A stretch of 64,000 bases of DNA. Source: Myxococcales bacterium. Its GTDB lineage: Bacteria > Myxococcota_A > UBA9042. Where the stretch lies: positions 15,121 to 79,120 of the forward strand of contig SHZD01000003.1 of NCBI GenBank assembly GCA_009692465.1. The letters are read 5' to 3'. This document shows, piece after piece, positions 1 through 64,000 of the stretch. The notes under the pieces were generated by a model. That model was not told the origin of the DNA. It ran no database searches and worked only from the letters and a program-made list of their open reading frames with translations. Each line of letters starts with the position of its first letter. Within the stretch, counting starts at the first letter, position 1. Made by a program: the position numbers and the translations under genes.

Positions 1-101
1 GCGCGCCGCCAGCAGGCGGGCAATCGCGGACACGCCAATACCGCCGACGCCGATCAGGTGCCAGACCGCTGAGGAATCTAAGAGTTGCGCTGAATTCGCC
101 A
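1..101 (-). CDS. Mur ligase family protein, N-terminal fragment (MurC/Mpl-like). The gene continues beyond the window start.
   Basis: Minus-strand translation from an ATG at 99-101 gives MANSAQLLDSSAVWHLIGVGGIGVSAIARLLAAR, which matches the GIGG(I/A)GMS nucleotide-binding N-terminus of MurC/Mpl. Only ~33 aa are visible. Confidence 0.35.
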
Positions 102-108
102 TCTTTGC

Positions 109-1047
109 CTACACGTCAAAATCGGCTGGATCATCGGCCAACGACGGCAACGCTGCCGCGGGCAAACCCTGCAAGCGCCGCTGAACGTACGTCGGCAAAG
201 CGAAAGCCGCGGCGATAAACGGCCCGTTGGCGTAGCGCAAGTCGGGCTCCAATTGGCGCACGCGGGCACCTTGAGGCTCAATCGAAGTGGCCAAGTCGAT
301 GGTTTGACTCGCTGCTGTATAGGCCCACACTCCGCCCGGATAGGCGGTCACTTGGCCTAAGTAAAGGCGAGTATTGGAAAAAATCTCAGACAGCGTGTGA
401 TACACCCCAGCGACGCGGTCAAGGTAAAACGTGGGCGAGTCGCTCTGGGGTACCAAAATACCGCCGTCGCCCAGCAATGTCGCGCAATGTCGGTAAAATT
501 TCTCCGTGAACAATTCCACAGCGGCATCGACGGGATCGGTCGAGTCGACCAAGATGACATCGAACTGCCCGCCAGCCGCCGCCGCCTGCTCGACGTAGGC
601 CAGCCCATCGCCGACGATGACTTGAGCCCGCGGATCGTCTAAAGCAACCGCACATTGGGGAAAATACTGCCGCGCACAGCGAATGACCTCGCCGTCGATG
701 TCGACAAGTACCGCAAGTTCGACCACCGGGTGACGCAGCACTTCGCGCAAAGTCCCACCGTCGCCGCCGCCAATGATCAACACCCGTTTGGGGGCGGGAT
801 GCGCGAGCAGGGCTGGATGGGCCAGCATTTCGTGGTAACCCGACTCGTCGCGGTCGGTCACGTTGGTAACCCCGCCCAGAGCCAACACAGTGCCCCAACC
901 TTGAGCCTCAAATACGTCGATGGACTGAAATGGCGTCTGCAGCCGTTCGTGGATGTGGGTGACGGTGAACGTCAGGTGGGTGTCCCTGAGCCACGGATCG
1001 AAATAGCGTGTTTTTCCATTGACTTGGACAAAAGACTCGGCGGGCAT
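109..1047 (-). CDS. speE: spermidine synthase (polyamine aminopropyltransferase)
   Basis: Full-length similarity to SpeE: the VLIIGGGDGG motif, DVILVDSTDP, and C-terminal tetramerisation region. I chose the internal Met (MPAESF) as the start. Confidence 0.8.
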   Translation of the reverse strand: MPAESFVQVNGKTRYFDPWLRDTHLTFTVTHIHERLQTPFQSIDVFEAQGWGTVLALGGVTNVTDRDESGYHEMLAHPALLAHPAPKRVLIIGGGDGGTLREVLRHPVVELAVLVDIDGEVIRCARQYFPQCAVALDDPRAQVIVGDGLAYVEQAAAAGGQFDVILVDSTDPVDAAVELFTEKFYRHCATLLGDGGILVPQSDSPTFYLDRVAGVYHTLSEIFSNTRLYLGQVTAYPGGVWAYTAASQTIDLATSIEPQGARVRQLEPDLRYANGPFIAAAFALPTYVQRRLQGLPAAALPSLADDPADFDV

Positions 1048-1204
1048 GCACGTCCTAGATGACCGGCCGCTCCAAGGGCGCCGCGCGCGCGGTGTACCGA
1101 AATTTGCAGGATTGGGCAAGACCTCTGGCGCCGACGGCCGTGAAGGGTGAACCCAAGCTGGTCGTCAGCAATACTGGTCGGCGTCGACAATGAATCACTG
1201 TGAA

Positions 1205-1236
1205 ACCAAGATGTTGTTCAATGGGTGCCGCCCGAT
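1205..1236 (+). repeat. Family A dispersed motif (aagATGTTGTTCAATGGGTGCC..), copy 1
   Basis: Near-identical 28-35-bp motif seen eight times in the window. This copy is intergenic, upstream of speE. Confidence 0.7.
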
Positions 1237-1326
1237 CTAGCGCTCGATTCGCCCCAATTTCCGCCGGTCGCCCTAAGGCAGTTCGTTGAACCAAAATTGC
1301 AGACGGGCCGAAATAATCTGCATAAA

Positions 1327-1356
1327 TCTAGAATGTTGTTTGATGGGTGCCACCCC
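1327..1356 (+). repeat. Family A dispersed motif, copy 2 (ATGTTGTTTGATGGGTGCCACC)
   Basis: Sequence identity to the other copies. Intergenic. Confidence 0.65.
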
Positions 1357-1383
1357 ACATTTGACCCCACATTTGCGGCTTGG

Positions 1384-2064
1384 CTAGATCTTGAAGCTTC
1401 CCGACGCCGGGCCAAAGACCAGCAGTGGCAGGCTGGCAATCCCGTCCAGCACATAATCGGCGCCCATCCCGTGTGCGGCCTTGCTGCCATCGTGGTCGAC
1501 AAGCGCACAGCGGATACCGGCATTGCGCGCGGTGTTGCGATCAATTCGCGAATTGCCGACCAAAAGAGTGTTGTTGCGATCGCCGCCGCACCGGAGCATC
1601 AGTTCTTCGGCGCCAGCGGGGTCAGGCTTGCGCGGCACGTCGCCGTCGCCAGCCATCAAGAACAAAAACCACTTGTCGATGCCCATCTGCTGGACCAGCC
1701 GGTGCGACGCGGCCTGCGGTTTGTTGGTCAGAATGGCCAACTTGACCCCGCCGCGAACCAACTCCTCCAAGGCCTCGGCGATACCGGCAAACAACACGGC
1801 TTTGGCCCCCAGACGCATCTCGTACCGCTCGCGAAAGCCCGGCAATTGTGCCGATATCTCGAGGTCAGTCGGCACGTCGCCAGTGGCCAACAGCGCGGAT
1901 TTCAGCAAGGTGCGCAGGTGTTCGCCGGGCCATTCAGCCACGTGCGCACTGGTCAGCGCCGGTCGACCCAGCGCCGTGAGGTGGTCGTTGAGCGCGTCCG
2001 TCAGATCCTGCAAGGTATCGACGAGCGTGCCATTCAGATCCAAAATGACCACCGAAAACCGCAC
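1384..2064 (-). CDS. HAD-superfamily hydrolase (phosphoglycolate phosphatase-like)
   Basis: DLNGTL motif I at the N-terminus, a K at motif III, and a GD/NSRID motif IV region. 226 aa. Confidence 0.7.
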   Translation of the reverse strand: MRFSVVILDLNGTLVDTLQDLTDALNDHLTALGRPALTSAHVAEWPGEHLRTLLKSALLATGDVPTDLEISAQLPGFRERYEMRLGAKAVLFAGIAEALEELVRGGVKLAILTNKPQAASHRLVQQMGIDKWFLFLMAGDGDVPRKPDPAGAEELMLRCGGDRNNTLLVGNSRIDRNTARNAGIRCALVDHDGSKAAHGMGADYVLDGIASLPLLVFGPASGSFKI

Positions 2065-2223
2065 TTCTGGCTCCCTTGCGACCGCGGCCGCGGCCGCGGC
2101 CGTCTCAAGTGTTGCTCAAGGTCGCGCAATTGCCAAGTCCGGCTGCGCGCGTTACCGTGCGCTGGCTGTCCGTGCCGTTAGTGCCACGGTCAATTGGACC
2201 CGCGCCGGAGTCAACCCGTCTAA

Positions 2224-3108
2224 ATGAGCCGCATCTCGCTATTCAGCGCTCCGCTCGTGGGCCTCGCCGTCGCAGTCATCGCCACCGTCGGCACGGCGAT
2301 GGCGTTCTCGGGGCGGGCCGCCGAACCTACGCGCATCGAAGCGAGCGACGACGGCAAGACCGTCAGCGTGCCGGGCGAAACCGCACCCAAGGTGCGGACC
2401 AAGTTGCCGCTGCCGACAGTCCGCCGAACGGCCGCGGACAAGCCGCTAATTCAGCCCAAAGTGAGTGCGCCAGTCGTGGATGCACCCGCGATTTCCGCTC
2501 CAGAGCAAGTGCGGTCGGCATTCGAGGTGTTCGCAGGCTACACCTACTTGCCGGTCGGCGTGTTGCGCGCCATTCAGACCGCGGCCGACCCAGGCAAGGC
2601 CCAACGCGATCAGCACCCGCAGATGCAAGGAACGGCGATCGAAGTCGGCTATCGGTGGGGGCTGTCGCCGCAAAGTTGGCTGGTAGTGCGCGCGGGCATC
2701 GTGGCACCCAACGTGCCGGATCAAAATTGGTGGGCGACTAGCGGAAAGCCGGCCCCGCTGTACACCGAAATTAACCTCGTCGGCATTGAATTGATGGCCG
2801 ACTACTTGCGGCGTCTAGCCATCACCGATTTCTTGGGTGTGTACGCCCGCGGCGGAATTGGCCTGCAAATTCTGGGTGGCAGCGCCACTCAAACTGAGAC
2901 GTTGCCCAACTGCCCAGCCGCTAAAGCTGCAAGTTGTGCGACCTGGCAACATGTAGGCAAGACTGAGGTATCGCTGCCGCCGGTGTTGCCCGCTTTGCGA
3001 GCCAGCGTGGGCGTCGACCTCAAGGTCAATAGCGAACTGAGGTTGGCCTTGGAAGGCGGCCTGCGCGCCGCTCCGTATCTGGGTGGCGGCGTGGTGTATG
3101 CGTTCTAG
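2224..3108 (+). CDS. hypothetical secreted protein, probable outer membrane beta-barrel
   Basis: N-terminal signal peptide (LVGLAVAVIATVGTAMA). The C-terminal amphipathic strands end in ..GGGVVYAF with a terminal Phe. Confidence 0.4.
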   Translation: MSRISLFSAPLVGLAVAVIATVGTAMAFSGRAAEPTRIEASDDGKTVSVPGETAPKVRTKLPLPTVRRTAADKPLIQPKVSAPVVDAPAISAPEQVRSAFEVFAGYTYLPVGVLRAIQTAADPGKAQRDQHPQMQGTAIEVGYRWGLSPQSWLVVRAGIVAPNVPDQNWWATSGKPAPLYTEINLVGIELMADYLRRLAITDFLGVYARGGIGLQILGGSATQTETLPNCPAAKAASCATWQHVGKTEVSLPPVLPALRASVGVDLKVNSELRLALEGGLRAAPYLGGGVVYAF

Positions 3109-3139
3109 AGATTGAACCGATCAACGGTCATCCGACAAA

Positions 3140-3262
3140 GATTGCGCAACGGAAATGGGGCGGCGAGACGCCAACCCGCCGACATTTGAACAAGTGGCGA
3201 TCGCCCTCGACCGACGAAACAAGCCGTGAGACGCCGAGCAAATTCGATTTGATCGGCTAACT
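3140..3262 (-). repeat. Family D dispersed repeat (ggagcggcgagacgcc...cgacgaaacaagc...gagacgccgagcaaat)
   Basis: Shares ~80% blocks with 24745-24870, 48781-48862 and 52685-52770. Lies between convergent genes. Confidence 0.55.
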
Positions 3263-6200
3263 ATGGGCAGACCTTTTCAAACGCGCACTTCTTGCCCACC
3301 GACCCGACTGGCGTGCACAGATCGGTGGTGCAGGCGTCGCCATCGTCGCAGGCATTCGTGCCACTGGCGCATTGCCCATTGTTGCACGAATCAGCCGCAG
3401 TACACGGATTGCCATCGGTGCAGCCACTGCCGTCGGCTTCCTTGCCCGCCGCCACACACGTACCGCCGACGCAGCCGTCGTCCACGCTACAAGGATTGCC
3501 GTCGCTGCACGGACTGCCCTCGGCTTTGGGGTTGCCTGCACACCCTTTGGCCTTGCAAATGTCGCCGGTGGTGCAACTTTGGCCGTCGTTGCACGGGCTG
3601 TTTTGCGGCAACTGGCTCGCCACGCATTGCCCGGAGCCCGGATCGCAGGCGTCAATGGTGCACGGTTGGCCATCATCGCAGACCTTGGCTAGGCCTAGGC
3701 ACTGCCCAGAAGCGCAGCCGTCTTGCAACGTACAGGGATTGCTGTCATCACACAGGGGTCCGCTGATGCCATTGACCTGACACAACCCCGACTTGAGGTC
3801 GCACACGTCCTCAGTGCAGGGGTTGTTGTCGTTGCACACTGAGCTGGATTTGCAAGAAACATCAAAGACTTGCACATCATCCACAAACGGCCCGCTGCCC
3901 ACACCCGCTGCTGGCTGGCAGGATGTCACATAGCGCAGACGCAACCGCAGCTTGAACCCTGCCCACGGGGTCAAATCGACATTGAGCACCTGCCAGCCAA
4001 TCGGCGGAGTGGGCTGCGCCAAAATGGTCCAGGCCGACAATCCATAAGGCTGCAAATCAACAAACAGTTTTTCGCCCAAGCCCGGCTGCCAAGTGCCGGC
4101 CAAGTTGATGCGCGCCTTGACCGGAGCACCAAACTTGAAAGCGGCCAGCGACAGCACTGGCGACAGCGCGCTGGTTTCGATTGAGGTAACACCTAAAGGA
4201 CATGCGGTATTTTCGCCATTGTTGCAGTTGAGTGTGCAATCGGGCGACAGCGGACCCGGCACATTGGGCGAGGCATCCATATGCCACGCTGGCGCGCCAT
4301 CGGCTTGCGGGCCGTCGCGCAGCCAATAGCTGTTGGCGGCTTGTCCACAGGTAAAAGTGGCCTCGTAGGGCAGTGCGAATTCTCCACAACCGTCGATCGT
4401 CTTGTGAAAACAGCCAACGACCGATTCGCACAAGTCAATGCTGCAAGCGTACCCATCGTCGCAGTTGCGCATAACCCCTAGGCAGGCGCCTTTTTGACAA
4501 GTGGTCTGCACAGTGCAGGCATCACCGTCGTCGCAACTACCTGTCAGCGGCTCAGGCGTGCACAGACCCGCCGCACACTTGGTCGGCTTGCACGGATCTT
4601 TGGGCTGGGCACAGAGAGCGTCCAACGTACAAGATGCGGGCTGGGCAATTTGCAGACGTAAGTCATCGACAAACCAACCAGCGGTCTCGTTGTCGAACTG
4701 GTCCACGGTCTCGTAGCGCAGTTTGACCACGATGCTCTTGCCAGCAAATTTGCTCAAGTTAACCCGAACTTTGCTCCACAGGCCGCGCCGCAAGTGATTG
4801 GGCAGCTGCACGGCTTCTTGGACAATGGTGCCGCCGACGTACAACACCTCGACGGTGCGCTTGTCTTTGATGTTGGACTTCTCGCCGTCGTGCCACGACC
4901 AAAATGTCAACTGGGCCGTCCCCTGCAAAGGCAGTGTCGTCTTGGGCAGCACAAAGCCGCCCTTAATCGGCACCCCGATGTCCACGTTGACGTTGTTGTT
5001 GAAATTAAGCGAGTAGGGCAGCGAATGCGGGGTCGGCGGATTGGGCAAGGCGTCGACTTGCCAACCGATCTTGCTGACCACAGGGTCGAGTTCCCAGTCT
5101 TTGGGGGCGGCGCCGGTATCGAAATTGCTAGCTGTGATGATTACGCAATTGTCCAGTTGAGGCCCATCGCAAACCCCGTCGCCACAGGCGGTTTTTTCGG
5201 TGCACGGATCGCCGTCATCGCAGGCGGTGCTGTTGGCCAGCGCAATGTAGCTGCAGGCGGACGGCCCATCGGCGGTGGCAAAGCAGGCATCGAGCGTACA
5301 CGCTTCAAAGTCGTCGCAAACATTGACCACCGAGGCCTTGCACAAGCTGTTGTCGCAGGCGCTGCTCGGGTTGCATGGATTGCCGTCGTCGCACGGGGTG
5401 CCATCGGCAATCATCTTGCCGCCTTGACACTTGCCCTTGAAACACGTTTGCGTTTGGGTACACGGGGCACTGGAACTGCACGGCGCGTTGTCGGCGACGA
5501 TGGTGGGTCCGCCGCATAGGCCCTTTTGGCAGCCATCGGGGCTGCTACAGGAGTTGCCGTCGTCACATTTGGCGCCGTCGACTTTGACCACGGCCGAGCA
5601 GCCGGCGACCGCGTCACAGCTGTCCAGTGTGCAGACGTTGCCGTCCTCGCACAACTTGGGTTTGGCCAAACAGTAGCCCTTCCAACACTGGTCGCCGACG
5701 GTGCATTCGTCGCCATCGGTGCAAGTGATCTGGTTGGGCGCGTAGACGCAACTGCCGCCTGCACAGGAGTCATCGGTGCACACGTCGCCGTCGTTGCAGG
5801 CGCCGGCTTGCGCACAAGCGGTGGGTTGGGCAGCGACAATTTGCAAATCGTCGACAAACCAGCCCTTTCCGGATTGAGCGATGCAGTTCAAGCCCGACCA
5901 CCGCAACCGCAATCGCACTTTTTTGTCGGCAATTTTGACCAAGCTGATCCGCACCCGTTGCCATGACTTGTCGCCAACCGCGTTGTCCTGCCATAACACG
6001 ATGGCAATGGTGGCGAAGTTGTCGCTGGACACTTCGATCAAGCGCAGGTTTTGGCTGGCCGCCGTGCCGACATCATGCCAGCTGTACAGCCACAAGGCCG
6101 GGTCCTTGAGCCCTTGCAGATCGATCACCGCACTGCTGGCACTGGCTTTGCCAGCAATTCCGCCGACGCAGGGCACCGACTTGCCGTCGTTGACGTTGAG

Positions 6201-9200
6201 CGAGCACCCACCACTGTGAAACCCGGGTGGACTCGGTGTCGCATCGACGCCGAAGGTGACCGTGCTCGATCCGGGTAGTGGAACCAATTCCCACGGCGCA
6301 CTGCAGTCAATGGCATCTTGCCACACCACCGAACAAGGCACGGTCGCGCCGACGCAATGGCCGGCGCTGCAATGGTCGCCGGCGGTGCAAGGGCTGCCGT
6401 CGTCACAGGCGGTGCCGCCGTTGACTTGCTCCCATTGGCAGGTGCCGCCTTGGACGCACTCGTCTTTGGTACACAGATTGCCATCGTCGCATTTGGGCCG
6501 GGTGGTACACTTGCCGTTGACGCAGAAGTCGCCGACCGTGCAGGCGTTGCCGTCCGGGCATGGATCGCCGTCGGGTCGCGGGGCGTTGACGCAGCCTTTA
6601 GCGGCAAGGCAAAAGTCCAGAGTGCAAATGTCGCCGTCATCACAAACGGTTAGGGTGGCGCCCGCGCAATCGCCGCCGGCAGTGCAAGCGTCTGCGGCCG
6701 TGCAGCCGTTGCCGTCCTCGCACTTGCCGAGCAGGGTCTGGTGACTGCACCAACCGCCACCGAGGCAGACTTCGGCGGTGCACGAGTTGCCGTCCTCGCA
6801 ATCGGGCGCAGTTTGACACTTCTTGGCGACACCTGCGTGTACAGCCAGATCGCTGACCAGCCAGCCCAATCCTTCCGTATCGGGACACGACGCGGAATCA
6901 AAAACCAACTGCAACTGCACGACCTTGCCCTGCCACGGCGTGAGATCGATGCGCAAGTGCCGCCAAACCCCGGGCTTTTCCCCGTCATTTGTCAGCCACA
7001 GGACTGTGGTCGTCGTCGTCTTGGTACTGGTTGTGTGGCTGATGTCGATCCAGCGCAGATTAACCTGATTGCTTTTCCCCACATCAGCGTAACTGCGGAG
7101 CTTGAGCACGGGCCGTTGCAGTCCGGTCAGGTCCAGCGTGCGCGTCGCGGTGCCCGACACCTTGGTCGTGTCAGCGCATTTGACCGAGGTGCCGTTGGTA
7201 AATCCCAGGGCGCAGCCGACGCCAACCGCCGCTGGCATCGTCACCATCCGCCACGCTGCCTCGGCGGTCGCCGGCACCGGCAAGTCCCAGCCACCGTTGT
7301 CGGTACACACCGTTGGCAGCGTTTGGGCGATGGCACACGGCGCCGCCATCCCCAGGCAACTGCTGTTGGCGGTACAAGCGTCCGCCTCCGTGCAGGCGTT
7401 GCTGTCGGTGCACGGGGTGGCAGAAATGACCTTGAGGTGCGAGCACGTCAGCCCAGCGCAGGAGTCCTGCGTGCATGGATTGCCGTCGTCACAAAAAAAG
7501 CGCGGGATGCACACGCCCAAGTGACAGACGCTGGCATCGGAGCAGGCGTCGCCGTCATCGCAGGCGACCGCCTCGTTGCTGATGGCGGCGGCGCATTTGC
7601 CTGAAGCCAAGTCGCACACGTCGTAGGTACACGGGTTCTTGTCGTCGCAGTTGACGCTGAGCGTGCCTGCGCACACTCCGCCGCTACACGAATCGCCACC
7701 AGTGCAGGCGTTGCTGTCGTCGCAGTCGCCGCTGAAATCGCTGCCGACGCACTCTCCGCCGGCGCATTTTTCGCCAATCGTGCAAGAATTGCCGTCATCA
7801 CAGGTGCCGAGCAGCGCGGCCTTGCCTTGGCAGGCCCCGTTCTTGCAGGCGTCTTGAATCGTGCAGGGGTTGCCGTCACTGCACACCGTCAGCGCATTGT
7901 TCTTGTGATTGCACAGTTTGCTGGATGGCACGCAACCGTCGTCGGTGCAAGCGTTGCCATCGTCACAATCGGTGGCTTTCTTGCAGTAGGTTCCTCCCAC
8001 TTCCACGTCGTCGACAAATGGACCTGTGAGATTGGCTGCTTTGGCGCAATCGGGGGCGACCATGTGCAACCGCAGGCGAAACAGAGCCGGCGCCGGCTGG
8101 GGCAGCTTGATTTCGACTTGCTGCCAGCCGCCGCCACTGGGTCCGCCGGCAAAACTGTGGACGGTCTGCCACAGCGTGTCGCCCTTGGCCAAGATGACCA
8201 CGGTGAGGACATCTTGAGTACGCCAAGTGCCGCCGAGCCAAAACCGCATGGATACCGCATGGTTGCTGCCTAACGCCGCCGTCGAGAACATCGGACTGGT
8301 TGCCGTCGCCTGCGCGCTATTGCCATCGGGCGCGCATTGCATCGAAGTGCCCAGGTTGAAGTTGAGCGAGCAGGCCGCAGATTTGTAACCAGCTATAAAT
8401 ACACCAAGTTTTGGTATCGCATCTAACGTCCACCGCGGCGCGCCAGGCACGGGTGGCGATAGCTCCCAGGCCGGCTTTTCGGCGCAGGCAAACGCTTGCT
8501 TGTGGGGTAGTTCAACGACGCAACCGAACAATTCGCTGTGGAAACAGCCGACCTTGGGGTCGCAGGTGTCGACCGTACAGGGATTGTCGTCATCGCAGGC
8601 TTCAATCGCATCGCTGTGTTCGCAGCCAGCGATGCCGCCACAGATGTCATTGCTGCACGGGTTGGCGTCGTCGCAGTTCGCGTTTTCATCGGTGGCGTTG
8701 TTGCAGTTGTCGTCGTAGCCATTGCAGACTTCTGGTTTAGGCTCAGCGCCTTGGCACGGAGCCAAGCCATCGGGGCCGCACACGCGCTTGCCGGTGCAAG
8801 TGCCAGCGCTATTTTGCAGGCTGCAGGCGCTGGCCAACTTGTGGGCAATCGCACGCGGCGAACAGGCGCAGACCCCATTTTGCGGAGCGCATTGTTTGCT
8901 CGAACTGCCCGCCGTGGTGGTCACGACTTCGCAGGCAAACCCAGTAGGACAATCAACTGAAGTCAGGCACTTGACGCCACAGCGACCGCCGCCGTCGCCG
9001 CCTTGAATACACGCGGCGCCGGCTGCCCCTGGCGCCTTGCAGTCGTTCTGGGTCGCACACGGATCGCACAACGTCAGCAGTGGATCGACGCACACGGTGC
9101 CGCCAGCCAGCAAGTCGCACACTTGCCCGGTGGCGCATTCCTTGCTGGAGGCGCACGGCGCCGCGCACACTTGGCTGCCGTCCCGCTTCTCGGCGCAAGC

Positions 9201-9617
9201 GATGGTACAGTCGCTGTGACTTTGGCATGGACAACCGGCGCTGCGGCAACTGGGGGCGCCGTCGGGCTTGGTCCCGCCATCGACCGCGGTGGTGACTGTG
9301 ACTTCGGTGGCCAACAGCGCATCGGCGTCGGCAGTGGCAGTGATGGTTGGTGGTGGTTGGGGTCCGGCAGAACAAGCGCTGACAAGGCCCAGACCGGCCA
9401 GCGCAACCCAAACGACCTGACTGAGGGCCCGTACAAGAATGACTCGATCGATCCGCGATTGGAGCGGAGCCTGCAGGCGGCTTGCAAAGCCGCGAGCTAG
9501 CGACCCACCAAGCAAGCAAGGCGCCGCGGGGCAAAATCGGCTTGATTTTGCACGGGCCCTAAGGCTCAAGCCGACCCCCCACATTGCGCAACGGACGCGG
9601 CGAGCGGTCGGCAGCAA
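3261..9617 (-). CDS. giant Cys-rich repeat lipoprotein (2118 aa). It has many C-x-D-G-N-x-C-T-x-D-x-C (CTDC-type) repeats alternating with about six ~170-aa beta-sandwich-like modules that end in GWFVDD.
   Basis: Uninterrupted 6.3-kb ORF. Lipobox LVSAC after a hydrophobic stretch. Tens of CDDGN(A/P/S)CT repeats. The N-terminal ~50 codons run through a MITE-B copy, so the true start is uncertain. Confidence 0.8.
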   Translation of the reverse strand: MLPTARRVRCAMWGVGLSLRARAKSSRFCPAAPCLLGGSLARGFASRLQAPLQSRIDRVILVRALSQVVWVALAGLGLVSACSAGPQPPPTITATADADALLATEVTVTTAVDGGTKPDGAPSCRSAGCPCQSHSDCTIACAEKRDGSQVCAAPCASSKECATGQVCDLLAGGTVCVDPLLTLCDPCATQNDCKAPGAAGAACIQGGDGGGRCGVKCLTSVDCPTGFACEVVTTTAGSSSKQCAPQNGVCACSPRAIAHKLASACSLQNSAGTCTGKRVCGPDGLAPCQGAEPKPEVCNGYDDNCNNATDENANCDDANPCSNDICGGIAGCEHSDAIEACDDDNPCTVDTCDPKVGCFHSELFGCVVELPHKQAFACAEKPAWELSPPVPGAPRWTLDAIPKLGVFIAGYKSAACSLNFNLGTSMQCAPDGNSAQATATSPMFSTAALGSNHAVSMRFWLGGTWRTQDVLTVVILAKGDTLWQTVHSFAGGPSGGGWQQVEIKLPQPAPALFRLRLHMVAPDCAKAANLTGPFVDDVEVGGTYCKKATDCDDGNACTDDGCVPSSKLCNHKNNALTVCSDGNPCTIQDACKNGACQGKAALLGTCDDGNSCTIGEKCAGGECVGSDFSGDCDDSNACTGGDSCSGGVCAGTLSVNCDDKNPCTYDVCDLASGKCAAAISNEAVACDDGDACSDASVCHLGVCIPRFFCDDGNPCTQDSCAGLTCSHLKVISATPCTDSNACTEADACTANSSCLGMAAPCAIAQTLPTVCTDNGGWDLPVPATAEAAWRMVTMPAAVGVGCALGFTNGTSVKCADTTKVSGTATRTLDLTGLQRPVLKLRSYADVGKSNQVNLRWIDISHTTSTKTTTTTVLWLTNDGEKPGVWRHLRIDLTPWQGKVVQLQLVFDSASCPDTEGLGWLVSDLAVHAGVAKKCQTAPDCEDGNSCTAEVCLGGGWCSHQTLLGKCEDGNGCTAADACTAGGDCAGATLTVCDDGDICTLDFCLAAKGCVNAPRPDGDPCPDGNACTVGDFCVNGKCTTRPKCDDGNLCTKDECVQGGTCQWEQVNGGTACDDGSPCTAGDHCSAGHCVGATVPCSVVWQDAIDCSAPWELVPLPGSSTVTFGVDATPSPPGFHSGGCSLNVNDGKSVPCVGGIAGKASASSAVIDLQGLKDPALWLYSWHDVGTAASQNLRLIEVSSDNFATIAIVLWQDNAVGDKSWQRVRISLVKIADKKVRLRLRWSGLNCIAQSGKGWFVDDLQIVAAQPTACAQAGACNDGDVCTDDSCAGGSCVYAPNQITCTDGDECTVGDQCWKGYCLAKPKLCEDGNVCTLDSCDAVAGCSAVVKVDGAKCDDGNSCSSPDGCQKGLCGGPTIVADNAPCSSSAPCTQTQTCFKGKCQGGKMIADGTPCDDGNPCNPSSACDNSLCKASVVNVCDDFEACTLDACFATADGPSACSYIALANSTACDDGDPCTEKTACGDGVCDGPQLDNCVIITASNFDTGAAPKDWELDPVVSKIGWQVDALPNPPTPHSLPYSLNFNNNVNVDIGVPIKGGFVLPKTTLPLQGTAQLTFWSWHDGEKSNIKDKRTVEVLYVGGTIVQEAVQLPNHLRRGLWSKVRVNLSKFAGKSIVVKLRYETVDQFDNETAGWFVDDLRLQIAQPASCTLDALCAQPKDPCKPTKCAAGLCTPEPLTGSCDDGDACTVQTTCQKGACLGVMRNCDDGYACSIDLCESVVGCFHKTIDGCGEFALPYEATFTCGQAANSYWLRDGPQADGAPAWHMDASPNVPGPLSPDCTLNCNNGENTACPLGVTSIETSALSPVLSLAAFKFGAPVKARINLAGTWQPGLGEKLFVDLQPYGLSAWTILAQPTPPIGWQVLNVDLTPWAGFKLRLRLRYVTSCQPAAGVGSGPFVDDVQVFDVSCKSSSVCNDNNPCTEDVCDLKSGLCQVNGISGPLCDDSNPCTLQDGCASGQCLGLAKVCDDGQPCTIDACDPGSGQCVASQLPQNSPCNDGQSCTTGDICKAKGCAGNPKAEGSPCSDGNPCSVDDGCVGGTCVAAGKEADGSGCTDGNPCTAADSCNNGQCASGTNACDDGDACTTDLCTPVGSVGKKCAFEKVCP
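9421..9565 (-). mobile_element. MITE Family B copy 1. TIR is TTAGGGCCCGTGCAA / TTGCACGGGCCCTAA with TA(A) flanks.
   Basis: ~145-bp element with 15-bp terminal inverted repeats and internal palindromes (CAAAATCnnnnGATTTTG; CGGCTTTGCAAGCCG). Four copies in the window. This one is at the 5' end of the giant lipoprotein gene. Confidence 0.75.
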
Positions 9618-9838
9618 TCGGACGGTACAAAGGCACGGGCACGGCCGCGATCAGGCCCAAGTTTGGCCTAGCGCGCGAGTGTACCACAGTTTGGAAAGGG
9701 GTGTGGCGATAGCTAGTTGCAACAAGCGCGCTGCGACACTAGTCGTTCTTACCGCCCACGCAGCATTCTGAAGCGCAGCCACTGCCCCACTGCCAACTGC
9801 CGCTTGCGACAACGCCGCGAAATGCGCACAATTGCTGC

Positions 9839-11104
9839 ATGCGCCAGCCCACCCTGCTCATCGTGCCTGTTCTAATTTCGACCTTGTTCGCCTGTTCGCC
9901 GACTCAGAATTTCGGCAGCGTCGAGGGCCTGACCTGTTCGCGCTCTGGCGACCAGGTGTGCTCCAAAGAGCCGGGCAATCCGCGTGCCCGCTGCGGTTTT
10001 GACAACAATTGGACCATCCTCGAGAAGTGCAACGAGTTGCCGTGTGTGGTCGTCACCTTGTCCGGCGGCCTGCACTCCACCAGTTGCGGCGGAACACCAT
10101 CGGAAATCCAGACCGACGTCGTCACAACCCGCCAACCTGACACGATCAGCACCAGCGACACCAGCGAGGATTCGAACCGCAGTTCCGACATCAAGCCTGA
10201 AGGCAAGGACGCGATTTCGGGCACTAGCGCCACCAATTGTGGCAGCTATGTGTGCTCGGCCAAGCAACTGTGTACGCTCGGCGGCGCCTGCGAGGACAAT
10301 GCCTGCGCCAGCCCTTGCGGCCATGGCGAGCGCTGTAGCCTAGGTGTGTGTTTGTCTTACTGTTCGGGCACCTGTGCCAGCACCGAATACTGCCCACCCG
10401 ATCCGTTGGGCGACCAGTGCCAAAAACTCAACTGCACGCCGCCCATGGATCTAGGTGCCGCCTTTGTCGCGGTCGACCTGCAAGCGCAAGCCACAGCCGA
10501 CTCGCAGGCTTGCGCCCACTTGGCTGGGGCGACCTTGACCTTGAACAACGCGCTGCAAGCCGTGGGCCTTGGCGGCGACGGGCTTGCTGGCGGCATCGCG
10601 CTCGGCGCCGACACGCTAACGATTGCCACGTTACCGGTCCAAGGCAGCGCGGTGCTGTTGGCCAAGAAGGCCAACTCCAAGCCGTGCGCCGCTACTGGCG
10701 TGTGCGGGGTGGTGCTGAGCAAGGCCGACAACTTGAATCCTGCCGGCGCCGCCGCGCAACCGTGCAAGCCGCGTTATGCCGTGAACAAGTCGGACCGGTT
10801 TGAGGTGCTGCCACTGCCACTGCGCTTGGGCACAATCCGAGTGCCGTTGTTCGTGCGCAACGCGGCTGTAATGGTCGCTGCCGACAGCAAGAGTGCCGAA
10901 TTGTGCGGGCACGTGGCCAAAGCCGACATCGATGTCGCGCTGTCCGGCTTGTCCAAGGCCAGCGGGACGGCGTTTCAGTTGCTGCAAAAGCTAGTGACCA
11001 GCGGCCCGGATGTCGATAGCAATGGCGATGGCACCAAAGATGTGTGGGCAGTGCGGTTTGTCGTGCAGTTGGCCCCGGCTGTACTGAATAAATGGGCGCC
11101 GTGA
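9839..11104 (+). CDS. Cys-rich lipoprotein, function unknown
   Basis: Signal peptide with lipobox LFAC. Cys-rich N-terminal half. 421 aa. Its stop overlaps the next start (ATGGGCGCCGTGA). Confidence 0.6.
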   Translation: MRQPTLLIVPVLISTLFACSPTQNFGSVEGLTCSRSGDQVCSKEPGNPRARCGFDNNWTILEKCNELPCVVVTLSGGLHSTSCGGTPSEIQTDVVTTRQPDTISTSDTSEDSNRSSDIKPEGKDAISGTSATNCGSYVCSAKQLCTLGGACEDNACASPCGHGERCSLGVCLSYCSGTCASTEYCPPDPLGDQCQKLNCTPPMDLGAAFVAVDLQAQATADSQACAHLAGATLTLNNALQAVGLGGDGLAGGIALGADTLTIATLPVQGSAVLLAKKANSKPCAATGVCGVVLSKADNLNPAGAAAQPCKPRYAVNKSDRFEVLPLPLRLGTIRVPLFVRNAAVMVAADSKSAELCGHVAKADIDVALSGLSKASGTAFQLLQKLVTSGPDVDSNGDGTKDVWAVRFVVQLAPAVLNKWAP

Positions 11105-12126
11105 CGCCAGTTCTGCCGGCCGTACCCCCGACCATTTTCGATGCCAGCGGGGCCATTGCCGATGGCGTTTACCGCGGAACGATCGCCGACGCCAACTTGA
11201 AAGCGAGCCGGTGGCCGCTGAGCTGGCGGCAAAAAGAGTGGCACTACTTGTCAGCCGTGACCGATCGCCACTTGGTCGCGGTCGCCGTAGTGCAACTGGG
11301 CTACCTCGCCAATAGTTTTGCTTATGTCGTCGAACTTACCGGCCCCAGTGACCACCAGCCTTGGCAGTTCGAAGGGTTATCGCCCTTGGGCACAGCGGTG
11401 CGCTTTGGTCAGGGCCCGGCGCGCGGGGTGACCAGTTGGCGCAGTTCGGGCGCAGCCATTGATTTGCGGACTGACGACGACGGCTACACCGCGCGGATTG
11501 ACTTGCCGGTGGGCCGGGGCACTGAGACAAAGCGACTGTGTGCACGGCTTGAGTGTAAGCGCGGCGAGGCATTGACGCTGGTGCACACGTTGCCCACCGG
11601 CCGACCGGCGTGCACCGAAAAGGTGGCCGGGCTGCCCGCGAGTTTGGACATGCTGCTGGGCGAGCACGACATCGGCGGGGCGGCGCTGGCGAGCAGCGAC
11701 TGGACGCGCTCAGTGGCCATGCGGCAAACGGTGTGGAAGTGGGCTTCGCTCAGTGGCACCTTGCCCGATGGTCGGCACCTCGGCCTCAACTTGTCGGCCC
11801 AGGTGTACGACGACAGCCACGGCCAGTCCCGCGAAAATGCGCTGTGGATCGACGGCAAGGTCCACGCGCTTGCTGGCGGGGTGCTGTTCAGCGTGCCGCA
11901 GGCCGCGGATCGCCAGCCGTGGCTGCTGTCGAGTCAGCAAGGCGACGCGGTGCTGCTGCGTTTTGAGCCGCTGGGGGCGCGCCGGCAGGACATCGACTAC
12001 TGGCTGGTGGTCAGTCGGTTTGTCCAGCCCTACGGCCGATTTTATGGGCACTTGCGCGTCGATGGGCAGACTTTAGCCATCGACGGCATGGTCGGCGTGG
12101 TCGAGGAACACTTGGCGAAGTGGTGA
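11092..12126 (+). CDS. hypothetical protein, possibly DUF2804-like, translationally coupled to the upstream lipoprotein
   Basis: 344-aa ORF with coding-type GC3 bias and a 13-bp overlap with the upstream gene. The family assignment is from memory only. Confidence 0.45.
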   Translation: MGAVTPVLPAVPPTIFDASGAIADGVYRGTIADANLKASRWPLSWRQKEWHYLSAVTDRHLVAVAVVQLGYLANSFAYVVELTGPSDHQPWQFEGLSPLGTAVRFGQGPARGVTSWRSSGAAIDLRTDDDGYTARIDLPVGRGTETKRLCARLECKRGEALTLVHTLPTGRPACTEKVAGLPASLDMLLGEHDIGGAALASSDWTRSVAMRQTVWKWASLSGTLPDGRHLGLNLSAQVYDDSHGQSRENALWIDGKVHALAGGVLFSVPQAADRQPWLLSSQQGDAVLLRFEPLGARRQDIDYWLVVSRFVQPYGRFYGHLRVDGQTLAIDGMVGVVEEHLAKW

Positions 12127-12185
12127 GCGAGCGGGCATCCGCAGCCAAAACGGTCGGCGCGCCGCGTCCTTTCTGAGCCAGACCT

Positions 12186-12514
12186 AGAATTCGCTGTAAT
12201 CACAAGATGTTGTTTAATGGGTGCCACCTGATCAACTCTTGGGCCAAGCCGTAAGTGAGCGAAGGTCGGCGGTCCGAGTCGTCGGTGAGCCCCTACTGCC
12301 TTCCGGTCATGGTCAACTCGAGCATTCGCTGTAATCACAAGATGTTGTTCAATGGGTGCCACCTGATCAACTCTTGGGCCAAGCCGTAAGCGAGCAAACA
12401 ACCGCGGTCCGAGTCGTCGGATCGCCCGCGCTGCCTTCGGGTTGTGGTCAGGCCGCGGACAGCCGGACATTCGCTGTAATCACAAGATGTTGTTCAATGG
12501 GTGCCACCTGATCA
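12186..12514 (+). repeat. Tandem array of ~140-bp units (2 full plus 1 partial), each carrying a Family A motif (ATGTTGTTYAATGGGTGCCACCTGATCA at 12197, 12342, 12487)
   Basis: Units 12186-12325 and 12326-12465 are about 95% identical, and a third truncated unit follows. The array lies 190 bp upstream of clpB. Confidence 0.85.
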
Positions 12515-12702
12515 GGGCGCGCGGAGCATCAGGAATTGCTGGATTGCACGTCGCTTGACAGCCGTTCCCACCGTCCTTTCGTGCCGCGGCGGTGGTCGCG
12601 GGCAATGCGGCGGGCCGCAATCTGCGTCGGGTGAGCAGCGTGTTCACGGCGGCGCTTTTTGCGGCAACGCGGCAGTCTGCCTTGCTGCCGCAGGGGATTG
12701 GG

Positions 12703-15285
12703 ATGCAAAACAAGCTGACAACCAACGCGCAGATGGCGCTCAAGCTAGCCGGCGAAGAAGCCGTGCGCCGCAGCCACCAATTCCTGGAGCCGGAGCACAT
12801 CCTGTGGGCGCTGTGCGGCAACGTCGAGGGCGTGGTCAAGCCGTTGCTGGCCAAGCTCGAAGTGCCATTGGAACCCCTTCGCGACGAAATGGTCCGCGAG
12901 TTGGGGCGGTTGCCGGCCGTCAAAGCCCAGTCAGGTCCGGGTCTGGTCGGTTCTGAGCGCTTGCAAGCGTTTTTTGAGGCCGCCGACGACGAGCGCGGCA
13001 AGTTCAAAGATGACTACGTCTCGACCGAGCACTTGTTTCTGGCTCTGCTGCAGGATCGCAAAGGCGCGGCGAGCAAGGCGCTGGCGGACCGCGGATTGTC
13101 GCGCGAAAAGATCTTGGCGGCCCTTAAACCATTGCGCGGCTCAGCGCGGGTGGCCACCGAGGACGGCGAGAGCCAGTTTCAAGCGCTGGAGAAGTACGCC
13201 CGCGACCTCACCGCCGTCGCCGCGCAAGGCAAGCTCGATCCAGTGGTCGGACGCGACGATGAGGTCCGGCGCCTGATGCAAGTGCTGAGCCGGCGCCGCA
13301 AGAATAACCCGGTCCTGATCGGCGAACCGGGGGTTGGCAAAACCGCGATTGTCGAGGGGCTGGCCCAGCGCATCGTTCAAGGCGACGTCCCCGAAGGTTT
13401 GCGCGGCAAGAAGCTGTTGGCGCTCGATTTGGCGTCGATGGTTGCCGGAAGCAAGTACCGCGGCGAGTTTGAAGAGCGTTTGAAGGCCGTGCTCAAAGAG
13501 CTCGCCGACGCCAGCGACCAAGTGATCTTGTTTATTGATGAATTGCACAATCTGGTCGGGGCGGGCAAGGGCGAAGGCAGCATGGACGCCTCCAACATGC
13601 TCAAGCCGGCACTGGCCCGCGGCGAGTTGCACTGCATTGGCGCGACAACTATCGACGAATACCGCAAATACATTGAAAAAGACGCCGCGCTCGAGCGGCG
13701 CTTTCAGCCGGTCAAGTGCGATGAGCCGAGCGTGGCGGACACGATTTCGATTTTGCGCGGGCTCAAAGATCGCTATGAAACTCACCACGGCGTGCGCATT
13801 CAAGACGCGGCGCTGGTGGCGGCGGCCACGTTGTCGGATCGCTACATCGCCGACCGCTTCTTGCCCGACAAGGCCGTTGATTTGATGGATGAAGCCGCCA
13901 GCCGACTGCGGATGGAAATCGACTCGCTGCCGACCGAAATCGACCAATTGCAGCGCCGTATCCAGCAGTTGGAGATTGAACAAGCGGCGCTACAGCGCGA
14001 AGAGGACGCCGCCAGTTTGGATCGTCTGCACAAGATCGTGGCTGAGATGGCCGAACTCAAGGAAACGGCGACCCAAAAGCGGGCAGTGTGGCAAAACGAG
14101 AAGAAGCTCATCGACGGCATCCGGACCAAGAAGTCTCAAGTAGAGGAAAAACAACATCAATTGGAGGCTGCGCAGCGTCGTTACGACAATGAACTGGCGG
14201 CCAAGCTGCAATACGGCGAGATTCCGCTGCTCAAGAAAGACATCGCCGACGCTCAAAGCAAGCTGGCGGAATTGCAAGCGGATGGCGCGCTTCTGCACGA
14301 AGAGGTCACCGCCGACGAGGTGGCCAAAGTGGTGTCGGCGTGGACCGGAGTGCCAGTGACCAAAATGCTGGAATCGGAGATGCAAAAGTTGCTGCATCTG
14401 GAGCAACAGCTGCAAAAACGGGTGGTGAATCAGACTGAGGCGATCAGTGCGGTGGCCAATGCGGTGCGGCGGTCGCGCTCCGGTCTGCAGGATCCCAATC
14501 GGCCACTGGGGTCGTTTATTTTTCTGGGGCCGACCGGGGTCGGCAAGACCGAGCTGGTCAAAGCGCTGGCTGCGTTTCTGTTTGATGACGAAGCGGCGAT
14601 GGTGCGCATCGACATGAGCGAATACATGGAGAAACACGCCGTCGCCCGCTTGATCGGTGCGCCGCCCGGCTACGTGGGCCATGAAGACGGCGGCCAGCTG
14701 ACCGAAGCGGTGCGTCGCCGCCCCTATAGCGTTGTGTTGTTTGATGAAATAGAAAAAGCCCATCCCGACGTCCTCAACATCCTGTTGCAGGTGCTCGATG
14801 AGGGCCGGTTGACCGACAGTCAGGGTCGGCAAATCGACTTTCGCAATACTTTGGTGCTGATGACCAGCAATATCGGCAGCGCGCTGATTTTGGAGGCCAA
14901 GGGCGATCAAGCGATCAAGCAGGTGGTTCAAGACGAGCTGCGCCGGCACTTTCGGCCCGAATTTCTCAATCGCATCGATGAGGTGGCCGTATTCAATGCA
15001 CTGCGCAAACAAGACATGGTGCACATTGTCGACATTCAACTGGAGCGCTTTAAGAAGCGCCTGGCCGATAAGAAACTGGGCCTGACCGTGACCCCAGAGG
15101 CCAAGCAATTGCTGGGGGATGAGGGCTACGATCCGCACTTTGGCGCTCGACCACTTAAGCGCGTGTTGCAAAATCGCATTGAAAATCCACTGGCAGTGCA
15201 GATCTTAGGCGGCAAGTTTCCAGCGGGTACCCATATTGTCATCGACGCCGTCGATGGCGCGCTGCAGTTTGTGTACGCCGATTGA
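12703..15285 (+). CDS. clpB: ATP-dependent chaperone ClpB
   Basis: Clp N-domain, two AAA+ modules (GEPGVGKT and GPTGVGKT Walker A), a long coiled-coil M-domain, and a ClpB-type C-terminus. I chose the start at MQNKLTT. Confidence 0.9.
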
Positions 15286-15354
15286 CGCCGCCTGCGACCA
15301 AACCGGACAATCCACCGTACAGCGCGATCGGCGCGGGTTGGCCAACAGCCGAAC

Positions 15355-15573
15355 ATGACTGAAACTTTGCCCATTGCGATTACGCTCAACGGCTTGCCGC
15401 ACTCGCTGGCGCGCGGCACCTCGGTCGCGCAACTGCTCGTAGAGCTGCAGACCCCTGATTTTGGGGCGGCCGTCGAACTGAACTGCACGGTAGTGCGCAA
15501 GAAAGACCACGCGGCGACCGAGCTCGTCGCCGGTGACGTCGTGGAAATTGTTCACTTCGTCGGCGGCGGTTAG
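15355..15573 (+). CDS. thiS: sulfur carrier protein ThiS
   Basis: 72-aa protein ending in GG, directly upstream of thiG. Confidence 0.75.
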   Translation: MTETLPIAITLNGLPHSLARGTSVAQLLVELQTPDFGAAVELNCTVVRKKDHAATELVAGDVVEIVHFVGGG

Positions 15574-15598
15574 CGGCTGACCGCCAAGGACCTCATCT

Positions 15599-16378
15599 AT
15601 GGCAACAACGACTGACGACGGCTGGCAATTGGCCGGCAAGACCTACTTTTCGCGCCTGTTGGTCGGCACCGGCAAGTACGCCGACATTGCCCAGACTCGC
15701 GCCGCGCTGGACCAATCGGGCGCCGAAATCGTCACGGTGGCGGTACGGCGCATCGATCGCAGCCAAGCGCAGACGGTGCTCGACGCCATCGACCGGACTC
15801 GCCACACCCTGTTGCCCAACACGGCTGGCTGCTACACCGCGCAAGATGCCATTCGCTACGCCAATTTGGCCCGCGAAGCTGGGATGGGCGATCTGATCAA
15901 GCTCGAGGTGATCGGCGATCGACTGACGCTGTTTCCGGACAATCAAGCGACGCTGGAGGCGGCCAAAGTGCTGGTGGCCGATGGGTTTGCGGTGCTGCCG
16001 TACATCGGCGACGACCCGGTGCTGTGCAAGAAACTGCAAGATCTGGGCTGTGCCGCGGTGATGCCGCTGGGAGCGCCGATTGGTTCGGGGCTGGGAATTC
16101 GCAACCCTCATAATTTGCAGATTATTTTGCAACAGGCCACGGTACCGGTCTTAGTGGACGCCGGAGTCGGCACCGCCAGTGATGCGGCTATCGCACTAGA
16201 ACTTGGCTGTACTGCGGTGTTGATGAACACGGCCATTGCCGGCGCTCAAGATCCGATTCGGATGGCACGGGCGATGCGGTTGGCGGTTCAGGCTGGGCGC
16301 GAAGCGTTTTTGGCCGGGCGCATTCCGCGCAAGCTGCATGCGGCGGCGTCGAGCCCGCTGACTGGCCTGCTCGGGTGA
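15599..16378 (+). CDS. thiG: thiazole synthase ThiG
   Basis: ThiG family. The GTGKY Lys region is conserved and the protein is ~259 aa. Its stop overlaps the thiE start. Confidence 0.85.
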
Positions 16379-17040
16379 TCGCGCCGCGCTTGATCGCGAT
16401 TGTTGCCGCCACCGAATGCCAAAGCCCGGCGTTGGGCGCGCAATTAGCCTTTGATATTGGTAAATTGGCAGCAGTCTGCGCACAACATAAGGTCCCGTGG
16501 GGCCTGTGGTTGCGCGACCACGGCTACTCAGCAGCAACGTGGCGTTCCGTCGTCAGCGCGATGAGTCACGTAGCCGCGCTGGGGGGCAGCCTCGGCATTT
16601 CTGCTCCGGTCGATGGACCGGCGGCGCTCGCGGCAGAAAGATTGCAAACACATGGGGTTGCACGGATTCATGTCCCGCAAGCGGCGTGGACTGATTGGTC
16701 ACAGGCACAGCTGGGCGGGATGGCGAAGGTGGCTGCCGCCCACAACGAGGATTTTGCAGCAAGTGCGCTCGCATATGGCGCTGATTTTGTTACATTATCT
16801 CCAATTTGGGCCACAGCGTCCAAAGTCGAGTCGGTGGGTCTGGGGTCAGAGGCGCTGGCGGCTGTGGCTCAGCGCTTTGCGCGTCAGGTCATTGCGCTGG
16901 GTGGCATCGACGCCGTGACGGCGGCCATTTCGTTCCAAGCGGGAGCGGTAGCGGTGGCGAGCATGACCGCTTGGCGCCGCGAGCCGCGCCAGCTGGCGGT
17001 GGCCGTGCACCAAACGCCTCCAATTGCGGCGCCCTGCTAA
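16375..17040 (+). CDS. thiE: thiamine-phosphate synthase ThiE
   Basis: TMP-TENI fold motifs ([19 protein letters not shown]) and operon context with thiSG. Confidence 0.75.
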
Positions 17041-17073
17041 ACCAATTAGTTTCGCCGTGGCGTCAGGAGGCGC

Positions 17074-17514
17074 TTGGGGGCATTACTGATGAGCACTGGG
17101 GCTGCTGTCGTATTCGGCCTGGTCGCTTTCATTCACGGCTACTTCTTTGTGTTGGAGTCGGTGCTGTGGGGCAAACCGCGGACCAACAAGATCTTTGGCG
17201 TGGACGCCGAAACAGCGGCGAAAAACGCGGGGTTTGCCAAGAATCAGGGCGTCTACAACCTTTTTCTGGTCGCTGGGTTGGTGTGGGCCTTGGGCCACCC
17301 AGAACCGAGCGCCGCCACTCAACTAGCGACGTTCTTTGGCGGTTGCGTGGTGGTAGCTGGGGTGTTTGGCGCGCTCACGGTCAACAAGCGAATTTTCTTT
17401 GTCCAAGCGCTGCCAGCGTTGATCGGGCTGGGTCTGCTGCATTTGGCCTCGCGTACAACCCTGGCGCGCGGCTGGCCCGGTGTTTGGCTGCCTTGGCAAC
17501 TGACCGCAAATTAG
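17074..17514 (+). CDS. small membrane protein, DUF1304-like
   Basis: Four predicted TM helices and a FVLESVLW motif. 146 aa. Confidence 0.4.
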   Translation: MGALLMSTGAAVVFGLVAFIHGYFFVLESVLWGKPRTNKIFGVDAETAAKNAGFAKNQGVYNLFLVAGLVWALGHPEPSAATQLATFFGGCVVVAGVFGALTVNKRIFFVQALPALIGLGLLHLASRTTLARGWPGVWLPWQLTAN

Positions 17515-17611
17515 GGCGTGTGAAAGAGCAACTCGATCAACCTACGTGAAAACCGCAGCAGCGAGTCAGCTGTAAAGACGCGAGCTTGCGAGCCACCCAG
17601 CGAGCAAACAG

Positions 17612-17648
17612 GCTCGGTAAATGAATGATTTGTTCATTTACAAGCCCT
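17612..17648. terminator. hairpin (TAAATGAAtgaTTTGTTCATTTA) between convergent genes
   Basis: Near-perfect inverted repeat in the 255-bp convergent intergenic region. Confidence 0.4.
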
Positions 17649-17735
17649 TACGCGATTGACCAGCGCAAGGAACGGAACTGCGAGTCGGCCTTCGGGGAGG
17701 CGAGTTCTGCGAACCACAAAGCAAGCAAACGGAAC

Positions 17736-17764
17736 AGCGCTCAGAATGGCTCATTCTGAGTTTG
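17736..17764. terminator. hairpin (TCAGAATGGCTCATTCTGA) immediately 3' of nuoB
   Basis: Perfect 8-bp stem adjacent to the nuoB stop. Confidence 0.4.
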
Positions 17765-17768
17765 TTGA

Positions 17769-18293
17769 TCAAACCAATTCGGCGCGCCCAGCAGTGATCT
17801 TGTCCATCAGCATCTGGATCGCATCCTGAATCTGCTCAGGCCGCGGCGGGCAGCCGGGGATGTACACATCGACAGGAATGATGTGGTCAATTCCAGGAAC
17901 GGTCGCATAATTGTCGTAAAATCCACCCGTTGAAGCGCAAGCACCAAAAGCAATCACCCACTTGGGCTCGGCCATCTGCTCGTAAATGCGCTTGAGAATC
18001 GGCGCGTTCTTGTGGGTCACGGTGCCGACCACCATCAGTAAGTCCGCTTGACGCGGGGTAAATCGCGGCACTTCGCAGCCAAAGCGGGCAATGTCGTGCT
18101 GCGGCGCATTGACCGCCATGAACTCCATTCCGCAGCAGGCGGTGACAAACGGATATTGAAACAGCGAGAACTTGCGGCCCCAGTTGACCAATTCTTCGAT
18201 TTTAGTCGTCAGCACGTTGCCGGCCATATCGCCGCCACCTAGGCTCAACTGCTCGATACCATGCAGTTCGCTTTGTTTGTACATCAAACCCAT
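17769..18293 (-). CDS. nuoB: NADH-quinone oxidoreductase subunit B (NuoB/Nqo6-like), solo gene
   Basis: VNWGRK, ACCxxE, PRQADLLMVVGT, GACAsTGG and VDVYIPGCPPRPE motifs are all present. No nuoA or nuoC is adjacent. Confidence 0.8.
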   Translation of the reverse strand: MGLMYKQSELHGIEQLSLGGGDMAGNVLTTKIEELVNWGRKFSLFQYPFVTACCGMEFMAVNAPQHDIARFGCEVPRFTPRQADLLMVVGTVTHKNAPILKRIYEQMAEPKWVIAFGACASTGGFYDNYATVPGIDHIIPVDVYIPGCPPRPEQIQDAIQMLMDKITAGRAELV

Positions 18294-18425
18294 AGGTGTC
18301 CTCGCGGTGGCGATGCGGCCAGAGCGGTCGCAGAGCGCGCATGGTGGTCAAAGTGCAGGTGGCCGTCAAGCCCAATGGAGCGCCGCGATTCCCCGCCCTG
18401 GGCGCAACTGCGCGGATGACTTCAG

Positions 18426-20393
18426 CTACGGTACAACTACACATTTGACATTGGTGGTGCCGTCGCCGGGATAGGCTGCACCGTCGTACAGCGCCACGGC
18501 GCCGCCGGGTTCGCTAGCATCGCGCGCCGCAGGGCACTTGAAACTAATCGTCGCGCTGCCGTCGACCACTTGGCTGGCTAGGGCGTCCTGGTGGACACAG
18601 GCCGTACCGGTGCCCAATTTGGAGCTAAACTCGCACACGCGCAGCACTTGTGCTGCTGGCTTGCCGGTGACGGTGCAACTCAGCGTGGTGGTCTGCCCAG
18701 GTGTGCAGGCCACTTTTTTGGTCAGGTTGCGCCAGCCGCAGTTGCGCAGGGGCCCGATTTGGCCGCGGCTGCAAGGTAGCGTGACGTAGCCGTTGCCGGG
18801 CGTCGGCACCGTCGCAGGATAGGCGTCGCCGTTGTTGGCCTGCCAATTGGCCGAGAAGTTGCACTTGGCGCGGTACACCGTTTGACCGTTGGCGGTGGTG
18901 AACTGAGTAGGTTCAAACACCGGATTGCCCGAGGCGTCCAGAATCGGGGTGCCTTCGCACAAGAAGCCGTCAGGATTGCTAATAAATCCGAGATCTTTGG
19001 TCACCGCCCCCTGAGTGGTGTCGATGTCGGTCACGTCGATCCACTGGCACGGCAACCCGGCCTTGTACTGGTCGACCCAGCCGACTTCGACCCCTTGGGT
19101 TTCGCAGCCACCGTACGGATTATGCAAGGGTGATTTTTCATGGTTGGAGGGCCGCGCCGTCGACTGGAGGCAAAATCCGCGCTTGGCTGTCATCTCCGCG
19201 TCGCCGCCAAAGGTAAAATTGCCATAGTGGGCGAAGTGATAGTGTTGATGGCATTGATCAAACTGAAAGATGTGGTACTTGTCGTTCAGGGTCTGGGTGC
19301 CGGTCAAGTAGTAGTCGACATCGCCGATATGCAGCGCCTTGTCGCCGACGTTGCGATCGGAAGTGGCAAACTGCAGCAACCGCCGCCAACCGCTGCCGCC
19401 CACGCATTGTTCGCTCAATTCACAGGCGCCTGCGGCGATATAGCGGTAGGTCACGCGGTTGACCAAGAACTCTTCCAGTTCCAACGACAGGTCAGCACCG
19501 CCCGGCGCCGCCGTGCCGACTCGGGCCTGATTGGCGAGGTTGCGGTCCCACTTGAGGCGGGTAAACCGCACCACGGTCTCGTAGGCGCCGACATGGGCAG
19601 CTAGGGCTTGCTTACACGACTGGGTTGGCAGGTTGGTCTGGTGGCAACCGCGCGGACTCAACTCCTTTTCGGTGGTGCACTCGTGATCGTAAAAGGACTC
19701 GACCTCTTCGGATTCGACGCTATTGGGCGGAAAATCCTCTTCATCCATGCAGGCATAACCGGTACGCTGAAACAGCAACTCGGGGTCGATCGGCAGGGTA
19801 AACGGCTCGTCCCAACTGCCGCCGACCTTGGCCAACTTGGCCTCTGAGGTGGCGGGCGAGGCGGGATCGGTCACCAACGTCGAATTCAGGCGGTAATTGA
19901 CCACCACGTAGTCGTGCCCGCCCACGGTCGCCCGCTTAGGCGCGCTGGTCAGCGTCACGTTGCGCCGCGATTCGGGCGGCAGCGGCAATTGCATTTTTTT
20001 GGTGCCCAAACCGTAGAAATCCTGCCGAAAAACCAGCCGATACGAAGTCAACTGCAGTTGGGCCTTGGCGCGGTCGGTCCAAAACGCCGTCGGCTTAGCT
20101 ATCAGATCCGCGGCGATCCGGCCGCGCATGGCAATCGGGATTTCGTCTAACTTGACACCGACTTGGCCTTGCAACGTAGCGCCGACCAACGCCCCAGGGT
20201 CACCCAGACCCAACTGCGCTTGACCCGCAGAGGGCTCAGTCGTTGCATCGGCGCAAGCCACTGTTGTGGCTGCCAACGCGGCTACCAGCGCGATTTGAGG
20301 TAGTTGGCGAAAACCTATCAACAACGAGTGCTTCACGATAATCCTCCGGCGAACACAACTAAATTGAGCCAAGCGATCCGAAATTTGCAGCAT
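18426..20393 (-). CDS. lysyl oxidase-like (LOX catalytic domain) lipoprotein
   Basis: QCHQHYHFAHYGNF matches the LOX copper-binding W.WH.CHQHYH motif. KRGFCLQST matches the LTQ lysine region (KASFCLEDT). Y-x5-CQWIDVTD matches the LOX C-terminal LTQ Tyr / CQWIDITD block. Signal peptide has lipobox TTVAC. Confidence 0.7.
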   Translation of the reverse strand: MLQISDRLAQFSCVRRRIIVKHSLLIGFRQLPQIALVAALAATTVACADATTEPSAGQAQLGLGDPGALVGATLQGQVGVKLDEIPIAMRGRIAADLIAKPTAFWTDRAKAQLQLTSYRLVFRQDFYGLGTKKMQLPLPPESRRNVTLTSAPKRATVGGHDYVVVNYRLNSTLVTDPASPATSEAKLAKVGGSWDEPFTLPIDPELLFQRTGYACMDEEDFPPNSVESEEVESFYDHECTTEKELSPRGCHQTNLPTQSCKQALAAHVGAYETVVRFTRLKWDRNLANQARVGTAAPGGADLSLELEEFLVNRVTYRYIAAGACELSEQCVGGSGWRRLLQFATSDRNVGDKALHIGDVDYYLTGTQTLNDKYHIFQFDQCHQHYHFAHYGNFTFGGDAEMTAKRGFCLQSTARPSNHEKSPLHNPYGGCETQGVEVGWVDQYKAGLPCQWIDVTDIDTTQGAVTKDLGFISNPDGFLCEGTPILDASGNPVFEPTQFTTANGQTVYRAKCNFSANWQANNGDAYPATVPTPGNGYVTLPCSRGQIGPLRNCGWRNLTKKVACTPGQTTTLSCTVTGKPAAQVLRVCEFSSKLGTGTACVHQDALASQVVDGSATISFKCPAARDASEPGGAVALYDGAAYPGDGTTNVKCVVVP

Positions 20394-20623
20394 GACTAGC
20401 GGCGGGTGTCGTAAGTGCGCGGTCTATCTGCGAAAAGTGCGGAGCTTTGAGCGGCAGGCAGTGCTGCGAGTAAACACCTATTGAGCAAGCAATGGGCTGG
20501 CGCACCAAGATCGGCGAGATCGGGCACCAACGCTGAGTATGCCTGTGGCAGCGTGATGGTCAACTGGCGAGTTTTGCGCGCACGATTTGGTCGGGTTATG
20601 GCGACTTGCCACGGACCCGACCG

Positions 20624-21661
20624 CTACCGACCGCGCGCGCTCGCCAAGTCAGGCACCAGATCGGCGACCATCCGGCCCAACAGCGTGGTGCGGGTGTGCG
20701 CCTGCAGCCACGCCAAGTCGACCCGCCGACCTAAGCGCCGCTGCACTACCGAGTCGTACAGATGGGCGGCATAGGCAAGCGGATCGGGCACATCGCCCAG
20801 TTCAGCGTGCGGATCGTGGGCGACGTAGTCGGCGCAGATTTCGGGCCCAAGCGGATAGAACGCGTGGGGCGGCAGGACCTCGCAGGGCAGTGCAGTGGTA
20901 GCCGGGGTTGAACGGTTGCCGGTTTGACGCTCCCACAGCCGCGGCCCCAGTTCGTACAGGCGGCTGGCTTGCTCGGCCGGCAGTTGAGCAGCAGCCGCGC
21001 ACAGCGCCTGCACCATCGGCGCCGCGATCTCCGCGCCAAACACTGCATTATTACACGATAAATGAAAATGAGCCGCGACTTTTGCAAAGCGCTGACCAGC
21101 ACCCTGCCGCAGCGCGATAGCGTGCCGCACCGCCAGCAAGGCTGCCGCTCGGGCCCAACGCAGCGGGTTTTTCGAGGCATAGAGCGCAGCCGGCAGCGCC
21201 ACGTACTCCAAGCCGACAAAGCTCGAAAAACTGAACAGCGGAGCGAAACTGCGCAGCACAATGGCATCGCTGTCTAGGTACACGCCGCCGTGAGCGCGCA
21301 CGATCCGCAACCGCCACACGTCGGCCCGGGCGGCCGGACTCGGCAGGGTGGCGCACAAGTGACGCAAGCGCAGTTCGTCCGTTTGGGTCGACGCTGCGCG
21401 GTCGAGATCCGCCAAATCATGCAGTTGCAGGCCAGCATCCCGCAACGCGTTCATACTATTGTCGATTTTTAGAACGGCCGGCTCGCACCACAGCCGCACC
21501 GAGCTAAACCCGCCGCGACGCTGAGCCGACGCGATGGCCAGCCACCCCAGATCGGGTAGCTGCGGTCCGAGCCAGACAAAATGGGCGATCGGCGGGATCA
21601 ACGGCACCGGACGAGAATCCGCGCTAGTCGGCGCTGCCGCGGTGTGATCAGGCTGGTGCAC
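20624..21661 (-). CDS. glycosyltransferase family 32-like (DXD sugar-binding region)
   Basis: IPPIAHFVWLG and ADVWRLRIVRAHGGVYLDSD match Gly_transf_sug (OCH1-like). Its start overlaps the upstream GT4 stop. Confidence 0.65.
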   Translation of the reverse strand: MHQPDHTAAAPTSADSRPVPLIPPIAHFVWLGPQLPDLGWLAIASAQRRGGFSSVRLWCEPAVLKIDNSMNALRDAGLQLHDLADLDRAASTQTDELRLRHLCATLPSPAARADVWRLRIVRAHGGVYLDSDAIVLRSFAPLFSFSSFVGLEYVALPAALYASKNPLRWARAAALLAVRHAIALRQGAGQRFAKVAAHFHLSCNNAVFGAEIAAPMVQALCAAAAQLPAEQASRLYELGPRLWERQTGNRSTPATTALPCEVLPPHAFYPLGPEICADYVAHDPHAELGDVPDPLAYAAHLYDSVVQRRLGRRVDLAWLQAHTRTTLLGRMVADLVPDLASARGR

Positions 21662-22853
21662 TGGCTGTGGAGCGGGCGTTCAGGGCCAGATCGTACAAGT
21701 GCAGCCATTTTTGCACGCAAGCGTCCCAGTCGGCATTTTTGCGCGCCCACACTTCGCCGGCAGCGCCTAAGCGCCGACCGAGTTCAGGGTCGTCGTAGAT
21801 GCGGTTGATGGCATCGATGATGGCGCCCTGATCGCCCTTGCCGCCCAAAATGCCGCCGCGCTCGCCGCTCTTGATTACGCCGGTGTAGGCCGACAGATTC
21901 CACGCGATCACAGGCACTTGGACGGCGAACAGCTCCAAGAATGTCGAAGGCACGCCGTCGGCCTCGGGCATCGACACCGCTGCTTCCGCCATCGCGTACA
22001 GGGCCGGCAGCTGCTCGTAGGGCATGCGCGGGGCCAGCTTGACCCGATCGCGAACGCCACGCGACTTGGCTAAGCCCATGACAATATCCAAGTATTCTTC
22101 TTCGCTGGCCTTGCCGTGTTGCTTGATGACCAGTACCCCTTGCTCGGGCCACTTGCTCATTGCAAACGCCGCAACGATGCGATCAATGTGGTAATGCTTG
22201 GCAAGTTGGCGCGGACTGAGCAGAACGCGCTCGTGGGCGGCAATCCCGAGCTGCTGCCGAAGCTGCGCCGTTTCCTCCTGCACCCGATTGCGATCAAAAA
22301 TGCCGAGATCGACGCCCCAAAACACCAGTTCGCGCGGCGCCCGATTGGCACCCATCCGTGCTTCGGCCTTCTTGAGCAAGGGCACACTGTCCGCCGTCAC
22401 CGCCGCCGCTCCCTGCAAAATGCGATCGACGGACGCCTCATGGGTGGCCGAGCGATGAAAAACCTCGCGATTGAGGTCCGAACCCCACGCCGTCACCACC
22501 GCCGGCGGCGCTTGAGGCAACGTCCATAACTCGCGGTGGGGCAAGATGAAGTTGACGTGGACCAGATCGATTTTGGCTTCCTTGGCCTTGGCCAGCAACA
22601 GCTTAGTCCGCAGGGGGCCCAGCCACTGGGGCATGCTGGTCATGGCCTCGGCGGTTACGCCAAATTCATCGCACAATTGCGCAATAATCTTAGGCGCATC
22701 TAGCACAATTACCTGATGGCCGCGCTGGACCAACGCCGCACCAAGCCGGGCCTGTTGGGGCGCTGCTGGATCGCCGTCAAGCAGGACCCGCAACGAGCGG
22801 AAAGTGGGCGACTGGGGCGTATTTAGGTCTGAAGATTGCAGGGTTACGCTCAC
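21648..22853 (-). CDS. glycosyltransferase family 4 (GT-B fold)
   Basis: C-terminal GT4 signature (..E.FG..VLEAMA..PVIA...GG..E..). 401 aa. Overlaps the GT32 gene. Confidence 0.7.
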   Translation of the reverse strand: MSVTLQSSDLNTPQSPTFRSLRVLLDGDPAAPQQARLGAALVQRGHQVIVLDAPKIIAQLCDEFGVTAEAMTSMPQWLGPLRTKLLLAKAKEAKIDLVHVNFILPHRELWTLPQAPPAVVTAWGSDLNREVFHRSATHEASVDRILQGAAAVTADSVPLLKKAEARMGANRAPRELVFWGVDLGIFDRNRVQEETAQLRQQLGIAAHERVLLSPRQLAKHYHIDRIVAAFAMSKWPEQGVLVIKQHGKASEEEYLDIVMGLAKSRGVRDRVKLAPRMPYEQLPALYAMAEAAVSMPEADGVPSTFLELFAVQVPVIAWNLSAYTGVIKSGERGGILGGKGDQGAIIDAINRIYDDPELGRRLGAAGEVWARKNADWDACVQKWLHLYDLALNARSTASAPA

Positions 22854-22930
22854 AACTCGCGGGCAGTGGGGGCCGTACGGGCGCAGATTCTATCGGGGCA
22901 ATGCGCTTGGGCGCAAGTCGGCAAAAACAC

Positions 22931-22952
22931 GGTGGTACCCATTGAACAACAG
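22931..22952 (-). repeat. Family A motif, copy 6, reverse orientation, in a divergent promoter region
   Basis: The reverse complement is CCTGTTGTTCAATGGGTACCACC. Confidence 0.6.
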
Positions 22953-23061
22953 GCTAGTATTATGCATGTTTTTGCCGACGCGCCGCCGTTTTTGCAGTCG
23001 AGCTTGGCCGTCGCGCCCGGCGGGTTGAGGAATTCTGGCGCCCGCCCTACCCTGCGCGACT

Positions 23062-24621
23062 ATGGAATTGTACACCTGCTCAGCCACCCAATTGCAGCAC
23101 TTGCTGGCCACCGGCCAAACAAGTTCTGTCGAAATTGTCCAAGCTCTGATCGCTCGGCGCGCCGCTGTCGATGATCGCATCGGCGCCTTCGTGGTGACCA
23201 TGGATAGTGCTGCGCTCGAAAAAGCCGGACTCTGCGACGCCGAGCGCAAAGCGGGCACGGCAACCGGCGCTTTGCACGGTTTGCCACTCACAATCAAGGA
23301 AAACATCGACATCGCCGGCCACGACTCGACCATGGGGCTGCGCCACCGTCAGGGCCGGCCAGCGACCACGGATGCGGTTACAGTGCAGCAAATCAAAGCC
23401 GCCAACGCAGTGCTCTTGGGCAAGACCAATGTGCCACAGTTGCTGCTGGCTCAGGAGAGCGAAAACATTATATGGGGAATCACCCGTAATCCTTGGAATT
23501 TAAAGCGCTCTCCCGGCGGATCTTCGGGCGGCGAAGCGGCAGCGATTGCTTCGGGTCAATCACCGATGGGCATTGGCACCGATATCGGCGGTTCGATTCG
23601 CATTCCGTGCCATTTCTGCGGCATCGCGGGGCTCAAGCCAACTGTAGATCGGTGGAGCAACCGCGGCTCGCAAACGGGCATCGCCGGTCAAGAACTGGTG
23701 CGGGCCCAAATGGGGCCGATGGCGCGCAAAGTCGCCGATTTGGCGCTACTGATGCGAGCGGTCGATCCGCAGGCCGCAAGTCGCTGCGATCCGGCGGTGC
23801 CGCCGCTGCCCGCGCCCGAGCTGAATCAAGTAGATCTCAAGGGTTTGCGGGTGGGTATCTGCGAGGATGACGGCTTTTTGCCGGCCAACCCGGCGATTGT
23901 GCGGGCGGTGCGCCAAGCCAAGGCGGCGCTGCAAGCTGCGGGTGCCACGGCAGTCGACTTTTGTCCGCCGGCCCCCGAGCTGCTGTATGTGTGGCTGGCG
24001 GGCATTTCAAGCGACGGCGGGGCGACGTTGCGCGCCAGTCTGGGTAGCGATCCGGTGGTGCGCCAACTGACCACCACCATGAAAATTGCCCAATTACCTG
24101 GTTTTGCCCGCGCAATGCTAGCGAAGTTCATGCGGGCAAAGCGCGACGACCGCATGGCCAAGTTGCTCGACGCCTTGGGCGAGAAATCGGTGGCTACCTA
24201 CTGGCAACTCACGGATCGGCGGACCCAATTGCGGCGGGCCGAGTTTGACGCCTGGAACGCCGCCGGTCTGGACGCGGTGGTCTGTCCGCCGCACGCGCTG
24301 CCTGCGATGCCGCTCGGGACTTCGGGTGACCTAACGCTGTCGCTGAGCTATGCGTTTCGCTACGTGATGCTCAATTTTCCGGCGGGCGTGGTGCCGGTGA
24401 CCCGGGTCAAAGAGGGCGAAGCGGTGCGCCTTTTTCCGCGCGATCGCCTAGAAATCGCCTGCGCCAGCGCTGAACAGGAAAGTGAAGGCTTGCCGGTCGG
24501 CGTGCAAGTCGCGGCGCGACCGTACCGCGAAGATGTAGTGTTGGCGGTGATGCAGGCGATTGAAACCGGCGTGCAGGACCACCTGCTGTATCCGTGTGGG
24601 CCGGTGGAACCTTTAGGCTAA
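23062..24621 (+). CDS. amidase (amidase-signature family)
   Basis: GGSSGGEAAAIA...GTDIGGSIRIP amidase signature with the Ser-cisSer-Lys triad context. 519 aa. Confidence 0.8.
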   Translation: MELYTCSATQLQHLLATGQTSSVEIVQALIARRAAVDDRIGAFVVTMDSAALEKAGLCDAERKAGTATGALHGLPLTIKENIDIAGHDSTMGLRHRQGRPATTDAVTVQQIKAANAVLLGKTNVPQLLLAQESENIIWGITRNPWNLKRSPGGSSGGEAAAIASGQSPMGIGTDIGGSIRIPCHFCGIAGLKPTVDRWSNRGSQTGIAGQELVRAQMGPMARKVADLALLMRAVDPQAASRCDPAVPPLPAPELNQVDLKGLRVGICEDDGFLPANPAIVRAVRQAKAALQAAGATAVDFCPPAPELLYVWLAGISSDGGATLRASLGSDPVVRQLTTTMKIAQLPGFARAMLAKFMRAKRDDRMAKLLDALGEKSVATYWQLTDRRTQLRRAEFDAWNAAGLDAVVCPPHALPAMPLGTSGDLTLSLSYAFRYVMLNFPAGVVPVTRVKEGEAVRLFPRDRLEIACASAEQESEGLPVGVQVAARPYREDVVLAVMQAIETGVQDHLLYPCGPVEPLG

Positions 24622-24744
24622 CGCTACCGCAGATTCGATGGTGAATTTGGGCAAACCGGCTGCGACGGTGCTTCGCTGCCCAGCGTGGACATGCGTAACC
24701 CGCGCTCAACGGTCTACAGACCTGACCAATTAGAGCCCTGTCGG

Positions 24745-24990
24745 ATGGAATTCCCCAACAAAACCGGAGCGGCGTGACGCCAACCCGCAGGCCATTGACC
24801 AAGTGCCGCACGCTCGCGACCGACGAAACAAGCACCGACACGCCGAGCAAATGCCATTCGTTCGGCTCTCTAGCTAGAAACTTGGGGGCGCGCCGCCCCC
24901 AAACCCCCGCGGTGGTCCGCAGCTGCGGCCCACATTTCACATGCCGCTCAAGGAGTTTCATGCATCGTGGCTGCCGATTTGGCGGCATCC
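24745..24990 (-). repeat. Composite Family D (24745-24870) plus Family E (24860-24990) dispersed repeats
   Basis: The D part matches 3140-3262. The E part is ~95% identical to 30720-30855 in opposite orientation and contains the hairpin GGGGGCGGCGCGCCCCC. Confidence 0.7.
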
Positions 24991-24998
24991 GGAACTCT

Positions 24999-26921
24999 CT
25001 AGATTGGCCCCTTGCCGCACGAACCGCCCGGCTTGCCGGTCAAACAGCCCGCCAACCCGCTGCACGTAATCCCGCCAAAGCACATAGGATCTGGCTTAGG
25101 ACTGAGATTGGCCAACAAGCAACTCATAGGATCGCCGGCCGGTCCACCGCCGCCGCCGCCGGACTGTTTGCAACAAGTCGTCGGCAGGCCGGGCAATGGC
25201 AGCGGCGATTGGCAGTCTTTGCTTTGCGGGTCCTTGCTACAGTCACAGTTGGCGATCGTCGGCACTAGGGCTTTGAGTAGGTCGCACGCCTTGTCGTACT
25301 CCCAGCCATTGCCGCCGCCGCTGCTGCTGCCGCCGCCGGTGCCACACGTACACTGCATGGCATTGGCGGCCGGTGGTCCGCCGCCGCTGGGCAAGCCGGG
25401 AGGAAGGCCGCCGCCGCCGAACAGGTCCGACGCCAACTCGCAATTGGAGCCGACCGCCGCGTTGCAAAACGCCACGATATTGTCGCACTTGCCGGCGGTG
25501 TCAAAGCACAAGCCAGTCTTGGTGTCGCATTGCAGGCTAAAGGTGTTGTTGGGATCGTTTTTGCAGTCTCCATCGGCCTTGCAGGTGCCGTTCTTGGGCC
25601 CGATGCCGCCGGTGCTGCCACTCGAACCGGCGCAGGTATACGACTTGGGCGAGCAGGTGCCCTTGCTTTTCTTGGCGCAGTCATCGTCGATGGTGCATTC
25701 CACGCAACTCCAGGTGCCGTTTTGCTCGACGCAGCCGGGGTAATCGCCGCCGCACACTGAGCATTCGTTGCTCGACGACGACTTCTCGCAGATGTTGCTT
25801 TGCAAGTTGCACTTGGGGCCGCCGGTGCTGCCGGTGCAATGGGTGTCGTTGGTGCACTCGACGCACTCGCCGGTGTCTTTCTTCTTGATCTTGTTGGCCG
25901 GTTTGTTGGCGGGCGGGCAAGTGGCGGCCGTCACGCAGGTGTAGCTGTTCAAGTTACAGGTGCCGTTGTTGGGGCAATCGGCATTCTTGCTGCATTCTTG
26001 GCAGACCCCGGCAATGCACTTGCCCTTGCAACTGGCGCAGGCGCTGGTGCAGTTGGGCCCGTAGCAGCACTTGGTGGCGGCAAACGCACAGGCCTTGGTG
26101 GCTTCGCTGACGTACGACACGCAAGTCGAATTATCGGGGCAGGCTTGGCCGCCGCTGCAGTCGGGCGAGCACACCTTTTCGCTGCCGAATTTGACGCAGC
26201 GCAGGCCGTTGTCGCAATCCTTGTCCTGCAGGCACGATTCGCACGTCTTCTTGCTGGCCAAGCACGCCGGTGGATTAGTCTTGAAGTTGCACTTTTCGCC
26301 GTTGGGGCAGCCGGTGGTGGCGCAGCCTTTGCAATCGTAGCTGTTGAGCACGCAGTACTTTTGGTCGCCGGCCGACGCTTTGTCGCAGATGTAGCCGGGG
26401 GTGCAATCGGCGACCGACGCGCATTTCTTGGCGCAAAAGGTGCCGCTGAGCAAGTTGACGCACGAAAAATCGGCGCTGCACTCGTTGCCGGTCGGGGTAC
26501 ACACCTTGCATGAGTTGTCGGGCCCGCTTGTGCTGCCGGTGTCGGCTTTGACCGCGGTGTCGTTGACCGTCGCCGCGTCCAAGTTGGTGCCGTTGTCAGT
26601 CGCCGCAACGCCATCCGCGCCAACCGTCCCGGTATCGCCACCATCGGCGTTCGAGCCGGCGTCGCCGCCGCTGCCGTCCTTGGTGGTGCCGGCAAATTTG
26701 GCCACGCATTGCTTCTTGACGGTGTCGCAGGTAAAACCCAGCTCGCAATCGCCTTGGGTTACGCAGCTTTGCGCGCCGGCTGCTGTGCCACCGGTGCCGC
26801 TGGGCGTGTCGCTAGCACTGCATGCGGACAGGGCCGATGCCGCGAAAACAGCCAAGCTGAGCGCCAAGAACTGGCGGTCCGGCGAACAATTGGTCCAAAG
26901 GGCGCGTAGCGACGAGATCAT
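24999..26921 (-). CDS. Cys/Gly/Thr/Lys-rich secreted lipoprotein with repeated C..D.DC modules
   Basis: Start chosen at MISSLRALW, with lipobox LSAC. About 14% Cys with a regular spacing. No catalytic motif recognised. Confidence 0.6.
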   Translation of the reverse strand: MISSLRALWTNCSPDRQFLALSLAVFAASALSACSASDTPSGTGGTAAGAQSCVTQGDCELGFTCDTVKKQCVAKFAGTTKDGSGGDAGSNADGGDTGTVGADGVAATDNGTNLDAATVNDTAVKADTGSTSGPDNSCKVCTPTGNECSADFSCVNLLSGTFCAKKCASVADCTPGYICDKASAGDQKYCVLNSYDCKGCATTGCPNGEKCNFKTNPPACLASKKTCESCLQDKDCDNGLRCVKFGSEKVCSPDCSGGQACPDNSTCVSYVSEATKACAFAATKCCYGPNCTSACASCKGKCIAGVCQECSKNADCPNNGTCNLNSYTCVTAATCPPANKPANKIKKKDTGECVECTNDTHCTGSTGGPKCNLQSNICEKSSSSNECSVCGGDYPGCVEQNGTWSCVECTIDDDCAKKSKGTCSPKSYTCAGSSGSTGGIGPKNGTCKADGDCKNDPNNTFSLQCDTKTGLCFDTAGKCDNIVAFCNAAVGSNCELASDLFGGGGLPPGLPSGGGPPAANAMQCTCGTGGGSSSGGGNGWEYDKACDLLKALVPTIANCDCSKDPQSKDCQSPLPLPGLPTTCCKQSGGGGGGPAGDPMSCLLANLSPKPDPMCFGGITCSGLAGCLTGKPGGSCGKGPI

Positions 26922-27069
26922 GGCACACTCCAAGGTCAACGCCCCCAAAAGGCGCCCCAGTACTGTAAGCAATCTAGGGCAATACCCGCAACTGCACAAT
27001 TGCGCACTGGGGTCAGGTGTTCCATTGCGCCTGTTGGTCGCTGAACGCAGGTGCGCTACGGTAGGCGCG

Positions 27070-28161
27070 ATGTCGGCGCCAGATGCCATTGTTGCGGCCA
27101 ATTGCTTTGCAGTCTTGCGCGGTGCCGTTGCGAACGTTCGCACTTGGCTCGATCGCCATCAGCCCGCTGGGGTGATCGCGGTGCGCGGGGTGACGCTGGC
27201 GCACTGGGGGGCGCACTGCGGGGCGCATGAATGCGCCGATGGGCGCTCTGTCGGCTGTTTCGACGGCGTGCTGTTGAACGCCGATGTGATTCGAGCCGGC
27301 CTCGTCGAGCGCGGTCACTCGGCCCACCACTGGACCCATGCAGCGCTGGCGATCGAAACGGTGGCGGCCCACGGCCCCAACGGCGTTGGCCTGTTGCGCT
27401 GGCACGGCGCGCTGGCGGTGCTGCATCGTGCGCAGGCGGCGGTGCTGGTGGCGCGCGATCTGGTCGGGGTGGGCTGGCTGGGCTGGACCGAACTGGACGA
27501 CGGTGCCGAGCTGGTGTGTAGCGATCCGCGCCGCGATGGGCCGACGGTGACCGCGGTGCCACCGGGGGCGATAGCCGTGGTGGACGCCAGCGTAACGACT
27601 CAGCCTAAATTCACGATCCTGCCGCACAATCAGGCTTTTTTGCGACAAATTCCGGACCAAATCCGATCGATGGACGCCCAGCAGGCGGCGTCCCATGTCG
27701 CCGAGCTGTTGCAGCACAGCCTAGTGGCCCATGGACAGGCGTTTGGCGACATCGACACCAGCGCGGTGGCTGACCATCGATGGCTGACCCAGTATGCCGG
27801 CGAGTGGCTCAGTGCTGCGCGCTCACCAGCGCCGCCACCTGCGGTATGGACGCCCGTCGGTCTGCACGACACCACAGGTGCGCAAGATGCTAAGATTTGC
27901 AAACGCCAGCCGAATTTGCGCGATGATGGTCCGTGGGAGCCGCTGGTAGGCACCTGCCCAAGTGATCGGCGCGAACGCTTGTGGCGCCACCAGATCATGC
28001 CCGACGGTGTACTGCGTCAGGCCCGGGTACAGGCGCTGCAGACGGGAGCGGCACTGTGCGCCCCGCATCTGGATCCGGCGCTGCTGGCACTGCTAGGTGC
28101 CCTTGAGCCCTCCATTCGGCCACCGCTGTTGGGTGTGCCTGCGCCTGCGGTTGACAGCTAG
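27070..28161 (+). CDS. hypothetical protein
   Basis: 364-aa ORF with strong GC3 bias. I truncated the 26401 ORF to the first Met outside the overlap with the convergent gene. No recognisable domain. Confidence 0.35.
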   Translation: MSAPDAIVAANCFAVLRGAVANVRTWLDRHQPAGVIAVRGVTLAHWGAHCGAHECADGRSVGCFDGVLLNADVIRAGLVERGHSAHHWTHAALAIETVAAHGPNGVGLLRWHGALAVLHRAQAAVLVARDLVGVGWLGWTELDDGAELVCSDPRRDGPTVTAVPPGAIAVVDASVTTQPKFTILPHNQAFLRQIPDQIRSMDAQQAASHVAELLQHSLVAHGQAFGDIDTSAVADHRWLTQYAGEWLSAARSPAPPPAVWTPVGLHDTTGAQDAKICKRQPNLRDDGPWEPLVGTCPSDRRERLWRHQIMPDGVLRQARVQALQTGAALCAPHLDPALLALLGALEPSIRPPLLGVPAPAVDS

Positions 28162-28242
28162 ACCGCGCTGGTATCGTATGCGCAGCGGTTTGCGGCACCC
28201 GACGCAAGCTAAGTACGCCAAACCGCTCTTGCGACTGCCTGC

Positions 28243-28445
28243 CTAAGGGCCGGTGCAAAATCAGGTCGATTTTGCACTTTGGCCCACTGCTTGCTTGGTT
28301 GGCCCACTGCTTGCTTGGTTGGCCCACTGCTTGCTTGGTTGGCCCACTGCTTGCTTGGTTGGCCCGCTAACTCGCGGCTTTGCAAGCCGCCTGCACGCCC
28401 CGTTCCTATCGCGGATCGATCGAGTAATTCTTACACAGGCCCTAA
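28243..28445 (+). mobile_element. MITE Family B copy 2, with an internal 4x 20-bp tandem expansion (GGCCCACTGCTTGCTTGGTT, 28281-28360)
   Basis: Same TIRs and internal palindromes as the other copies. Ends 35 bp before the ATG of the downstream gene. Confidence 0.75.
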
Positions 28446-28480
28446 TTCGTGCCCGTCGCCTGCCCGCTTGAGGACCGCAC

Positions 28481-30719
28481 TATGTCCCATCCCGCCGATT
28501 GGCCCGCCGCCGGTGCCATCGACCTCGGCATTCACGACTTGCCACATGCGTCATCGTCCACCGAATGGTGGTACGTCAACGGCCATTTCACCACGGCAAC
28601 CGAGCGCAAACTCAGCATTTTCGCGGCGTTTTTTCGAGTTATCAAGGGGCGAGACCCGGTCACCGGTGAATTGCTGTACGCCCACTCGGTGACGTGGGCG
28701 TTGAGCGACCCGGCTGGTGGCCACTATTGGCACGAATCGCGGGTCGATAAGGACGCGCCGGCCATGGGCATCGCCCGCATCGATCGCGGTGAAGGCGTTC
28801 GCGACGCGCGCTTGCGCCGGGCGATGAAAGAAGTGCTGGTCAAGGGTAAAGTGCCGTATCCAGACCAGATTTTTGGCGGCGATGTCTACGTGGACAAGCG
28901 CCAATTGGATCTGGACTTCGATGGCCTGCGCTTTTGGAAGGACGACGCAGGAGCCTACCACCTGCATTTGCGCAACAACCACGTCGCGGTCGGCGCGGAC
29001 TTGGTGTTGGTGCCGCGCAAACCGGCGGTGCGCCACGGCCAAGACGGTGTAGTGAAAGGTGTTTCAGGCGAGGACATGTTCTACTACTTTTTGCCGCGCT
29101 GCGATCTGGCAGGCGAGGTGCTGCTGCCCGGCGGAGTCGAAGCGCTCAGCCAAGGCAGCGGTTGGTACGACCACGAGTTCGGCCTGCACGAAGGCAAGAC
29201 CACCAGTATGGGCGACCGCAAAAACGGTCAAGAAATTGGTTGGAATTGGCTGGGCATTCAGCTTGACGACGGCCGCGAACTGTCCGCGTATCGGATGGTC
29301 GACGAACACACGGGTGAATCGGTGGGACAGTTGGCAGTGCTGGTCGATAGCGACGGCAATCGCCAAGCGTGGCCAGACTTTACCCTGATCGGCGACCAAG
29401 TGTGGACCAGCACCCGTACCTTTGCCGACTATCCGACGCGCTGGCGCGTGCATGTGCCGCAGGCGGGCATCGACATTGTCGCCACCGCCACGTTGAACGA
29501 TCAGGAATTCATCACCGTCATCAGTAAGCCTGCGTTTTGGGAAGGTCGGTGCGCCGCCCAAGGGACGATCGACGGCGCCGCCGTGACGGGTTTGGCCTAC
29601 TTGGAGCACAGCGGGCAGTTGACGATTGCCGATCTCGACGGCTTTTTTTCGGCGGTTGGCCGCCAAGTACTCAAAAGCGTGGACAAACTGGCCCCTCACG
29701 AGCCTAGTTGGGAGCAGGTGCGCGACCTAGTGGCCAGTCCGCAGCGGCCGCAGTACATGCAGGGCGTGGATGTCGACCAGTTTACCCGCACCATGATCAA
29801 GCCGGTGCGCGAAATCGTCGATCGCGGCGGCAAGTCGTGGCGGTCGTACGCGGCGTTGGCGTGTTGCGATATTGTCGGCGGCGATTCGCGGTTGTATGTG
29901 CAGTGGTTGGCGATGCCGGAGCTGATGCACGTCGGCTCGCTGATCGTCGACGATGTGCAGGACAAATCGACTATTCGGCGCGGCGGGCCGACCGCCCATC
30001 TGGTATACGGCGAGGCGCTGGCAATTAATGCGGGCACTGCGTGTTACTTCATGGGCCAAAAGCTGTTGACTGGGCGGCACATGTCAGCCGCGAACAAATT
30101 GCGCTTGTATGACCTGTACTTTGAGAGTTTGCGTGCGGGCCATGCCGGTCAGGCGCTCGACTTGGACGGTCTGGACGCCCAAATGCCGGCGGTGGTGCAG
30201 AGCGGCGGCGGTGACTGGCTGGAGGAGCGCGTGTTGGCCGTGCATCGACTTAAAACCGCAGTGCCCGCAGCGAGTTTAGCGCGAATGGGCGCAGTAGTCG
30301 GCGGCGGCACCGAGGCCCAGATCGAGGGCGTCGGATTGTTTTTCGAGTCGGTCGGCTTGGCCTTTCAGATTATCGATGATGTGCTCAATCTGCGTGGTTT
30401 TAAAGGCGATCTCAAGGCCCGCGGCGAAGACATTGCCCACGGCAAAGTGACCTTGCCGGTGGCAAAAGCGATGGCCCGGCTGGAGCAAAGCGACCGCGCT
30501 TGGTTATGGCAGTGCGTGGCGCAAAAAAGTGATGACCAAAGCCAGATCGACGCCGTCATCGCCAAACTCGAAGCCTGCGGTGCGATTGACGCCTGTGCGC
30601 AGCAAGCGCGCGATTTGGTAGAAAGTGCGTGGCAGACCCTCGATCCACTGGTGGAGGATTCGCTGCCCAAGGTCATGCTGCGGGCGTTTGGTTGGTATGT
30701 GCTCGAGCGCCATTATTGA
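28481..30719 (+). CDS. fusion protein: N-terminal AttH/CrtC-like (hydroxyneurosporene synthase / lipocalin-like hydratase) domain plus C-terminal polyprenyl diphosphate synthase (GGPP synthase-like)
   Basis: Start at the ATG with a GAGGA Shine-Dalgarno 7 nt upstream. The N-terminal ~400 aa carry the EWWYVNGHF block typical of the AttH/CrtC family. The C-terminal ~330 aa carry FARM LIVDDVQD and a second motif FQIIDDVLN (DDxxN rather than DDxxD). Confidence 0.6.
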
Positions 30720-30855
30720 GAGTTCCGCATGCCGCCAAACCGGCAGCCACGATGCATGAAACTCCTTGAGCGGCATGTGGAATATGGGCCGCAGCTGCGG
30801 ACCACCGCGGGGGTTTGGGGGCGGTGCGCCCCCAAGTTTCTAGTTAGCGTGCCTG
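30720..30855 (+). repeat. Family E dispersed repeat
   Basis: About 95% identical to the reverse complement of 24860-24990. The MPPNRQPRCMKLLERH ORFs inside it are repeat artefacts. Confidence 0.7.
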
Positions 30856-30907
30856 AATTGAGAAAGCTACTGACGGGCGCCGTCCTGCTGAGCGCCGACG
30901 GGCAAAC

Positions 30908-32956
30908 GTGAACCAAGCCGTGCCAATCGCCTTAGTGCTCAGTAGTTGGATGATCGCAAGCGCGACGCCGGCGCTCGGCCATGAGCGCGCGGGAGGCTGG
31001 CTCGGCGCCGCTATGGAAGCGCTGCACGCGCATAACCCGGCTCAGTTGCGCAAGATTGCCGATAATGGCCGCGCATTGGTGCAAGGCGATTTGGCCACCG
31101 GTGCGTGGCGCTTGCAGTTGCATCTGCCCACCGGCGCCGACGCCGACGACTTTGACGACACCAGTTTGCGCGCGCTGGGTGGCCAAGTGGCGGCGCGCGG
31201 GACCGATCTAGTCGATGTGTGGCTGCCTTTGGCCCGCGTTGAGGCCTTTTTGCAAACCAGCCCCCAGGTGGTGTTCGCCCAATTGCCGTGGCGACCCAAC
31301 AACCTGATCGGCCCCAAGTACAGCGAAGGCGCCGCCCAATTGCGCCCCGCCGGGCCCTTCACTTGTCTTGCGGCCGATGGCACCGGCACCGTGGTCTCAG
31401 TGCTCGACTCCGGCTTTGACGGCCTCGACAAGTCCAAGGCTACCGGCGAAGTGCCCAATATCCTTGGCCCCGTCCCCAGCGGCGGCGGCAGCCATGGCAC
31501 CATGTGCGCAGAAGTGGTCGCCGACATGGCGCCGGGCGCGGTCATCTACCCGTATGGCGTGGCTACGTTTGCGGACTTGCAGTATTACGTCAAACAAATC
31601 ACAGCCAAGGGCAATCTGAATGGCATCGATATTGTCAGCCATTCGGTGATTTGGCTCGGCCATAGTTTTGGGCGCCATGACGGTAAACTGTGCACCATGA
31701 CTGATCAAATTCGGAAAATGGGGGTGGCGTGGGTCAGCGCCTCGGGCAATTCCGGCAATGGCGAATTTTACAAAGCGGCGTGGAACGACGCCGACAAGGA
31801 TGGTCTGCACGAATTTGGCGCTGGTGAACAACGACTGATGTTTGCCCAGTTTGGCGGCACCATTCAGATAACCATGGACTGGGATGACTATAAGGAGCGC
31901 AAAGTCAACCTGGACCTGTACTTGTACCGAAAAGAGGGCGACACCTGGACGCTGGTGGGCGAGTCCAAGCTCAAGGCCAACGTGTTTGTGGCCCCGCTGG
32001 AACAGGTGGTGGTCCAAAACGCCAAAGGGGGCGTGTACGGTCTGCAAGTGCGGGCGGTCGGCGCGGTGCCGCCTGCGATGCAGTTGCGCATCGTGGCGAT
32101 GGGCGGCGGCAGCGGCAAGTTTAGCGTGTGGCACAAGAATGGTAACGTTTACGATCCAGCGAGTTGCGATGGCGTGTTGACGGTAGGCGCCATTTATCAG
32201 GGCCACTTTGCCAAGGGACCGCTTGAGGCCTACAGCAGCTATGGGCCGACGCCGGACAAGCGCATCAAACCTGAAATCATGGCACCGACTGGCGTTTCGA
32301 CCAGCGTCGGGGCGTTTTTTGGCACTTCAGCGGCCTGTCCACATGCTGCCGGTGCGCTGGCGACTTGGGTATCGGCGACCGGACAAACGCCTTTGCAAGC
32401 CATGGAAAGTATGCGCAAGGCTGCGATTCCGATGGGTACAACCGTGCCAGACGAGGCCTACGGCTGGGGTCGGGTCGCGTTGCCGCCGCTAGACTTAGGC
32501 TACGCTTGCACCGCTGCCGATTTGCCCGCTGCCGCGACCTGCGCCACCGCCTGCGCCAGTGTTGGAACACGGGGCTGCACACCGACCTGCCGGTGGACCG
32601 CCTGCGTGCCGCCGGCCGAAACGTGCAATCAAAAAGACGACAATTGCGACGGTCAAATCGATGACGGCTTGCCCTTGTGTGTAACGCCTACCCAAAAGGA
32701 AGACATCAAAGTCGGCCAACCGGACAGCAGTGACAGCGCCGCGAGCGAACCGGCCGAACTACCCGTGTTCGATAGCGCTGGCGAAATGCCGGTGGTCAGC
32801 CTTGATTCTGGGATGGACGTCGCCGTGATCAAGGCGGTGCCGGCCCCAGTCGTCGATGGCGGCTGCACTGCGCAGCACCGGCAACGCTCGGCGTGGTCGA
32901 TTCTAGCGTTGTGGGCACTTGGCGTGACGTTAGTCAGGGTGCGCAGTCGGCGCTAG
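30908..32956 (+). CDS. subtilisin-like serine protease (peptidase S8) with a C-terminal Cys-rich region and a MYXO-CTERM-like sorting tail
   Basis: Signal peptide. Asp, His, Ser triad blocks (VLDSGFD, HGTMCAEVV, GTSAACPHAAGA). Terminal ..DGGC-x14-hydrophobic TM-RVRSRR. Confidence 0.8.
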   Translation: MNQAVPIALVLSSWMIASATPALGHERAGGWLGAAMEALHAHNPAQLRKIADNGRALVQGDLATGAWRLQLHLPTGADADDFDDTSLRALGGQVAARGTDLVDVWLPLARVEAFLQTSPQVVFAQLPWRPNNLIGPKYSEGAAQLRPAGPFTCLAADGTGTVVSVLDSGFDGLDKSKATGEVPNILGPVPSGGGSHGTMCAEVVADMAPGAVIYPYGVATFADLQYYVKQITAKGNLNGIDIVSHSVIWLGHSFGRHDGKLCTMTDQIRKMGVAWVSASGNSGNGEFYKAAWNDADKDGLHEFGAGEQRLMFAQFGGTIQITMDWDDYKERKVNLDLYLYRKEGDTWTLVGESKLKANVFVAPLEQVVVQNAKGGVYGLQVRAVGAVPPAMQLRIVAMGGGSGKFSVWHKNGNVYDPASCDGVLTVGAIYQGHFAKGPLEAYSSYGPTPDKRIKPEIMAPTGVSTSVGAFFGTSAACPHAAGALATWVSATGQTPLQAMESMRKAAIPMGTTVPDEAYGWGRVALPPLDLGYACTAADLPAAATCATACASVGTRGCTPTCRWTACVPPAETCNQKDDNCDGQIDDGLPLCVTPTQKEDIKVGQPDSSDSAASEPAELPVFDSAGEMPVVSLDSGMDVAVIKAVPAPVVDGGCTAQHRQRSAWSILALWALGVTLVRVRSRR

Positions 32957-33061
32957 AACGGTTTGCGGGGGTGCGCGATCGGTTTTGGGCAACCTCGGCT
33001 CGCCTCCGACTTCGCAAATACACGGAAGTATTCCAAGAATGACCGGCACTTGGACCGTTGC

Positions 33062-34156
33062 CTACCAATCGATATGGGCGATAATCGCACCGTCGTGATC
33101 GCTCGGCGGCTGCTTCTTGGCACCATACAGCCACAAATCCAAGCCCCACCACGCCACTATGAACTTGGCGCTTGCCGATGCCACATACACATGATCGATG
33201 CGGTTGGCGGTGTCATAGGCCGGTTTGGTGTCTTGGTTGTGCACAATGCTCCACGCCTTGGCCAAATCAAAAGTGTCCTGCCACGGCGGCGAAACTCCAA
33301 CTTGACCAGCAGCTAACAGGCCATAAGCCTTGCTATTGGGCTTGCTGTTGTAGTCGCCGGTCAGAATCAACGTCGCATCCTTGGCCAGAGGCCCGAGTTT
33401 TTCGAGCACCAACGGGGCCGACTTTTCCTGACTGGGCGAACTGTTGTCAAAATGGGTAGTTGCAAAAATAACGTCGCGGTTGCGCTGCTTGTCGCGCAGC
33501 TTGACCCACGCCATCACCCGCGCGAACTGCATTTTGGCAAAGCCAGTTGAATAAGGCTTGTCAGGTTCAGGACTTAGCCAGATCACCCCGTCGGCCAGCT
33601 TGTCGAAACGAGATTTTTTCCACAGCACCGTGGCGTCCGGATAATCGTAGGGGTTCTCGTCGCCTTCTTTGAATTTATAGTGAAAGGCCTCGTACAGCTT
33701 TTGCGGACCGATCAACTGCTCGACTTCGGGCACATTGCCATCGGTCGGCAGTTGAGCCTGATTCTCTTGCAAACCGATCAGATCGGGGTCAAAACGGGCA
33801 AAGACGTCGCGCAGCCACGGCAGCCGCGTGCTCCACTTTTGCTCGTATTCGGGGTGGGCTTTGTTGATGCAAAACGAGCACATGACGTTGTAGGTCATCA
33901 CCGATAGCGCGCCGTCCGGCTTTGGCGGTGGCAGCGACCACGACGCCGGGGCAACGTCCGCGGTGGCGTCGATAGCACTGTCTGTGGCCGTGCCGTCGCT
34001 AGTCGGCGTGGTTTCGGCTTGGGTCGCTGCGTCGCTAGTCCCAGCCGCTTGGGCCGCGTCGCTTGGCGCCGTTGCCACCGGTGGTTCGCCGCCACATTGC
34101 ACTACAAGTGCAGCGAACGCGAGCGACAAAAGGAGGGTCTGTAGCCTGTTGCGCAT
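33062..34156 (-). CDS. endonuclease/exonuclease/phosphatase (EEP) family lipoprotein
   Basis: Lipobox VVQC. EEP motifs (MTYNV, GLQE, GDYN, SDH). 364 aa. Confidence 0.65.
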   Translation of the reverse strand: MRNRLQTLLLSLAFAALVVQCGGEPPVATAPSDAAQAAGTSDAATQAETTPTSDGTATDSAIDATADVAPASWSLPPPKPDGALSVMTYNVMCSFCINKAHPEYEQKWSTRLPWLRDVFARFDPDLIGLQENQAQLPTDGNVPEVEQLIGPQKLYEAFHYKFKEGDENPYDYPDATVLWKKSRFDKLADGVIWLSPEPDKPYSTGFAKMQFARVMAWVKLRDKQRNRDVIFATTHFDNSSPSQEKSAPLVLEKLGPLAKDATLILTGDYNSKPNSKAYGLLAAGQVGVSPPWQDTFDLAKAWSIVHNQDTKPAYDTANRIDHVYVASASAKFIVAWWGLDLWLYGAKKQPPSDHDGAIIAHIDW

Positions 34157-34290
34157 GGTTTCCTAGTGTTGACGCCGTTACGGAGCAGGCGAGTCGCCGG
34201 CCCAAATTCACCACCGAAATTCCCCGCGGCCCCCGATTTGGGATGCCAGTGCTCTGTCGCTCGCTGTCGCTCGACAAGGAGCAAGGAGCA

Positions 34291-34333
34291 AGGAGCTTTT
34301 CTGTCAGGGGCGTACTCTCGTACGTCCCTGACA
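34291..34333. promoter_or_regulatory. 42-bp near-perfect palindrome (TTTTCTGTCAGGGgCGTACtctcGTACGtCCCTGACAGAAAA) in a divergent intergenic region
   Basis: 19-bp arms with one mismatch. Lies between divergently transcribed genes, so it is not a terminator position. Confidence 0.4.
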
Positions 34334-34500
34334 GAAAAGTGACGCAGTGACGCCGAGATGCGCCCAAAGCGGGGGATCGCAGCCGGGGGGCCGCATGGCG
34401 TACCCTAGCTGTTCTGCGTACAATCGAAAAGGCGGACGGGACCGGCGACACTTTTGGCTCAGCCGACGCACTCTGGCCGATTAATCTGTATTATTTCGAT

Positions 34501-34528
34501 ATGTTGTTTAATGGGTGCCACCTGATCA
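34501..34528 (+). repeat. Family A motif, copy 7
   Basis: ATGTTGTTTAATGGGTGCCACCTGATCA. Confidence 0.65.
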
Positions 34529-34669
34529 GGGACGGGACCGCGACCGAACACGAGCCGAGCCAGGAGCCGAGCAAGGGCTGAACAGGAACAGCCAGTGAGT
34601 TCGGCTCCACTGACCAAGCCTGCGATCCATTTTTGGCCACTCTAGCAGTTAATAACCTTGTGAGACAGC

Positions 34670-34697
34670 ATGTTGTTCAATGGGTGCATCCTGATCA
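34670..34697 (+). repeat. Family A motif, copy 8, abutting MITE-B copy 3
   Basis: ATGTTGTTCAATGGGTGCATCCTGATCA followed directly by the MITE-B TIR. Confidence 0.65.
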
Positions 34698-37075
34698 GGG
34701 CCCGTTCAAAATCAAGTCGATTTTGCACCCCGGCCCACCGCTTGCTTGGTGGGTCGCTAACTCGCGGCTTTGCAAGCCGACTCGACGCTCCGTTCCAATC
34801 GTGGATCGACCAAGTTATTTTTTCACGAGCCCTTAATCGCCCGATTTCGGCTCGCATCGCAGTCGTTCTGGCGGCGCTAGTTGCGGCGACGGCTTGCAAA
34901 GCCCCGGTGCAGTCGGAAGACCCGCTGACGACGGTGACAGACGCGGATGCGGGCTTTGCCGGTACATTGGACGTCGCTGCCAGCGCCGATGGCGATGTGG
35001 GCAAGGCAGTTGCCGATGCAGCCAATGTCCAAGGCGAAGGCTTGAGCGACACTAGCGCCGGGCCGACCGACGCGACTGTGGCCGATGTCAGCGATGCAGA
35101 CGCCGCGAGCGCGCTCGACGATTCCACTGACTCCCAAACCCTGGACGCGGCAAGCACCGCCGATGCCAATGCCGAACTGGACGTCGATAGCGGCCAGCCC
35201 AGTGACAGTGGCGCCACGACGGCGTGCGACGACAGCGCCAAAGTGTGCCCGCAGGCCTTTGCGTATGCCGGCACCGGCAGCGAAACAGCGGTCGAAGTGC
35301 GCGGCAGCTGGAACGGCTGGAAGGCCGGCGGCGCGCTCACAGCCACGGGCACGACTTGGAACGGCACGGTCAAGCTGCCGCAATCCCAAATTTTTCAGTA
35401 TAAATTTCGAATAGTTCTGGCCGACGGCAAGGAGCTTTGGAAGCTCGACAGCGCCAATCCAATTAGCGCCGACGACGGATTTGGCGGCAAAAACTCGGTG
35501 GTCGGCCCCCTGCAATGCCCAAGCGACGGCATCTGCCCGCAACCGCAGACCTTGTGCGGCGCTCCGCTCAAAGCCAATGCCTTTGATTGGCGCGACGCGG
35601 TGTTGTACTTCGTGTTCGTCGATCGGTTCGTCAACGGCAATCCGGCCAATGACGGCAAGAATCCGGACAAGAATGTGCCCGCTATCGCCAATTGGCACGG
35701 CGGCGACTGGCTGGGGGTCAAGCAAAAAATCGACGACGGCTACTTTGGAGCGCTGGGCGTCAACGTCTTGTGGCTGACCGTACCCTTGGACAACACCGAC
35801 GCGGTTGAAATGGGTGATGAAGGCAAACCCTACACCGCCTACCACGGCTATTGGCCGCGGGATATCGACAAGCCAAACCCGCACTTTGGCAGCATGGCCG
35901 ATCTGAAGGCCCTTGTAGACGCCGCTCACGCCAAGGGCATCATGGTGATTCTGGACTACGCGATGAACCACTTGCACGCGTCGTCACCGACATTTTCTAA
36001 TCATCCCGAGTGGTTTCATCCACTCAAAGTCAACGGCCAATTCTGCACTTGCGGCAGCGGCGTGTGCCCGTGGGACGGACCCAGCGGGGTGTTTTGCTGG
36101 TTTCGCCAATATCTGCCCGACTTCGATTTTGACAACGCCGTCGCCCGCAAAGCATCGATCGACAACGTGATTTGGTGGATGGACCAGTCAGGTGCCGACG
36201 GGCTGCGCTTGGACGCGATCAAGCACGTTGAAGACATTTGGCTAACTGAGCTGCGCGCGCGCCTGAGCACCGAAGTCGAGCCCAAGCGCGGTCAACACAT
36301 CTGGCTGGTCGGCGAGACCTACACCGGCGATCAGGGCTTTATCAAGTCGTTTGTGGAGCCATGCACCAAGCTCGACGGTCAGTTCGACTTTCCGCTGCGC
36401 GCGGTGTTGGACAATGTCGTGCTGCTGCGCCAAGGCAAGATGCAGAATTTGCACAAGTTTGTCACCGCCAACGACAGTTTTTACGGACCGACCGCGCTGA
36501 TGTCGACCTTCGCTGGCAATCACGACCTGCCACGCATTATCCACTACGCTCAAGACAAACCGCTGTATAGCAACGTGTGGGATGTGGGCAAAGACAATGC
36601 GTTTTTCAACACCCCGACGCTTGTTGCCGAAAACAGCGCCTATCAACGGGTGGCTGTGGCGATGACGGTGTTGTACGGGTCACCCGGAGTGCCGCTGGTG
36701 TACTACGGCGACGAGATTGGGCTGCCGGGGGCAGGCGATCCGGACAATCGGCGACCCATGCAATTCAAGGACTTAAGCGATAATCAGAAGTGGTTGCTGG
36801 AGCAGCATCAAAAGCTGGGTCAAGCCCGCAAGGCCCACAGTGCGCTGCGGCGCGGGACGCGAACGACGCTGGCGACCACCGACGATGGCTGGCTGTGGGC
36901 GATGACCGACGCCAAGCAAACCGTGTGGGTGGCGGTCAACCGCGGGGATAATCCAGTAACTTTACAAGGGTTGCCTGCCGGTGAGGCCCTCAAAGACGTG
37001 CTGAGTGGCGAGACGCTGACGGGGCCCAATTGCGCCGTGCCGCCGCGAACTGGGCGAATTCTGGTTAAACAGTAG
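34670..37075 (+). CDS. glycoside hydrolase family 13 (alpha-amylase-like) lipoprotein with an acidic linker and an N-terminal carbohydrate-binding-type beta domain
   Basis: GH13 regions I-IV (DAVLYFVFVDRF, GLRLDAIKH, EtyT..., NHD). Lipobox-like VAATAC after the MITE-derived N-terminus. The true start is uncertain. Confidence 0.75.
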   Translation: MLFNGCILIRARSKSSRFCTPAHRLLGGSLTRGFASRLDAPFQSWIDQVIFSRALNRPISARIAVVLAALVAATACKAPVQSEDPLTTVTDADAGFAGTLDVAASADGDVGKAVADAANVQGEGLSDTSAGPTDATVADVSDADAASALDDSTDSQTLDAASTADANAELDVDSGQPSDSGATTACDDSAKVCPQAFAYAGTGSETAVEVRGSWNGWKAGGALTATGTTWNGTVKLPQSQIFQYKFRIVLADGKELWKLDSANPISADDGFGGKNSVVGPLQCPSDGICPQPQTLCGAPLKANAFDWRDAVLYFVFVDRFVNGNPANDGKNPDKNVPAIANWHGGDWLGVKQKIDDGYFGALGVNVLWLTVPLDNTDAVEMGDEGKPYTAYHGYWPRDIDKPNPHFGSMADLKALVDAAHAKGIMVILDYAMNHLHASSPTFSNHPEWFHPLKVNGQFCTCGSGVCPWDGPSGVFCWFRQYLPDFDFDNAVARKASIDNVIWWMDQSGADGLRLDAIKHVEDIWLTELRARLSTEVEPKRGQHIWLVGETYTGDQGFIKSFVEPCTKLDGQFDFPLRAVLDNVVLLRQGKMQNLHKFVTANDSFYGPTALMSTFAGNHDLPRIIHYAQDKPLYSNVWDVGKDNAFFNTPTLVAENSAYQRVAVAMTVLYGSPGVPLVYYGDEIGLPGAGDPDNRRPMQFKDLSDNQKWLLEQHQKLGQARKAHSALRRGTRTTLATTDDGWLWAMTDAKQTVWVAVNRGDNPVTLQGLPAGEALKDVLSGETLTGPNCAVPPRTGRILVKQ
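34695..34835 (+). mobile_element. MITE Family B copy 3
   Basis: TIR and internal palindromes conserved. Lies in frame at the 5' end of the GH13 ORF. Confidence 0.75.
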
Positions 37076-37143
37076 CCTTCGCTAACCGCCACCCTGCCTG
37101 CGCTCGGGCCCCATCTGCGACTAAACCGTTTTGTTTTGAATAG

Positions 37144-38313
37144 TTAGCGCAGTGCCCGCCGACCTAGGTAGTCAGCCACTTCGGCCAGCGCTGCCATCAC
37201 TCGCACCCCTTGAGGCGGCGGCCAGCTAAACAGGCGTGCACGGTCGGCGGCAGTCCACTGCATCGCGTAAAATCGCGCAATCAAACCGGAATCGAGCCGA
37301 TGAAAGCGTCGCAAGGCGTGGTGGCGCTGATCCGGCGGCGTGTGCTCAAACAGCAACCGGTTGAGCAAGCAGGCAAATTGTTGCTTATGGGCATGGGCGG
37401 CCTGCAGTTGCGGCCACTGCTGGCGCGCCTGGGTCGGCGAGCGCTCGGCCAACCACTGCGCGACCCGCACCCCGATCGGCAACGTGTAGCCAGTCGCCGC
37501 GTTCAGCCAGCCGCCGGCCATGCCGATGCGCAACACCCCAACGGGCTGAACGACAGCCGCAACCTGACAGGGCATCGGCAGCACGCCCTGTTGCTCGCCC
37601 ACCAGCTCGGCATCGGGGTGACCGTTATCGCGCAACCAGTCGGTGCAGCCTTGGCGCAAGTCGCTGGCGTCGAGCTGTGCTTGGTCGGAGAAAACCGTAG
37701 TTTCCACAAGAAGTTCATTGGCTTGCCACGGAAGCACATACGCAAAACGCAAAGCGCCGCGCTGCGGTTGGCGCGCATCCATCAGAATCGGTTGGTCCAG
37801 CTGGTGGGCGCGCTGGGTGCGGACCCGCAATCCAACGAATTTCTGCCAGCCAATCGTACCATGCAAAGACAGTGCGCCGGCGCCGCGACCGTCGAGGACC
37901 AAATCGGCGGCGATCTCCTCACCGCTGGTCAGTTCAATGTGGTCGGTGGCGACGGCCTGCACGCGGGTGGCAACGCGCAGTTCGCAGCCCGAGCGCTGCA
38001 GAACTTGCTGGACGACGTCATGTAAGCGATCGCCGGTCGTCGCCGCGTAAGGCAAGGCGAGCCTTTGGGATTCGCCAGAGAAATGCAGGTCAAAGCCCGG
38101 CCAGCGCCGCACAACCAGGGGTTCGAACCACAGCGCGGCAGCAGGCGGCACATCCAAAGCGTGACAGGCCCAAGTGTGGTTGCCACCCAGCGTATCTTGC
38201 TGTTCGATAAGGCAAATGCGCGCGGTCGGCCGCCGATGCAGAATCGCAAGCGCGCACAGACCTGCGTGCAATCCGCCGCCGGCAATGGCGACGTCAAATC
38301 TCACGCGGTCCAA
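37144..38313 (-). CDS. crtY: lycopene beta-cyclase CrtY
   Basis: GGGLHAGL...GGNHTW motif, internal DGRG, and C-terminal LIARFYA block as in CrtY. 389 aa. Confidence 0.8.
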   Translation of the reverse strand: MDRVRFDVAIAGGGLHAGLCALAILHRRPTARICLIEQQDTLGGNHTWACHALDVPPAAALWFEPLVVRRWPGFDLHFSGESQRLALPYAATTGDRLHDVVQQVLQRSGCELRVATRVQAVATDHIELTSGEEIAADLVLDGRGAGALSLHGTIGWQKFVGLRVRTQRAHQLDQPILMDARQPQRGALRFAYVLPWQANELLVETTVFSDQAQLDASDLRQGCTDWLRDNGHPDAELVGEQQGVLPMPCQVAAVVQPVGVLRIGMAGGWLNAATGYTLPIGVRVAQWLAERSPTQARQQWPQLQAAHAHKQQFACLLNRLLFEHTPPDQRHHALRRFHRLDSGLIARFYAMQWTAADRARLFSWPPPQGVRVMAALAEVADYLGRRALR

Positions 38314-39770
38314 TCAGCCAGATAGCCTCGGCGCGGTACCGACCACAGCGGCTCACCACGGACATTATAGTGCGATAGCAGACAGTTGGCGGCCAAGAAT
38401 CCTGACGCCACCGCCCGTTCCATCAAGCCCGACGGCAACGGAATCCACGTATAGTCACCTGCCAAGGCCAAAGTCGGGTCGGGCGAATGCACCCGTGGGC
38501 GCAAATGGGCGGTACCGGCGGCAAATGCTGGTGAATCTTGGGATAATGCAAAGGTGCTGTGCACGACTTTGGCGGCTTTGGTCTCTGGGTAAAAGTGATG
38601 CAACCGCTCGGTCATTTGTGCACGCGCGTCTTGGGCAGTCAAATGCGCTGGCATGGCGTAAGCATGGATTTCGACTTCGGAACCGCCGGTGGCCGCCGCC
38701 CATTGCGCACTGGTATCCGCGACGTGGTTGTACACCGCAATCGAGTCCAAAATGCCGCCGCCAGCGATTGCCGCAAACACGGGCCGATCGGCTCGCACTG
38801 GCCGATCCAACCAAAACCGTTGAACAGCAAAGGGACTAGTCGCCCGTTGACTGGCCAAGGCCGCACGCCACGGCGCATCGCCGATGTCTCCCGACGCCGC
38901 CACAATGTCGCGCACTGCAGTCACCGTCGCGGCCAGCACGACCGCGTCACACGCCAGCGGCTCCGTCGGGGCCCCTTGACCCACATCCGCCGGTCGGGTG
39001 TGCACTAGCCAACCTTGACCGTCCTTTTGGAGAGCAACCGCGTCGGTACCCAGCCGCAGTTAGGTAGCCATAGTGTGCAAATAGCGGGTCAGCGGCTGCC
39101 AAATCGCGGTATGCAGCGGTTGATCGAGGGCGTCAAAGGTCAGGCCTTCGGGATTGTGGGTGAAATAGAAGTGAAAGTACTGCAGCATCTCCGCCGCCGA
39201 CATCTCGGTCTGTGGATTGAAGAAACTGTGTGCAAACACGTCAAAAATCATCGCCCGCGCCTGTTTGGGAAAGGCCACGGCGTCCAAAAACTGGGCGGCC
39301 GTGGTGTGGTCCCAGCGCTCAAAGGTCTTGGTTTGATCGTAGCTCAACATCTCAAAAGTATGGCGAAAACCGACTTTGAGCATATCGTGCCAGCGCAAAA
39401 GTGGGCTGTGCTTGACCATCGCCAGCACCTTGGCCGGCGGAAACCGCGCAATCTCGGCAAAAAGCTCAACTTGGCCGTCCGGCGCTAGAACCGGGTAGTC
39501 GGCCATCGGCACCAGCATCGACAGCCGCGGATCGAAGCGCTTGAACAACTCGCGCAGATTGTAGTATTGCCGAAAAAAGGCGTGAAAACCGCGCTCTAAC
39601 TGCACCGGCGTGCCATCGGGCAAGGTGTCCGACCAGCCACGGGCGCGGCCGCCGAGTTCGTTTTCATGCTCAACCACGGTCACAATCGCGCCGCGCTCGG
39701 CCAAAATGGTCGCCGCAGCCATGCCCGCCAACCCGCCGCCGATAACGACGACGCGCTTGGGCACGGTCAA
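38301..39770 (-). pseudogene. CrtI/CrtD-family FAD-dependent carotenoid desaturase-like gene, split by an in-frame TAA at 39060-39062
   Basis: N-terminal piece (39060-39770) has Rossmann VVVIGGGLAGMAAA. C-terminal piece (38301-39005) is in the same frame. The two are separated by a single stop codon, and together they total ~490 aa as expected for the family. Confidence 0.55.
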
Positions 39771-39851
39771 CTTGCGCAGAACCCCTGGATATTGCGAGGG
39801 AACGAGTTATTTATGAATTGCAGCCATGAACAGCGACCGCGGCCAATGGGG

Positions 39852-40757
39852 TCAGTACGACCAAATGAAATCGAGCGTAGGCCACACTTCGCGGGAACGC
39901 ACATACGTGTAAGTATCGAATCCTTCAGAAGTTTTTTCCGTTTTCTGCTGATGGCGGTCGATGTCATAGGCCATCGCCCCTAGGGTGAGACGAGTATGGG
40001 CCGTAATCCGCGCGTCTAGGCCGACGTAAACACTGGCGGTCAGTGTCGACAACGCATCGTCGCCCACCGGTCGGCTGATCCAGTAGCCACCTAGTTCGCC
40101 GCGCAACCGCAGCCAGGGCATCAGCAATTGGTCGTAAGCCACCCGCAGTTGCGCCCGGGTGCGCCCCACGTACGGTGCCAGTTGTATATCCACTGGCGCC
40201 CACGCATCCAGAGGCGGCGCAGCTTGGCCCGAAAAGGAAAAACCTGAAGCAATTTCAGCGTGCAGCGTCAGCACCGAATAGCCGTCACTTGCCGCAGAGT
40301 GGCCAAACTCGCGACTGGCCCACACGCCTACCTTGGGCACAATGAGCCAGCCCGGCCGCTGGCAACTCGCAGCACTTGCGGCGGCATGTTCGGCAACTTT
40401 GCACGACGGCACCAGATCGCCAGCCAGCCCAAACGGCTTGGCCAACCGCCACCCCAGCGTCGGCACCCCCAACCCGACTTGCGCCGTCCATTGCCAAGCG
40501 TCGGGCAGGCTTGCCGTCAGCGGGATTTTGACATCGACTTGCGGCGCCGCCAGCAACAATAGCGGATGGACGTCGACTTCCAACCAGTCCAGCCCCAAGC
40601 GCAGGGGATTGAACACGCCGACTTGCCATTCACCCGGCGCCAGCACCTTGGCCGTTTCCCGCGGCTGCAAGTGCGTGTAGTTAAACGAGTCTGCCCGCGC
40701 GATCCCGGTGTTGGCCAGCAGCGCAATCAGCGTCGTCCAAGCGATGCGCGCAACCAT
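39852..40757 (-). CDS. hypothetical secreted protein, probable outer membrane beta-barrel
   Basis: Start chosen at MVARIAW with a signal peptide. The start overlaps the upstream EEP stop as TGATG. Confidence 0.45.
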   Translation of the reverse strand: MVARIAWTTLIALLANTGIARADSFNYTHLQPRETAKVLAPGEWQVGVFNPLRLGLDWLEVDVHPLLLLAAPQVDVKIPLTASLPDAWQWTAQVGLGVPTLGWRLAKPFGLAGDLVPSCKVAEHAAASAASCQRPGWLIVPKVGVWASREFGHSAASDGYSVLTLHAEIASGFSFSGQAAPPLDAWAPVDIQLAPYVGRTRAQLRVAYDQLLMPWLRLRGELGGYWISRPVGDDALSTLTASVYVGLDARITAHTRLTLGAMAYDIDRHQQKTEKTSEGFDTYTYVRSREVWPTLDFIWSY

Positions 40758-42049
40758 CACGGCACCTCCCAAGTGCCGACGACGGGGGCGTGATCGCTTA
40801 ACCGCACCGGATCGGTGGTTAGCACTGGCCCAATGCCGTTGTCGCCGCCAATTTTTTGGCCCTTTTGCTGAGCGACGTCGGTGGACCCGATGACCCACGA
40901 GGTACCTTTGCTGGCGAATAAGTAGTCGAGGGTGCGATTCCAAAAGCCTTTTTCGCCTTTGTCGTTCACTTCGTCAGGCCCCAACACCGAGTGGGTAAAG
41001 AAGCGTTTTTGCTCAAGTTCGCTCTTGCCGTAGCGGTCCAGTGCGATGGCGGCGACGTAATTGTCGTAAAACCTTTGCATAATTTCAGGGGTGTACGGCG
41101 GCTGAGCAAAATCGGCGCTGCATACCGCCTTCTCGCGCTCGTCCATAAAGCCGTGTTTGCGCACCGCGATCGGCGGCAACTCATTGAAATCGCCACCGAC
41201 CATGAACGGTAGGGGCTCTTTTTTCAACAGCTCGTCGATATGCTCGATCTGCTTTTTCTTGGTACCGTCGTTGTCATACGCCTCGCTATGCACCGCCCAA
41301 ATTGCGACTTTGGTCCCGGTTTTAATTTCGATTTCCGCCCGACCCAAAGCCCGTTTGAGGTAGAACATGGAAGTCAGCGCATCTTGGTCGGTGCGGTCGA
41401 CTTGGCGAATTCGCTCCGCTTTGGTGATTTTATGCTTTGAAAATATCGCGTTACCCAAATGAATGCGCCCAACCCCTTCGCTGGCGATGTACTTGGAATT
41501 CCAAGTGCTGGCGAACGTCGCGTAGTTCAAGTTGGTGTTTTCTAGGATGCCCTTGACCATATCGAAATACGCCGAACGCCTAGAGTTGACTTCAATTTCT
41601 TCGGCGATGAGCACATCGGGGTCCAGTTCCCCAATCGCCGCGTACAGTTTGGCCATGTTGGCGTCGACTTCGGCGCGGCTCATTTGCGAGCGGTCGCCCC
41701 AACAGTCGAACCAGAATGGGATGCGGCCGGCACCGTATTTAATGTTCCACGCCACGACCTTGAGTCTGGCGGGAGCGCTGACGGCGACGGGCGTAACCAG
41801 AGTCGACCGCTTGAAAATCGGCGCTGGCTCGCGATCGTAGTCTTGCGGGTCGGCGATCGGCTCGCAGGCGCAGGCTAGCGCGGCGGTGCAGGCCACCACA
41901 ACGGCACACCAGCGATGCGGCACATGGATGCAGGGCACGGCGGCCTCCAGCGACCGACGGGCAGGCCGGTGCGGGCGGACAGTCGCGCGAACGAGGCAGT
42001 ATGTCAACCGCTTCAGCGACCCACAAAGCAAGCAGGACACGCTGAGCAA
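40757..42049 (-). CDS. endonuclease/exonuclease/phosphatase (EEP) family protein
   Basis: EEP fold blocks (VVAWNIKYG, IAEE, GDFN, SDHAPV). Translationally coupled to the downstream OMP-like gene. Confidence 0.65.
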   Translation of the reverse strand: MLSVSCLLCGSLKRLTYCLVRATVRPHRPARRSLEAAVPCIHVPHRWCAVVVACTAALACACEPIADPQDYDREPAPIFKRSTLVTPVAVSAPARLKVVAWNIKYGAGRIPFWFDCWGDRSQMSRAEVDANMAKLYAAIGELDPDVLIAEEIEVNSRRSAYFDMVKGILENTNLNYATFASTWNSKYIASEGVGRIHLGNAIFSKHKITKAERIRQVDRTDQDALTSMFYLKRALGRAEIEIKTGTKVAIWAVHSEAYDNDGTKKKQIEHIDELLKKEPLPFMVGGDFNELPPIAVRKHGFMDEREKAVCSADFAQPPYTPEIMQRFYDNYVAAIALDRYGKSELEQKRFFTHSVLGPDEVNDKGEKGFWNRTLDYLFASKGTSWVIGSTDVAQQKGQKIGGDNGIGPVLTTDPVRLSDHAPVVGTWEVP

Positions 42050-42068
42050 ATCTCATTTGCGCGGCTGT

Positions 42069-43157
42069 TTAGAAGGGCAAATTCTCGACGACGTTAGCCT
42101 TGCGTCGCAGTTCTTGCATAATTCTGCGCTCTTCCATGTAGGTCTTGCGGGCCAAGATGCTTTTGCGAATTTCCTGCCGCACTTCGACAAACGGCTTGTT
42201 GCGCTGTTCGTTTTTCTCAATCAAGCGCAGGACGTACCAGCCCCAGCGCGTCAGCACCGGCGCGGCAATTTCGCCAACCTTGAGTTCAAAAGCGACATTT
42301 TCCAACTCCGGCTGACCGGAATTACGCACCAAATGCAAAGGCGGCTGAGCACCGTCGCCGTACTGCTTGGCCAGCAACTCAAAATCGCCGCCGGCCTTGA
42401 GTGCCTCATGAGCCTCTTTAGCCTTGCTTTCGGCCTTGTCCTTTTCGGCCTTGGGCACTTCGGCGCCGACCCGCACCAAAATCGCCCGCACATCGCGCGA
42501 GGCCATTTCGACCCACGCCGACGGGTTCTCGTCGTAAAAAGCCTTCATTTCTTGTTCGGACACGTCGGTGCGCCCCAGTTTTTCCACCAGTTTCTTGCCC
42601 AGCGCCTGTTGCTTAAGGTGGTCTTTGACTTGGGCGACCGAACTGCGGGCGTTGCGCAGCTCAGTATGCATGCGTTCTTCGTCGAGCTTGCCGGCGTCGT
42701 CGACAAATCGCTGGGTAAACTCGCGCCATGACTCATCTTCCTCGGACTGGGTCAGCGAAATGCCGTTGACCGCAATCGCCTGCTGACGCAGCTCGCTCTC
42801 CACCAACCGACTGATGATGTTGTGCGCAATCCGGCGCAAGCGATCGGTGGGGATACGCGCACCGGCGCCGACCAGCTTGTCCAGTTCAGCGTTGAACGCG
42901 GCGGCGCTAATATCGCGACCATTGACTGCGGCAACTGGACCGATCGCAGCCATGGGTGCGGCGGCAGACGCCTGTCCTTCCGCGGTCGCTGGCGCGGGTT
43001 CCGCTGTGGGCGTCGGCGCTTGGGCTGCAGATGCTGGGTCCGTCGCTGCCATCGGCGCGGGAACTGGTACAGCCGGCGGCGCTTGGGGTCGACTGCAGCC
43101 GGCGGCCATCGCCGTCAGCGCACAGATCGCATACGAATACCAAGTTTGCATCGCCAT
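42069..43157 (-). CDS. SurA/PpiC-type peptidyl-prolyl cis-trans isomerase-like lipoprotein
   Basis: Lipobox AAGC. Chaperone-like N-terminal region. PpiC-type rotamase block near the C-terminus. Confidence 0.55.
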   Translation of the reverse strand: MAMQTWYSYAICALTAMAAGCSRPQAPPAVPVPAPMAATDPASAAQAPTPTAEPAPATAEGQASAAAPMAAIGPVAAVNGRDISAAAFNAELDKLVGAGARIPTDRLRRIAHNIISRLVESELRQQAIAVNGISLTQSEEDESWREFTQRFVDDAGKLDEERMHTELRNARSSVAQVKDHLKQQALGKKLVEKLGRTDVSEQEMKAFYDENPSAWVEMASRDVRAILVRVGAEVPKAEKDKAESKAKEAHEALKAGGDFELLAKQYGDGAQPPLHLVRNSGQPELENVAFELKVGEIAAPVLTRWGWYVLRLIEKNEQRNKPFVEVRQEIRKSILARKTYMEERRIMQELRRKANVVENLPF

Positions 43158-43422
43158 TTGCCTCTCGTTGCGTCCGCGGCCGGGCTGGCTGGGCGGCTAC
43201 ACCTTGCCTATCGCCACCGCGACGTGCAACACGGTCAGCGGCCCAGTTGTTCCGCTTTGGGGCCGAGTCCAGTGAGGGTGGAGCCTAAAGCAGAACCAAC
43301 CGACTTGTGGCCCCGACCGACCTGCCTGTGCCGTTTGCAGCTGAGCGAGTAGCGTTGCGGCTAGGCTGTCACCAGAATCGGGCAAAACGGCCACCAAAAG
43401 CACAAGAGCCTTCGCGGTGAGT

Positions 43423-43574
43423 CTAAGAGCCCGTGCAAGAATTACTCGATCGATCCGCGACAGGAACGGAGCGTCGAGTCGGCTTGCAAAGCCGCGAGTT
43501 AGCGACCCACCAAACAAGCAGTGGGCCCAAGTGCAAAATCGGTTTGATTTTGCACGGGCCCTAACTCCGCGAAG
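43423..43574 (-). mobile_element. MITE Family B copy 4
   Basis: TIR TTAGGGCCCGTGCAA at both ends. Located ~265 bp upstream of the SurA-like lipoprotein gene, in the same relative orientation as the other copies. Confidence 0.75.
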
Positions 43575-43601
43575 GCCCTGTGGTGTTCGGTCAGATCGGG
43601 T

Positions 43602-44906
43602 TTACCACGCGTAGTACAACGCCCAGTCGACGCCCCAGTTGCCGGTTTCTTTGCCCGTGGCGGCGTACAAGCCGTTGTTGTAGTAGGTCGGATCGACATT
43701 GACGTCCAATTGCCAGCCCATCAGCTTGAAGCCCATGCCGGTGGTGACCTTGTTAATCACCTTGGACTTATGGGCCTCTCCGTCGACGTCGGCCGAAGCG
43801 CCACCGCCGGGGGGTTGTTTCTTGGTGGCGGCGAAGTCGTCTTGGACGATGGTCTGGCGAGCGCCCAAGCGCAACACCATCCAATCAAACGCCTTGGCTT
43901 CGGCAGCGAATCCATAGTGGAAAAGTCGACGCGCCGAGTTTTCCTGATCCCAGTTGGGCGAGCGATCGGTGTTGCCATTGACGTTGGACTGCACGACACC
44001 AAAGCCAACGCCCGGCTGAATCAACACGCCGTCGACCGGCTGAATCGCCAAGTCGGCGCCGGCATTGAACGCCAGATTAATCGTGTGGCCATACAGAGCG
44101 ACCGTATTGGGCGGGGTAATCTGCGGACCTTCCTGCACGGCGCGGGCGTCATAAGCCAGCGCCAGAAACGGGACGATGCGCGCAATTTGATGCACTTGGA
44201 ACTTGCCGCGACCGACCAAGTTGAGGCCAAACAGACCCTTGGACTCGTACAACACTTTGCCGTCTTTGGCTTCGTCCTTGGTGAACGAGCCCGAGCGCAG
44301 GCTCAAGCCGAAGTCCAAGCTGTTGGTTTCATTGAGGTCAAACCCAATGCCCGCGGCAAAATCGAACAACGAGTTGTTGTCTTCATGGCTGGCGTCGCCT
44401 TCGCCCTTGTTGCCGGCCAGCGACAAGTGGGTGCCCAAACGCAGCGATTCTCCGGCTTTCATGCCAAAGCCGACGCCAATCAGGTGGTTGGTCGGGTCGA
44501 CCGACGACTGACCGAAACTGCTGGCCTTGAGCGCCGTGCGCCCGCCGATCGACTGGACGTTGACGACAGGTAGCCACGCCGACTTTTTGCCGAAAATCAG
44601 CAGCACGGCGTCGTCGGACAGCGCATAGCGCACGTTCATGGTGCCGTACGTAGCACCGCTGGTCGCATCCGAGTCGACGCTGTTCTTGTACATGGGCAAG
44701 AACTGCGGCATCAGGTAGATGTTGGCTGTATCGTCGATGGTGATCGTCTTTTCGTTAAAGCCCATAGACGGAGTCAGCTCCAAGCTGCCAGCCGACAAGC
44801 CGTTGATGCGCGAATCGGTCGCCAAAGCGGGTGCCGCGATCATGCAGGGCGCCGCGATCATGCAAAGCGTCGCAGCAGCTGCGCCGAGGTTAAACCGTGT
44901 CTTCAT
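43602..44906 (-). CDS. outer membrane beta-barrel protein
   Basis: Signal peptide carrying an 18-bp tandem duplication (MIAAPC MIAAPA). C-terminus ..ALYYAW with a terminal aromatic residue. Confidence 0.55.
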   Translation of the reverse strand: MKTRFNLGAAAATLCMIAAPCMIAAPALATDSRINGLSAGSLELTPSMGFNEKTITIDDTANIYLMPQFLPMYKNSVDSDATSGATYGTMNVRYALSDDAVLLIFGKKSAWLPVVNVQSIGGRTALKASSFGQSSVDPTNHLIGVGFGMKAGESLRLGTHLSLAGNKGEGDASHEDNNSLFDFAAGIGFDLNETNSLDFGLSLRSGSFTKDEAKDGKVLYESKGLFGLNLVGRGKFQVHQIARIVPFLALAYDARAVQEGPQITPPNTVALYGHTINLAFNAGADLAIQPVDGVLIQPGVGFGVVQSNVNGNTDRSPNWDQENSARRLFHYGFAAEAKAFDWMVLRLGARQTIVQDDFAATKKQPPGGGASADVDGEAHKSKVINKVTTGMGFKLMGWQLDVNVDPTYYNNGLYAATGKETGNWGVDWALYYAW

Positions 44907-44924
44907 GATTCGTTCTCCGTTTTT

Positions 44925-46148
44925 TTGAGGCATTTTCGGCGCTTAGTGTGCCGCCCGCAGTCGCGGGCCCAGCAGGGAAACCAAGCCCAGCAGAGGCGGC
45001 GGCCTTGTAGCACAGGAGGCGAACTGGTGCAAGATTGCAGCGGCAATCCACACAAGCAACCCGCGCAGGCCCCCGAGCGCAACGCTGACTTGACGCTGCC
45101 GACGGCGCCGCCGACCATTCGCGGCGTGACTAGCGCCTCTCCCATCGCCCCCACGCCTACATCAACCGGTTCGGTGGCGACCGGTTCGGAGGTCACCAGT
45201 TTAGAAAAGGTGAGCGCCGAGCTAGCCCAAGCCCAGTTCGAAGCGGACAGCGCCAATCCCGCGCTGCTGTTGAGCCAGATTGCCGCAGCCTTGCGCCACG
45301 CCCGCTATGGCGGCATTGACGCCGTGCAGCGGATTCAGGCTGCACCGATCGAGCGCCCTGCGCCGAATATGCCCACCACTGCGCCGAAAATGCCCACCAC
45401 TGCGCTGACACTGCCCACCACCGCGCCTCAGCCTGCCCTGACCACGGCTGCCGTCACTGGTAGTGCCCTTGCCGCTCCTTCGCCGCGCTTGAGCCAACCG
45501 CTGCCGCAGCCCTCGCTGTTGCCGGCTGCCTCTGCGGGTGCCATTACCGCCGCCTTGACCACCCGGCGTCAGCAAGTTCGCGACCAGCTGCATGACATGT
45601 TTGGGCGCGCCAACGCCTGCGTGCGCTGTCCTCGCCATCACGGGCGTCTGCGGGCGGTCGCGGGGACAGGCAGCGTCACGGCAAAACTGTTTATCGTGGC
45701 CGAAACTCCTGACCAAGCCGATGAAAAGGCGGCCAAACCGATGCAAGGCGAAGCGGGCGCATTGCTCGACCGCATGTTGGCAGCCATGGGCTTGCACCGC
45801 GATGAGGTGTGGTTGACCCACTTGTGCTTGTGCCGTGGGGCCACGGACAGCGCGCTGTTGCCGTCGGAGGCGGCGGCTTGCAGTCCTTGGTTGCGGCAAC
45901 AGTGGGAAGCGATCAACCCACAAGTGCTGGTTATTTTAGGCGAACCTGCCGCTCGGTTCCTGCTGCGTCACGATGTCGAGCTCGCCAATTTGCGTGGACA
46001 GTGGCACACGGTGCGCAACACGCCGGCGCGGGCGACTTGGAGCCTGGCGGACGTGCTGGCCGATCCCGCCAAGAAAAGGGAAGTGTGGGCTGATCTGCTG
46101 GCGGTCATGCACAAGCTGGGGTTGCGGCGGCCGCCGACTGCAGGCTAA
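44925..46148 (+). CDS. uracil-DNA glycosylase superfamily protein (family 4-like) with a Pro/Ala/Thr-rich repeat N-terminus
   Basis: C-terminal UDG fold with CxxC..HH and an AETPD...GEAGALLDRML block that corresponds to GE(A/G)PG..G..L. Start uncertain. Confidence 0.45.
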   Translation: MRHFRRLVCRPQSRAQQGNQAQQRRRPCSTGGELVQDCSGNPHKQPAQAPERNADLTLPTAPPTIRGVTSASPIAPTPTSTGSVATGSEVTSLEKVSAELAQAQFEADSANPALLLSQIAAALRHARYGGIDAVQRIQAAPIERPAPNMPTTAPKMPTTALTLPTTAPQPALTTAAVTGSALAAPSPRLSQPLPQPSLLPAASAGAITAALTTRRQQVRDQLHDMFGRANACVRCPRHHGRLRAVAGTGSVTAKLFIVAETPDQADEKAAKPMQGEAGALLDRMLAAMGLHRDEVWLTHLCLCRGATDSALLPSEAAACSPWLRQQWEAINPQVLVILGEPAARFLLRHDVELANLRGQWHTVRNTPARATWSLADVLADPAKKREVWADLLAVMHKLGLRRPPTAG

Positions 46149-47552
46149 TTGGCGTTGACGGCAGGTAAGCAGCGGCCTAAGTTGGCGCCGCCAAAGAACG
46201 AAAGAACGAGCGCCGCGGCCATGACCGAACCTGACAGCAAGACCACGCCTGCGGGCATCAGTTCGGACACTGAGCGCAGTCGCCGCCACACCCGAACCTA
46301 TAGCGACGGTTTTGTTGCGCTTGCCGCGCAAGATGGCGCAAGCGACCCCGCGCCGGTCGTTGCGGTTGCCGGCGAATCCGCCCATCGCCGCCAACGGCCC
46401 ACCTCGCAAACAGTGCTGGAGTTGCCGCAAGATCGCGCAGCGTTGGCCCTGCCGCAGATTCCCGACGAAGAGCTCATTGCCGTGGATGATCTGGCCACCG
46501 GCTCGCAGACCGCTGGCGGCAGTCAGTTCGTCGCCAGCGAAGTAGTTGATGCAAGTGAAGTTCTTGGAGCCAGCGAAGTGGCCGTGCTCGACGAAGGGGT
46601 CGTTGTCGGCGCAACGCACAGCGGCGGTTCAGCGCCCCGACCGAGCGTCAGTATTGCGTTGCATAAGCCCTTCGGTCAGCTTCGAAGCGACGCGACGCGC
46701 ACCGACACCCGCCAGACGCAGACCGCGCACACGGCGGTGGGGCCGGTGCCAGTGGCGCAACGGTCGACAGCCCGGCAGCCCGCGATCCGCAAGGCAACAG
46801 GCTGGTTTGGCCCAGTGGCGTTGCTGGCTGCGGCTCTGGCGGGCAGCGCGGCGGCGTGGCGGTTGGTGGGCCAGACGCCGGCAAGTGAGTCTAGTGGCGG
46901 CGCGCTTGAGGTTGCCGACGCGCCGGCAGTAGTCCCTGTCGCCAGTGCAGCGGTCGCGCACAGCGACGAATCCCAGGCGGCAGGCGCGGTCGCTGCTCCA
47001 ATCCGCGCTGGTGAGGCGGCCGAGGTTGTCGCGGCGGCAAGGCCGCAGCTGGGTCCGGTAGTCGCAGCGGTAGCGGACCCAGTAGCGATCCCAGCCCGAG
47101 TAGCGATCCCAGCCCGAGTAGCGATCCCAGCTGGGGTCGGTGCGAGTTCCGTCAGCGCTCAATCGCGGGTGGCGAATGAGCCTGCGCAACCGGCACTGCA
47201 ACCGGCACTGCAACCGGCACTGCAACCGGCACTGCAACCGGCACTGCAACCGGCACTGCAACCGGCACTGCCGTCGGCACCACCAGTGGCCAGCAAACCG
47301 CCACGGGCACCGGAATTGGCCGACTTGTGCCAGCGCGGGGCGTGGGTGGTCCAAGGCACCGCGGCCGATGCCGAGGCACCGTACTTGGCGTTGCGCGACC
47401 AGCCGCGAAATGACTCAAAATTACTAGCGAAACTTTCGGATGGCACCCGCGTCGGCTACGGTAGCCGCCAAGGTCGCTGGATTTGGGCACAGGTGTGCGC
47501 GACGGGTCAAGCGGGTTGGCTCAACCAGAAATGGTTGGCACCAGCGCGCTGA
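46149..47552 (+). CDS. membrane-anchored low-complexity protein with a C-terminal bacterial SH3 (SH3b) domain and an in-frame 12-bp x8 repeat (PALQ)
   Basis: One TM helix, (PALQ)n at 47190-47285, and a C-terminal SH3b-like block. Confidence 0.45.
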   Translation: MALTAGKQRPKLAPPKNERTSAAAMTEPDSKTTPAGISSDTERSRRHTRTYSDGFVALAAQDGASDPAPVVAVAGESAHRRQRPTSQTVLELPQDRAALALPQIPDEELIAVDDLATGSQTAGGSQFVASEVVDASEVLGASEVAVLDEGVVVGATHSGGSAPRPSVSIALHKPFGQLRSDATRTDTRQTQTAHTAVGPVPVAQRSTARQPAIRKATGWFGPVALLAAALAGSAAAWRLVGQTPASESSGGALEVADAPAVVPVASAAVAHSDESQAAGAVAAPIRAGEAAEVVAAARPQLGPVVAAVADPVAIPARVAIPARVAIPAGVGASSVSAQSRVANEPAQPALQPALQPALQPALQPALQPALQPALPSAPPVASKPPRAPELADLCQRGAWVVQGTAADAEAPYLALRDQPRNDSKLLAKLSDGTRVGYGSRQGRWIWAQVCATGQAGWLNQKWLAPAR

Positions 47553-47570
47553 TCCAGACAAGGGGATAGC

Positions 47571-48554
47571 ATGATCGTGATGGGCAGTAAGTCGTGGAAA
47601 CAAGGTGAACCTCTGGTGCGAATGGAGCTGGAGACGCCAGTTCCGGGCCGCAAACAAGTAGTGGTGGCGGTGCACTTTATCGGCGTCAATCCGGTGGATT
47701 GGAAAATGCGGCAATCCGGGCCGCTGCGTTTCGCCGCGCGGGCACTGGGGGCGATCCGCGGCCCCAAACCGCCGGTAGTCATCGGCGTCGATTTCGCGGG
47801 CGTCGTACAGGCCATCGGCAGCGACGTCACCACATTTGCGGTGGGCGACCGCGTAGTCGGTGGCAGCAATTTTTCGCGGGGTCAACGCGGCAGCTACGCG
47901 GACACCGTGATTGTGTACCCCGATCAGCTGTGCAAGCTGCCCGATTCGGTGCCCTTGGACATTGCCGGCTGCTTGCCGGTGGCCGGGGTGACCGCGCACA
48001 TGGCGCTGACCCAGTATTGCCCGATCAGTGCTGGAAAAAAGGTGCTGGTGCTGGGCGCTTCGGGCGGTGTCGGCCAGTTTGCGGTGCAGATCGCTAAGCA
48101 TGTGCTCAATGCGGACTTGGTGGCGGGGGTGTGCTCTGCAAAAAATGTCCAACTGGTCAAAGACTTGGGGGCCGACATCGTGTTGGACTACACCGCAGGC
48201 GACCCGCTGCTCGCCGCGCAGGCCCATGGCCCCTATGACGTCATTGTCGATGGCGTCGGCAGCTATCCGGCGGCCCATTGCCGCAAGTTGCTGACCAAGG
48301 ATGGAGCCCACATCATGGTCGCTGGGGATAAAGCGGAAAGTATGCTGCAAATTGCCGTGCCGCCATTCCAGAGCAAAGCCATCTTGGGCGCCCCCGACGG
48401 CCAGCATTTACTGCCGTTGGTGCAAGCGGTGGCCGAGGGCAAAGTTAAAGTCCTGATCGCCCATTGCCTGCCGTTGGCCGATGCCCAAAAAGCCCATGAT
48501 TTGAGCCAGGGCGGCCGGGTGGTCGGCAAAATTGTGCTCCAAGCCCGGCCCTAG
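47571..48554 (+). CDS. zinc-type alcohol dehydrogenase / NADPH:quinone oxidoreductase (MDR family)
   Basis: MDR fold with GASGGVG cofactor motif. 327 aa. The stop TAG is part of the CTAG terminus of MITE-C copy 1. Confidence 0.75.
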   Translation: MIVMGSKSWKQGEPLVRMELETPVPGRKQVVVAVHFIGVNPVDWKMRQSGPLRFAARALGAIRGPKPPVVIGVDFAGVVQAIGSDVTTFAVGDRVVGGSNFSRGQRGSYADTVIVYPDQLCKLPDSVPLDIAGCLPVAGVTAHMALTQYCPISAGKKVLVLGASGGVGQFAVQIAKHVLNADLVAGVCSAKNVQLVKDLGADIVLDYTAGDPLLAAQAHGPYDVIVDGVGSYPAAHCRKLLTKDGAHIMVAGDKAESMLQIAVPPFQSKAILGAPDGQHLLPLVQAVAEGKVKVLIAHCLPLADAQKAHDLSQGGRVVGKIVLQARP

Positions 48555-48769
48555 GAGCGTGTCGGAGTATTCCGGCTCGCTCCTAGGACCGTCTGGCTAG
48601 ACGGCGGCAACTGTCTGAAACTGCACAAATTTGATTGGGCCAGTTCTCCGGGCAGTTCTTGGACAGTTGAGAATATCTGAATGGCTAGGAGCCTGTCGGA
48701 TCGTAATAGATTCATTGTGTATAACCTGATAGACATTTAACAACCGATTAATTTCCGACAGGCTCTTAG
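48551..48769 (+). mobile_element. MITE-like Family C copy 1, a CTAG-bounded multi-hairpin element
   Basis: Four nested palindromes: ctaggagcg...cgctcctag, ccgtctggctagacgg, caactgtccgaaactgc...gcagtttcggacagttg, and ctaggagcctgtcgga...tccgacaggctcctag. Four copies in the window. Confidence 0.75.
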
Positions 48770-48780
48770 ACAGCCGACTA

Positions 48781-48862
48781 AATCGAATTTGCGCGGCGTC
48801 TCATTGCTGGTTTCGTGGGTGGCGAGCTTGCGCCTGGGGCGTCAAGCCGCTCCAGTATTGTT
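48781..48862 (+). repeat. Family D repeat adjacent to C copy 1
   Basis: Similar to 52685-52770 (reverse complement), 3140-3262 and 24745-24870. Confidence 0.5.
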
Positions 48863-48993
48863 CCGTAATTCTCGACCGTGTGGCCAGAATTGGTCAGCTC
48901 AGTAGCGAAACGCAGAAACGCAGCGGTACAGTCCCGCAATCGGTTTGCGCGTGGTAAATTGGCGGCCTAGTGCCCCGTGGCGCAGTTGGCAGC

Positions 48994-50550
48994 ATGGACA
49001 CCCTCGATCTTTCCCATCCGCTGCAACTGGACGACGTCGTTGCGGTTGCCCGTCAACAGGTTGTGGTCCAACTGGGCAGCGAGGGCCGCGCCAAGGTCCA
49101 AACCGCGCACGCGGTGGTGCAGGCGTTTGTCCGCGACCACACGATCGCGCGCTACGGCATCAATACCGGGTTTGGCGCGCTGGCCGAGGTGGTGATCGCC
49201 GACGACCAAATCGCCGCGTTGCAAACTAATCTGATTCGCTCGCACGCCTGCGGGGTTGGACCACTACTGCCGACCGACGTGGTGCGGGCAATGATGTTGC
49301 TGCGGGCCAAAGTGCTGGCGATCGGCCACAGTGGCGTTCGGCCACAAGTGATTGATACACTGTGTGAAATGCTAAATGCTGGCCTGCACCCGCTGATCCC
49401 TTCGCAGGGTTCGGTCGGGGCGTCGGGCGATCTGGCGCCGCTGGCGCATTTGGCGCTGGTCTTGACTGGCGAAGGGCAAGCGGAGATCGGCGGCGTGGCT
49501 ATGACCGGGGCCCAAGCGCTGCAGCAAGCGCGGATTGCGCCGATCGCCTTGCAGGCCAAAGAAGGTTTGTCGCTGATCAATGGCACCCAGGCGATGACCG
49601 CGATCGCGGTATTGGCGTTGGATCGATCGCAAAACATATGCGATTGCGCGGACTTGACTGGATCCATGGCGGTAGAGGCGCTGCTGGCTACCGATAAGGC
49701 CTTTGACGCCCGCATCGTTGCGCTGCGGCCGCATCCGGGCGCGCTGCAAAGTGCAGCTAATCTGAGAGCTTTGACGGCCGACAGCCCGCTGATTGCCAGC
49801 CATGCCGGACCGGCCGATCGCAAGGTGCAAGACCCGTACTCGATCCGCTGCATGCCGCAAGTGCACGGGGCGGTGCGCGACGCCCTGCAGTTTGTTCGCG
49901 GCACGCTGCAAGTCGAAATCAATGCCGTCACTGATAATCCGCTGATCTTTCAAAATGAAAGTGGTGACGCCACCCATACTACCATCTTGTCAGGCGGCAA
50001 TTTTCACGGTCAGCCGGTGGCGATTGCCTGCGATGTCGCCCGGCTGGCGTTGGTCAGTTTGGCCTCGATGTCGGAGCGGCGCATTGAGCAACTGGTCAAT
50101 CCTACGCTCAATTCTGGCTTGCCCCCGTTCTTGGCGCGCAACAGTGGCTTGAACTCGGGCTTTATGATTGCCCAAGTGACGGCGGCAGCATTAGTGAGTG
50201 AGAGTAAAGGTTTGTGTATGCCGGCCTCGGTTGATTCGATTCCCAGCTCGGCCAACAAGGAAGACCACGTGTCGATGGGGCCGATTGCCGCCCGTCGCTG
50301 GGCCGAAGTCGTGGCTAACTGCGAGACTGTCCTGGCAATTGAGTTGCTTTGTGCGGCGCAGGGCATCGACCAACGCGCGCCCTTGCAACCGGCTCCGGCG
50401 ACGGGCGCGGCGTGGCAAGTTTTGCGGCAACGAGTGAGCCTGATGGAGCAAGATCGTGTTTTGTATCCAGATATTGCCACAGCGACCGAGTTAGTTCGCA
50501 GCGGTGAACTGCTTTTTGCAGCGCGGTCTGCCTTCGGCCAACGTCGCTAA
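48994..50550 (+). CDS. hutH: aromatic amino acid ammonia-lyase family (HAL/PAL/TAL, MIO cofactor), most likely histidine ammonia-lyase
   Basis: GSVGASGDLAPLAHL carries the Ala-Ser-Gly MIO-forming triad. SH motif at LIRSHACG. ~518 aa. No other hut genes are nearby. Confidence 0.6.
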   Translation: MDTLDLSHPLQLDDVVAVARQQVVVQLGSEGRAKVQTAHAVVQAFVRDHTIARYGINTGFGALAEVVIADDQIAALQTNLIRSHACGVGPLLPTDVVRAMMLLRAKVLAIGHSGVRPQVIDTLCEMLNAGLHPLIPSQGSVGASGDLAPLAHLALVLTGEGQAEIGGVAMTGAQALQQARIAPIALQAKEGLSLINGTQAMTAIAVLALDRSQNICDCADLTGSMAVEALLATDKAFDARIVALRPHPGALQSAANLRALTADSPLIASHAGPADRKVQDPYSIRCMPQVHGAVRDALQFVRGTLQVEINAVTDNPLIFQNESGDATHTTILSGGNFHGQPVAIACDVARLALVSLASMSERRIEQLVNPTLNSGLPPFLARNSGLNSGFMIAQVTAAALVSESKGLCMPASVDSIPSSANKEDHVSMGPIAARRWAEVVANCETVLAIELLCAAQGIDQRAPLQPAPATGAAWQVLRQRVSLMEQDRVLYPDIATATELVRSGELLFAARSAFGQRR

Positions 50551-50636
50551 ACCCCTTTGAAAATACATCTCTTTTTTGCGACAGGCTGGGCAACGCCGCA
50601 AAACCCTTTGCTTCAGGCTCCAAAATCGGCTAGACT

Positions 50637-52130
50637 TTGGCCGACGACGCAACTTCGCGACGACTGCGCTCTGAGGCGCTCCCACTTGTGGATCCTGAAC
50701 CCCTGTTAGCGACAACTACGGTCGCTGCGCTCAACGACGGCCTGACGCTGTCCGTGCTCCTGCTCATTGGTTCGCTGGTTACCTGCTTCCTGTTTGCCGG
50801 AACAGAGACCGCGATCATGTCGATGGGCGAAATGCGCATCAAGAAATTGCTGGAAAGCCATCACGGCCCCGACGGTTTTTTGCAGTTGTGGCTACATAAG
50901 CCTTCGGAAGTATTAACGACTCTGCTGACCGGCAACACGTTGTCTTCGGTCGCGGCGTCGTCGATCGCCACCTCTCTGACGTTGTCGTTGTGTGTCCGTT
51001 ACGGCTTGTCGAACGGAGTGACCGACTGGGTGCTGGCTGCGGCAGTGACCGCATTGGGCGCTGTGCTGCTGATTGCCTGCGAAATTGCTCCCAAGACTTT
51101 GGCCAAGCACCACCCGGATTGGTTCTTGCAGCCGATGCATGTGGTGTGGATTTTTCACCGGTCGACGCGGTGGTTCTCTCAAGTCATGATTTGGGCCGCC
51201 ATGTTCATCGTTCGGCGGCTGGGTGGCGGTTCGCTGCCGACGGCCAATGAGGTCACCGAAGCGCAGATTGAAGACATGGTGCGAATGGGCAACGAATCTG
51301 GCAGCTTGCCCGAAGATGAAGGCGACATTTTGCAGGGCGTGTTCAAGTTGTCGGAGACGTCGCTGACGATGATCATGACCCCGCGCACCAAAATGGCCGC
51401 CTTGCCGATCGACGCCACGCGCGAGGAAGTGCTGGCCGAAGTGCGTGGCAGTCGCTGGTCGCGCTATCCGGTCTACAGCAAGACGCCGGACGCGATCGTG
51501 GGTTTTTTCTACACCAAGGACTTGTTCGATCCCAAGATTGCCTACGACCCCTTTTCGAACAAACCGCGGTTGTTTCGGTTGGCTGACCACTTGCACCAAC
51601 CGATGCGGCTACCGGCGACTATGAAGGCGATCGACGCGCTCAAGGCCTTTCAGAGCAAGAAGATGCACTTGGCGATCGTTACCGACGAGCACGGCGGCAC
51701 CGAAGGCATCGTGTCGCTAGAGGACGTGATCGAAGAATTGGTCGGTGATATTTACGACGAATATGACGAGCCCAAAGTGGCGATCGTCCAGACCGCTGCG
51801 AGTAAGTGGACGCTGGATGGCGACACTGAACTGCGCGAACTTGCAGACACTTTCGGTTTGGAATTGCCCGAAATGGAGTCTACTACCGTTGGCGGCTTCG
51901 TCGTCGAGCAAATCGGCCATTTGCCAGCAGTCGGCGCCGAGATGCATTGGCGCGAGCTGACATTCCGGGTGTTGGAAGCCGACGACACGCGGGTGAAGCG
52001 TCTGGAACTGCTGTACAATCCAGCCAGAGCCAAGACGCCTCAGGCTCACCCCGCCGCCCGGCGCCAGACGGGAACGTTCTCTACGCTGCCACTTGCGCCG
52101 GCGAATTGGCCGGTGTCGGCGGATAACTAG
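50637..52130 (+). CDS. CNNM/CorC/TlyC-family membrane protein (DUF21 + CBS pair + CorC_HlyC domain)
   Basis: N-terminal TM DUF21 region, two CBS motifs, and a C-terminal transporter-associated domain. Confidence 0.7.
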   Translation: MADDATSRRLRSEALPLVDPEPLLATTTVAALNDGLTLSVLLLIGSLVTCFLFAGTETAIMSMGEMRIKKLLESHHGPDGFLQLWLHKPSEVLTTLLTGNTLSSVAASSIATSLTLSLCVRYGLSNGVTDWVLAAAVTALGAVLLIACEIAPKTLAKHHPDWFLQPMHVVWIFHRSTRWFSQVMIWAAMFIVRRLGGGSLPTANEVTEAQIEDMVRMGNESGSLPEDEGDILQGVFKLSETSLTMIMTPRTKMAALPIDATREEVLAEVRGSRWSRYPVYSKTPDAIVGFFYTKDLFDPKIAYDPFSNKPRLFRLADHLHQPMRLPATMKAIDALKAFQSKKMHLAIVTDEHGGTEGIVSLEDVIEELVGDIYDEYDEPKVAIVQTAASKWTLDGDTELRELADTFGLELPEMESTTVGGFVVEQIGHLPAVGAEMHWRELTFRVLEADDTRVKRLELLYNPARAKTPQAHPAARRQTGTFSTLPLAPANWPVSADN

Positions 52131-52185
52131 TTGCAGTCCTTAAACACTACAGCGCGAGCCACCCGAACCTAGGCGGCACTGGGCT

Positions 52186-52333
52186 CGGCGGCACTGGGCT
52201 CGGCGGCAGTGGCCTAGGCGGCAGTAGTCTAGGCGGCAGTAGCCTAGGCGGCAGTAGTCTAGGCGGCAGTAGTCTAGGCGGCAGTAGTCTAGGCGGCAGT
52301 AGTCTAGGCGGCAGTAGTCTAGGCGGCAGTGGT
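52186..52333. repeat. 15-bp tandem repeat x ~9 (CTAGGCGGCAGTAGT) at the 3' end of grxD
   Basis: The first unit encodes the C-terminal TTAA plus stop of grxD on the minus strand. Every further unit repeats ThrThrAlaAla-stop in frame. Confidence 0.85.
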
Positions 52334-52651
52334 CTCGGCGACCGCCGCCTTGAGCATCGGCTCCAATTGGCCGTTTTGGTACAGGTCAACGGTGATGTCA
52401 CAGCCGCCGACCAATTCGCCCTTGACGTACAACTGCGGCACGGTCGGCCACTGACCGTACTGCTTGACGCCCTCGCGAATGTCCGGATCTTGCAGGACAT
52501 TGACCGTTGAAAACGCCACGCCGCAGGCCTTGAGGGCCTCGACGGTTCGCGCCGAAAATCCGCACATGGGCATGGCGGGCGTGCCTTTCATGAACAGCAC
52601 GACCGGCTTTGAGTGAACGAGTTCGTCGATTTCTTTTTGAACATCACGCAT
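52319..52651 (-). CDS. grxD: monothiol glutaredoxin Grx4/GrxD (CGFS type)
   Basis: CGFS active site (PMCGFS) and the WPTVPQLYV..GG.D motif. Start chosen at MRDVQKEID. Confidence 0.85.
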   Translation of the reverse strand: MRDVQKEIDELVHSKPVVLFMKGTPAMPMCGFSARTVEALKACGVAFSTVNVLQDPDIREGVKQYGQWPTVPQLYVKGELVGGCDITVDLYQNGQLEPMLKAAVAETTAA

Positions 52652-52684
52652 CTGCGATTCTCCTAGAGAGCCGATCAACTAAGA

Positions 52685-52770
52685 TTTGCTCGGCGTCTCC
52701 TTGCTTGTTTTGTGGGTCGCGAGCGTGCGCCCGGGGCGTCTCGCCGCTCCACTTTTGGTTGGCAGTTCTT
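52685..52770 (-). repeat. Family D repeat adjacent to C copy 2
   Basis: Sequence similarity to the other D copies. Confidence 0.5.
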
Positions 52771-52799
52771 TCCGTTAAAGCCTTAGCTGGGTTAGGTCC

Positions 52800-53019
52800 C
52801 TAGGAGCCTGTCGGAAATCAATCGGTTATGAAATGTCTATCAGGTTATACACAATGAATCTATTACGATTCGACAGGCTCCTAGCCATTCAGATATTCTC
52901 AACTGTCCAAGAACTGCCCGGAGAACTGGCCGAATCAAATTCGTGCAGTTTCGGACAGTTGCCGCCGTCTAGCCAGACGGCGCTAGGAGCGAGTCGGAAT
53001 ACTTCGACACGCTCCTAGA
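52800..53019 (-). mobile_element. MITE-like Family C copy 2
   Basis: Full-length copy in reverse orientation. Its terminal CTAG provides the bolA stop codon. Confidence 0.75.
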
Positions 53020-53251
53020 CTGCTGGTTGGGCGAGCGGCCGCGTCTTGAGGCCGAGCGCGTGGATTTCGTAGCCAACGCGCTCACCGAGCGCTGCATACA
53101 CCGCGCGGTGCTGGACGATCATGGACTGGCCGACGAACTGAGGGGCGGCCACCTCAACTTCAAAGTGATCGCCGCCGCCGGTGGTGTCGGTAACGGAAAT
53201 CTGGGCGCCGGCAAACGCCTGGGCCAAGGTCGCTTCGATCCATTCTTTCAT
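53015..53251 (-). CDS. bolA: BolA family protein
   Basis: About 78 aa with the BolA fold and a conserved HF.V.V..P.F.G motif. Paired with grxD in the classic Grx4-BolA arrangement. Confidence 0.7.
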   Translation of the reverse strand: MKEWIEATLAQAFAGAQISVTDTTGGGDHFEVEVAAPQFVGQSMIVQHRAVYAALGERVGYEIHALGLKTRPLAQPAV

Positions 53252-53442
53252 CGGTGCCGCGCCTGTGCCGCCAAGGAACTGGCGGGGTGCCAAAATAGGC
53301 GTCGCCCCGCCGCGCGCAAGGTCTTGCGTGGATCTGCGCCAGACGACACACCTTTGTTGGGCACCTCGAGCCTGCTTGACGGCCGTCGCGGCCTCGGCTT
53401 TGCTGTGTGGGTCGGCTTCAGCCAGTCGGCAGCCAAGGGCCG

Positions 53443-54498
53443 ATGAGCAACAGTGCCAGTGCGCCGGTGATCGGGGTCGTCACTAATCCCAATAGCCAGA
53501 AAAATCGAGCCAATCCACAGCGCTATGAGCAGATGCGTGCGGTGGTCGGCGACTTGGGGCTGGTGCGGCGCACCCAGGACGTGACCGCGATCGCCAATGT
53601 GGTGCGCGAGTTCTTGGCGGCCGGGATACGCTATTTCGTGGCCGATGGTGGCGACGGGGCCTTTCACTGGCTGATGAACACCATCTGGCAGGTTTTGGAC
53701 AAGGACAACACTGCCAATTGGCCAGCGATCTTGCCAACTAACGCCGGCACCATCGACTTTGTCGGCCGCAAAGCCGAGGTCATCGGCGGTTGCGATCAGT
53801 TGCTGCCCGAATTGGTGCGCTTGATCGACAGCGGCGGGGCCCCCAAGATTGTGCGCTTGCCGACCTTTGACCTGCGCGGGACCTACGGGCCCAACGCCGA
53901 CTTTCCGGGCAAACCCTTTGAAAAACTTGGGTTTGCCACCGCGGTGGCCGGCATCAGTCAGCGCTTCTTTGATAAGTTCTATGCCCACGATCGCCAAGAT
54001 GGGCCGGGGATCGCTTTTTTGGTGGCCAAGATCTTGAGTTCACAGGCGTCGCGCACACCGCTACTGAGTTGGGTGCCGATGCCGGTGGGTTGGCGCTACT
54101 TTGGCGAACCGGTGTTTGAAGGTATCCCGGCTGAGGTGTGGCTCGACGGCGAAAAACTGCCAATTGCCGTGTTCCGCGATCTGGATATTGGAGCGATCGA
54201 TATCAATATCAAGAATATGTTTCGATTTTTTCCGCTTGCTCATACCGGCGAGCACCTGCACGTCCAGTGTGGCGATCTGAGTCCCCTGGATGTGCTGAAA
54301 AACCTGCCGCGGATGGCCACAGGCAAGACAATGAGCATTGACAACTACGTGCAGCGACAAGTGAAACACGTTAAAGTTGTGCCGTTGCAAGGGCGCACAC
54401 TCGATCCTGTTATCGACGGCGAACTGTACTGGGGTTTGCAGAGTTGCGAGTTGTCGATGGGGCCGAAGGTGCCGGTGGTCCAGTTGCAGGCGCCGTGA
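53443..54498 (+). CDS. DAGK_cat-like lipid kinase family protein (YegS/BmrU-like), atypical GGDGA motif
   Basis: IGVVTNPNSQ...VADGGDGAF resembles the diacylglycerol-kinase catalytic domain. ~350 aa. Confidence 0.4.
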   Translation: MSNSASAPVIGVVTNPNSQKNRANPQRYEQMRAVVGDLGLVRRTQDVTAIANVVREFLAAGIRYFVADGGDGAFHWLMNTIWQVLDKDNTANWPAILPTNAGTIDFVGRKAEVIGGCDQLLPELVRLIDSGGAPKIVRLPTFDLRGTYGPNADFPGKPFEKLGFATAVAGISQRFFDKFYAHDRQDGPGIAFLVAKILSSQASRTPLLSWVPMPVGWRYFGEPVFEGIPAEVWLDGEKLPIAVFRDLDIGAIDINIKNMFRFFPLAHTGEHLHVQCGDLSPLDVLKNLPRMATGKTMSIDNYVQRQVKHVKVVPLQGRTLDPVIDGELYWGLQSCELSMGPKVPVVQLQAP

Positions 54499-54622
54499 GG
54501 CTATCCCCGCCAGTCAACTGAATCAGTCGTCGAGCGCCGGGGTGGGGGACAGGCACCAAGCCGCAGTTGCGCGCCGAATGTCCGCGCAAAATCTTGATGT
54601 TGCTCACTATTTCAGCGACAGA

Positions 54623-55621
54623 CTACCAAAACCCTAACCAGCCGCTGGCCAACGGCCGCGTGTGCACCGAATCGCCGTGGTCGCTGCCATGCTGCACGAA
54701 CCAGTCATAGCTTTGCCGCAGCGCTTCGCCATCCGAATGGACGGGCTGCCAGACCAACTGCGCGCAAGTCTGGGTGATATCAAAAGAAAGTGGCCGACCG
54801 TACAGCCGCGCGTGGTACGGCGCCACCACCCCCAACGGCAGTGCCGCCGCCATCCGCAGCGCCGTGCGCACGCCGAAGTCGGGGAGGTGCAGCAGGCGAC
54901 TGCCCGTCCCCGCGTGATCGCACAGCCCGCGCAACAGCGAACGCAAGGCGATTGGCCGCGCCGAACCGGCTAGAAACGGCCCCGCGTGCGGGCAATGGGC
55001 CGCAGCCACGCACAGTCGGGCCAAATCATCGGCGTGGACAAACTGGTACACCGCGGCGCCATCGCCCACCACTACCACCGGTCTGCCGCGGCGCACCCAG
55101 TCAAACAACAGCGAGAACAGCCCGAGGCGGCCCGGGCCCAGCACCGTGCGCGGCCGCACCACCGCCACTGGCAGGCCGGCATCGGCATACAGGTGCGCCA
55201 GTTGGTCGGCGGCCAGCTTGGAGCGGCCATAGGCCTCCAGAGGCTGCGCTTCGCTGGTCATGGTCACTGGCAGCTCCGCAGGAGCCCCATACACGGCGCT
55301 TGAGGACACCACCACTACTTTGGCCACAGCGTGATCGGCGGCCGCCCGCAGCACATTGCGGGTGCCCTCCACATTGACGCTGGCGAACAGTTGCCGATTG
55401 CGCGCTAGGGGCACCGCGGCGGCAGCATGAATCACCCAACGCGTGTCGGCCATGGCGCGGTGCACTGCAGCAAAATCGCGGACATCCCCTTGGACAGCCT
55501 GAGCGCCAGCAATGGAACACGGCGCGATGTCGAACACCCGCACACGCTCGCCGGCTTGCAGCAAGCCGCTCACGATAGCCCGACCACAAAATCCGGCGCC
55601 GCCGGTGACTAGCCAGTGCAT
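54623..55621 (-). CDS. NAD-dependent epimerase/dehydratase family protein
   Basis: N-terminal TGGAGFCG Rossmann motif. SDR-extended fold. Confidence 0.7.
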   Translation of the reverse strand: MHWLVTGGAGFCGRAIVSGLLQAGERVRVFDIAPCSIAGAQAVQGDVRDFAAVHRAMADTRWVIHAAAAVPLARNRQLFASVNVEGTRNVLRAAADHAVAKVVVVSSSAVYGAPAELPVTMTSEAQPLEAYGRSKLAADQLAHLYADAGLPVAVVRPRTVLGPGRLGLFSLLFDWVRRGRPVVVVGDGAAVYQFVHADDLARLCVAAAHCPHAGPFLAGSARPIALRSLLRGLCDHAGTGSRLLHLPDFGVRTALRMAAALPLGVVAPYHARLYGRPLSFDITQTCAQLVWQPVHSDGEALRQSYDWFVQHGSDHGDSVHTRPLASGWLGFW

Positions 55622-55749
55622 GGCACCCTACGTCGTCTCAGTGGAATACCTAACTAATTCAGAAGTGTGGCCCGAAATCACCCGTGTCACCGATAGCCAG
55701 CCTTGATCCCACTGGATTGCATGAAAGCAAAGCCGCGGAATTTAATGCT

Positions 55750-56787
55750 CTAAATTCGAACGCCGCGCTGCAAGGCATCGGCGATGCTGCGGCGCATGCC
55801 CTCTTCTAAGCTGACTTGCGGGGCGAAACCCAGCTCGGCCTGGGCGCGGCCGACGCTGCAGGCGATGTCCTTGTCCATTTCCGACAACACGTGGATTTTC
55901 TGATGGTACAGGCCCAGCGACTGCAGCGCGCGATCCAAAGAGTGGGCCACAGTGGACGCCAAGTGGGGCAAGCGCAGGCGCTTGGAACTGCACGGCAGGC
56001 CGAAGTCCCGTTCCAGCACGGCCTGCACCGTATCGATGATTTCGCGCATCGGATACGGGCGCTCATCGGCAATCCAATAGGTTCGACCGTTGATGCCGGC
56101 AGTGCGCCCGCACAAGTCCATGCCTTGACAGACGTTGTCCACGTAACCCATGGAACGCAAGTTGCTGCCGTCGCCGACTAGCGGCGCTTTGCCAGCGCGA
56201 ATCATCTGAAAAAACAAGGTCTGGCGGGCCGGTTGACCGGGACCGTAGAACCACGGCGGGCGCACCACCACGGCTTCCATCACCCCTAGAGCGGCGATGC
56301 GGTGCACCACGCTCTCGGCCAAACGTTTGCTGTGACCGTAGTTGAGAAACGGCCGATCCTCGCTCATTTCGTCAAACAACGCCGTGCGATGCGGATTGAT
56401 GCCGGCGGGACTATTGGAGGACACGTAGACCATGCGCCGCACACCGGCGATTTGGGCAGCCGCGGCCAGGTTTTGGGTGCCCACAAAGTTCAGCTCGTAC
56501 AGGTCGGCGATCCGTGCAGGGTGAATCAGACCGGCGCAATGGAAAAGCACCGCGCCGGCAGAGTCACGCAAGAAGCTGTGCAAGCTTGGAGGGTCACGCA
56601 AGTCGCCGCTGGCCACTTCGACGCCCATCTGGCGCAGAGCCGTGGCGTCTTGGCCCGGCTGCACTAGACACCGCACCGCAAAACCGGGTTGCCGCGGCAG
56701 ATTGTCGTCCAACCCGCCCGCCTGCAGCCACTGCGCCAGCCGCGAGCCGAGCCAGCCGGGCGTGCCTGTTACGAGAGCTAGTTGTTG
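55750..56787 (-). CDS. NAD-dependent epimerase/dehydratase family protein
   Basis: Start chosen at MQQLALVTGTPGWLG. YxxxK context present. ~345 aa. Confidence 0.65.
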   Translation of the reverse strand, partial: QQLALVTGTPGWLGSRLAQWLQAGGLDDNLPRQPGFAVRCLVQPGQDATALRQMGVEVASGDLRDPPSLHSFLRDSAGAVLFHCAGLIHPARIADLYELNFVGTQNLAAAAQIAGVRRMVYVSSNSPAGINPHRTALFDEMSEDRPFLNYGHSKRLAESVVHRIAALGVMEAVVVRPPWFYGPGQPARQTLFFQMIRAGKAPLVGDGSNLRSMGYVDNVCQGMDLCGRTAGINGRTYWIADERPYPMREIIDTVQAVLERDFGLPCSSKRLRLPHLASTVAHSLDRALQSLGLYHQKIHVLSEMDKDIACSVGRAQAELGFAPQVSLEEGMRRSIADALQRGVRI

Positions 56788-57011
56788 CATGTAGGTCTTG
56801 CGCCACCGATTTTGGCGACCGAGCAGGCCGCGGCGGCGGATTGTCGCACATCGGCGGACAGCGTGCGATCGGAGGCTCGACGAGCATTGGGCGTTGCGGA
56901 TCGGTGTGCTGTGGAGCGGTTTCCGGCACGGTTGCTCCGCGAAGACCCTTGGCCCACAATGACGGCGATCGTTGTCGTCGGCGGTCGCCATCCCAATTCG
57001 CTGGAGTTCCC

Positions 57012-57560
57012 ATGCGCATCGCCATCGTCGGTTCGGCCGGCAGCGGCAAAACCACGCTGGCCAAAGCCCTCGCTGCGCAGCTCAATTGCCCCTACCTAGC
57101 TGACACCATCCCGTTGGTCCTGCGCGACCGCGGCCGCGATTCGTGGCGCGGCGTCGACTCCGCCGACCGGCGCAAGATCCGCGAGGAGGCCTTGACGCGC
57201 AAGCTGCGTCTGGAGGCCGAGCACGACCAGTTCGTCTCGGACAAGAGCGTCATCGATTACTTGGCCTATTGGCTGCAAAATCAGAGCGAATATGAGCAGC
57301 GCCACGTCAGCGATGCGTTTTTGGAGCAGTGCAAGGACGGCGCCAAGCGCTACGACTTGCTGCTATTTTTACCGTTTCGCCCCGAAGTCGAATTTGCGGT
57401 CGGCCGCAATCAAGATCCCAACCACAATCTCAAGGTCGCGGCGCATAAGCGTGGCCTGCTGGTGCTGTTGGGGCTGCCGCACGTCGAGGCGCCGTATACG
57501 TTTGGCGAAAATATGGCGGCGTGGGCGGCGCGCTGGTTGCCAGCGGTGCCCGCGCCATGA
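57012..57560 (+). CDS. P-loop NTPase (AAA_28 / NadR-kinase-like small ATPase)
   Basis: Walker A motif GSAGSGKTT at the N-terminus. 182 aa. Confidence 0.5.
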   Translation: MRIAIVGSAGSGKTTLAKALAAQLNCPYLADTIPLVLRDRGRDSWRGVDSADRRKIREEALTRKLRLEAEHDQFVSDKSVIDYLAYWLQNQSEYEQRHVSDAFLEQCKDGAKRYDLLLFLPFRPEVEFAVGRNQDPNHNLKVAAHKRGLLVLLGLPHVEAPYTFGENMAAWAARWLPAVPAP

Positions 57561-57635
57561 AGCGAGCGACGCTGGCTCGAGGGGTGGCGGCATTTTGCCT
57601 CGCGGCGGTAGGGAGTTTTGGCGGGCGCCTGACAA

Positions 57636-57760
57636 CTAATCCGTGCGACTAATCCGTGCGACTAATCCGGGCGACTAATCCGGGCGACTAATCCGGGCGA
57701 CTAATCCGGGCGACTAATCCGGGCGACTAATCCGTTAATCCGTGCGACTAATCCGTGCCC
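57636..57760. repeat. 12-bp tandem repeat x ~9 (GACTAATCCGKG)
   Basis: Direct tandem copies in the intergenic region. Each unit contains TAA. Confidence 0.85.
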
Positions 57761-57945
57761 CTGCTGAACACAGCGCGCCTGCGCACGCCAACGGCCGCCC
57801 GCAAGCAGTTGACCCCACCGCCAGTCACGGCGATCATGCCGCCCGCGTCGGCGGTCTCTGAGCACATCGCCTCCACAAAACCGTCGCGATTTCAATAACT
57901 CACCGCGCGGCCCTGCGCCGCTAGGCCTTGCACAGGAAGCCCCTT

Positions 57946-58935
57946 ATGACCAAGCCCATCGTAGTCGCAGTCACCGGCGCGGCCGGCAATATCGGTTACT
58001 CATTGCTGTTTCGCCTCGCCTCTGGCGAAACTTTTGGCGACCGGCCGGTGATCCTCAAACTGCTCGACTTGCCGATTGCGGAAGCCCAAAAAAAGCTCGA
58101 AGGCACCGCGATGGAAGTGCTCGATTGCGGCTTTAAAACCCTAGTCGGCGTGCAATGTAGCGGCGACGCCAACGTGGCTTTCGACGGCGCCTCGTGGGTG
58201 TTGCTGGTGGGCAGCAAGCCGCGCGGTCCGGGCATGGCGCGTGCGGATTTGATTCGCGAAAACGGCCCGATTTTTGTGGGCCAAGGCAATGCCCTGCAGC
58301 GCGGCGCCAGCGACATGCGGGTTCTAGTGGTCGGCAACCCGTGCAACACCAACTGCCTGATCGCCGCCAGCAACTGCGCCGGGGTCCCCAAGGAGCGTTT
58401 TAGCGCCATGACGCGACTCGACGAAAACCGCGCGATCGCCCAACTCGCCGGCAAAGCGGGCTGCACCAACGCCGAAATCGCCGGGCTGACCGTGTTTGGC
58501 AACCACAGCGAGTCGATGTACCCCGATTTTGAGAACGCGACGATCCGCGGCCAACCGGCCACCAACGTCATCGGCGACCTCAACTGGCTGCAGACCACGT
58601 TTGTGGCCAATGTCCAAAATCGCGGCAAGGCGATTATCGCAGCGCGCGGGCTGAGTTCGGCGGCATCGGCGGCATCGGCGGCCATTGACCACGTGAAAGA
58701 CTTCGAGCGCGCCACCCCAGCGGGCCAGTGGTTTTCGGCGGCAGTGTGGTCCGAGGGCTCGTATGCGTCGCCTGCAGGCATCTACACCTCGCTGCCGGTG
58801 TCTTCCGATGGCAAGGGCGGCTACAGCGTGGTCCAGGGCCTGCAGCTGTCGCCGTGGGCGCAGGACAAGGTGGCCGCCACCAACAAGGAATTGCTCGACG
58901 AACGCGCGGTGGTCGCCGATTTGCTCAAAGGCTAG
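57946..58935 (+). CDS. mdh: malate dehydrogenase (LDH-like family)
   Basis: VTGAAGNIGYSL NAD-binding motif and a catalytic His/Arg context. The stop TAG lies inside the CTAG end of MITE-C copy 3. Confidence 0.85.
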   Translation: MTKPIVVAVTGAAGNIGYSLLFRLASGETFGDRPVILKLLDLPIAEAQKKLEGTAMEVLDCGFKTLVGVQCSGDANVAFDGASWVLLVGSKPRGPGMARADLIRENGPIFVGQGNALQRGASDMRVLVVGNPCNTNCLIAASNCAGVPKERFSAMTRLDENRAIAQLAGKAGCTNAEIAGLTVFGNHSESMYPDFENATIRGQPATNVIGDLNWLQTTFVANVQNRGKAIIAARGLSSAASAASAAIDHVKDFERATPAGQWFSAAVWSEGSYASPAGIYTSLPVSSDGKGGYSVVQGLQLSPWAQDKVAATNKELLDERAVVADLLKG

Positions 58936-59138
58936 GAGCCTGTCGGAAATCAATCGGTTATGAAATGTCTATCAGGTTACACACAATGAATCTAGTACGA
59001 TCCGACATGCTCCTAGCCAGTCAACTATTGTCAACTGTCCGAGAACTGCCCGGAGTGAATCCGTGTAGTTTCAGACAGTTGCCGCCGTCTAGCCAGACGG
59101 CGCTAGGAGCGAGACGGAATACTCCGACACGCTCCTAG
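58932..59138 (-). mobile_element. MITE-like Family C copy 3
   Basis: Full-length and CTAG-bounded at both ends. Lies between mdh and sdhC. Confidence 0.75.
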
Positions 59139-59227
59139 CCCAATGGCCCAAACACCGAAGGCAGCGGTTCCCACTGCCACTGAGCACGGCTGCTGCGCCA
59201 CAGGCCAGCCACGAGGAGGGGATTGCC

Positions 59228-59974
59228 GTGGAAGGCGACGTTGTTTCGGTCCAACCTGCTGGCGTGGCCAAGGTGGTCGCGCGCCTGACCCAGTCGTCGC
59301 TTGGCCTCAAAGCGCTGGTGGCTGTGACCGGCTTGGGCCTAGTGGCCTTTGCCTTTGTGCATATGGCCGGGCACTTGCAGATGTTCGCGCTGCTGGGCGG
59401 CCAAGAGGGCTACAACCAGTACGCCCACAAGCTGCAATCGCTGGGCGCGCTGAAGTGGGCGGCCCGCGCTGGCCTGTTGGCGCTGACGCTGGTGCACGTC
59501 ATCGCTACGTTAAAGCTGATTGCCCGCAATCGCAGCGCGCGGCCGATTGGTTACGCCAGCAACCACTGGCTGACCGCGAGCGTGGCCAGCCAGACCATGC
59601 GGGTGACTGGGCCAATATTACTGTTCTTCATTATTTATCACCTGTTGCACTTTACCGCGCTGGTGGTCTCGGCGCAGGGCTACGAGGCGATGGAGTACAT
59701 GCTGCGCGATGGCAGCAATTTGGTGGTCGGTGATGCCTACGGTCGGATGGTCCAGGCGTTCCGCGATCCGCTGCTGACGGTGGTGTATGTGCTCGCCGTG
59801 GGCTTGCTAGGCGTGCACCTTGCTCACGGAATTTCAAGTCTTTTTCAAACCTTGGGCCTGACCAACAGCACCTATCGGCCAGCTCTGGCGACCGCGGGGC
59901 CGCTGCTGGCTGGGCTGCTGACCGCGGGCTTTGCAGTGGTGCCACTGGCGATACTCACTGGAGTCATTCAGTAA
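59228..59974 (+). CDS. sdhC: succinate dehydrogenase cytochrome b558 subunit (Bacillus-type SdhC)
   Basis: Five TM helices with conserved His ligands. Followed by sdhA and sdhB. Confidence 0.7.
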   Translation: MEGDVVSVQPAGVAKVVARLTQSSLGLKALVAVTGLGLVAFAFVHMAGHLQMFALLGGQEGYNQYAHKLQSLGALKWAARAGLLALTLVHVIATLKLIARNRSARPIGYASNHWLTASVASQTMRVTGPILLFFIIYHLLHFTALVVSAQGYEAMEYMLRDGSNLVVGDAYGRMVQAFRDPLLTVVYVLAVGLLGVHLAHGISSLFQTLGLTNSTYRPALATAGPLLAGLLTAGFAVVPLAILTGVIQ

Positions 59975-60058
59975 TTTCACTGGCCATTCAGTAATTTCAC
60001 TGGCTATTCAGTAATTTCACTGGCCATTCAGTAATTTCACTGGCCATTCAGTAATTTC
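59953..60058. repeat. 21-bp tandem repeat x5 (CATTCAGTAATTTCACTGGCC) that includes the sdhC stop codon
   Basis: The first unit overlaps ..GVIQ plus stop of sdhC. Each unit carries TAA. Confidence 0.85.
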
Positions 60059-60160
60059 ACTGGCACTGCTGCATCTGCCCCCATCCAAGTCGAGCTCTTG
60101 CTCGTTGCCATCAAGGGCAGTTGCTCCTTTCCACTTTGAGCCACAGCAAAGGGTGCGGCC

Positions 60161-62083
60161 ATGACACTGACGCTGCAAGCCAAGATCCCGTCTGGACCGC
60201 TCCAGGGCAAATGGGACAAGCACAAATTCGAGTGCAAGCTGGTTAATCCGGCCAACAAGCGAAAATTCAACATCATAGTGGTCGGCACGGGCTTGGCAGG
60301 GGCATCGGCCGCTGCGAGTTTGGCCGAATTAGGCTACAATGTCAGAGCTTTTTGCTTTCAGGATAGTGCGCGCCGCGCCCACTCGATTGCCGCGCAAGGG
60401 GGCATCAACGCGGCGAAAAACTACCAGAACGACGGCGACTCGGTGTACCGGCTGTTTTACGACACCATCAAAGGTGGCGATTATCGCTCGCGCGAAGCCA
60501 ACGTGTACCGGTTGGCCCAAGTGTCGGTCAACATTATCGATCAGTGCGTGGCCCAAGGGGTACCGTTTGCCAGAGAGTACGGCGGAACCTTGGCCAATCG
60601 CTCCTTTGGCGGCGCCCAGGTCAGCCGTACGTTTTATGCGCGCGGCCAGACCGGTCAGCAGTTGCTGTTGGGTGCCTACTCCGCGCTCAGCAGACAGATT
60701 GGCTTGGGCACGGTCGCCATGCACGAACGCCATGAAATGCTTGACTTGGTGTTGGTCGACGGCCACGCCCGCGGCATTGTCACCCGCGATTTAGTCAGCG
60801 GCGCCATCGACGCGTGGGCGGCAGACGCGGTGGTGTTGGCAACCGGCGGCTACGGCAATGTATTTTTCCTGTCGACCAACGCTCAGGGCTGCAACGTCAC
60901 CGCTACCTGGCGGGCGCACAAGAAAGGGGCGCTGTTCGCCAACCCGTGCTACACCCAAATCCACCCGACCTGCATTCCACGTTCCGGCGACCATCAGAGC
61001 AAGCTCACTCTGATGTCCGAAAGCTTGCGCAACGACGGCCGGGTGTGGGTCCCCAAAGACGCCAGCGACACCGGCAAAAAGCCCGCCGACATCGCCGAGG
61101 CCGACCGCGACTACTACTTGGAGCGCATGTACCCGTCGTTTGGCAATCTGGTGCCACGCGACATCGCCTCGCGCGCCGCCAAACGCATGTGCGACGACGG
61201 CAAGGGCGTTGGCCCCGGCGGTTTGGGGGTGTATTTAGACTTTGGCGACGCCGTCAAACGCTTGGGTACAGAGATCGTCGGCGAACGCTACGGCAACTTG
61301 TTCGAAATGTACCAGCGCATCACCGACGATTCGCCGTACCAAACGCCGATGCGCATTTACCCCGCGGTGCACTACACGATGGGCGGCTTGTGGGTTGATT
61401 ACAACCTTATGAGCAATGTCCAAGGCTTGCATGTGATTGGCGAGGCCAATTTTAGCGACCACGGCGCCAATCGTTTGGGGGCCTCGGCGCTGATGCAAGG
61501 GCTGGCCGACGGTTACTTTGTGCTGCCGTACACCGTTGGCCAGTATCTGGCGACTAGCAATCAGAAGAAGCTGACAGGTAGCGAGAGCGAGTTTACCACC
61601 GCCGTCGCCGCCACCAAGGCTCGCATCGGCCAACTCTTGGCGATTGGAGGCAAACGGTCGCCGAGCAGTTTTCACAAAGAACTTGGGCTGTTGTTGTGGG
61701 ACAAGTGCGGCATGGGCCGCAACGCCGCCGGCTTACAGCAAGCTCTGGCAAAAATCCCCAGCATTCGCGAAGAGTTCTGGGGTAATTGCAATGTGCTTGG
61801 CGATGGCGACAGCTACAACGTCGCCTTGGAAAAAGCTGGGCGGGTCGCCGACTTTTTGGAGTTTGGCGAGCTGATGTGCAAAGACGCCTTGGAGCGCAAC
61901 GAGTCGTGTGGCGGCCATTTTCGCGAGGAATTTCAAAGCGAAGGCGGCGAGGCCCAGCGCGACGACGACAACTACACCCATGTCTCGGCATGGCAGTACA
62001 CCGGCGATCCGGCGACAGCGGTGCTGATCAAGGAACCGTTGATTTTTGAAGAAGTTCATCCATCGACGCGGTCGTACAAGTAG
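60161..62083 (+). CDS. sdhA: succinate dehydrogenase / fumarate reductase flavoprotein subunit
   Basis: N-terminal FAD-binding GTGLAG, the covalent-FAD His region ([11 protein letters not shown]), and catalytic His/Arg blocks. 640 aa. Confidence 0.9.
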
Positions 62084-62092
62084 GAGGCGCCC

Positions 62093-62842
62093 GTGAACCT
62101 GACCCTCAAAGTGTGGCGCCAGAAAAATGCCCAAGCTGCGGGCGCCTTTGTCGATTACGCCATGAGCGACGTCAGCCCAGACATGTCGTTTCTGGAGATG
62201 CTCGACGGCCTAAACGAGACGCTGCAGGCCAAAGGCCAAGAGCCGGTGGCGTTTGACCACGATTGCCGCGAGGGCATCTGCGGCACTTGTTCGTTGGTCA
62301 TCAACGGCATACCGCACGGGCCTGATCGGGCGACCACCACCTGCCAGTTGCACATGCGCAAGTTCAAAGCCGGCGACGTCATCACCATTGAGCCGTGGCG
62401 AGCGGCGCCGTTTGCGGTGATCCGCGACTTGGTGGTTGATCGCGGCGCTTTTGAGCGCATCCAACGCCGCGGCGGTTTTGTGTCGGTGGGCACCGGACAC
62501 GCGCCGGACGCCAACGCCATGGCTATCCCAAAGCGCCAAGCGGACTTGGCCATGGACGCGGCCCAGTGCATCGGCTGCGGGGCCTGCGTGGCGGCGTGCA
62601 AGAACGCCTCGGCCATGCTGTTTGTCGGGGCAAAAGTTAGCCAATACGCCCACTTGCCGCAGGGCCAGCCCGAACGTTTCCGGCGGGTGCTGGCGATGGT
62701 CGAGCAACACGATGCCGAAGGCTTTGGGGCGTGTACCAACTATCAGGAGTGCGAGGCCGTGTGTCCCAAAGAGATCAGCGTGCGGGTGATTGGCGAGATG
62801 AATCGCGATTATTTGCGCGCAGTTCTGGTAGGTGTCGAGTAG
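62093..62842 (+). CDS. sdhB: succinate dehydrogenase iron-sulfur subunit
   Basis: CxxGxCGxC [2Fe-2S] plus two Cys clusters ([11 protein letters not shown]; [12 protein letters not shown]). Confidence 0.9.
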
Positions 62843-62850
62843 CCGGCGCG

Positions 62851-62976
62851 CTAGGAGCGTGTCGGAGTATTCCGACTCGCTCCTAGCGCCGTCTGGCTAG
62901 ACGGCGGCAACTGTCCGAAACTGCACGGATTCACTCCGGGCAGTTTCGGACAGTTGAGAATATTTGACTGGCTAGC
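62851..62976 (+). mobile_element. MITE-like Family C copy 4 (truncated, lacks the large hairpin)
   Basis: The first three hairpins are present at ~90% identity to copy 1. Confidence 0.65.
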
Positions 62977-62994
62977 CATGCCAAAAAATCGCGC

Positions 62995-63110
62995 GTCAGC
63001 CTGCGGCCACGCCCCCAGATCTGGCGCTAGCCGCCGGCCACGCCCCCAGATCTGGCGCTAGCCGCCGGCCACGCCCCCAGATCTGGCGCTAGCCGCCGGC
63101 CACGCTACTG
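62995..63110. repeat. 30-bp tandem repeat x3.5 (CAGATCTGGCGCTAGCCGCCGGCCACGCCC). The last unit encodes the metH C-terminal VAGG plus stop.
   Basis: Direct repeats. The terminal unit overlaps the metH stop on the minus strand. Confidence 0.85.
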
Positions 63111-64000
63111 CCCAGCGCCCGTTCGACCTCGGCGACCCCCATGCCCTTGCGCCGCGCGTAGTCGGCCACCTGATCTGGGCCCACTTGGCCGACGCTAAAA
63201 TAGCGCGCCTGTGGATGCCCCAAGTACAATCCCGACACCGACGCCCCAGGGTACATCGCCAGCGTTTCCGTCAGCGTAATCCCCAGTTCGTCGGGCCGCA
63301 GCAATGACCACAGCTTGAGTTTTTCGGTGTGATCGGGGCAGGCCGGATAGCCAATCGCAGGGCGAATCCCTACATAGCGCTCGGCAATCAGCGCCTCATT
63401 GTCCAAACTCTCGTCGGCGGCGTACCAGCTGCGGCGCACTTGAGCGTGCAGCCATTCGGTCGCGGCTTCGGCCAGCCGATCGGCGAGCGCTTTGGCCAAA
63501 ATAGCCGAATAATCATCGTGCTCAGCCATCGCAGCCTCGACCAGCTTTTCCAGGCCAATACCCGCAGTCACCGCAAAACCGCCGACGTAATCGGGCACTT
63601 GCAGATCGCGCGGCGCCACGAAGTCGGCCAGACTCAGGTACGGCTTGGCCGCATCGGTTTTTTGCTGTTGTTGCCGGAGCATGCAAAACCGCGCCACTTC
63701 GTGGCTGTGCTCTTCGTCGGCAAACAGGACCACATCGTTGCCTTGGCTATGAGCCGGCCACACGCCCCACACTGCTCTGATTTCCAGCTGATTTTGGGAA
63801 ACGATGGTCTGCAACATGGCCTGAGCACTGGCAAACAGGTCGCGCGCCGCCTCGCCATGGTCGGGATGCTGCAAGATCTGCGGGTAGCGGCCCTTCAGAT
63901 CCCAAGCGCTGAACAGAAAGGTCCAATCGATGCACTGCGCGACTGCCGCCAACGGCACCTGCATCTGCACTTGCCGCCCGAGCTTTTGCGGTTTGGCGAC
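63089..64000 (-). CDS. metH: methionine synthase MetH, C-terminal AdoMet-binding reactivation domain. The gene continues beyond the window end.
   Basis: GYPACPDHTEKLKLW..L, ASVSGLY..HP.ARYF, and DQV.DYA.RKG blocks of the MetH activation domain. No start codon within the window. Confidence 0.8.
   Translation of the reverse strand, partial: VAKPQKLGRQVQMQVPLAAVAQCIDWTFLFSAWDLKGRYPQILQHPDHGEAARDLFASAQAMLQTIVSQNQLEIRAVWGVWPAHSQGNDVVLFADEEHSHEVARFCMLRQQQQKTDAAKPYLSLADFVAPRDLQVPDYVGGFAVTAGIGLEKLVEAAMAEHDDYSAILAKALADRLAEAATEWLHAQVRRSWYAADESLDNEALIAERYVGIRPAIGYPACPDHTEKLKLWSLLRPDELGITLTETLAMYPGASVSGLYLGHPQARYFSVGQVGPDQVADYARRKGMGVAEVERALGSSVAGG

Follow-up and report, generated by a model that had tools for sequence, protein, structure and literature searches.

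We conclude that the lysyl-oxidase-like (LOX) gene and the nuoB gene beside it are probably independent of each other and adjacent in this organism alone, the one encoding a predicted copper amine oxidase and the other a canonical complex I NuoB. Both reside in a window of 64 kb, by which we mean the whole stretch of DNA that was analysed, and their coordinates are collected in Table 1. The juxtaposition of the two genes carries no functional signal.

Table 1. Features of the LOX-nuoB region, in window coordinates; residue numbers in LOX refer to the 636-aa form.
Feature	Position	Strand	Details	Evidence
9-bp hairpin CUCAGAAUG-AGC-CAUUCUGAG	17739..17761	.	Just past the nuoB stop and before the convergent DUF1304 gene; candidate bidirectional terminator	
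nuoB	17769..18293	-	174 aa, complex I 20-kDa/PSST-type; N2 ligands C53, C54, C119, C148	
LOX-nuoB spacer	18294..18425	-	132 bp; ends with GAGGA ribosome-binding site for nuoB	
LOX-like lipoprotein coding sequence	18426..20336	-	636 aa; stop TAG at 18426-18428	ORF list, translation, Pfam PF01186
C-terminal Cys-rich all-beta domain	18429..18719	-	Residues ~540-636; DSSP strands 549-635	
Lysyl oxidase catalytic core	19011..19424	-	Residues 305-442	PF01186, profile search, Foldseek
Tyr424, predicted LTQ tyrosine	19065..19067	-	In DQYKAGLPCQWIDVTD; aligned to the Tyr of LOXL2 DMYRHDIDCQWVDITD (DMYRHDIDCQW)	
Lys385, predicted LTQ lysine	19182..19184	-	In KRGFCLQST; aligned to the Lys of LOXL2 HKASFCLE	
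Copper site CHQHYH	19236..19253	-	C362, H363, H365, H367; aligned to LOXL2 CHRHYH	
N-terminal alpha/beta region, conserved	19437..20204	-	Residues ~45-300; invariant QRTxxACMDE...FPxxSV	
Signal peptide with lipobox	20253..20336	-	Residues 1-28, (M)KHSLLIGFRQLPQIALVAALAATTVAC; Cys28 is the predicted lipidation site	
Sigma-70-like promoter match TTGACC-16-CATACT	20536..20563	-	Upstream of the LOX start; weak	

An earlier note on this DNA, made from the sequence alone, had given coordinates that hold for the two open reading frames, both of which lie on the minus strand, but the length of 655 amino acids that it gave for the LOX protein is less likely than one of 636. The longer form begins with an ATG at position 20393 and would carry 19 extra upstream residues, whereas the preferred start is a GTG at position 20336. 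The GTG is the likelier start because the sequence GGAGGA lies 5 nt before it, because the N termini of homologues also favour the 636-residue form, and because an independent gene call (P0001) yields a protein of 636 amino acids that is 100% identical to it. The promoter-like match upstream of this start agrees with the consensus at 9 of 12 positions and is a weak candidate, given that the consensus scan found two sites in the region when 0.8 are expected by chance. The LOX gene has a GC content of 0.61, similar to the rest of the window, and thus gives no compositional sign of recent horizontal transfer.

The LOX protein is plausibly a lipoprotein. This reading rests on the match of AATTVAC, with its cysteine at residue 28, to a PROSITE-style lipobox pattern, and signal peptidase I could cut at an A-x-A site that overlaps the lipobox. 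A strict lipobox filter was passed by 73 of 114 LOX homologues, and most of the others show A/G-C after a hydrophobic stretch. Residues 1-15 and 22-41 of the AF2 model have pLDDT values below 50, which would fit a signal peptide followed by a linker.

The sequence blocks by which the protein had been recognized (CHQHYH, KRGFCLQST, and Y-x5-CQWIDVTD) were all located in the LOX translation, and the HMM search with PF01186 that had been proposed as a check returned a significant match (47.1 bits against a cut-off of 20.4, E=2.8e-12), albeit one with a modest score that spans only profile positions 26-165 of 204. A profile search matched the catalytic core to human LOXL2 (5ze3_A, E=1.1e-12), and the resulting alignment pairs the copper histidines, the lysine and the tyrosine of the lysine tyrosylquinone (LTQ) cofactor, and five cysteines. 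The AF2 model, which has a pLDDT of 92.4 and a pTM of 0.89, was compared with the PDB by using Foldseek, and 5ze3_A and 5ze3_B (E=5.7e-10, probability 1.00) were its sole matches with E<=0.001. Furthermore, C362, H363, H365, H367, K385, and Y424 are invariant among 114 homologues that share 49-74% identity and come from several phyla. From subfamily membership, residue conservation, and the LOXL2-like fold of the model, we infer that this member of the "long" bacterial subfamily is secreted, and we predict that it functions as a copper amine oxidase.

The family to which this protein belongs is not new, since bacterial lysyl oxidases were described in 2015, with carriers that include Deltaproteobacteria, now Myxococcota (Grau-Bove et al., PMC4448552), and some members already bear the NCBI name "lysyl oxidase family protein". 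A precomputed PF01186 match exists for 120 of the 120 LOX homologues listed. In a survey of the subfamily based on about 185,000 species genomes, 214 proved to be carriers, mostly from Myxococcota and Chloroflexota, and together they encode at least 679 full-length homologues. One cultured carrier is Nannocystis radixulma (L026). The description of this domain as rare in bacteria is therefore correct by frequency, but the family is large and has been described before (PMC4448552, PMC6452851). The only characterised prokaryotic LOX, the archaeal HTU-LOX from Haloterrigena, is an active, Cu-dependent, and BAPN-sensitive amine oxidase with broad amine specificity, and the native role of prokaryotic lysyl oxidases has been called "cryptic" (PMC6452851). 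The same publication noted a Cys-rich C-terminal domain in the Sorangium LOX. On the basis of that description and of matches from Polyangiaceae and Byssovorax, the Sorangium cellulosum protein WP_012233967.1 appears to be orthologous to the LOX protein of the window.

The catalytic core makes up just ~140 of the 636 LOX residues, which leaves room for a reading in which the protein is not an amine oxidase at all: it might have retained the fold in a structural or adhesive role at the cell surface, or it might use the copper site in other chemistry. The N- and C-terminal domains are large and conserved and have no assigned function; no Pfam or NCBIfam match was found in the protein outside the LOX domain. 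The N-terminal region (~255 residues) is modelled with pLDDT values above 90, and in the C-terminal domain C544, C568, C580, and C601 are invariant while C554 and C632 occur in at least 90% of the sequences. Weak Foldseek matches to CBM-like beta-sandwiches (e.g. 8xmz, probability 0.98, TM 0.43) probably fall on this C-terminal domain and would suit such a surface protein, and the full-length archaeal LOX was inactive and gained activity only after truncation (PMC6452851). Nevertheless, the invariance of the three copper histidines and both LTQ residues in 114 sequences from several phyla is hard to explain without catalysis, and we consider a noncatalytic protein or one with other chemistry to be unlikely.

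As a copper amine oxidase, the LOX protein would be exported through Sec and then lipidated at Cys28. The mature protein has 20 cysteines, an even number, and these may form disulfides outside the cytoplasm. Cu(II) would be held by His363, His365, and His367, and Tyr424 would be oxidised and joined to Lys385 to give the lysine tyrosylquinone cofactor. The enzyme could then convert primary amines, either peptidyl lysine or small molecules, to aldehydes by oxidative deamination, with H2O2 and ammonia as the other products. Selecting or positioning the substrate is probably the task of the two flanking domains, the conserved N-terminal one and the Cys-rich beta-sandwich at the C terminus.

Judged by its sequence, the neighbouring NuoB is an ordinary complex I-type subunit and not a hydrogenase-type module. 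The protein had been described as complete with all four cysteines of the N2 cluster, and we verified this: C53 and C54 lie in TACCGME, C119 in GACASTGG, and C148 in PGCPP. PF01058 matches with E=2.5e-29 (102 against a cut-off of 27), and the NCBIfam cut-offs are exceeded for NF005012 (211.7 versus 116) and TIGR01957 (199.8 versus 142.7), whereas the best equivalog model, NF011392, scores 252.5 and thus falls just under its cut-off of 271. NuoB would be expected to bear the N2 iron-sulfur cluster and to join other complex I subunits that would be encoded elsewhere in the genome.

A further suggestion had been that this orphan NuoB could be part of another energy-converting module, which might be hydrogenase-like, Mbx/MBS-like, or Fpo-like. 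NuoB homologues do work in such modules, as the PDB matches 6u8y, 6cfw, and 7z0s illustrate, and the relatives of this NuoB never stand beside other nuo genes at the eight loci inspected. However, the best PDB matches are the NuoB subunits of solved complex I structures (178 bits for E. coli, 176 for M. smegmatis, and 171 for Thermus), and these scores are far higher than those for MBS 6u8y_J (112 bits), MbhJ 6cfw_J (99 bits), and the FHL subunit HycG 7z0s_G (79 bits). The tandem-Cys motif also disfavours such a module, the hydrogenase small-subunit models score the protein far under their cut-offs even though TIGR01957 and NF005012 are passed, and the solo NuoB contexts examined are all devoid of partner genes, whether large-subunit, Mrp-antiporter-like, or other. 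In addition, NuoB is 68-76% identical to NuoB proteins encoded inside nuoA-B-C-D-G-H-I clusters of Myxococcota. We therefore judge membership in another module very unlikely, and return to NuoB as a complex I subunit.

The gene for this subunit lies directly downstream of LOX on the same strand, as the earlier note had claimed, although the gap is 132 bp and not 130. No terminator was found on the minus strand within this spacer, whose RNA fold is no better than that of shuffled sequence (z=+0.90). Because the spacer is short of a terminator over its 132 bp, read-through from LOX into nuoB or co-transcription of the two may occur, and it would be incidental. In the promoter and leader region upstream of nuoB, nothing beyond the ribosome-binding site is conserved among the solo relatives. 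The hairpin just past nuoB coincides with a terminator-like site on the plus strand and is also present in the RNA fold of the minus strand, and the region is not unusual in its folding (z=-0.62). An Rfam scan of the whole window yielded no family at the gathering score.

A functional pairing of LOX with NuoB, such as an operon in which amine oxidation in the periplasm is coupled to the respiratory chain, might be read from the shared orientation of two genes that are so close and have no terminator-like structure between them, and from the recurrence of the arrangement on two independent metagenome contigs. However, the arrangement was found nowhere else, and the sequences of both contigs match the window exactly, so that they represent the same organism. 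The sequence is also present in ENA ERZ1305449. NuoB is adjacent to LOX in none of 80 LOX loci and lies within 10 kb of it in only one (7.6 kb away on the other strand), the eight loci of close NuoB relatives have neighbours other than LOX, and the MAG GCA_013360285.1 carries LOX (L057) and a solo NuoB (L088) on different contigs. Moreover, LOX has a predicted export signal, whereas NuoB is a cytoplasm-facing subunit of the peripheral arm in the structure of complex I, so that the two proteins would belong to different compartments, and nuoB has its own ribosome-binding site. Because the adjacency is not conserved, we reject a functional link between LOX and NuoB as extremely improbable.

Clustering of the open reading frames that flank LOX in the 80 loci likewise revealed no operon partner that is conserved across phyla and none that is specific to Myxococcota. 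Immediately next to LOX, just one gene recurs: it encodes ~229 aa, lies downstream, and is present in 15 loci, most of them from Chloroflexota. The window also contains two glycosyltransferases, an amidase, ThiE/ThiG, and ClpB, none of which has counterparts near LOX elsewhere.

That nuoB has no other nuo genes nearby was borne out. Domain scans of 40 open reading frames across the 64 kb found no nuo domains besides those of nuoB, and tblastn with NuoA, NuoC, NuoD, and NuoG probes gave no match in the window; the stretch free of sequence like nuoA, nuoC, nuoD, or nuoG extends from nuoB for at least 17 kb in one direction and 45 kb in the opposite one. This detachment is an inherited lineage trait in these Myxococcota, because the gene is likewise located away from nuo genes in the closest Myxococcota relatives. 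All seven of the close relatives examined (68-84% identity) are solo, as are all eight loci that carry close relatives, whereas 75 of the 77 informative background loci of more distant NuoB proteins have the order nuoA-B-C-D. Assemblies with a member of the solo clade include GCA_945889325.1, GCA_964447285.1, GCA_045863395.1, GCA_051747385.1, and GCA_013360285.1. N95 is the sole residue that separates the solo clade from the operonic NuoB proteins. Bootstrapping, which was run on a reduced set taken from an 89-taxon tree, supports the inner solo clade at 97% and only weakly groups all solo NuoB proteins together (66 of 200 replicates, 33%).

A search of the literature on nuo organisation in Myxococcus and Myxococcota found nothing specific. 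Split nuo clusters are common, and most clades contain a mixture of split and single clusters, according to a recent preprint (bioRxiv 10.1101/2025.03.13.643058) that does not mention Myxococcota or solo nuoB.

It is possible, though we think it somewhat doubtful, that the solo NuoB is an extra paralogue in a genome that also has a nuoA-B-C-D-G-H-I cluster, in which case the solo copy could be redundant, alternative, or differently regulated. When NuoD from the nearest operonic relative was used as a query, four of four Myxococcota-like contexts (L169-L172) had the organisation lexA / nuoA-B-C-D-G-H-I with nuoB included. This result is consistent with an ancestral state that had an operonic nuoB, from which duplication would be as easy as relocation. 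The existence of many NCBIfam equivalog models for NuoB, and the score just below the best of them, would also fit several lineage-specific forms. However, a solo nuoB is not known from any of the assemblies behind these four contexts, and they are thus uninformative on clusters that lack nuoB; the proximity of accession numbers, itself an uninformative approach, revealed no pair of NuoB proteins from the same MAG. At functional positions the solo clade has not diverged, with N95 alone being different, and the 68-84% identity that it maintains in different gene contexts points to strong constraint, which would be expected of an essential gene present once.

Two bolder readings, each independent of the other, would make the lipid-anchored LOX a matrix cross-linker that converts lysine to allysine on surface or secreted proteins, and the solo NuoB a swappable N2 subunit. 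We regard them as rather unlikely. On the first, LOX would make covalent cross-links in the extracellular matrix of these Myxococcota and of the Chloroflexota with the same family, as a bacterial counterpart of the way in which collagen and elastin are cross-linked in animals, and substrate docking would fall to the conserved N-terminal domain and the Cys-rich C-terminal one. The earlier suggestion that the enzyme cross-links proteins of the myxobacterial envelope is likewise speculative. On the second, the solo NuoB clade would supply an extra, separately regulated N2 subunit that is swapped into complex I under particular conditions.

Neither the LOX nor the nuoB observation alters current concepts. 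Nevertheless, the long, three-domain LOX with its predicted lipobox is abundant and has a very confident model, which makes it a good candidate for a first biochemical or genetic study of a bacterial LOX. Such a study would bear on whether bacteria cross-link matrix proteins by allysine chemistry. In the case of nuoB, a core complex I gene has been retained by itself throughout a lineage whose sister Myxococcota, which are Bradymonadia-like, have it within nuoA-B-C-D. This provides a clean natural case for study of how stoichiometric complex I assembly is maintained without operon linkage, and it cautions that pipelines may err if they rely on gene clustering to score complex I.

When compared with animal lysyl oxidases, and with human LOXL2 (5ZE3) in particular, the LOX protein of the window has in common the PF01186 domain, the CHxHYH site, the positions of the LTQ lysine and tyrosine, five aligned cysteines, and the fold, at 17% identity over the aligned structure. 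It does not have the SRCR domains or the propeptide of the animal proteins and, unlike LOXL2, carries a predicted lipoprotein signal, an N-terminal alpha/beta domain of ~255 residues, and a Cys-rich C-terminal beta-sandwich. We know of no collagen or elastin substrate in bacteria. With the prokaryotic proteins, including HTU-LOX, it shares the LOX domain and a predicted signal peptide, but it is a three-part protein of 636 aa, whereas the prokaryotic LOX proteins of the 2015 survey are mostly simple single-domain proteins (PMC4448552).

NuoB matches NuoB/Nqo6/PSST (7AWT_B, 8E9G_B, 2FUG_6) over its full length and has the tandem cysteines and the two further N2 ligands in common with them. It differs in that its gene is not between nuoA and nuoC, as standard nuoB is, and it has an N-terminal extension of ~25 residues that is common to its closest solo relatives. 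Both the split nuo clusters described previously (bioRxiv 10.1101/2025.03.13.643058) and the partial cluster of Myxococcota resemble this arrangement in that complex I genes lie outside one cluster. In contrast to those systems, however, the lineage represented by the window has one subunit gene wholly alone, across relatives that share 68-84% identity.

The product of nuoB carries the motifs TACCGME, GACASTGG and PGCPP together with all four N2 iron-sulfur cluster ligands (4/4), which bears out the initial description of a complete NuoB. It scores 102 bits with PF01058 (cut-off 27) and exceeds the cut-offs of two NCBIfam models for the NuoB subfamily, NF005012 (211.7 versus 116) and TIGR01957 (199.8 versus 142.7). 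The earlier note had also suggested that this orphan could belong to a different energy-converting module. When compared with proteins of solved structure, however, the window NuoB scores 178 bits with E. coli NuoB, 176 bits with M. smegmatis NuoB and 171 bits with Thermus Nqo6, versus 112 bits with MBS subunit B, 99 bits with MbhJ and 79 bits with HycG. The higher scores against complex I NuoBs therefore disfavor such a module. Both genes stand as they were observed, and the interpretation is partly supported. Judged by sequence, solo NuoBs show no sign of a new function, because only one residue, N95, tells them apart from operonic ones.

The absence of other nuo genes nearby was upheld by a domain scan of 40 ORFs across the 64-kb window, which revealed no nuo domain besides nuoB, and by tblastn of the same 64 kb with NuoA, NuoC, NuoD and NuoG probes from operonic loci, which gave no match. 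None of seven close relatives of the solo NuoB (0/7) has other nuo genes within 10 kb. Relatives with 83%, 84%, 82% and 77% identity (contigs of L081, L083, L084/L085 and P0134, positions ~2000–10500) share a conserved context, in which genes for a giant MopE-like protein and then a pseudouridine synthase (PseudoU_synth_2) precede nuoB. Because this context is absent upstream of the window nuoB, with the lysyl-oxidase-like (LOX) gene in its place, we conclude that the 5′ side of the window nuoB is rearranged. In the other relatives, with 68%, 73% and 83% (core only) identity, NuoB is preceded by the genes of a 2-oxoacid dehydrogenase cluster or of Dicty_CTDC proteins and followed by HD, S41 peptidase, dut, pnp and rpsO genes. 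Among more distant NuoBs (61–74% identity, 80 metagenome loci), the order nuoA-B-C-D is found in 75 of 77 informative cases. In an NJ tree, the window NuoB groups with all close solo relatives, with support of 97% for the inner clade and 33% for the whole solo set. The detached complex I gene is a lineage-wide trait, of which the window nuoB is a tidy case.

Giant proteins of Dicty_CTDC or MopE copper-binding type flank solo nuoB at four loci (L081, L083, L084 and L087), and a 2118-aa ORF in the window resembles them. In two Myxococcales MAGs (L086 and L088, positions ~4000–11300), a set of 2-oxoacid dehydrogenase genes (E1 alpha, E1 beta and E2, with E3 too in L088) immediately precedes solo nuoB, which in turn lies upstream of a CsoS1D_N-domain protein gene, such that genes for an NADH-producing complex adjoin that for an NADH-dehydrogenase subunit.

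The nearest operonic NuoB clade is Bradymonadia-like, to judge from its NuoD, which shares 87% identity with the Lujinxingia vulgaris protein. All four Myxococcota/Bradymonadia-like NuoD contexts (L169–L172, none from the solo clade) read lexA / nuoA-B-C-D-G-H-I, with nuoE/F absent between D and G and nuoJ-N absent within 10 kb. Since these partial clusters end in non-nuo genes, nuo clusters are already fragmented in the phylum. According to a 2025 preprint, split and single-cluster arrangements of complex I genes occur side by side in most clades (bioRxiv 10.1101/2025.03.13.643058). The solo gene could be a second nuoB, paralogous to one in a nuoA-B-C-D-G-H-I cluster, but we consider this less likely. 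We lean cautiously toward a relocated sole copy because NuoB is strongly conserved, without divergence.

LOX and nuoB are indeed minus-strand neighbors as first noted, but the gap between them measures 132 bp rather than 130 bp. Elsewhere the two genes were found together on just two metagenome contigs, which are identical to the window in gene order and proteins. NuoB lies within 10 kb of LOX at 1 of 80 LOX loci, at a distance of 7.6 kb and in opposite orientation, and one Myxococcales MAG carries LOX (L057) and solo NuoB (L088) on separate contigs. These findings, together with the lack of any conserved LOX neighbor across phyla, speak against a link between the two genes. Because the spacer holds no terminator-like element (it folds no better than shuffled sequence), read-through co-transcription could occur in this organism; it would then be a chance result of the gene arrangement. 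The nuoB gene is preceded by an RBS of its own and followed, past its stop codon, by a hairpin; this hairpin (17739–17761) is common to nuoB and the convergent DUF1304 gene. At 15 LOX loci, mostly labeled Chloroflexota (L024, L029, L032–L036, L038–L040, L042, L043, L045, L047 and L073), LOX is followed after ~95 bp by a gene for a ~229-aa protein in the same orientation; its product may be a lineage-specific LOX partner.

Features of the window and regions of the LOX protein (636-aa numbering)
Feature	Position	Strand	Remarks
2118-aa ORF	3261–9617	−	Dictyostelium-type Cys-rich repeats (Dicty_CTDC, 4 stretches), InhA-like MAM domain
thiS-thiG-thiE-like (TMP-TENI) cluster	~15300–17040	+	
DUF1304 gene	17089–17514	+	convergent with nuoB; metagenome gene calls
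nuoB ORF	17769–18293	−	174 aa
LOX ORF	18426–20393	−	ORF listing; ATG-start extent
CrtC-like lipocalin domains fused to polyprenyl synthetase	28449–30719	+	carotenoid-type
Lycopene cyclase	37144–38313	−	carotenoid-type
236-aa flavin amine-oxidase/desaturase-like ORF	39060–39770	−	carotenoid-type; first ~190 of 443 profile positions only; may be truncated
Malate dehydrogenase, then sdhC-sdhA-sdhB	57928–62842	+	respiratory and TCA genes
Predicted LOX signal peptide with putative lipobox	Cys28		
LOX alpha/beta domain	~45–300		conserved; no Pfam family
LOX catalytic core	305–442		Pfam match
LOX stretch after core	to ~540		conserved; no family or fold match
LOX Cys-rich beta-sandwich	~540–636		

The ThiE-like ORF scores far under NCBIfam cut-offs, and neither a TPP riboswitch nor any other Rfam family reached gathering score anywhere in the 64-kb window.

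The LOX reading frame was confirmed, whereas its start was revised: a GTG at 20336, 5 nt after GGAGGA, is preferred and yields 636 aa, in agreement with homologue N-termini and with a 100% identical, independent 636-aa gene call. The motifs CHQHYH, KRGFCLQST and YKAGLPCQWIDVTD were all located in the translation, and the proposed lysyl-oxidase-like identity was substantiated by Pfam PF01186 (E=2.8e-12, 47.1 bits versus a curated cut-off of 20.4). Homology search yielded at least 679 full-length relatives, the best 120 of which share 49–76% identity over 91–100% of the query and all carry PF01186; several from Polyangiaceae, Labilithrix and Minicystis are named "lysyl oxidase family protein" by NCBI. 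Sampling of one genome per species gave 214 that encode a relative; Myxococcota and Chloroflexota account for most of them, and a smaller number belong to Actinomycetota, Rokubacteria, Thermoanaerobaculia and Bdellovibrionales. An alignment of 114 sequences shows complete conservation of C362, H363, H365, H367, K385 and Y424, as well as of many cysteines, and the putative lipobox Cys is a common feature of the family.

LOX genes of bacteria (five phyla) and archaea were described in 2015 (PMC4448552). A 2019 paper stated that they are frequent in Actinomycetes and some Deltaproteobacteria and showed a haloarchaeal homologue to be an amine oxidase that depends on Cu, is sensitive to BAPN, has a relaxed substrate range and is not known to have a native role (PMC6452851). 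The window LOX is therefore a further member of an already-known family, not a new one. Our literature search found no later functional studies of myxobacterial LOX. Two homologues with 46–49% identity (L006 and L018) come from contigs that binning assigned to Methanosarcinales and Nitrososphaera, reflecting either transfer into archaea, as proposed previously (PMC4448552), or misbinning. Both genes belong to known families and are of modest interest. This LOX is a good, well-modeled candidate with which to begin the biochemistry of the long form of bacterial LOX.

An AlphaFold2 model based on the 114-sequence alignment reached pLDDT 92.4 and pTM 0.89, with disorder limited to residues 1–41. 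Its other fold matches, weak CBM-like beta-sandwiches, are assigned to the C-terminus, whose last ~95 residues are Cys-rich and all-beta. The tabulated architecture (putative lipobox, alpha/beta domain, core and Cys-rich beta-sandwich) sums up these results, and the mature protein has 20 cysteines, as would suit disulfide bonding outside the cytoplasm. The only significant PDB fold match of the model is LOXL2 (E=5.7e-10, probability 1.00), and a family profile search of PDB likewise recovered human LOXL2 (5ZE3) as its single relative (E=1.1e-12). In this alignment, CHxHYH of the family corresponds to CHRHYH of LOXL2, K385 to the HKASFCLE Lys and Y424 to the DMYRHDIDCQW Tyr, and five family cysteines align with cysteines of LOXL2. 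From established LOX biochemistry, we take the aligned residues to be the predicted copper ligands and the two residues forming the lysine tyrosylquinone cofactor.

Follow-up and report, generated by a model that had tools for sequence, protein, structure and literature searches.

The isoprenoid-acting members of the AttH/CrtC fold family characterized so far all add water to a double bond of an isoprene unit, giving a tertiary alcohol. They comprise CrtC, kievitone hydratase and, from archaea, the hydroxy-GDGT synthase Hgs, an AttH-like protein showing that hydration by AttH-type enzymes extends to isoprenoid lipid chains other than carotenoids (bioRxiv 10.1101/2025.10.20.683597). In CrtC of Rubrivivax gelatinosus (RgCrtC), D268 of the Y266-L-D268 motif is the proton donor (PMC4717167, PMC12402844), and W283 and W285 stabilize the carbocation (PMC12402844). 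The His239-x-Trp241 pair of CrtC is also needed for activity, and CrtC accepts non-carotenoid terpenes, geranylgeraniol among them. For the AttH protein NE1406 (2ich), a role in lipid metabolism has been proposed (PMC2954199). Fusions of a prenyl diphosphate synthase to a modifying enzyme are known from the fungal chimeras fusicoccadiene synthase and PvCPS (6v0k, 9q3i), where the modifying domain is N-terminal to a GGPP-synthase-type domain and the substrate is presumably made beside its consumer. In haloarchaea, the lycopene elongase/1,2-hydratase LyeJ/CrtEb couples prenyl transfer and hydration of an isoprenoid end in a single protein; it belongs to the UbiA-type membrane prenyltransferases, has a single active site and is not homologous to either domain considered here. 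A full-text literature search found no paper on a fusion of AttH/CrtC to a prenyl diphosphate synthase; one seeming match, PMC6007079, proved irrelevant.

Such a fusion is encoded in the window, the whole 64-kb stretch of DNA from a Myxococcales bacterium that was analyzed (Table 1). Profile searches bore out a sequence-only reading of the locus, in which one ORF joins an AttH/CrtC-like domain to a trans-prenyl diphosphate synthase: PF07143 and PF00348 were both matched, with PF17186 as a third domain, all far above their cut-offs, and the blocks quoted in that reading are all present (EWWYVNGHF, aa 28 to 36; LIVDDVQD, aa 487 to 494; FQIIDDVLN, aa 628 to 636). Its start and length needed correction, in that the ATG is at 28482, 1 nt later than the 28481 claimed (the frame from 28481 contains 19 stops), and the translation has 745 residues instead of 746. 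The longest open frame extends from a GTG at 28449 to 30719; the N termini of homologues agree with the ATG as the start, with M1, P4, D6, W7 and P8 conserved. No signal peptide was found in the fusion protein (N terminus MSHPADWP). Immediately upstream, the element described as a "MITE-B copy" proved to be a real dispersed repeat. In a blastn search of the intergenic region against the window it has three further matches of 80 to 90% identity, at 9424-9565 (-), 34697-34839 (+) and 43426-43562 (-), and the copy beside the fusion gene bears a perfect 20-nt tandem array of 4.3 units (28279-28365).

Table 1. Features of the fusion gene and its surroundings (window coordinates)
Feature	Position	Strand	Basis or remark
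Dispersed ~140-nt repeat copy, 5' intergenic, adjoining the fusion gene	28241..28449	.	blastn against the window; repeat finders
Shine-Dalgarno-like GAGGA	28470..28474	+	Read from the sequence; 7 nt before ATG 28482
AttH/CrtC-like + prenyl diphosphate synthase fusion gene	28482..30719, stop codon included	+	ORF list, Pfam, homologues, orthologues
First beta-barrel, AttH/CrtC-like, aa 27-234	28560..29183	+	PF07143, E=3.9e-18, 67.1 bits vs cut-off 22.5
EWWY block, aa 28-31	28563..28574	+	E28, W29, W30, Y31 invariant; shared with canonical AttH
~40-aa helical Arg-rich insertion including RLRRAM, aa 92-139	28755..28898	+	phmmer, MAFFT, structure model, invariant residues
WYDHEF motif with D230, presumed proton donor	29163..29180	+	W228, Y229, D230, H231, E232 invariant
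Second beta-barrel, Lipocalin_9, aa 251-377	29232..29612	+	PF17186, E=1.1e-24, 87.5 bits
WNW (W254, W256)	29241..29249	+	Both Trp invariant; counterpart of RgCrtC W283/W285
All-helical trans-prenyl diphosphate synthase domain, aa 385-745	29634..30716	+	PF00348, PDB matches, structure model
GGKSWR, IPP-diphosphate-binding Lys/Arg motif	29826..29843	+	G449, G450, K451, W453, R454 invariant; aligned to GGKRLR of 3mzv
First Asp-rich motif DDVQD, aa 490-494, no insertion	29949..29963	+	D490, D491, D494 invariant
Second Asp-rich motif DDVLN (DDxxN), aa 632-636	30375..30389	+	D632, D633, N636 invariant in 32 members
Lycopene-cyclase-family (crtY-like) gene	37144-38313	-	6.4 kb from the fusion gene
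CrtD-like amine oxidase, split in two ORFs	39060-39770 and 38301-39005		Adjoins the lycopene-cyclase-family gene

The N-terminal half is a double barrel that has no match among the NCBIfam models and lies nearer to AttH than to the curated CrtC models. Its best structural match is the AttH protein 2ich (Foldseek E=1.9e-22, TM 0.84 normalized to the target), and phmmer of the fusion protein against 2ich gave E=7e-17. The predicted structure also matches kievitone hydratase 7a0t (Foldseek E=5e-16), and its neighbors include 25-phosphosteroid lyase 9g4c and the pericyclase Phm7. Motifs common to the fusion and the AttH-like proteins are H-x5-EWWY, W-x-D-x-E-[WF] and WxW. The EWWY block aligns with AttH of pAtC58 and is present in all 121 close members of the fusion family and in 56 of 72 distant ones. 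Unlike the fusion, canonical AttH proteins are of about 330 to 360 aa, carry a signal peptide, are encoded in operons with ABC/FtsX transporters (pAtC58, Caballeronia), and lack both the synthase domain and the helical insertion of the first barrel. This insertion, most of which (residues 97 to 139) is skipped in the phmmer alignment to 2ich, is modeled with helices at 92-101 and 109-120, and its residues G103, D108, R113, E117, P125, P127 and D128 are invariant. IDS-fused members from five lineages have it, and so does a single close relative that stands alone, P0244, which is apparently secreted and has no synthase. Kievitone hydratase shares the fold and turns a prenyl group into a tertiary alcohol by hydration; in contrast to the fusion, it is a secreted fungal glycoprotein without a synthase, acts on a prenylated isoflavonoid and is only 14 to 15% identical.

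As in CrtC of R. gelatinosus and Thiocapsa roseopersicina, the double barrel contains an aromatic-x-Asp proton-donor motif and then a WxW pair, and it would likewise be expected to add water to an isoprene double bond without any cofactor, giving a tertiary alcohol. D230 and W254/W256 were matched to RgCrtC through the motif given by published mutagenesis primers and through alignment with AttH proteins. WYDHEF is widely conserved in the fusion family, a few distant members having Glu at the D230 position, and WxW follows in 142 of the 145 members that have the Asp motif. Unlike CrtC, the fusion has no N-terminal membrane anchor, has Trp in place of Y266, and carries the helical insertion and the synthase domain. 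Moreover, the region of CrtC H239, located by spacing, is M199-F-Y-Y-F203 (MFYYFLP) in the fusion, with aromatic residues and no His. Since H239 has no evident counterpart in the family, the acid-activating network would be unlike that of CrtC; the invariant H22 or H231 might stand in for it. Judged by the conservation of D230 in WYDHEF, WxW and EWWY, the hydratase half looks active.

The helices of the synthase half start at residue 385 of the structure model, with essentially no linker after the barrel. PF00348 is matched from aa 438 to 695 (E=1.8e-47, 162.2 bits vs cut-off 27), covering profile positions 4 to 250 of 251, and sequence matches in the PDB are to deca-/octaprenyl and GGPP synthases, with PvCPS also among them. 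In NCBIfam, all 16 synthase models fall far below their equivalog cut-offs, the best being IdsA_Meth at 137.9 bits vs 468. Invariant residues are GGK451xxR454, H483, DDxxD 490-494, RR499-500, KT591-592, FQ628-629, DD632-633 and K645, and K451, R454, H483, R499, R500, K591, T592, F628, Q629 and K645 were aligned to 3mzv. With all chain-elongation and IPP-binding residues in place, the synthase half looks active; a pure terpene synthase would have no need of IPP-binding residues. The first Asp-rich motif, invariant in 32 members, occurs in 179 of the 191 family proteins. It is preceded at -5 and -4 by the small residues G485 and S486 (G-S in 174 of the 179), and small residues there argue against a short pocket of the FPP-synthase type. 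The structure model is poor around the first motif (residues 483 to 525, pLDDT <50).

The sequence-only reading had singled out DDxxN as a departure from the usual DDxxD and had raised a non-canonical terpenoid enzyme as one possibility. The motif is indeed there, but it is no mark of a non-canonical enzyme: human GGPP synthase has 188-DDYAN-192 as its second motif, a published DDxxN variant, DDxxN occurs in active GGPP synthases (PMC4106277, PMC7484799), and N and D are interchangeable in the fusion family. The motif ends in N in 118 of 121 close members, and distant representatives have N in 38 cases and D in 20. In alignments, N636 falls on the third Asp of FQIVDDLLD, the second motif in bacterial octa-/decaprenyl diphosphate synthases (DDLLD, 4jxn, 3mzv). 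DDxxN, the insertion-free DDxxD and the small residues at -4/-5 are shared with the type III GGPP synthases of human, yeast and other fungi, which are nonetheless no closer overall than bacterial/plant GGPP and long-chain synthases (55 to 59 vs 92 to 98 bits in the PDB search). Unlike the type III enzymes, the synthase studied here is bacterial, is fused and reaches none of the equivalog cut-offs in NCBIfam.

In principle, two separate genes could have been joined by a frameshift, by a sequencing error or by chimeric assembly, and a metagenomic relative, P0124, is indeed split in two ORFs. However, the first ORF of P0124 already holds the first synthase helices, so it is a broken fusion; it was considered and rejected as a representative of ancestral split genes. 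Nothing in the window supports an artefact. More than 120 full-length homologues from independent assemblies, at 56 to 97% identity, have the same uninterrupted architecture, which recurs in 379 species-level genomes, nearly all of them Myxococcota. Orthologues are collinear and gapless over 745 codons with an overall dN/dS of 0.11; the N half (0.16) and the C half (0.06) are both under purifying selection. On these comparative data an artefactual fusion is already refuted, and we assign it a negligible probability. Carriers include Myxococcota, Actinomycetota, Cyanobacteriota, Bacteroidota-like and archaeal-like contigs and at least one eukaryote-like contig. The protein cluster is annotated only as "polyprenyl synthetase family protein."

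We propose that the fusion protein is a cytoplasmic, self-contained enzyme that would make a prenyl diphosphate of at least C20 and, by hydrating one double bond in it, create a tertiary alcohol, a proposal that we give an even chance of being right. The C-terminal synthase would extend an allylic diphosphate by IPP units, with C20 as the probable minimum length. The N-terminal double barrel would then bind a trisubstituted double bond of the new chain, D230 would protonate it, and the cage of Trp and Tyr residues would stabilize the tertiary carbocation until water quenches it, leaving a tertiary alcohol on the prenyl chain. Channeling of the prenyl diphosphate into hydration, as the sequence-only reading suggested, is plausible and gains some indirect support from the larger fusions described below. 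The analysis establishes the domain identities, the conserved catalytic residues, the broad distribution of the fusion and the absence of a conserved gene cluster; what we infer is that both domains act on one molecule, which bond is hydrated, how long the chain becomes and what happens to the product. A covalent fusion is in itself no proof of consecutive action. Also counting against the proposal are the want of an evident H239 counterpart, Glu at the D230 position in a few distant members, the poor model around the first Asp-rich motif, and P0244, which carries the helical insertion but no synthase.

Larger fusions, from cyanobacterial and archaeal-looking relatives, carry additional domains. 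A sulfotransferase, a GT1 glycosyltransferase, AttH and the synthase are joined in a 1509-aa protein encoded on a Tolypothrix plasmid and in P0186 and P0196, and a glycosyltransferase, AttH and the synthase in P0203 and P0226. The domain order in these proteins is the reverse of the proposed pathway, in which the hydroxyl of such relatives would be glycosylated, the sugar sulfated and the lipid exported. ABC exporters adjoin the gene in three distant members, Tolypothrix (DevB/DevC type), Streptomyces canus and L086; no transporter adjoins the fusion gene in the window. That AttH-IDS fusions form an unrecognized, cross-domain class of one-polypeptide isoprenoid lipid synthases, whose barrel hydrates the nascent prenyl diphosphate, or cyclizes it after protonation, toward glycosylated, sulfated and exported lipids, is a possibility we put forward tentatively and regard as rather doubtful.

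At first inspection, the neighborhood invites a carotenoid explanation, in which the protein would be a CrtE-CrtC type fusion of non-consecutive enzymes, one half making GGPP for phytoene and the other later hydrating an acyclic carotenoid end at its 1,2 bond. The myxobacterial 1'-hydroxy carotenoid glycosides would be the model products. Fungi have fusions of non-consecutive carotenoid steps, the N half matches the CrtC Pfam family, and the GT1 fusions would suit carotenoid glycosides too. Of the crtY and CrtD-like pair reported 7 kb away, the cyclase-family gene stands, at 6.4 kb; the CrtD-like gene, within 6.4 to 9 kb of the fusion, is split in two ORFs. However, neither crtB nor crtI was found in the 64-kb window, and in 80 other fusion loci no homologue of the cyclase or the amine oxidase was present within 10 kb of the fusion. 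A Pfam census of the 150 distinct neighbor families showed no recurring carotenoid or terpenoid family; with no accessory terpenoid genes recurring nearby, the enzyme would need only universal precursors. The carotenoid-pathway connection suggested from the sequence alone was thus not sustained. The splitting of the CrtD-like gene, the closeness of the N half to AttH rather than to curated CrtC models, the want of an evident counterpart of H239 and the Tolypothrix megaprotein, plasmid-borne beside a DevBCA-type exporter without carotenoid genes, also count against the carotenoid explanation, and we consider it unlikely. A conserved gene cluster of another kind was rejected as well: when GC3-selected ORFs from the 80 loci were clustered, the most frequent neighbor occurred in no more than 26% of them. 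Two neighbors recur, a polytopic membrane protein of about 600 aa and a protein of about 200 to 240 aa directly downstream; neither has a Pfam, NCBIfam or PDB match, and neither is present in the window.

The same catalytic residues could serve a different outcome, with the barrel protonating the terminal double bond of the newly made prenyl diphosphate to start a class-II-like cyclization, with or without a water quench; the protein would then be the bacterial equivalent of the prenyltransferase-cyclase chimeras known from fungi. The reaction would begin as in CrtC, which its authors liken to squalene-hopene cyclase (PMC4717167); invariant aromatic residues are unusually frequent in the pocket, the fold supports other carbocation and pericyclic chemistry (9g4c and Phm7), and the synthase is C-terminal as in PvCPS. 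Against this, no AttH/CrtC family member is known to cyclize, the characterized isoprenoid-acting members being hydratases without exception. A free hydroxyl on the product, as implied by the glycosyltransferase and sulfotransferase of the larger fusions, suits both outcomes and is required only by hydration. The partner domain in the fungal chimeras is an alpha-helical class I/II terpene synthase, whereas the one here is all-beta and matches hydratases. Cyclization is in our view decidedly unlikely. Still less probable is a non-catalytic barrel, a lipocalin-like lipid-binding module that would pass the synthase product to the membrane or an exporter, with the hydroxyl coming from elsewhere. 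Its lipocalin-like fold, the lipid-metabolism role proposed for NE1406, the operons of canonical attH with ABC/FtsX-type transporters and the ABC exporters flanking three distant fusions would all fit a carrier, but the Asp/Trp/Tyr set that is catalytic in CrtC varies little or not at all across the family, which is hard to square with a passive role.

Both domains belong to textbook families; it is their covalent pairing, kept in hundreds of species across several phyla and domains, that has no described function. We see in the gene not a curiosity of carotenoid metabolism but a promising lead to a pathway, so far undescribed, for hydroxylated isoprenoid lipids. Terpene hydratases that act regioselectively and without cofactors are in demand for biocatalysis (PMC12402844). 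If the two halves act in sequence, the fusion would represent a new route, free of O2 and cofactors, to hydroxylated isoprenoid chains at the point of synthesis, and bacteria would have their own analogue, with a wholly different partner fold, of the prenyltransferase-cyclase chimeras found in fungi. The megafusions with glycosyltransferase and sulfotransferase domains, for their part, point to an undescribed class of isoprenoid glycolipids.

Closer inspection of the hydratase-synthase fusion gene places its start at an ATG at 28482. Its longest forward-strand frame opens with a GTG at 28449 and ends with the stop at 30719; the ATG has GAGGA 7 nt 5' of it, matches the aligned homologue N-termini (M1, P4, D6, W7 and P8 conserved) and gives a 745-aa product. 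The sequence-only reading had found the right ORF with a start one base off (28481, 746 aa), which puts 19 stops in the translation. All three motif blocks it quoted are present, EWWYVNGHF at residues 28 to 36, LIVDDVQD at 487 to 494 and FQIIDDVLN at 628 to 636, and Pfam supports both the AttH/CrtC (PF07143) and the trans-prenyl synthase (PF00348) assignments. In PDB sequence searches the N-terminal half resembles the putative AttH 2ich and the C-terminal half decaprenyl, octaprenyl and GGPP synthases. In the AlphaFold model (mean pLDDT 83.6, pTM 0.71; unreliable around residues 483 to 525), two beta-barrels lead straight into the helical synthase domain, whose helices start at residue 385.

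A search of a large protein database for this architecture, suggested along with the sequence-only reading, brought up over 120 full-length proteins in which all three Pfam domains recur, at 56 to 97% identity; such names as they have go no further than "polyprenyl synthetase family protein" or "GGPP synthase/predicted secreted hydrolase". Among GTDB contigs (one genome per species), 379 stretches encode a relative, nearly all labelled Myxococcota or Deltaproteobacteria MAGs, and the genomes carrying relatives are mostly MAGs. Orthologues at loci L001 and L002 align without gaps over 745 codons, and their dN/dS is 0.16 across the hydratase half but 0.06 across the synthase half. Together, these same-architecture proteins, gapless orthologues and dN/dS values rule out a frameshift or assembly artefact, a reading to which we give negligible weight. 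An exhaustive HMMER search with the N-terminal half alone gave 151 cluster representatives (50% identity level) at E<1e-30, mostly of 720 to 800 aa, so this barrel subfamily occurs predominantly as the fusion. MAG records L006, L010, L021, L022, L060 and L077, titled Klebsiella pneumoniae, Enterobacteriaceae or Enterobacterales, carry this Myxococcota-type gene (58 to 67% identity); the records are probably mislabelled.

By Foldseek, the barrel half matches AttH (2ich; E=1.9e-22, TM 0.84 normalised to target), kievitone hydratase (7a0t; E=5e-16), a 25-phosphosteroid lyase (9g4c; E=1e-9) and the pericyclase Phm7 (7e5v; E=2.7e-7). In R. gelatinosus CrtC, D268 is the proton donor, W110, W283 and W285 stabilise the carbocation, and H239, W241 and Y266 are essential (PMC4717167, PMC12402844). 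Our residue equivalences come from motifs in published primer sequences, H264-A-Y266-L-D268-S-N-E and R-H239-R-W241-G-P (PMC4717167), and from alignment with AttH proteins. The fusion has G-W228-Y-D230-H-E-F and then W254-N-W256, all invariant in a 32-member alignment, and distant members as well as canonical AttH proteins keep the WYDHEF-type and WxW motifs. Where spacing would put H239, the fusion family reads M-F-Y-Y-F, and no His is evident. Thus the catalytic Asp and Trp cage of CrtC are retained, whereas the acid-activating partner appears to differ; judged by these motifs, the N-terminal half is an AttH-type enzyme, not a CrtC in the strict sense. Unlike canonical AttH, fusions of all lineages examined, and one close stand-alone relative, carry a helical Arg-rich insertion of ~40 aa (residues 92 to 139, RLRRAM...PYPD). 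Canonical attH-type genes at L091 (5845-6912) and L092 (5920-7005) come immediately 3' of genes for ABC ATPases and FtsX-like permeases; in pAtC58 the gene also adjoins the blcR-attM lactonase locus, and the Caballeronia copy is named "carotenoid 1,2-hydratase" by NCBI, with carotenoid context absent.

The residues by which an elongating trans-prenyltransferase would be recognised are all kept in the synthase half. Conservation was judged in the alignment of 32 diverse fusion members, in every one of which GGK451xxR454, H483, D490, D491, D494, R499, R500, K591, T592, F628, Q629, D632, D633 and K645 are invariant. So is N636, which takes the place that the third Asp has in the FQIVDDLLD motif of long-chain synthases from bacteria. 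The suggestion that DDxxN departs from normal synthases did not hold: the second motif of human GGPP synthase is 188-DDYAN-192 (PMC4106277), DDxxN has been termed a canonical variant for GGPP synthases (PMC7484799), and the wider fusion family has DDxxN in 38 representatives and DDxxD in 20. We therefore conclude that Asn at this position is a neutral family trait. Almost the whole of the wider family has G-S at -5/-4 ahead of the first motif. By established chain-length rules, these small residues and the insertion-free first motif would argue against a short pocket of the FPP-synthase type and would fit a chain of at least C20. The domain scores under all curated NCBIfam equivalog cut-offs (best, IdsA, 138 bits against 468).

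Domains of the fusion protein (aa) and features of the window (nt)
Feature	Position	Strand	Remarks
CrtC PF07143	aa 27-234		Pfam E=3.9e-18
Lipocalin_9 PF17186	aa 251-377		Pfam E=1.1e-24
polyprenyl_synt PF00348	aa 438-695		Pfam E=1.8e-47
Giant ORF, 2118 aa	3261-9617	-	Dictyostelium-type CTDC Cys-rich repeats, InhA-like MAM domain
DUF2804 protein	11092-12126	+	E=1e-50; after unannotated 421-aa ORF
Cys-rich 714-aa protein	24999-27143	-	no Pfam match; upstream of fusion; common to 11 closely related loci only
GATase_7-like protein	about 27100-28161	+	directly upstream of fusion; common to 5 closely related loci only
Lycopene-cyclase-family gene	37144-38313	-	6.4 kb from fusion
CrtD/CrtI-like amine oxidase, split	38301-39005 and 39060-39770	-	adjoins lycopene-cyclase-family gene
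Dispersed repeat	28241-28449		tandem expansion at 28279-28365
Dispersed repeat	9424-9565	-
Dispersed repeat	34697-34839	+
Dispersed repeat	43426-43562	-
Tandem array	12189-12514		135 nt x 2.3
Tandem array	47186-47271		12 nt x 7.2
Tandem array	52169-52340		15 nt x 11.5
Tandem array	57635-57758		13 nt x 7.7
Tandem array	59965-60064		20 nt x 5
Tandem array	63004-63105		31 nt x 3.3

The window is ordinary chromosome, with genes for ClpB, ThiG, succinate and malate dehydrogenases, an aromatic amino acid lyase, glycosyltransferases, an amidase, an S8 peptidase and an alpha-amylase. The "MITE-B" copy reported 5' of the fusion is indeed there, one of four copies (80 to 90% identity) of a dispersed intergenic repeat of ~140 nt; it holds a perfect 20-nt tandem expansion, TTGGCCCACTGCTTGCTTGG, of 4.3 units. 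The many near-perfect short tandem arrays are mostly intergenic, something out of the ordinary in a segment of bacterial chromosome.

A rival reading is a fusion of the CrtE-CrtC type, acting in carotenoid synthesis; the sequence-only reading had placed a crtY and CrtD-like pair 7 kb away. The cyclase gene stands; the CrtD-like gene is not intact, being split into ORFs of 236 aa (N-terminal) and 234 aa (C-terminal) by either a frameshift/pseudogene or a sequencing error near 39005-39060. The 64-kb window contains no crtB or crtI. Across 80 other loci, with genes called by a GC3-based heuristic, the fusion neighbourhood is not conserved, and none has a homologue of the cyclase or the amine oxidase near the fusion. 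When the neighbours were tallied by Pfam (150 distinct families), none of the families that recurred was for terpenoids or carotenoids; only generic SAM methyltransferases did so (5 families). This comparative context speaks against the proposed pathway link and makes a carotenoid fusion unlikely. With its upstream genes common to few close loci, the fusion gene behaves as a stand-alone unit. Its commonest neighbours elsewhere are a polytopic membrane protein of ~600-650 aa (21/80 loci, e.g. L024 6713-8671) and a ~200-240-aa protein encoded immediately 3' of the fusion in the same orientation (in 18 loci; two distantly related clusters, typified by L011 12220-12933 and L003 2616-3260), both without a Pfam, NCBIfam or PDB match.

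We give about an even chance to a two-step enzyme, in which the synthase half would elongate to a prenyl diphosphate and the barrel, with D230 as proton donor, would then protonate a trisubstituted double bond and capture water, yielding a tertiary alcohol. What we observed directly is which domains are present and which residues are conserved; the coupling of the steps, regiochemistry, chain length and product fate are what we infer. That the barrel is instead a protonation-initiated cyclase seems rather improbable, and a passive lipid-binding module, weakened by the invariant catalytic constellation, slightly more so.

The strongest argument for hydration of the synthase's own product, an indirect one, comes from larger fusions. 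By tblastn of plasmids, we found the same fusion, of 747 aa, next to an ABC transporter on a linear plasmid of Streptomyces canus, and a 1509-aa Tolypothrix PCC 7712 plasmid protein (L082, 9655-14181) ordered sulfotransferase, GT1 glycosyltransferase, CrtC/Lipocalin_9 and polyprenyl synthase, its gene flanked by DevB/DevC/ATPase-type exporter genes and IS701 copies. There are two more sulfotransferase forms of ~1500 aa (P0186, P0196), glycosyltransferase forms (P0203, P0226) and a PX-domain form (P0168), the extra domains preceding the AttH-synthase pair. The P0203 contig (L084, GCA_964520075.1) has archaeal-type genes (PF01984, DUF7411, RPA-like OB folds), and the contig of a 749-aa member (L085, GCA_003719475.1) has genes of eukaryote type (mitochondrial carriers, Ser/Thr kinase, MBF1); one further relative is on a contig with T9SS-tail proteins, and one adjoins an ABC ATPase. 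The sulfotransferase-glycosyltransferase-AttH-synthase order reverses a pathway of chain formation, hydration, glycosylation of the new hydroxyl and sugar sulfation, which argues that the barrel hydroxylates what the synthase has made and that an exported amphiphilic lipid may be the final product.

Both domain families and DDxxN are already known, and databases show the architecture, though under generic names. In full-text searches of a literature with few subscription journals, we found no function described for this fusion. The fusion is no categorical surprise; it is a worthwhile enzymology lead of broad phylogenetic reach.

Follow-up and report, generated by a model that had tools for sequence, protein, structure and literature searches.

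We found that the 64-kb window (the whole stretch of DNA that was analyzed, 64,000 nt) carries four copies of a short, hairpin-rich repeat, and we propose, with a probability of about 0.8, that these copies represent a composite MITE (a non-autonomous transposon) derived from IS1182-family insertion sequence ends. Its unusual feature is its composite build, in which two inverted-repeat hairpins are placed around a double-hairpin core.

Architecture and copies of the element

Full copies have the order CTAG-A-CTAG-M-CTAG-B-CTAG, with a CTAG at each module junction. Module A (CTAG-GAGCGTGTCGGA-GTAT-TCCGRCTCGCTC-CTAG) is a 36-nt palindrome made of two 12-nt arms around GTAT, and module B (CTAG-GAGCCTGTCGGA-53 nt of A+T-rich sequence-TCCGACAGGCTC-CTAG) is an 85-nt inverted-repeat module, also with 12-nt arms. 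Core M (85 to 98 nt) opens with a short G+C-rich hairpin, CGCCGTCTGGCTAGACGGCG, followed by a long hairpin with a 17-bp stem (CAACTGTCYGAAACTGC...GCAGTTYYGGACAGTTG) and then by a 15-nt A+T-rich tail. The initial annotation had described two terminal palindromic modules plus two internal hairpins, and this is indeed the arrangement that we resolved into modules A, M, and B. Relative to shuffled sequence, the folding z-scores of the element were -7.6 and -6.6 on the two strands. The outer ends, CTAGGAGCGTGTCGGA and CTAGGAGCCTGTCGGA, match at 15 of 16 positions and form terminal inverted repeats like those of a MITE. With four hairpin or palindrome modules in 125 to 219 nt, the copies are expected to have no coding capacity, judging from their size and build (the ORF screen covered frames of at least 80 aa).

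All four copies that had been reported are present, three of them full and one shortened, within 14.4 kb of the window (positions 48551 to 62975), and the element is thus multicopy and dispersed, as MITEs are. The first copy, c1, is a full composite on the forward strand (48551-48769), with module A at 48551-48586, core M at 48587-48684 (short hairpin at about 48588-48607, long hairpin at 48608-48669, and A+T-rich tail at 48670-48684), and module B at 48685-48769. The second full composite, c2, lies in the opposite orientation on the reverse strand (52800-53018; B, 52800-52884; M, 52885-52982; A, 52983-53018), and so does the third, c3, located between mdh and sdhC (58932-59138; B, 58932-59016; M, 59017-59102; A, 59103-59138). 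The shortened copy, c4, is on the forward strand (62851-62975) and consists of A (62851-62886) and M (62887-62971) followed by a single CTAG (62972-62975), without module B; its state fits a precise loss of B, which may have been deleted or excised between its flanking CTAGs. The boundaries first proposed for c1 and c3 were correct, and those of c2 and c4 have to be moved by one base, to end at 53018 instead of 53019 and at 62975 instead of 62976. The description of the element as CTAG bounded was borne out except at the distal repeat of c1, which reads TTAG.

Full copies measure 207 to 219 nt (n = 3) and c4 measures 125 nt; the loop of the long hairpin is 12 nt shorter in c3 than in c1 and c2. 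In a repeat search of the window, the copies were 88 to 97% identical to one another, c1 and c2 forming a 219-nt inverted pair (95% complementary) and c3 and c4 being the closest pair (97% identity over A-M). The end motif CTAGGAGCNNGNCGGA, allowing for two mismatches at most, had 15 matches in the window versus 1.2 expected from shuffles, a number that was reached in 0 of 100 shuffles, and 14 of the 15 matches fall within the four copies. Since an independent assembly from the same organism (ENA ERZ1305449, a 6,976-nt contig) shows identical gene spacing around c2 and c3, these two insertions are not an assembly artifact.

Element ends and their IS1182-family relatives

The same sequence as at the ends of the element, (CTAG)GAGCSTGTCGGA, makes up the inverted repeats of full-length insertion sequences of 1.5 to 1.8 kb that occur in many phyla. 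A scan for the end pattern CTAGGAGCNTGTCGGA, with one genome per species, yielded at least 117 loci, and the matches listed came from Gamma-, Beta-, and Deltaproteobacteria, Acidobacteria, Actinomycetota, Rokubacteria, Planctomycetota, Verrucomicrobia, Spirochaetes, and others. Many of them lie ∼100 nt from contig ends, as expected of multicopy IS elements. Among the matches listed, the spans between two inverted ends covered 53 to 277 nt, with a cluster at 167 to 170 nt, and a separate class of 1.5 to 1.8 kb.

We then analyzed this longer class. Its members contain one long ORF with the Pfam domains DUF772 plus DDE_Tnp_1 or DDE_Tnp_1_6. With the IS1182 model of NCBIfam (NF033551; cut-off, 270 bits), the transposases of loci L044 and L015 scored 330 and 276 bits, and the shortened transposases of L057 and L092 scored 247 and 236 bits, below the cut-off. 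IS1182-type elements with these ends were found at L044, L015, L092, L057, L106, and L113, and a tblastn search with the L044 transposase found the same protein adjoining an end in 8 loci. The inverted repeats of L044 are perfect over 22 nt, CTAGGAGCGTGTCGGAGAAATG, and match the arms of module A. The same tblastn query found no IS1182 transposase gene in the 64-kb window or in the contigs fetched from close relatives. We conclude that the autonomous relatives with these ends encode IS1182-family transposases and, because the ends match the inverted repeats of the elements encoding them, that modules A and B are pairs of IS1182-family ends without a transposase between them.

The architecture of the element had initially been said to fit an IS5-like MITE. 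Its nature as a MITE-type non-autonomous transposon stands, and the family has to be changed to IS1182, according to the scores with the two models. Membership in the IS5 family was rejected: with the IS5 model (NF033581; cut-off, 140 bits), the score was 56 bits, and it was the IS1182 model that was passed; IS1182 is a sister family of IS5 and separate from it.

Module A, as a 36-nt extragenic palindrome, and the resemblance of A and B to inverted REP doublets might also be taken to indicate a REP/REPIN-type palindrome moved by a RAYT (IS200/IS605-like) transposase. We give next to no credence to this alternative: the ends are those of IS1182 elements, the head reads CTAG-GAGC, where CTAG is the duplicated target and not a GTAG-type REP head, and the clean target duplication at empty sites (see below) is unlike the REP pattern.

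We propose instead that A, a minimal end-to-end palindrome, and B, two ends 53 nt apart, flank core M in such a way that an IS1182-type transposase provided in trans would use the outermost ends and move the whole 207- to 219-nt unit. The same transposase acting on the two ends of A, or on those of B, could move these modules alone.

Empty sites and target duplication

The gene for an MDR-type NAD(P)-dependent alcohol dehydrogenase (47571-48554, forward strand) has its TAG stop (48552-54) in the proximal CTAG of c1. The stop of bolA (78 aa; 53015-53251, reverse strand), read as the reverse complement of positions 53015-53017, falls in the CTAG that closes c2 on the side of A, and that of the malate dehydrogenase gene, mdh (57946-58935, forward strand; TAG at 58933-35), falls in the CTAG that closes c3 on the side of B. 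These three overlaps, all noticed in the initial annotation, were confirmed, with the stop of bolA shifted by one base. The fourth copy follows an sdhB-like gene for an iron-sulfur subunit (62093-62842, forward strand), whose TAG stop (62840-42) is located 8 nt upstream of c4 and hence outside it.

We then looked for empty orthologous sites in relatives, a check that had been recommended with the first description of the element. In L127, whose BolA is 95% identical, a single CTAG preceded by CAGCAGT holds the stop (...GCCCAAACAGCAGT-CTAG-AGAGCTGACC...) and the element is absent. The corresponding site of the window reads ...GCCCAACCAGCAGT-CTAG-[219 nt]-CTAG-GGACCTAACC..., and the flanks align on both sides of the 219-nt gap as far as the start codon of grx. 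The closest Mdh relative, L118 (86% identical), ends mdh with AAGGGCTAGCGC / CTCAAGGGCTAGCGC and a single CTAG, and its mdh-sdhC spacer of 90 nt is element free. A more distant case is L125 (69% identity of the MDR dehydrogenase), which ends with GCGCGCTAGG / GCGCGCTAGGCG and has a CTAG stop and no element; in other relatives, the stop of the MDR dehydrogenase gene is TGA or TAA. Between filled and empty sites, the composite is present or absent as a whole unit, and the single CTAG of L127 and L118 versus CTAG-element-CTAG in the window corresponds to the target-site duplication of a MITE.

As the empty sites already end the gene in a single CTAG, the stop codons and their CTAG are older than the insertions; the element targeted CTAG, and the duplication regenerated the stop. 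Two possibilities had been considered at the outset, namely, that insertion targeted the stop codon context or that the element now defines the 3' ends of the genes. The single-CTAG sites of L127, L118, and L125 show the first to be correct, and the second fails because the stops predate the insertions. The empty sites in L127 and L118 likewise support the CTAG target duplication that had been suggested, one CTAG being the target and the second made on insertion.

The duplication may comprise either the 4 bp or the TA within CTAG, as the resulting sequences are identical under both models, and two elements with deviant, non-CTAG flanks (L008 and L022), both of which have TA retained at either side, agree with either model. 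The flanks therefore fit C-TA-[G...C]-TA-G as well as a 4-bp duplication, and an IS630/Tc1-mariner-type MITE that inserts into CTAG and duplicates the central TA would explain L008 and L022 too. We nevertheless consider such an origin very improbable, since every full-length element with these ends encodes an IS1182-type DDE transposase (DUF772 plus DDE_Tnp_1) and the search of elements with these ends yielded no IS630-type protein. For ISPse1, an IS1182-family member that was trapped experimentally, inverted repeats of 16/16 nt and a direct repeat of 4 bp have been reported (PMC3281130).

Stop codon overlap and scarcity of CTAG

We found that the terminal TAG closes an open frame of at least 80 codons in 37% of the ends (50/135, from the 117 loci listed), compared with 13 and 22 of 135 ends (10 to 16%) for the control frames. 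At the other CTAG sites of the same loci, the in-frame class was the rarest (14%; odds ratio, 3.5; p = 3e-9). When only CTAG sites outside called ORFs were taken for comparison, the enrichment was still about 2-fold (p = 0.013), this control, with its greedy ORF set, being crude and ignoring selection against promoter insertions. The greedy set was chosen since true stops in G+C-rich DNA are hidden by spurious long ORFs. The stop codon habit is general across the element ends, and the related composites of L122, L114, and L096 (see below) also start on stop codons.

CTAG occurs 122 times in the window versus 224 times expected from base composition, and the sites outside the copies and tandem arrays comprise 59 in coding sequence, 26 in intergenic sequence, and 6 called stops. 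TAG is the commonest stop in crude gene calls (21/42), about half of them preceded by C. Assuming that only insertions outside coding sequence are tolerated, stop codons make up a quarter to a third of the usable sites, and the location of three of the four window insertions on stops is marginal relative to a random choice among harmless CTAGs (P about 0.05 to 0.08). CTAG targeting appears, from sequence alone, to be a property of this IS1182 subgroup.

According to the mechanism that we propose, insertion at CTAG would leave a CTAG on both sides of the element, and insertion at a C-TAG stop would regenerate the stop, leave the protein unchanged, and be tolerated. Because CTAG is underrepresented and mostly found inside genes, a C-TAG stop would be one of the few harmless targets, and three of the four copies would share a terminal CTAG with a stop because insertion there is tolerated. 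The simplest reading thus has three parts, a specificity for CTAG, a duplication that regenerates the stop, and selection against harmful insertions, the last of which would be the cause of the stop codon excess.

We also evaluated the sequences around the target. In 50 complete elements, the 10-nt flanks of the duplicated CTAG showed no palindromic symmetry (flank complementarity, 0.14 to 0.36 per position versus 0.25 by chance), which speaks against an extended palindromic target, and we saw no additional sequence preference there. The base before the CTA of the terminal CTAG is unbiased.

The stop codon excess could alternatively arise if the transposase actively homed to gene 3' ends or stop contexts, for example by recognizing hairpins or terminators. 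Members of the same family, IS1272 and TnSha1, do insert into terminator hairpins (PMC4923244, PMC5678879), and homing would account for the enrichment that persists over CTAGs outside called ORFs. The featureless flanks and the unbiased preceding base argue against it, as does the crudeness of the control for tolerated sites, and we therefore regard active homing as unlikely, albeit worth keeping in mind. Target specificity combined with selection remains our preferred explanation.

Core M and composites in other lineages

In Proteobacteria, MITEs that share these ends form just one long hairpin when folded, unlike the element of the window. The composite plan recurs, with diverged sequence, in L122, L029, L196, L096, and L114. 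In L122 (80% Mdh identity to the window), an ATP-grasp gene has its stop in the first CTAG; L029 comes from another Myxococcales MAG, and L196 is a metagenome contig with the modules in the same order as in the window. L196 was the one real composite among 120 loci obtained in a metagenome scan for GCTCCTAG-N75-100-CTAGGAGC, the remaining loci being chance matches to the 16 specified bases, and the exact 24-mer of module A had no match in a separate metagenome scan. A covariance model of core M also found L096 (73 bits) and L114 (48 bits), both from one Deltaproteobacteria-labelled MAG, where the terminal CTAGs are the stops of 508- and 523-codon frames. Core M is thus present in at least five related Myxococcota-type lineages. 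Modules A and B swap sides between lineages, and L114 carries a different palindrome at the position of B in L096; the end modules are interchangeable.

Our alignment of seven M cores showed 91% of cells paired, with compensatory changes at 19 of 28 pairs; 0 of 500 shuffles reached the observed values, and slid controls paired at 29 to 42%. At the apex of the long hairpin, three lineages have the loop TTCAC and two have TTAC or TTTAC. We considered that the long hairpin might be a decayed IS end, as the window copy shares CTGTC-GAAA with the end sequence, and rejected this idea since the other lineages do not share it. A pure selfish-element model has no need of covarying M hairpins, which hint at an added function.

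The gene mdh adjoins sdhCAB in all relatives examined, 27 to 177 nt apart, and c3, located between them, is therefore probably transcribed there. Relative to the upstream gene, M points one way in 5 cases and the opposite way in 3, and the G-U pairs (8) and A-C mismatches (5) favor neither strand, so that an RNA role is neither favored nor disfavored. The initial annotation had suggested a bidirectional terminator. We found no T-run after the element hairpins, and none of the 20 terminator-like sites between 47500 and 63500 is on any hairpin of the element. Rfam 15 gave no match over the whole window at the gathering score, and at an E value of at most 1, the element matched only generic microRNA hairpin models, below threshold. 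With neither a T-tailed hairpin nor an Rfam family, a terminator role is unsupported. Promoter-like matches touching the B/M junction were no commoner than in shuffles.

These data bear on the view that the element is a 3'-end structure selected by the host, be it a terminator, an mRNA-stabilizing stem, or a REP/BIME-like RNA signal, with mobility only a means of spread. The strong folding on both strands, the retention of the M hairpins in five lineages with compensatory changes and a conserved apical loop, and the roughly 2-fold excess of stop overlap over CTAGs outside called ORFs are all compatible with it. Nevertheless, with the terminator and Rfam results negative, with M lying in either orientation and neither strand favored, and with the same genes doing without the element in close relatives, we judge host selection to be improbable as the main explanation and retain that of a composite IS1182-derived MITE.

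The structural conservation of core M leaves room for some RNA-level or DNA-level function. One speculative extension, which we put forward with considerable reservation, is that core M is a functional structured module carried by IS1182-type ends through the Myxococcota-like clade and deposited on gene 3' ends. It could act as an RNA or single-stranded-DNA signal (3'-end processing, stability) or be bound by the transposase or by a host factor. If this were true, the composite would be a MITE that carries regulatory cargo and for which stop codons are safe places to land.

Comparison with known systems

Our limited literature search returned no description of the end sequence, of CTAG-targeting IS1182 MITEs, or of the stop codon habit; the sole exact match to the end sequence was a Geobacter PCR primer lying by chance in such an end. 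That the element is mobile is ordinary in itself, and what appears to be new is the modular composite with a conserved structured core, together with a stop codon preference quantified across phyla. The 37% stop overlap over 135 ends from many phyla suggests a general strategy of a widespread IS1182 subgroup. It offers a simple explanation, open to testing, of how mobile DNA can fill up a compact genome harmlessly, by targeting a stop-containing 4-bp palindrome and duplicating it. For annotation and assembly, it matters that these elements break metagenomic contigs and lie on stop codons, where they may be taken for terminators or regulatory RNAs. If the conserved double-hairpin core has a function, it would represent structured non-coding cargo spread by MITEs.

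Full-length elements whose transposase passes the IS1182 model have the same terminal inverted repeats as the window element, and the 4-bp direct repeat and 16-nt inverted repeats of ISPse1 match it as well (PMC3281130). The family prefers palindromic or structured targets, and IS1272 enters hairpins without duplication (PMC4923244); the target of ISPsy36 is GGCC (PMC8027508). The window element differs from IS1182 insertion sequences in having no transposase gene, a size of 125 to 219 nt, and CTAG as its target, and its composite build was not seen in the full-length elements with these ends.

Like ordinary bacterial MITEs, including the 167- to 170-nt proteobacterial ones with the same ends, the element is short, non-coding, and multicopy, with inverted repeats and a target duplication, and both are intergenic and often cotranscribed with neighboring genes. 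The Correia elements of Neisseria are ordinary MITEs of this kind. The window element departs from its proteobacterial relatives in its four distinct hairpins, in the complete pair of ends present at either extremity, and in its CTAG junctions.

Members of the IS630 family (IS630 and IS870) target CTAG and duplicate TA, and IS870 takes the target TAG as the stop of its own ORF. The target and the link between the target TAG and a stop are the same as in the window element, but the transposase family differs, and here the target TAG is the stop of a neighboring host gene. The REP, BIME, and REPIN sequences of enterobacteria and pseudomonads are also extragenic palindromes at 3' ends, arranged in clustered mosaics and with possible effects on mRNA; the window element differs from them by its mobilizing enzyme, its ends, and the clear target duplication at empty sites. 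MITE-flanked composites are known as MITE-flanked integrons in Acinetobacter and as TIME-COMP structures. As in the window element, a cargo lies between two non-autonomous inverted-repeat modules and the unit can be moved by its outer ends, whereas the window element carries as cargo only some 85 nt of structured non-coding DNA and is, taken as a whole, the size of a MITE.

Stop codons and tandem arrays at gene 3' ends

Crude gene calls across the whole window gave TAG as the commonest stop codon (21/42, with 13 TGA and 8 TAA) and placed a C before about half of the TAG stops. Such a preference for TAG is unusual for a bacterium of 61% G+C. At three genes of the window, the stop codon begins, or falls within, a tandem array. 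The spacer between the convergent genes CNNM and grx is filled by 11.5 repeats of a 15-mer, CTAGGCGGCAGTAGT (52169-52340), and in relatives this spacer measures 9 nt and carries no array. Since the last CTAG of the array (52319) supplies the grx stop, the array unit corresponds to the final four codons of grx plus the stop, repeated. A 31-mer array (3.3 repeats, 63004-63105) includes the CTAG stop of a metH-like gene (63089) and immediately adjoins c4, one of the composite MITE copies with CTAG-bounded modules. The third array consists of five repeats of a 20-mer (59965-60064), the first unit of which contains the TAA stop of sdhC. Gene 3' ends of this genome seem prone to, or tolerant of, such growth by local expansion.

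We also found a 145-nt repeat family, distinct from the c1 to c4 element, as an inverted pair (24874-25002 and 30709-30845, 92% identical). CTAG borders the first copy, and a minus-strand gene (24999-27143) takes its stop codon from the CTAG at 24999. The family may represent a second CTAG-targeting element.

Surroundings of the c1/c2 pair

The MITE copies c1 and c2 (together spanning 48551-53018) form 219-nt inverted repeats, 95% complementary, on either side of a 4-kb block containing the lyase, CNNM, and grx genes. Recombination between them could in principle invert this block; no inversion has taken place here, because the gene order agrees with that of relatives. Each of the two copies is directly adjoined by a motif of ∼70 nt (GGAGCGGCGAGACGCCCCGGGCG...ACAAGCAAGGAGACGCCGAGCAAA), which occurs four times in the window (52663-52731, 48762-48834, 24807-24873, and 3196-3268) and for which a terminator scan revealed a terminator-like hairpin with a T-run on one strand. 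Outside the window, the motif was found in a metagenome contig (L196, 8230-8290) and in L127, the relative with a 95% identical BolA (1648-1715), where it lies upstream of grx at the orthologous place.

Other repeats and an IS1182-type end in a Geobacter primer

Another dispersed family, of ∼140 nt, has four copies in both orientations (9419-9562, 28355-28448, 34697-34838, and 43423-43564; 83 to 87% identical). For a ∼47-nt motif ending with ATGTTGTTYAATGGGTGCCACCTGATCA, we counted six to seven direct copies (1192, 1314, 12188, 12323, 12468, 34482, and 34651), three of them within 12188-12514 at a spacing of 135 to 145 nt. Repeat families D3, D4, D6, D7, and D11 from the window repeat search all lie inside a minus-strand ORF of 2,118 codons (3261-9617) with many internal Cys/Asp-rich repeats.

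Beyond this genome, the published Geobacter sulfurreducens PCR primer OmcE_fwd (GAGCCTGTCGGACTTGGAAAT; PMC11077965) starts with the same IS1182-type end sequence, and an element with such an end probably adjoins omcE in the G. sulfurreducens genome.
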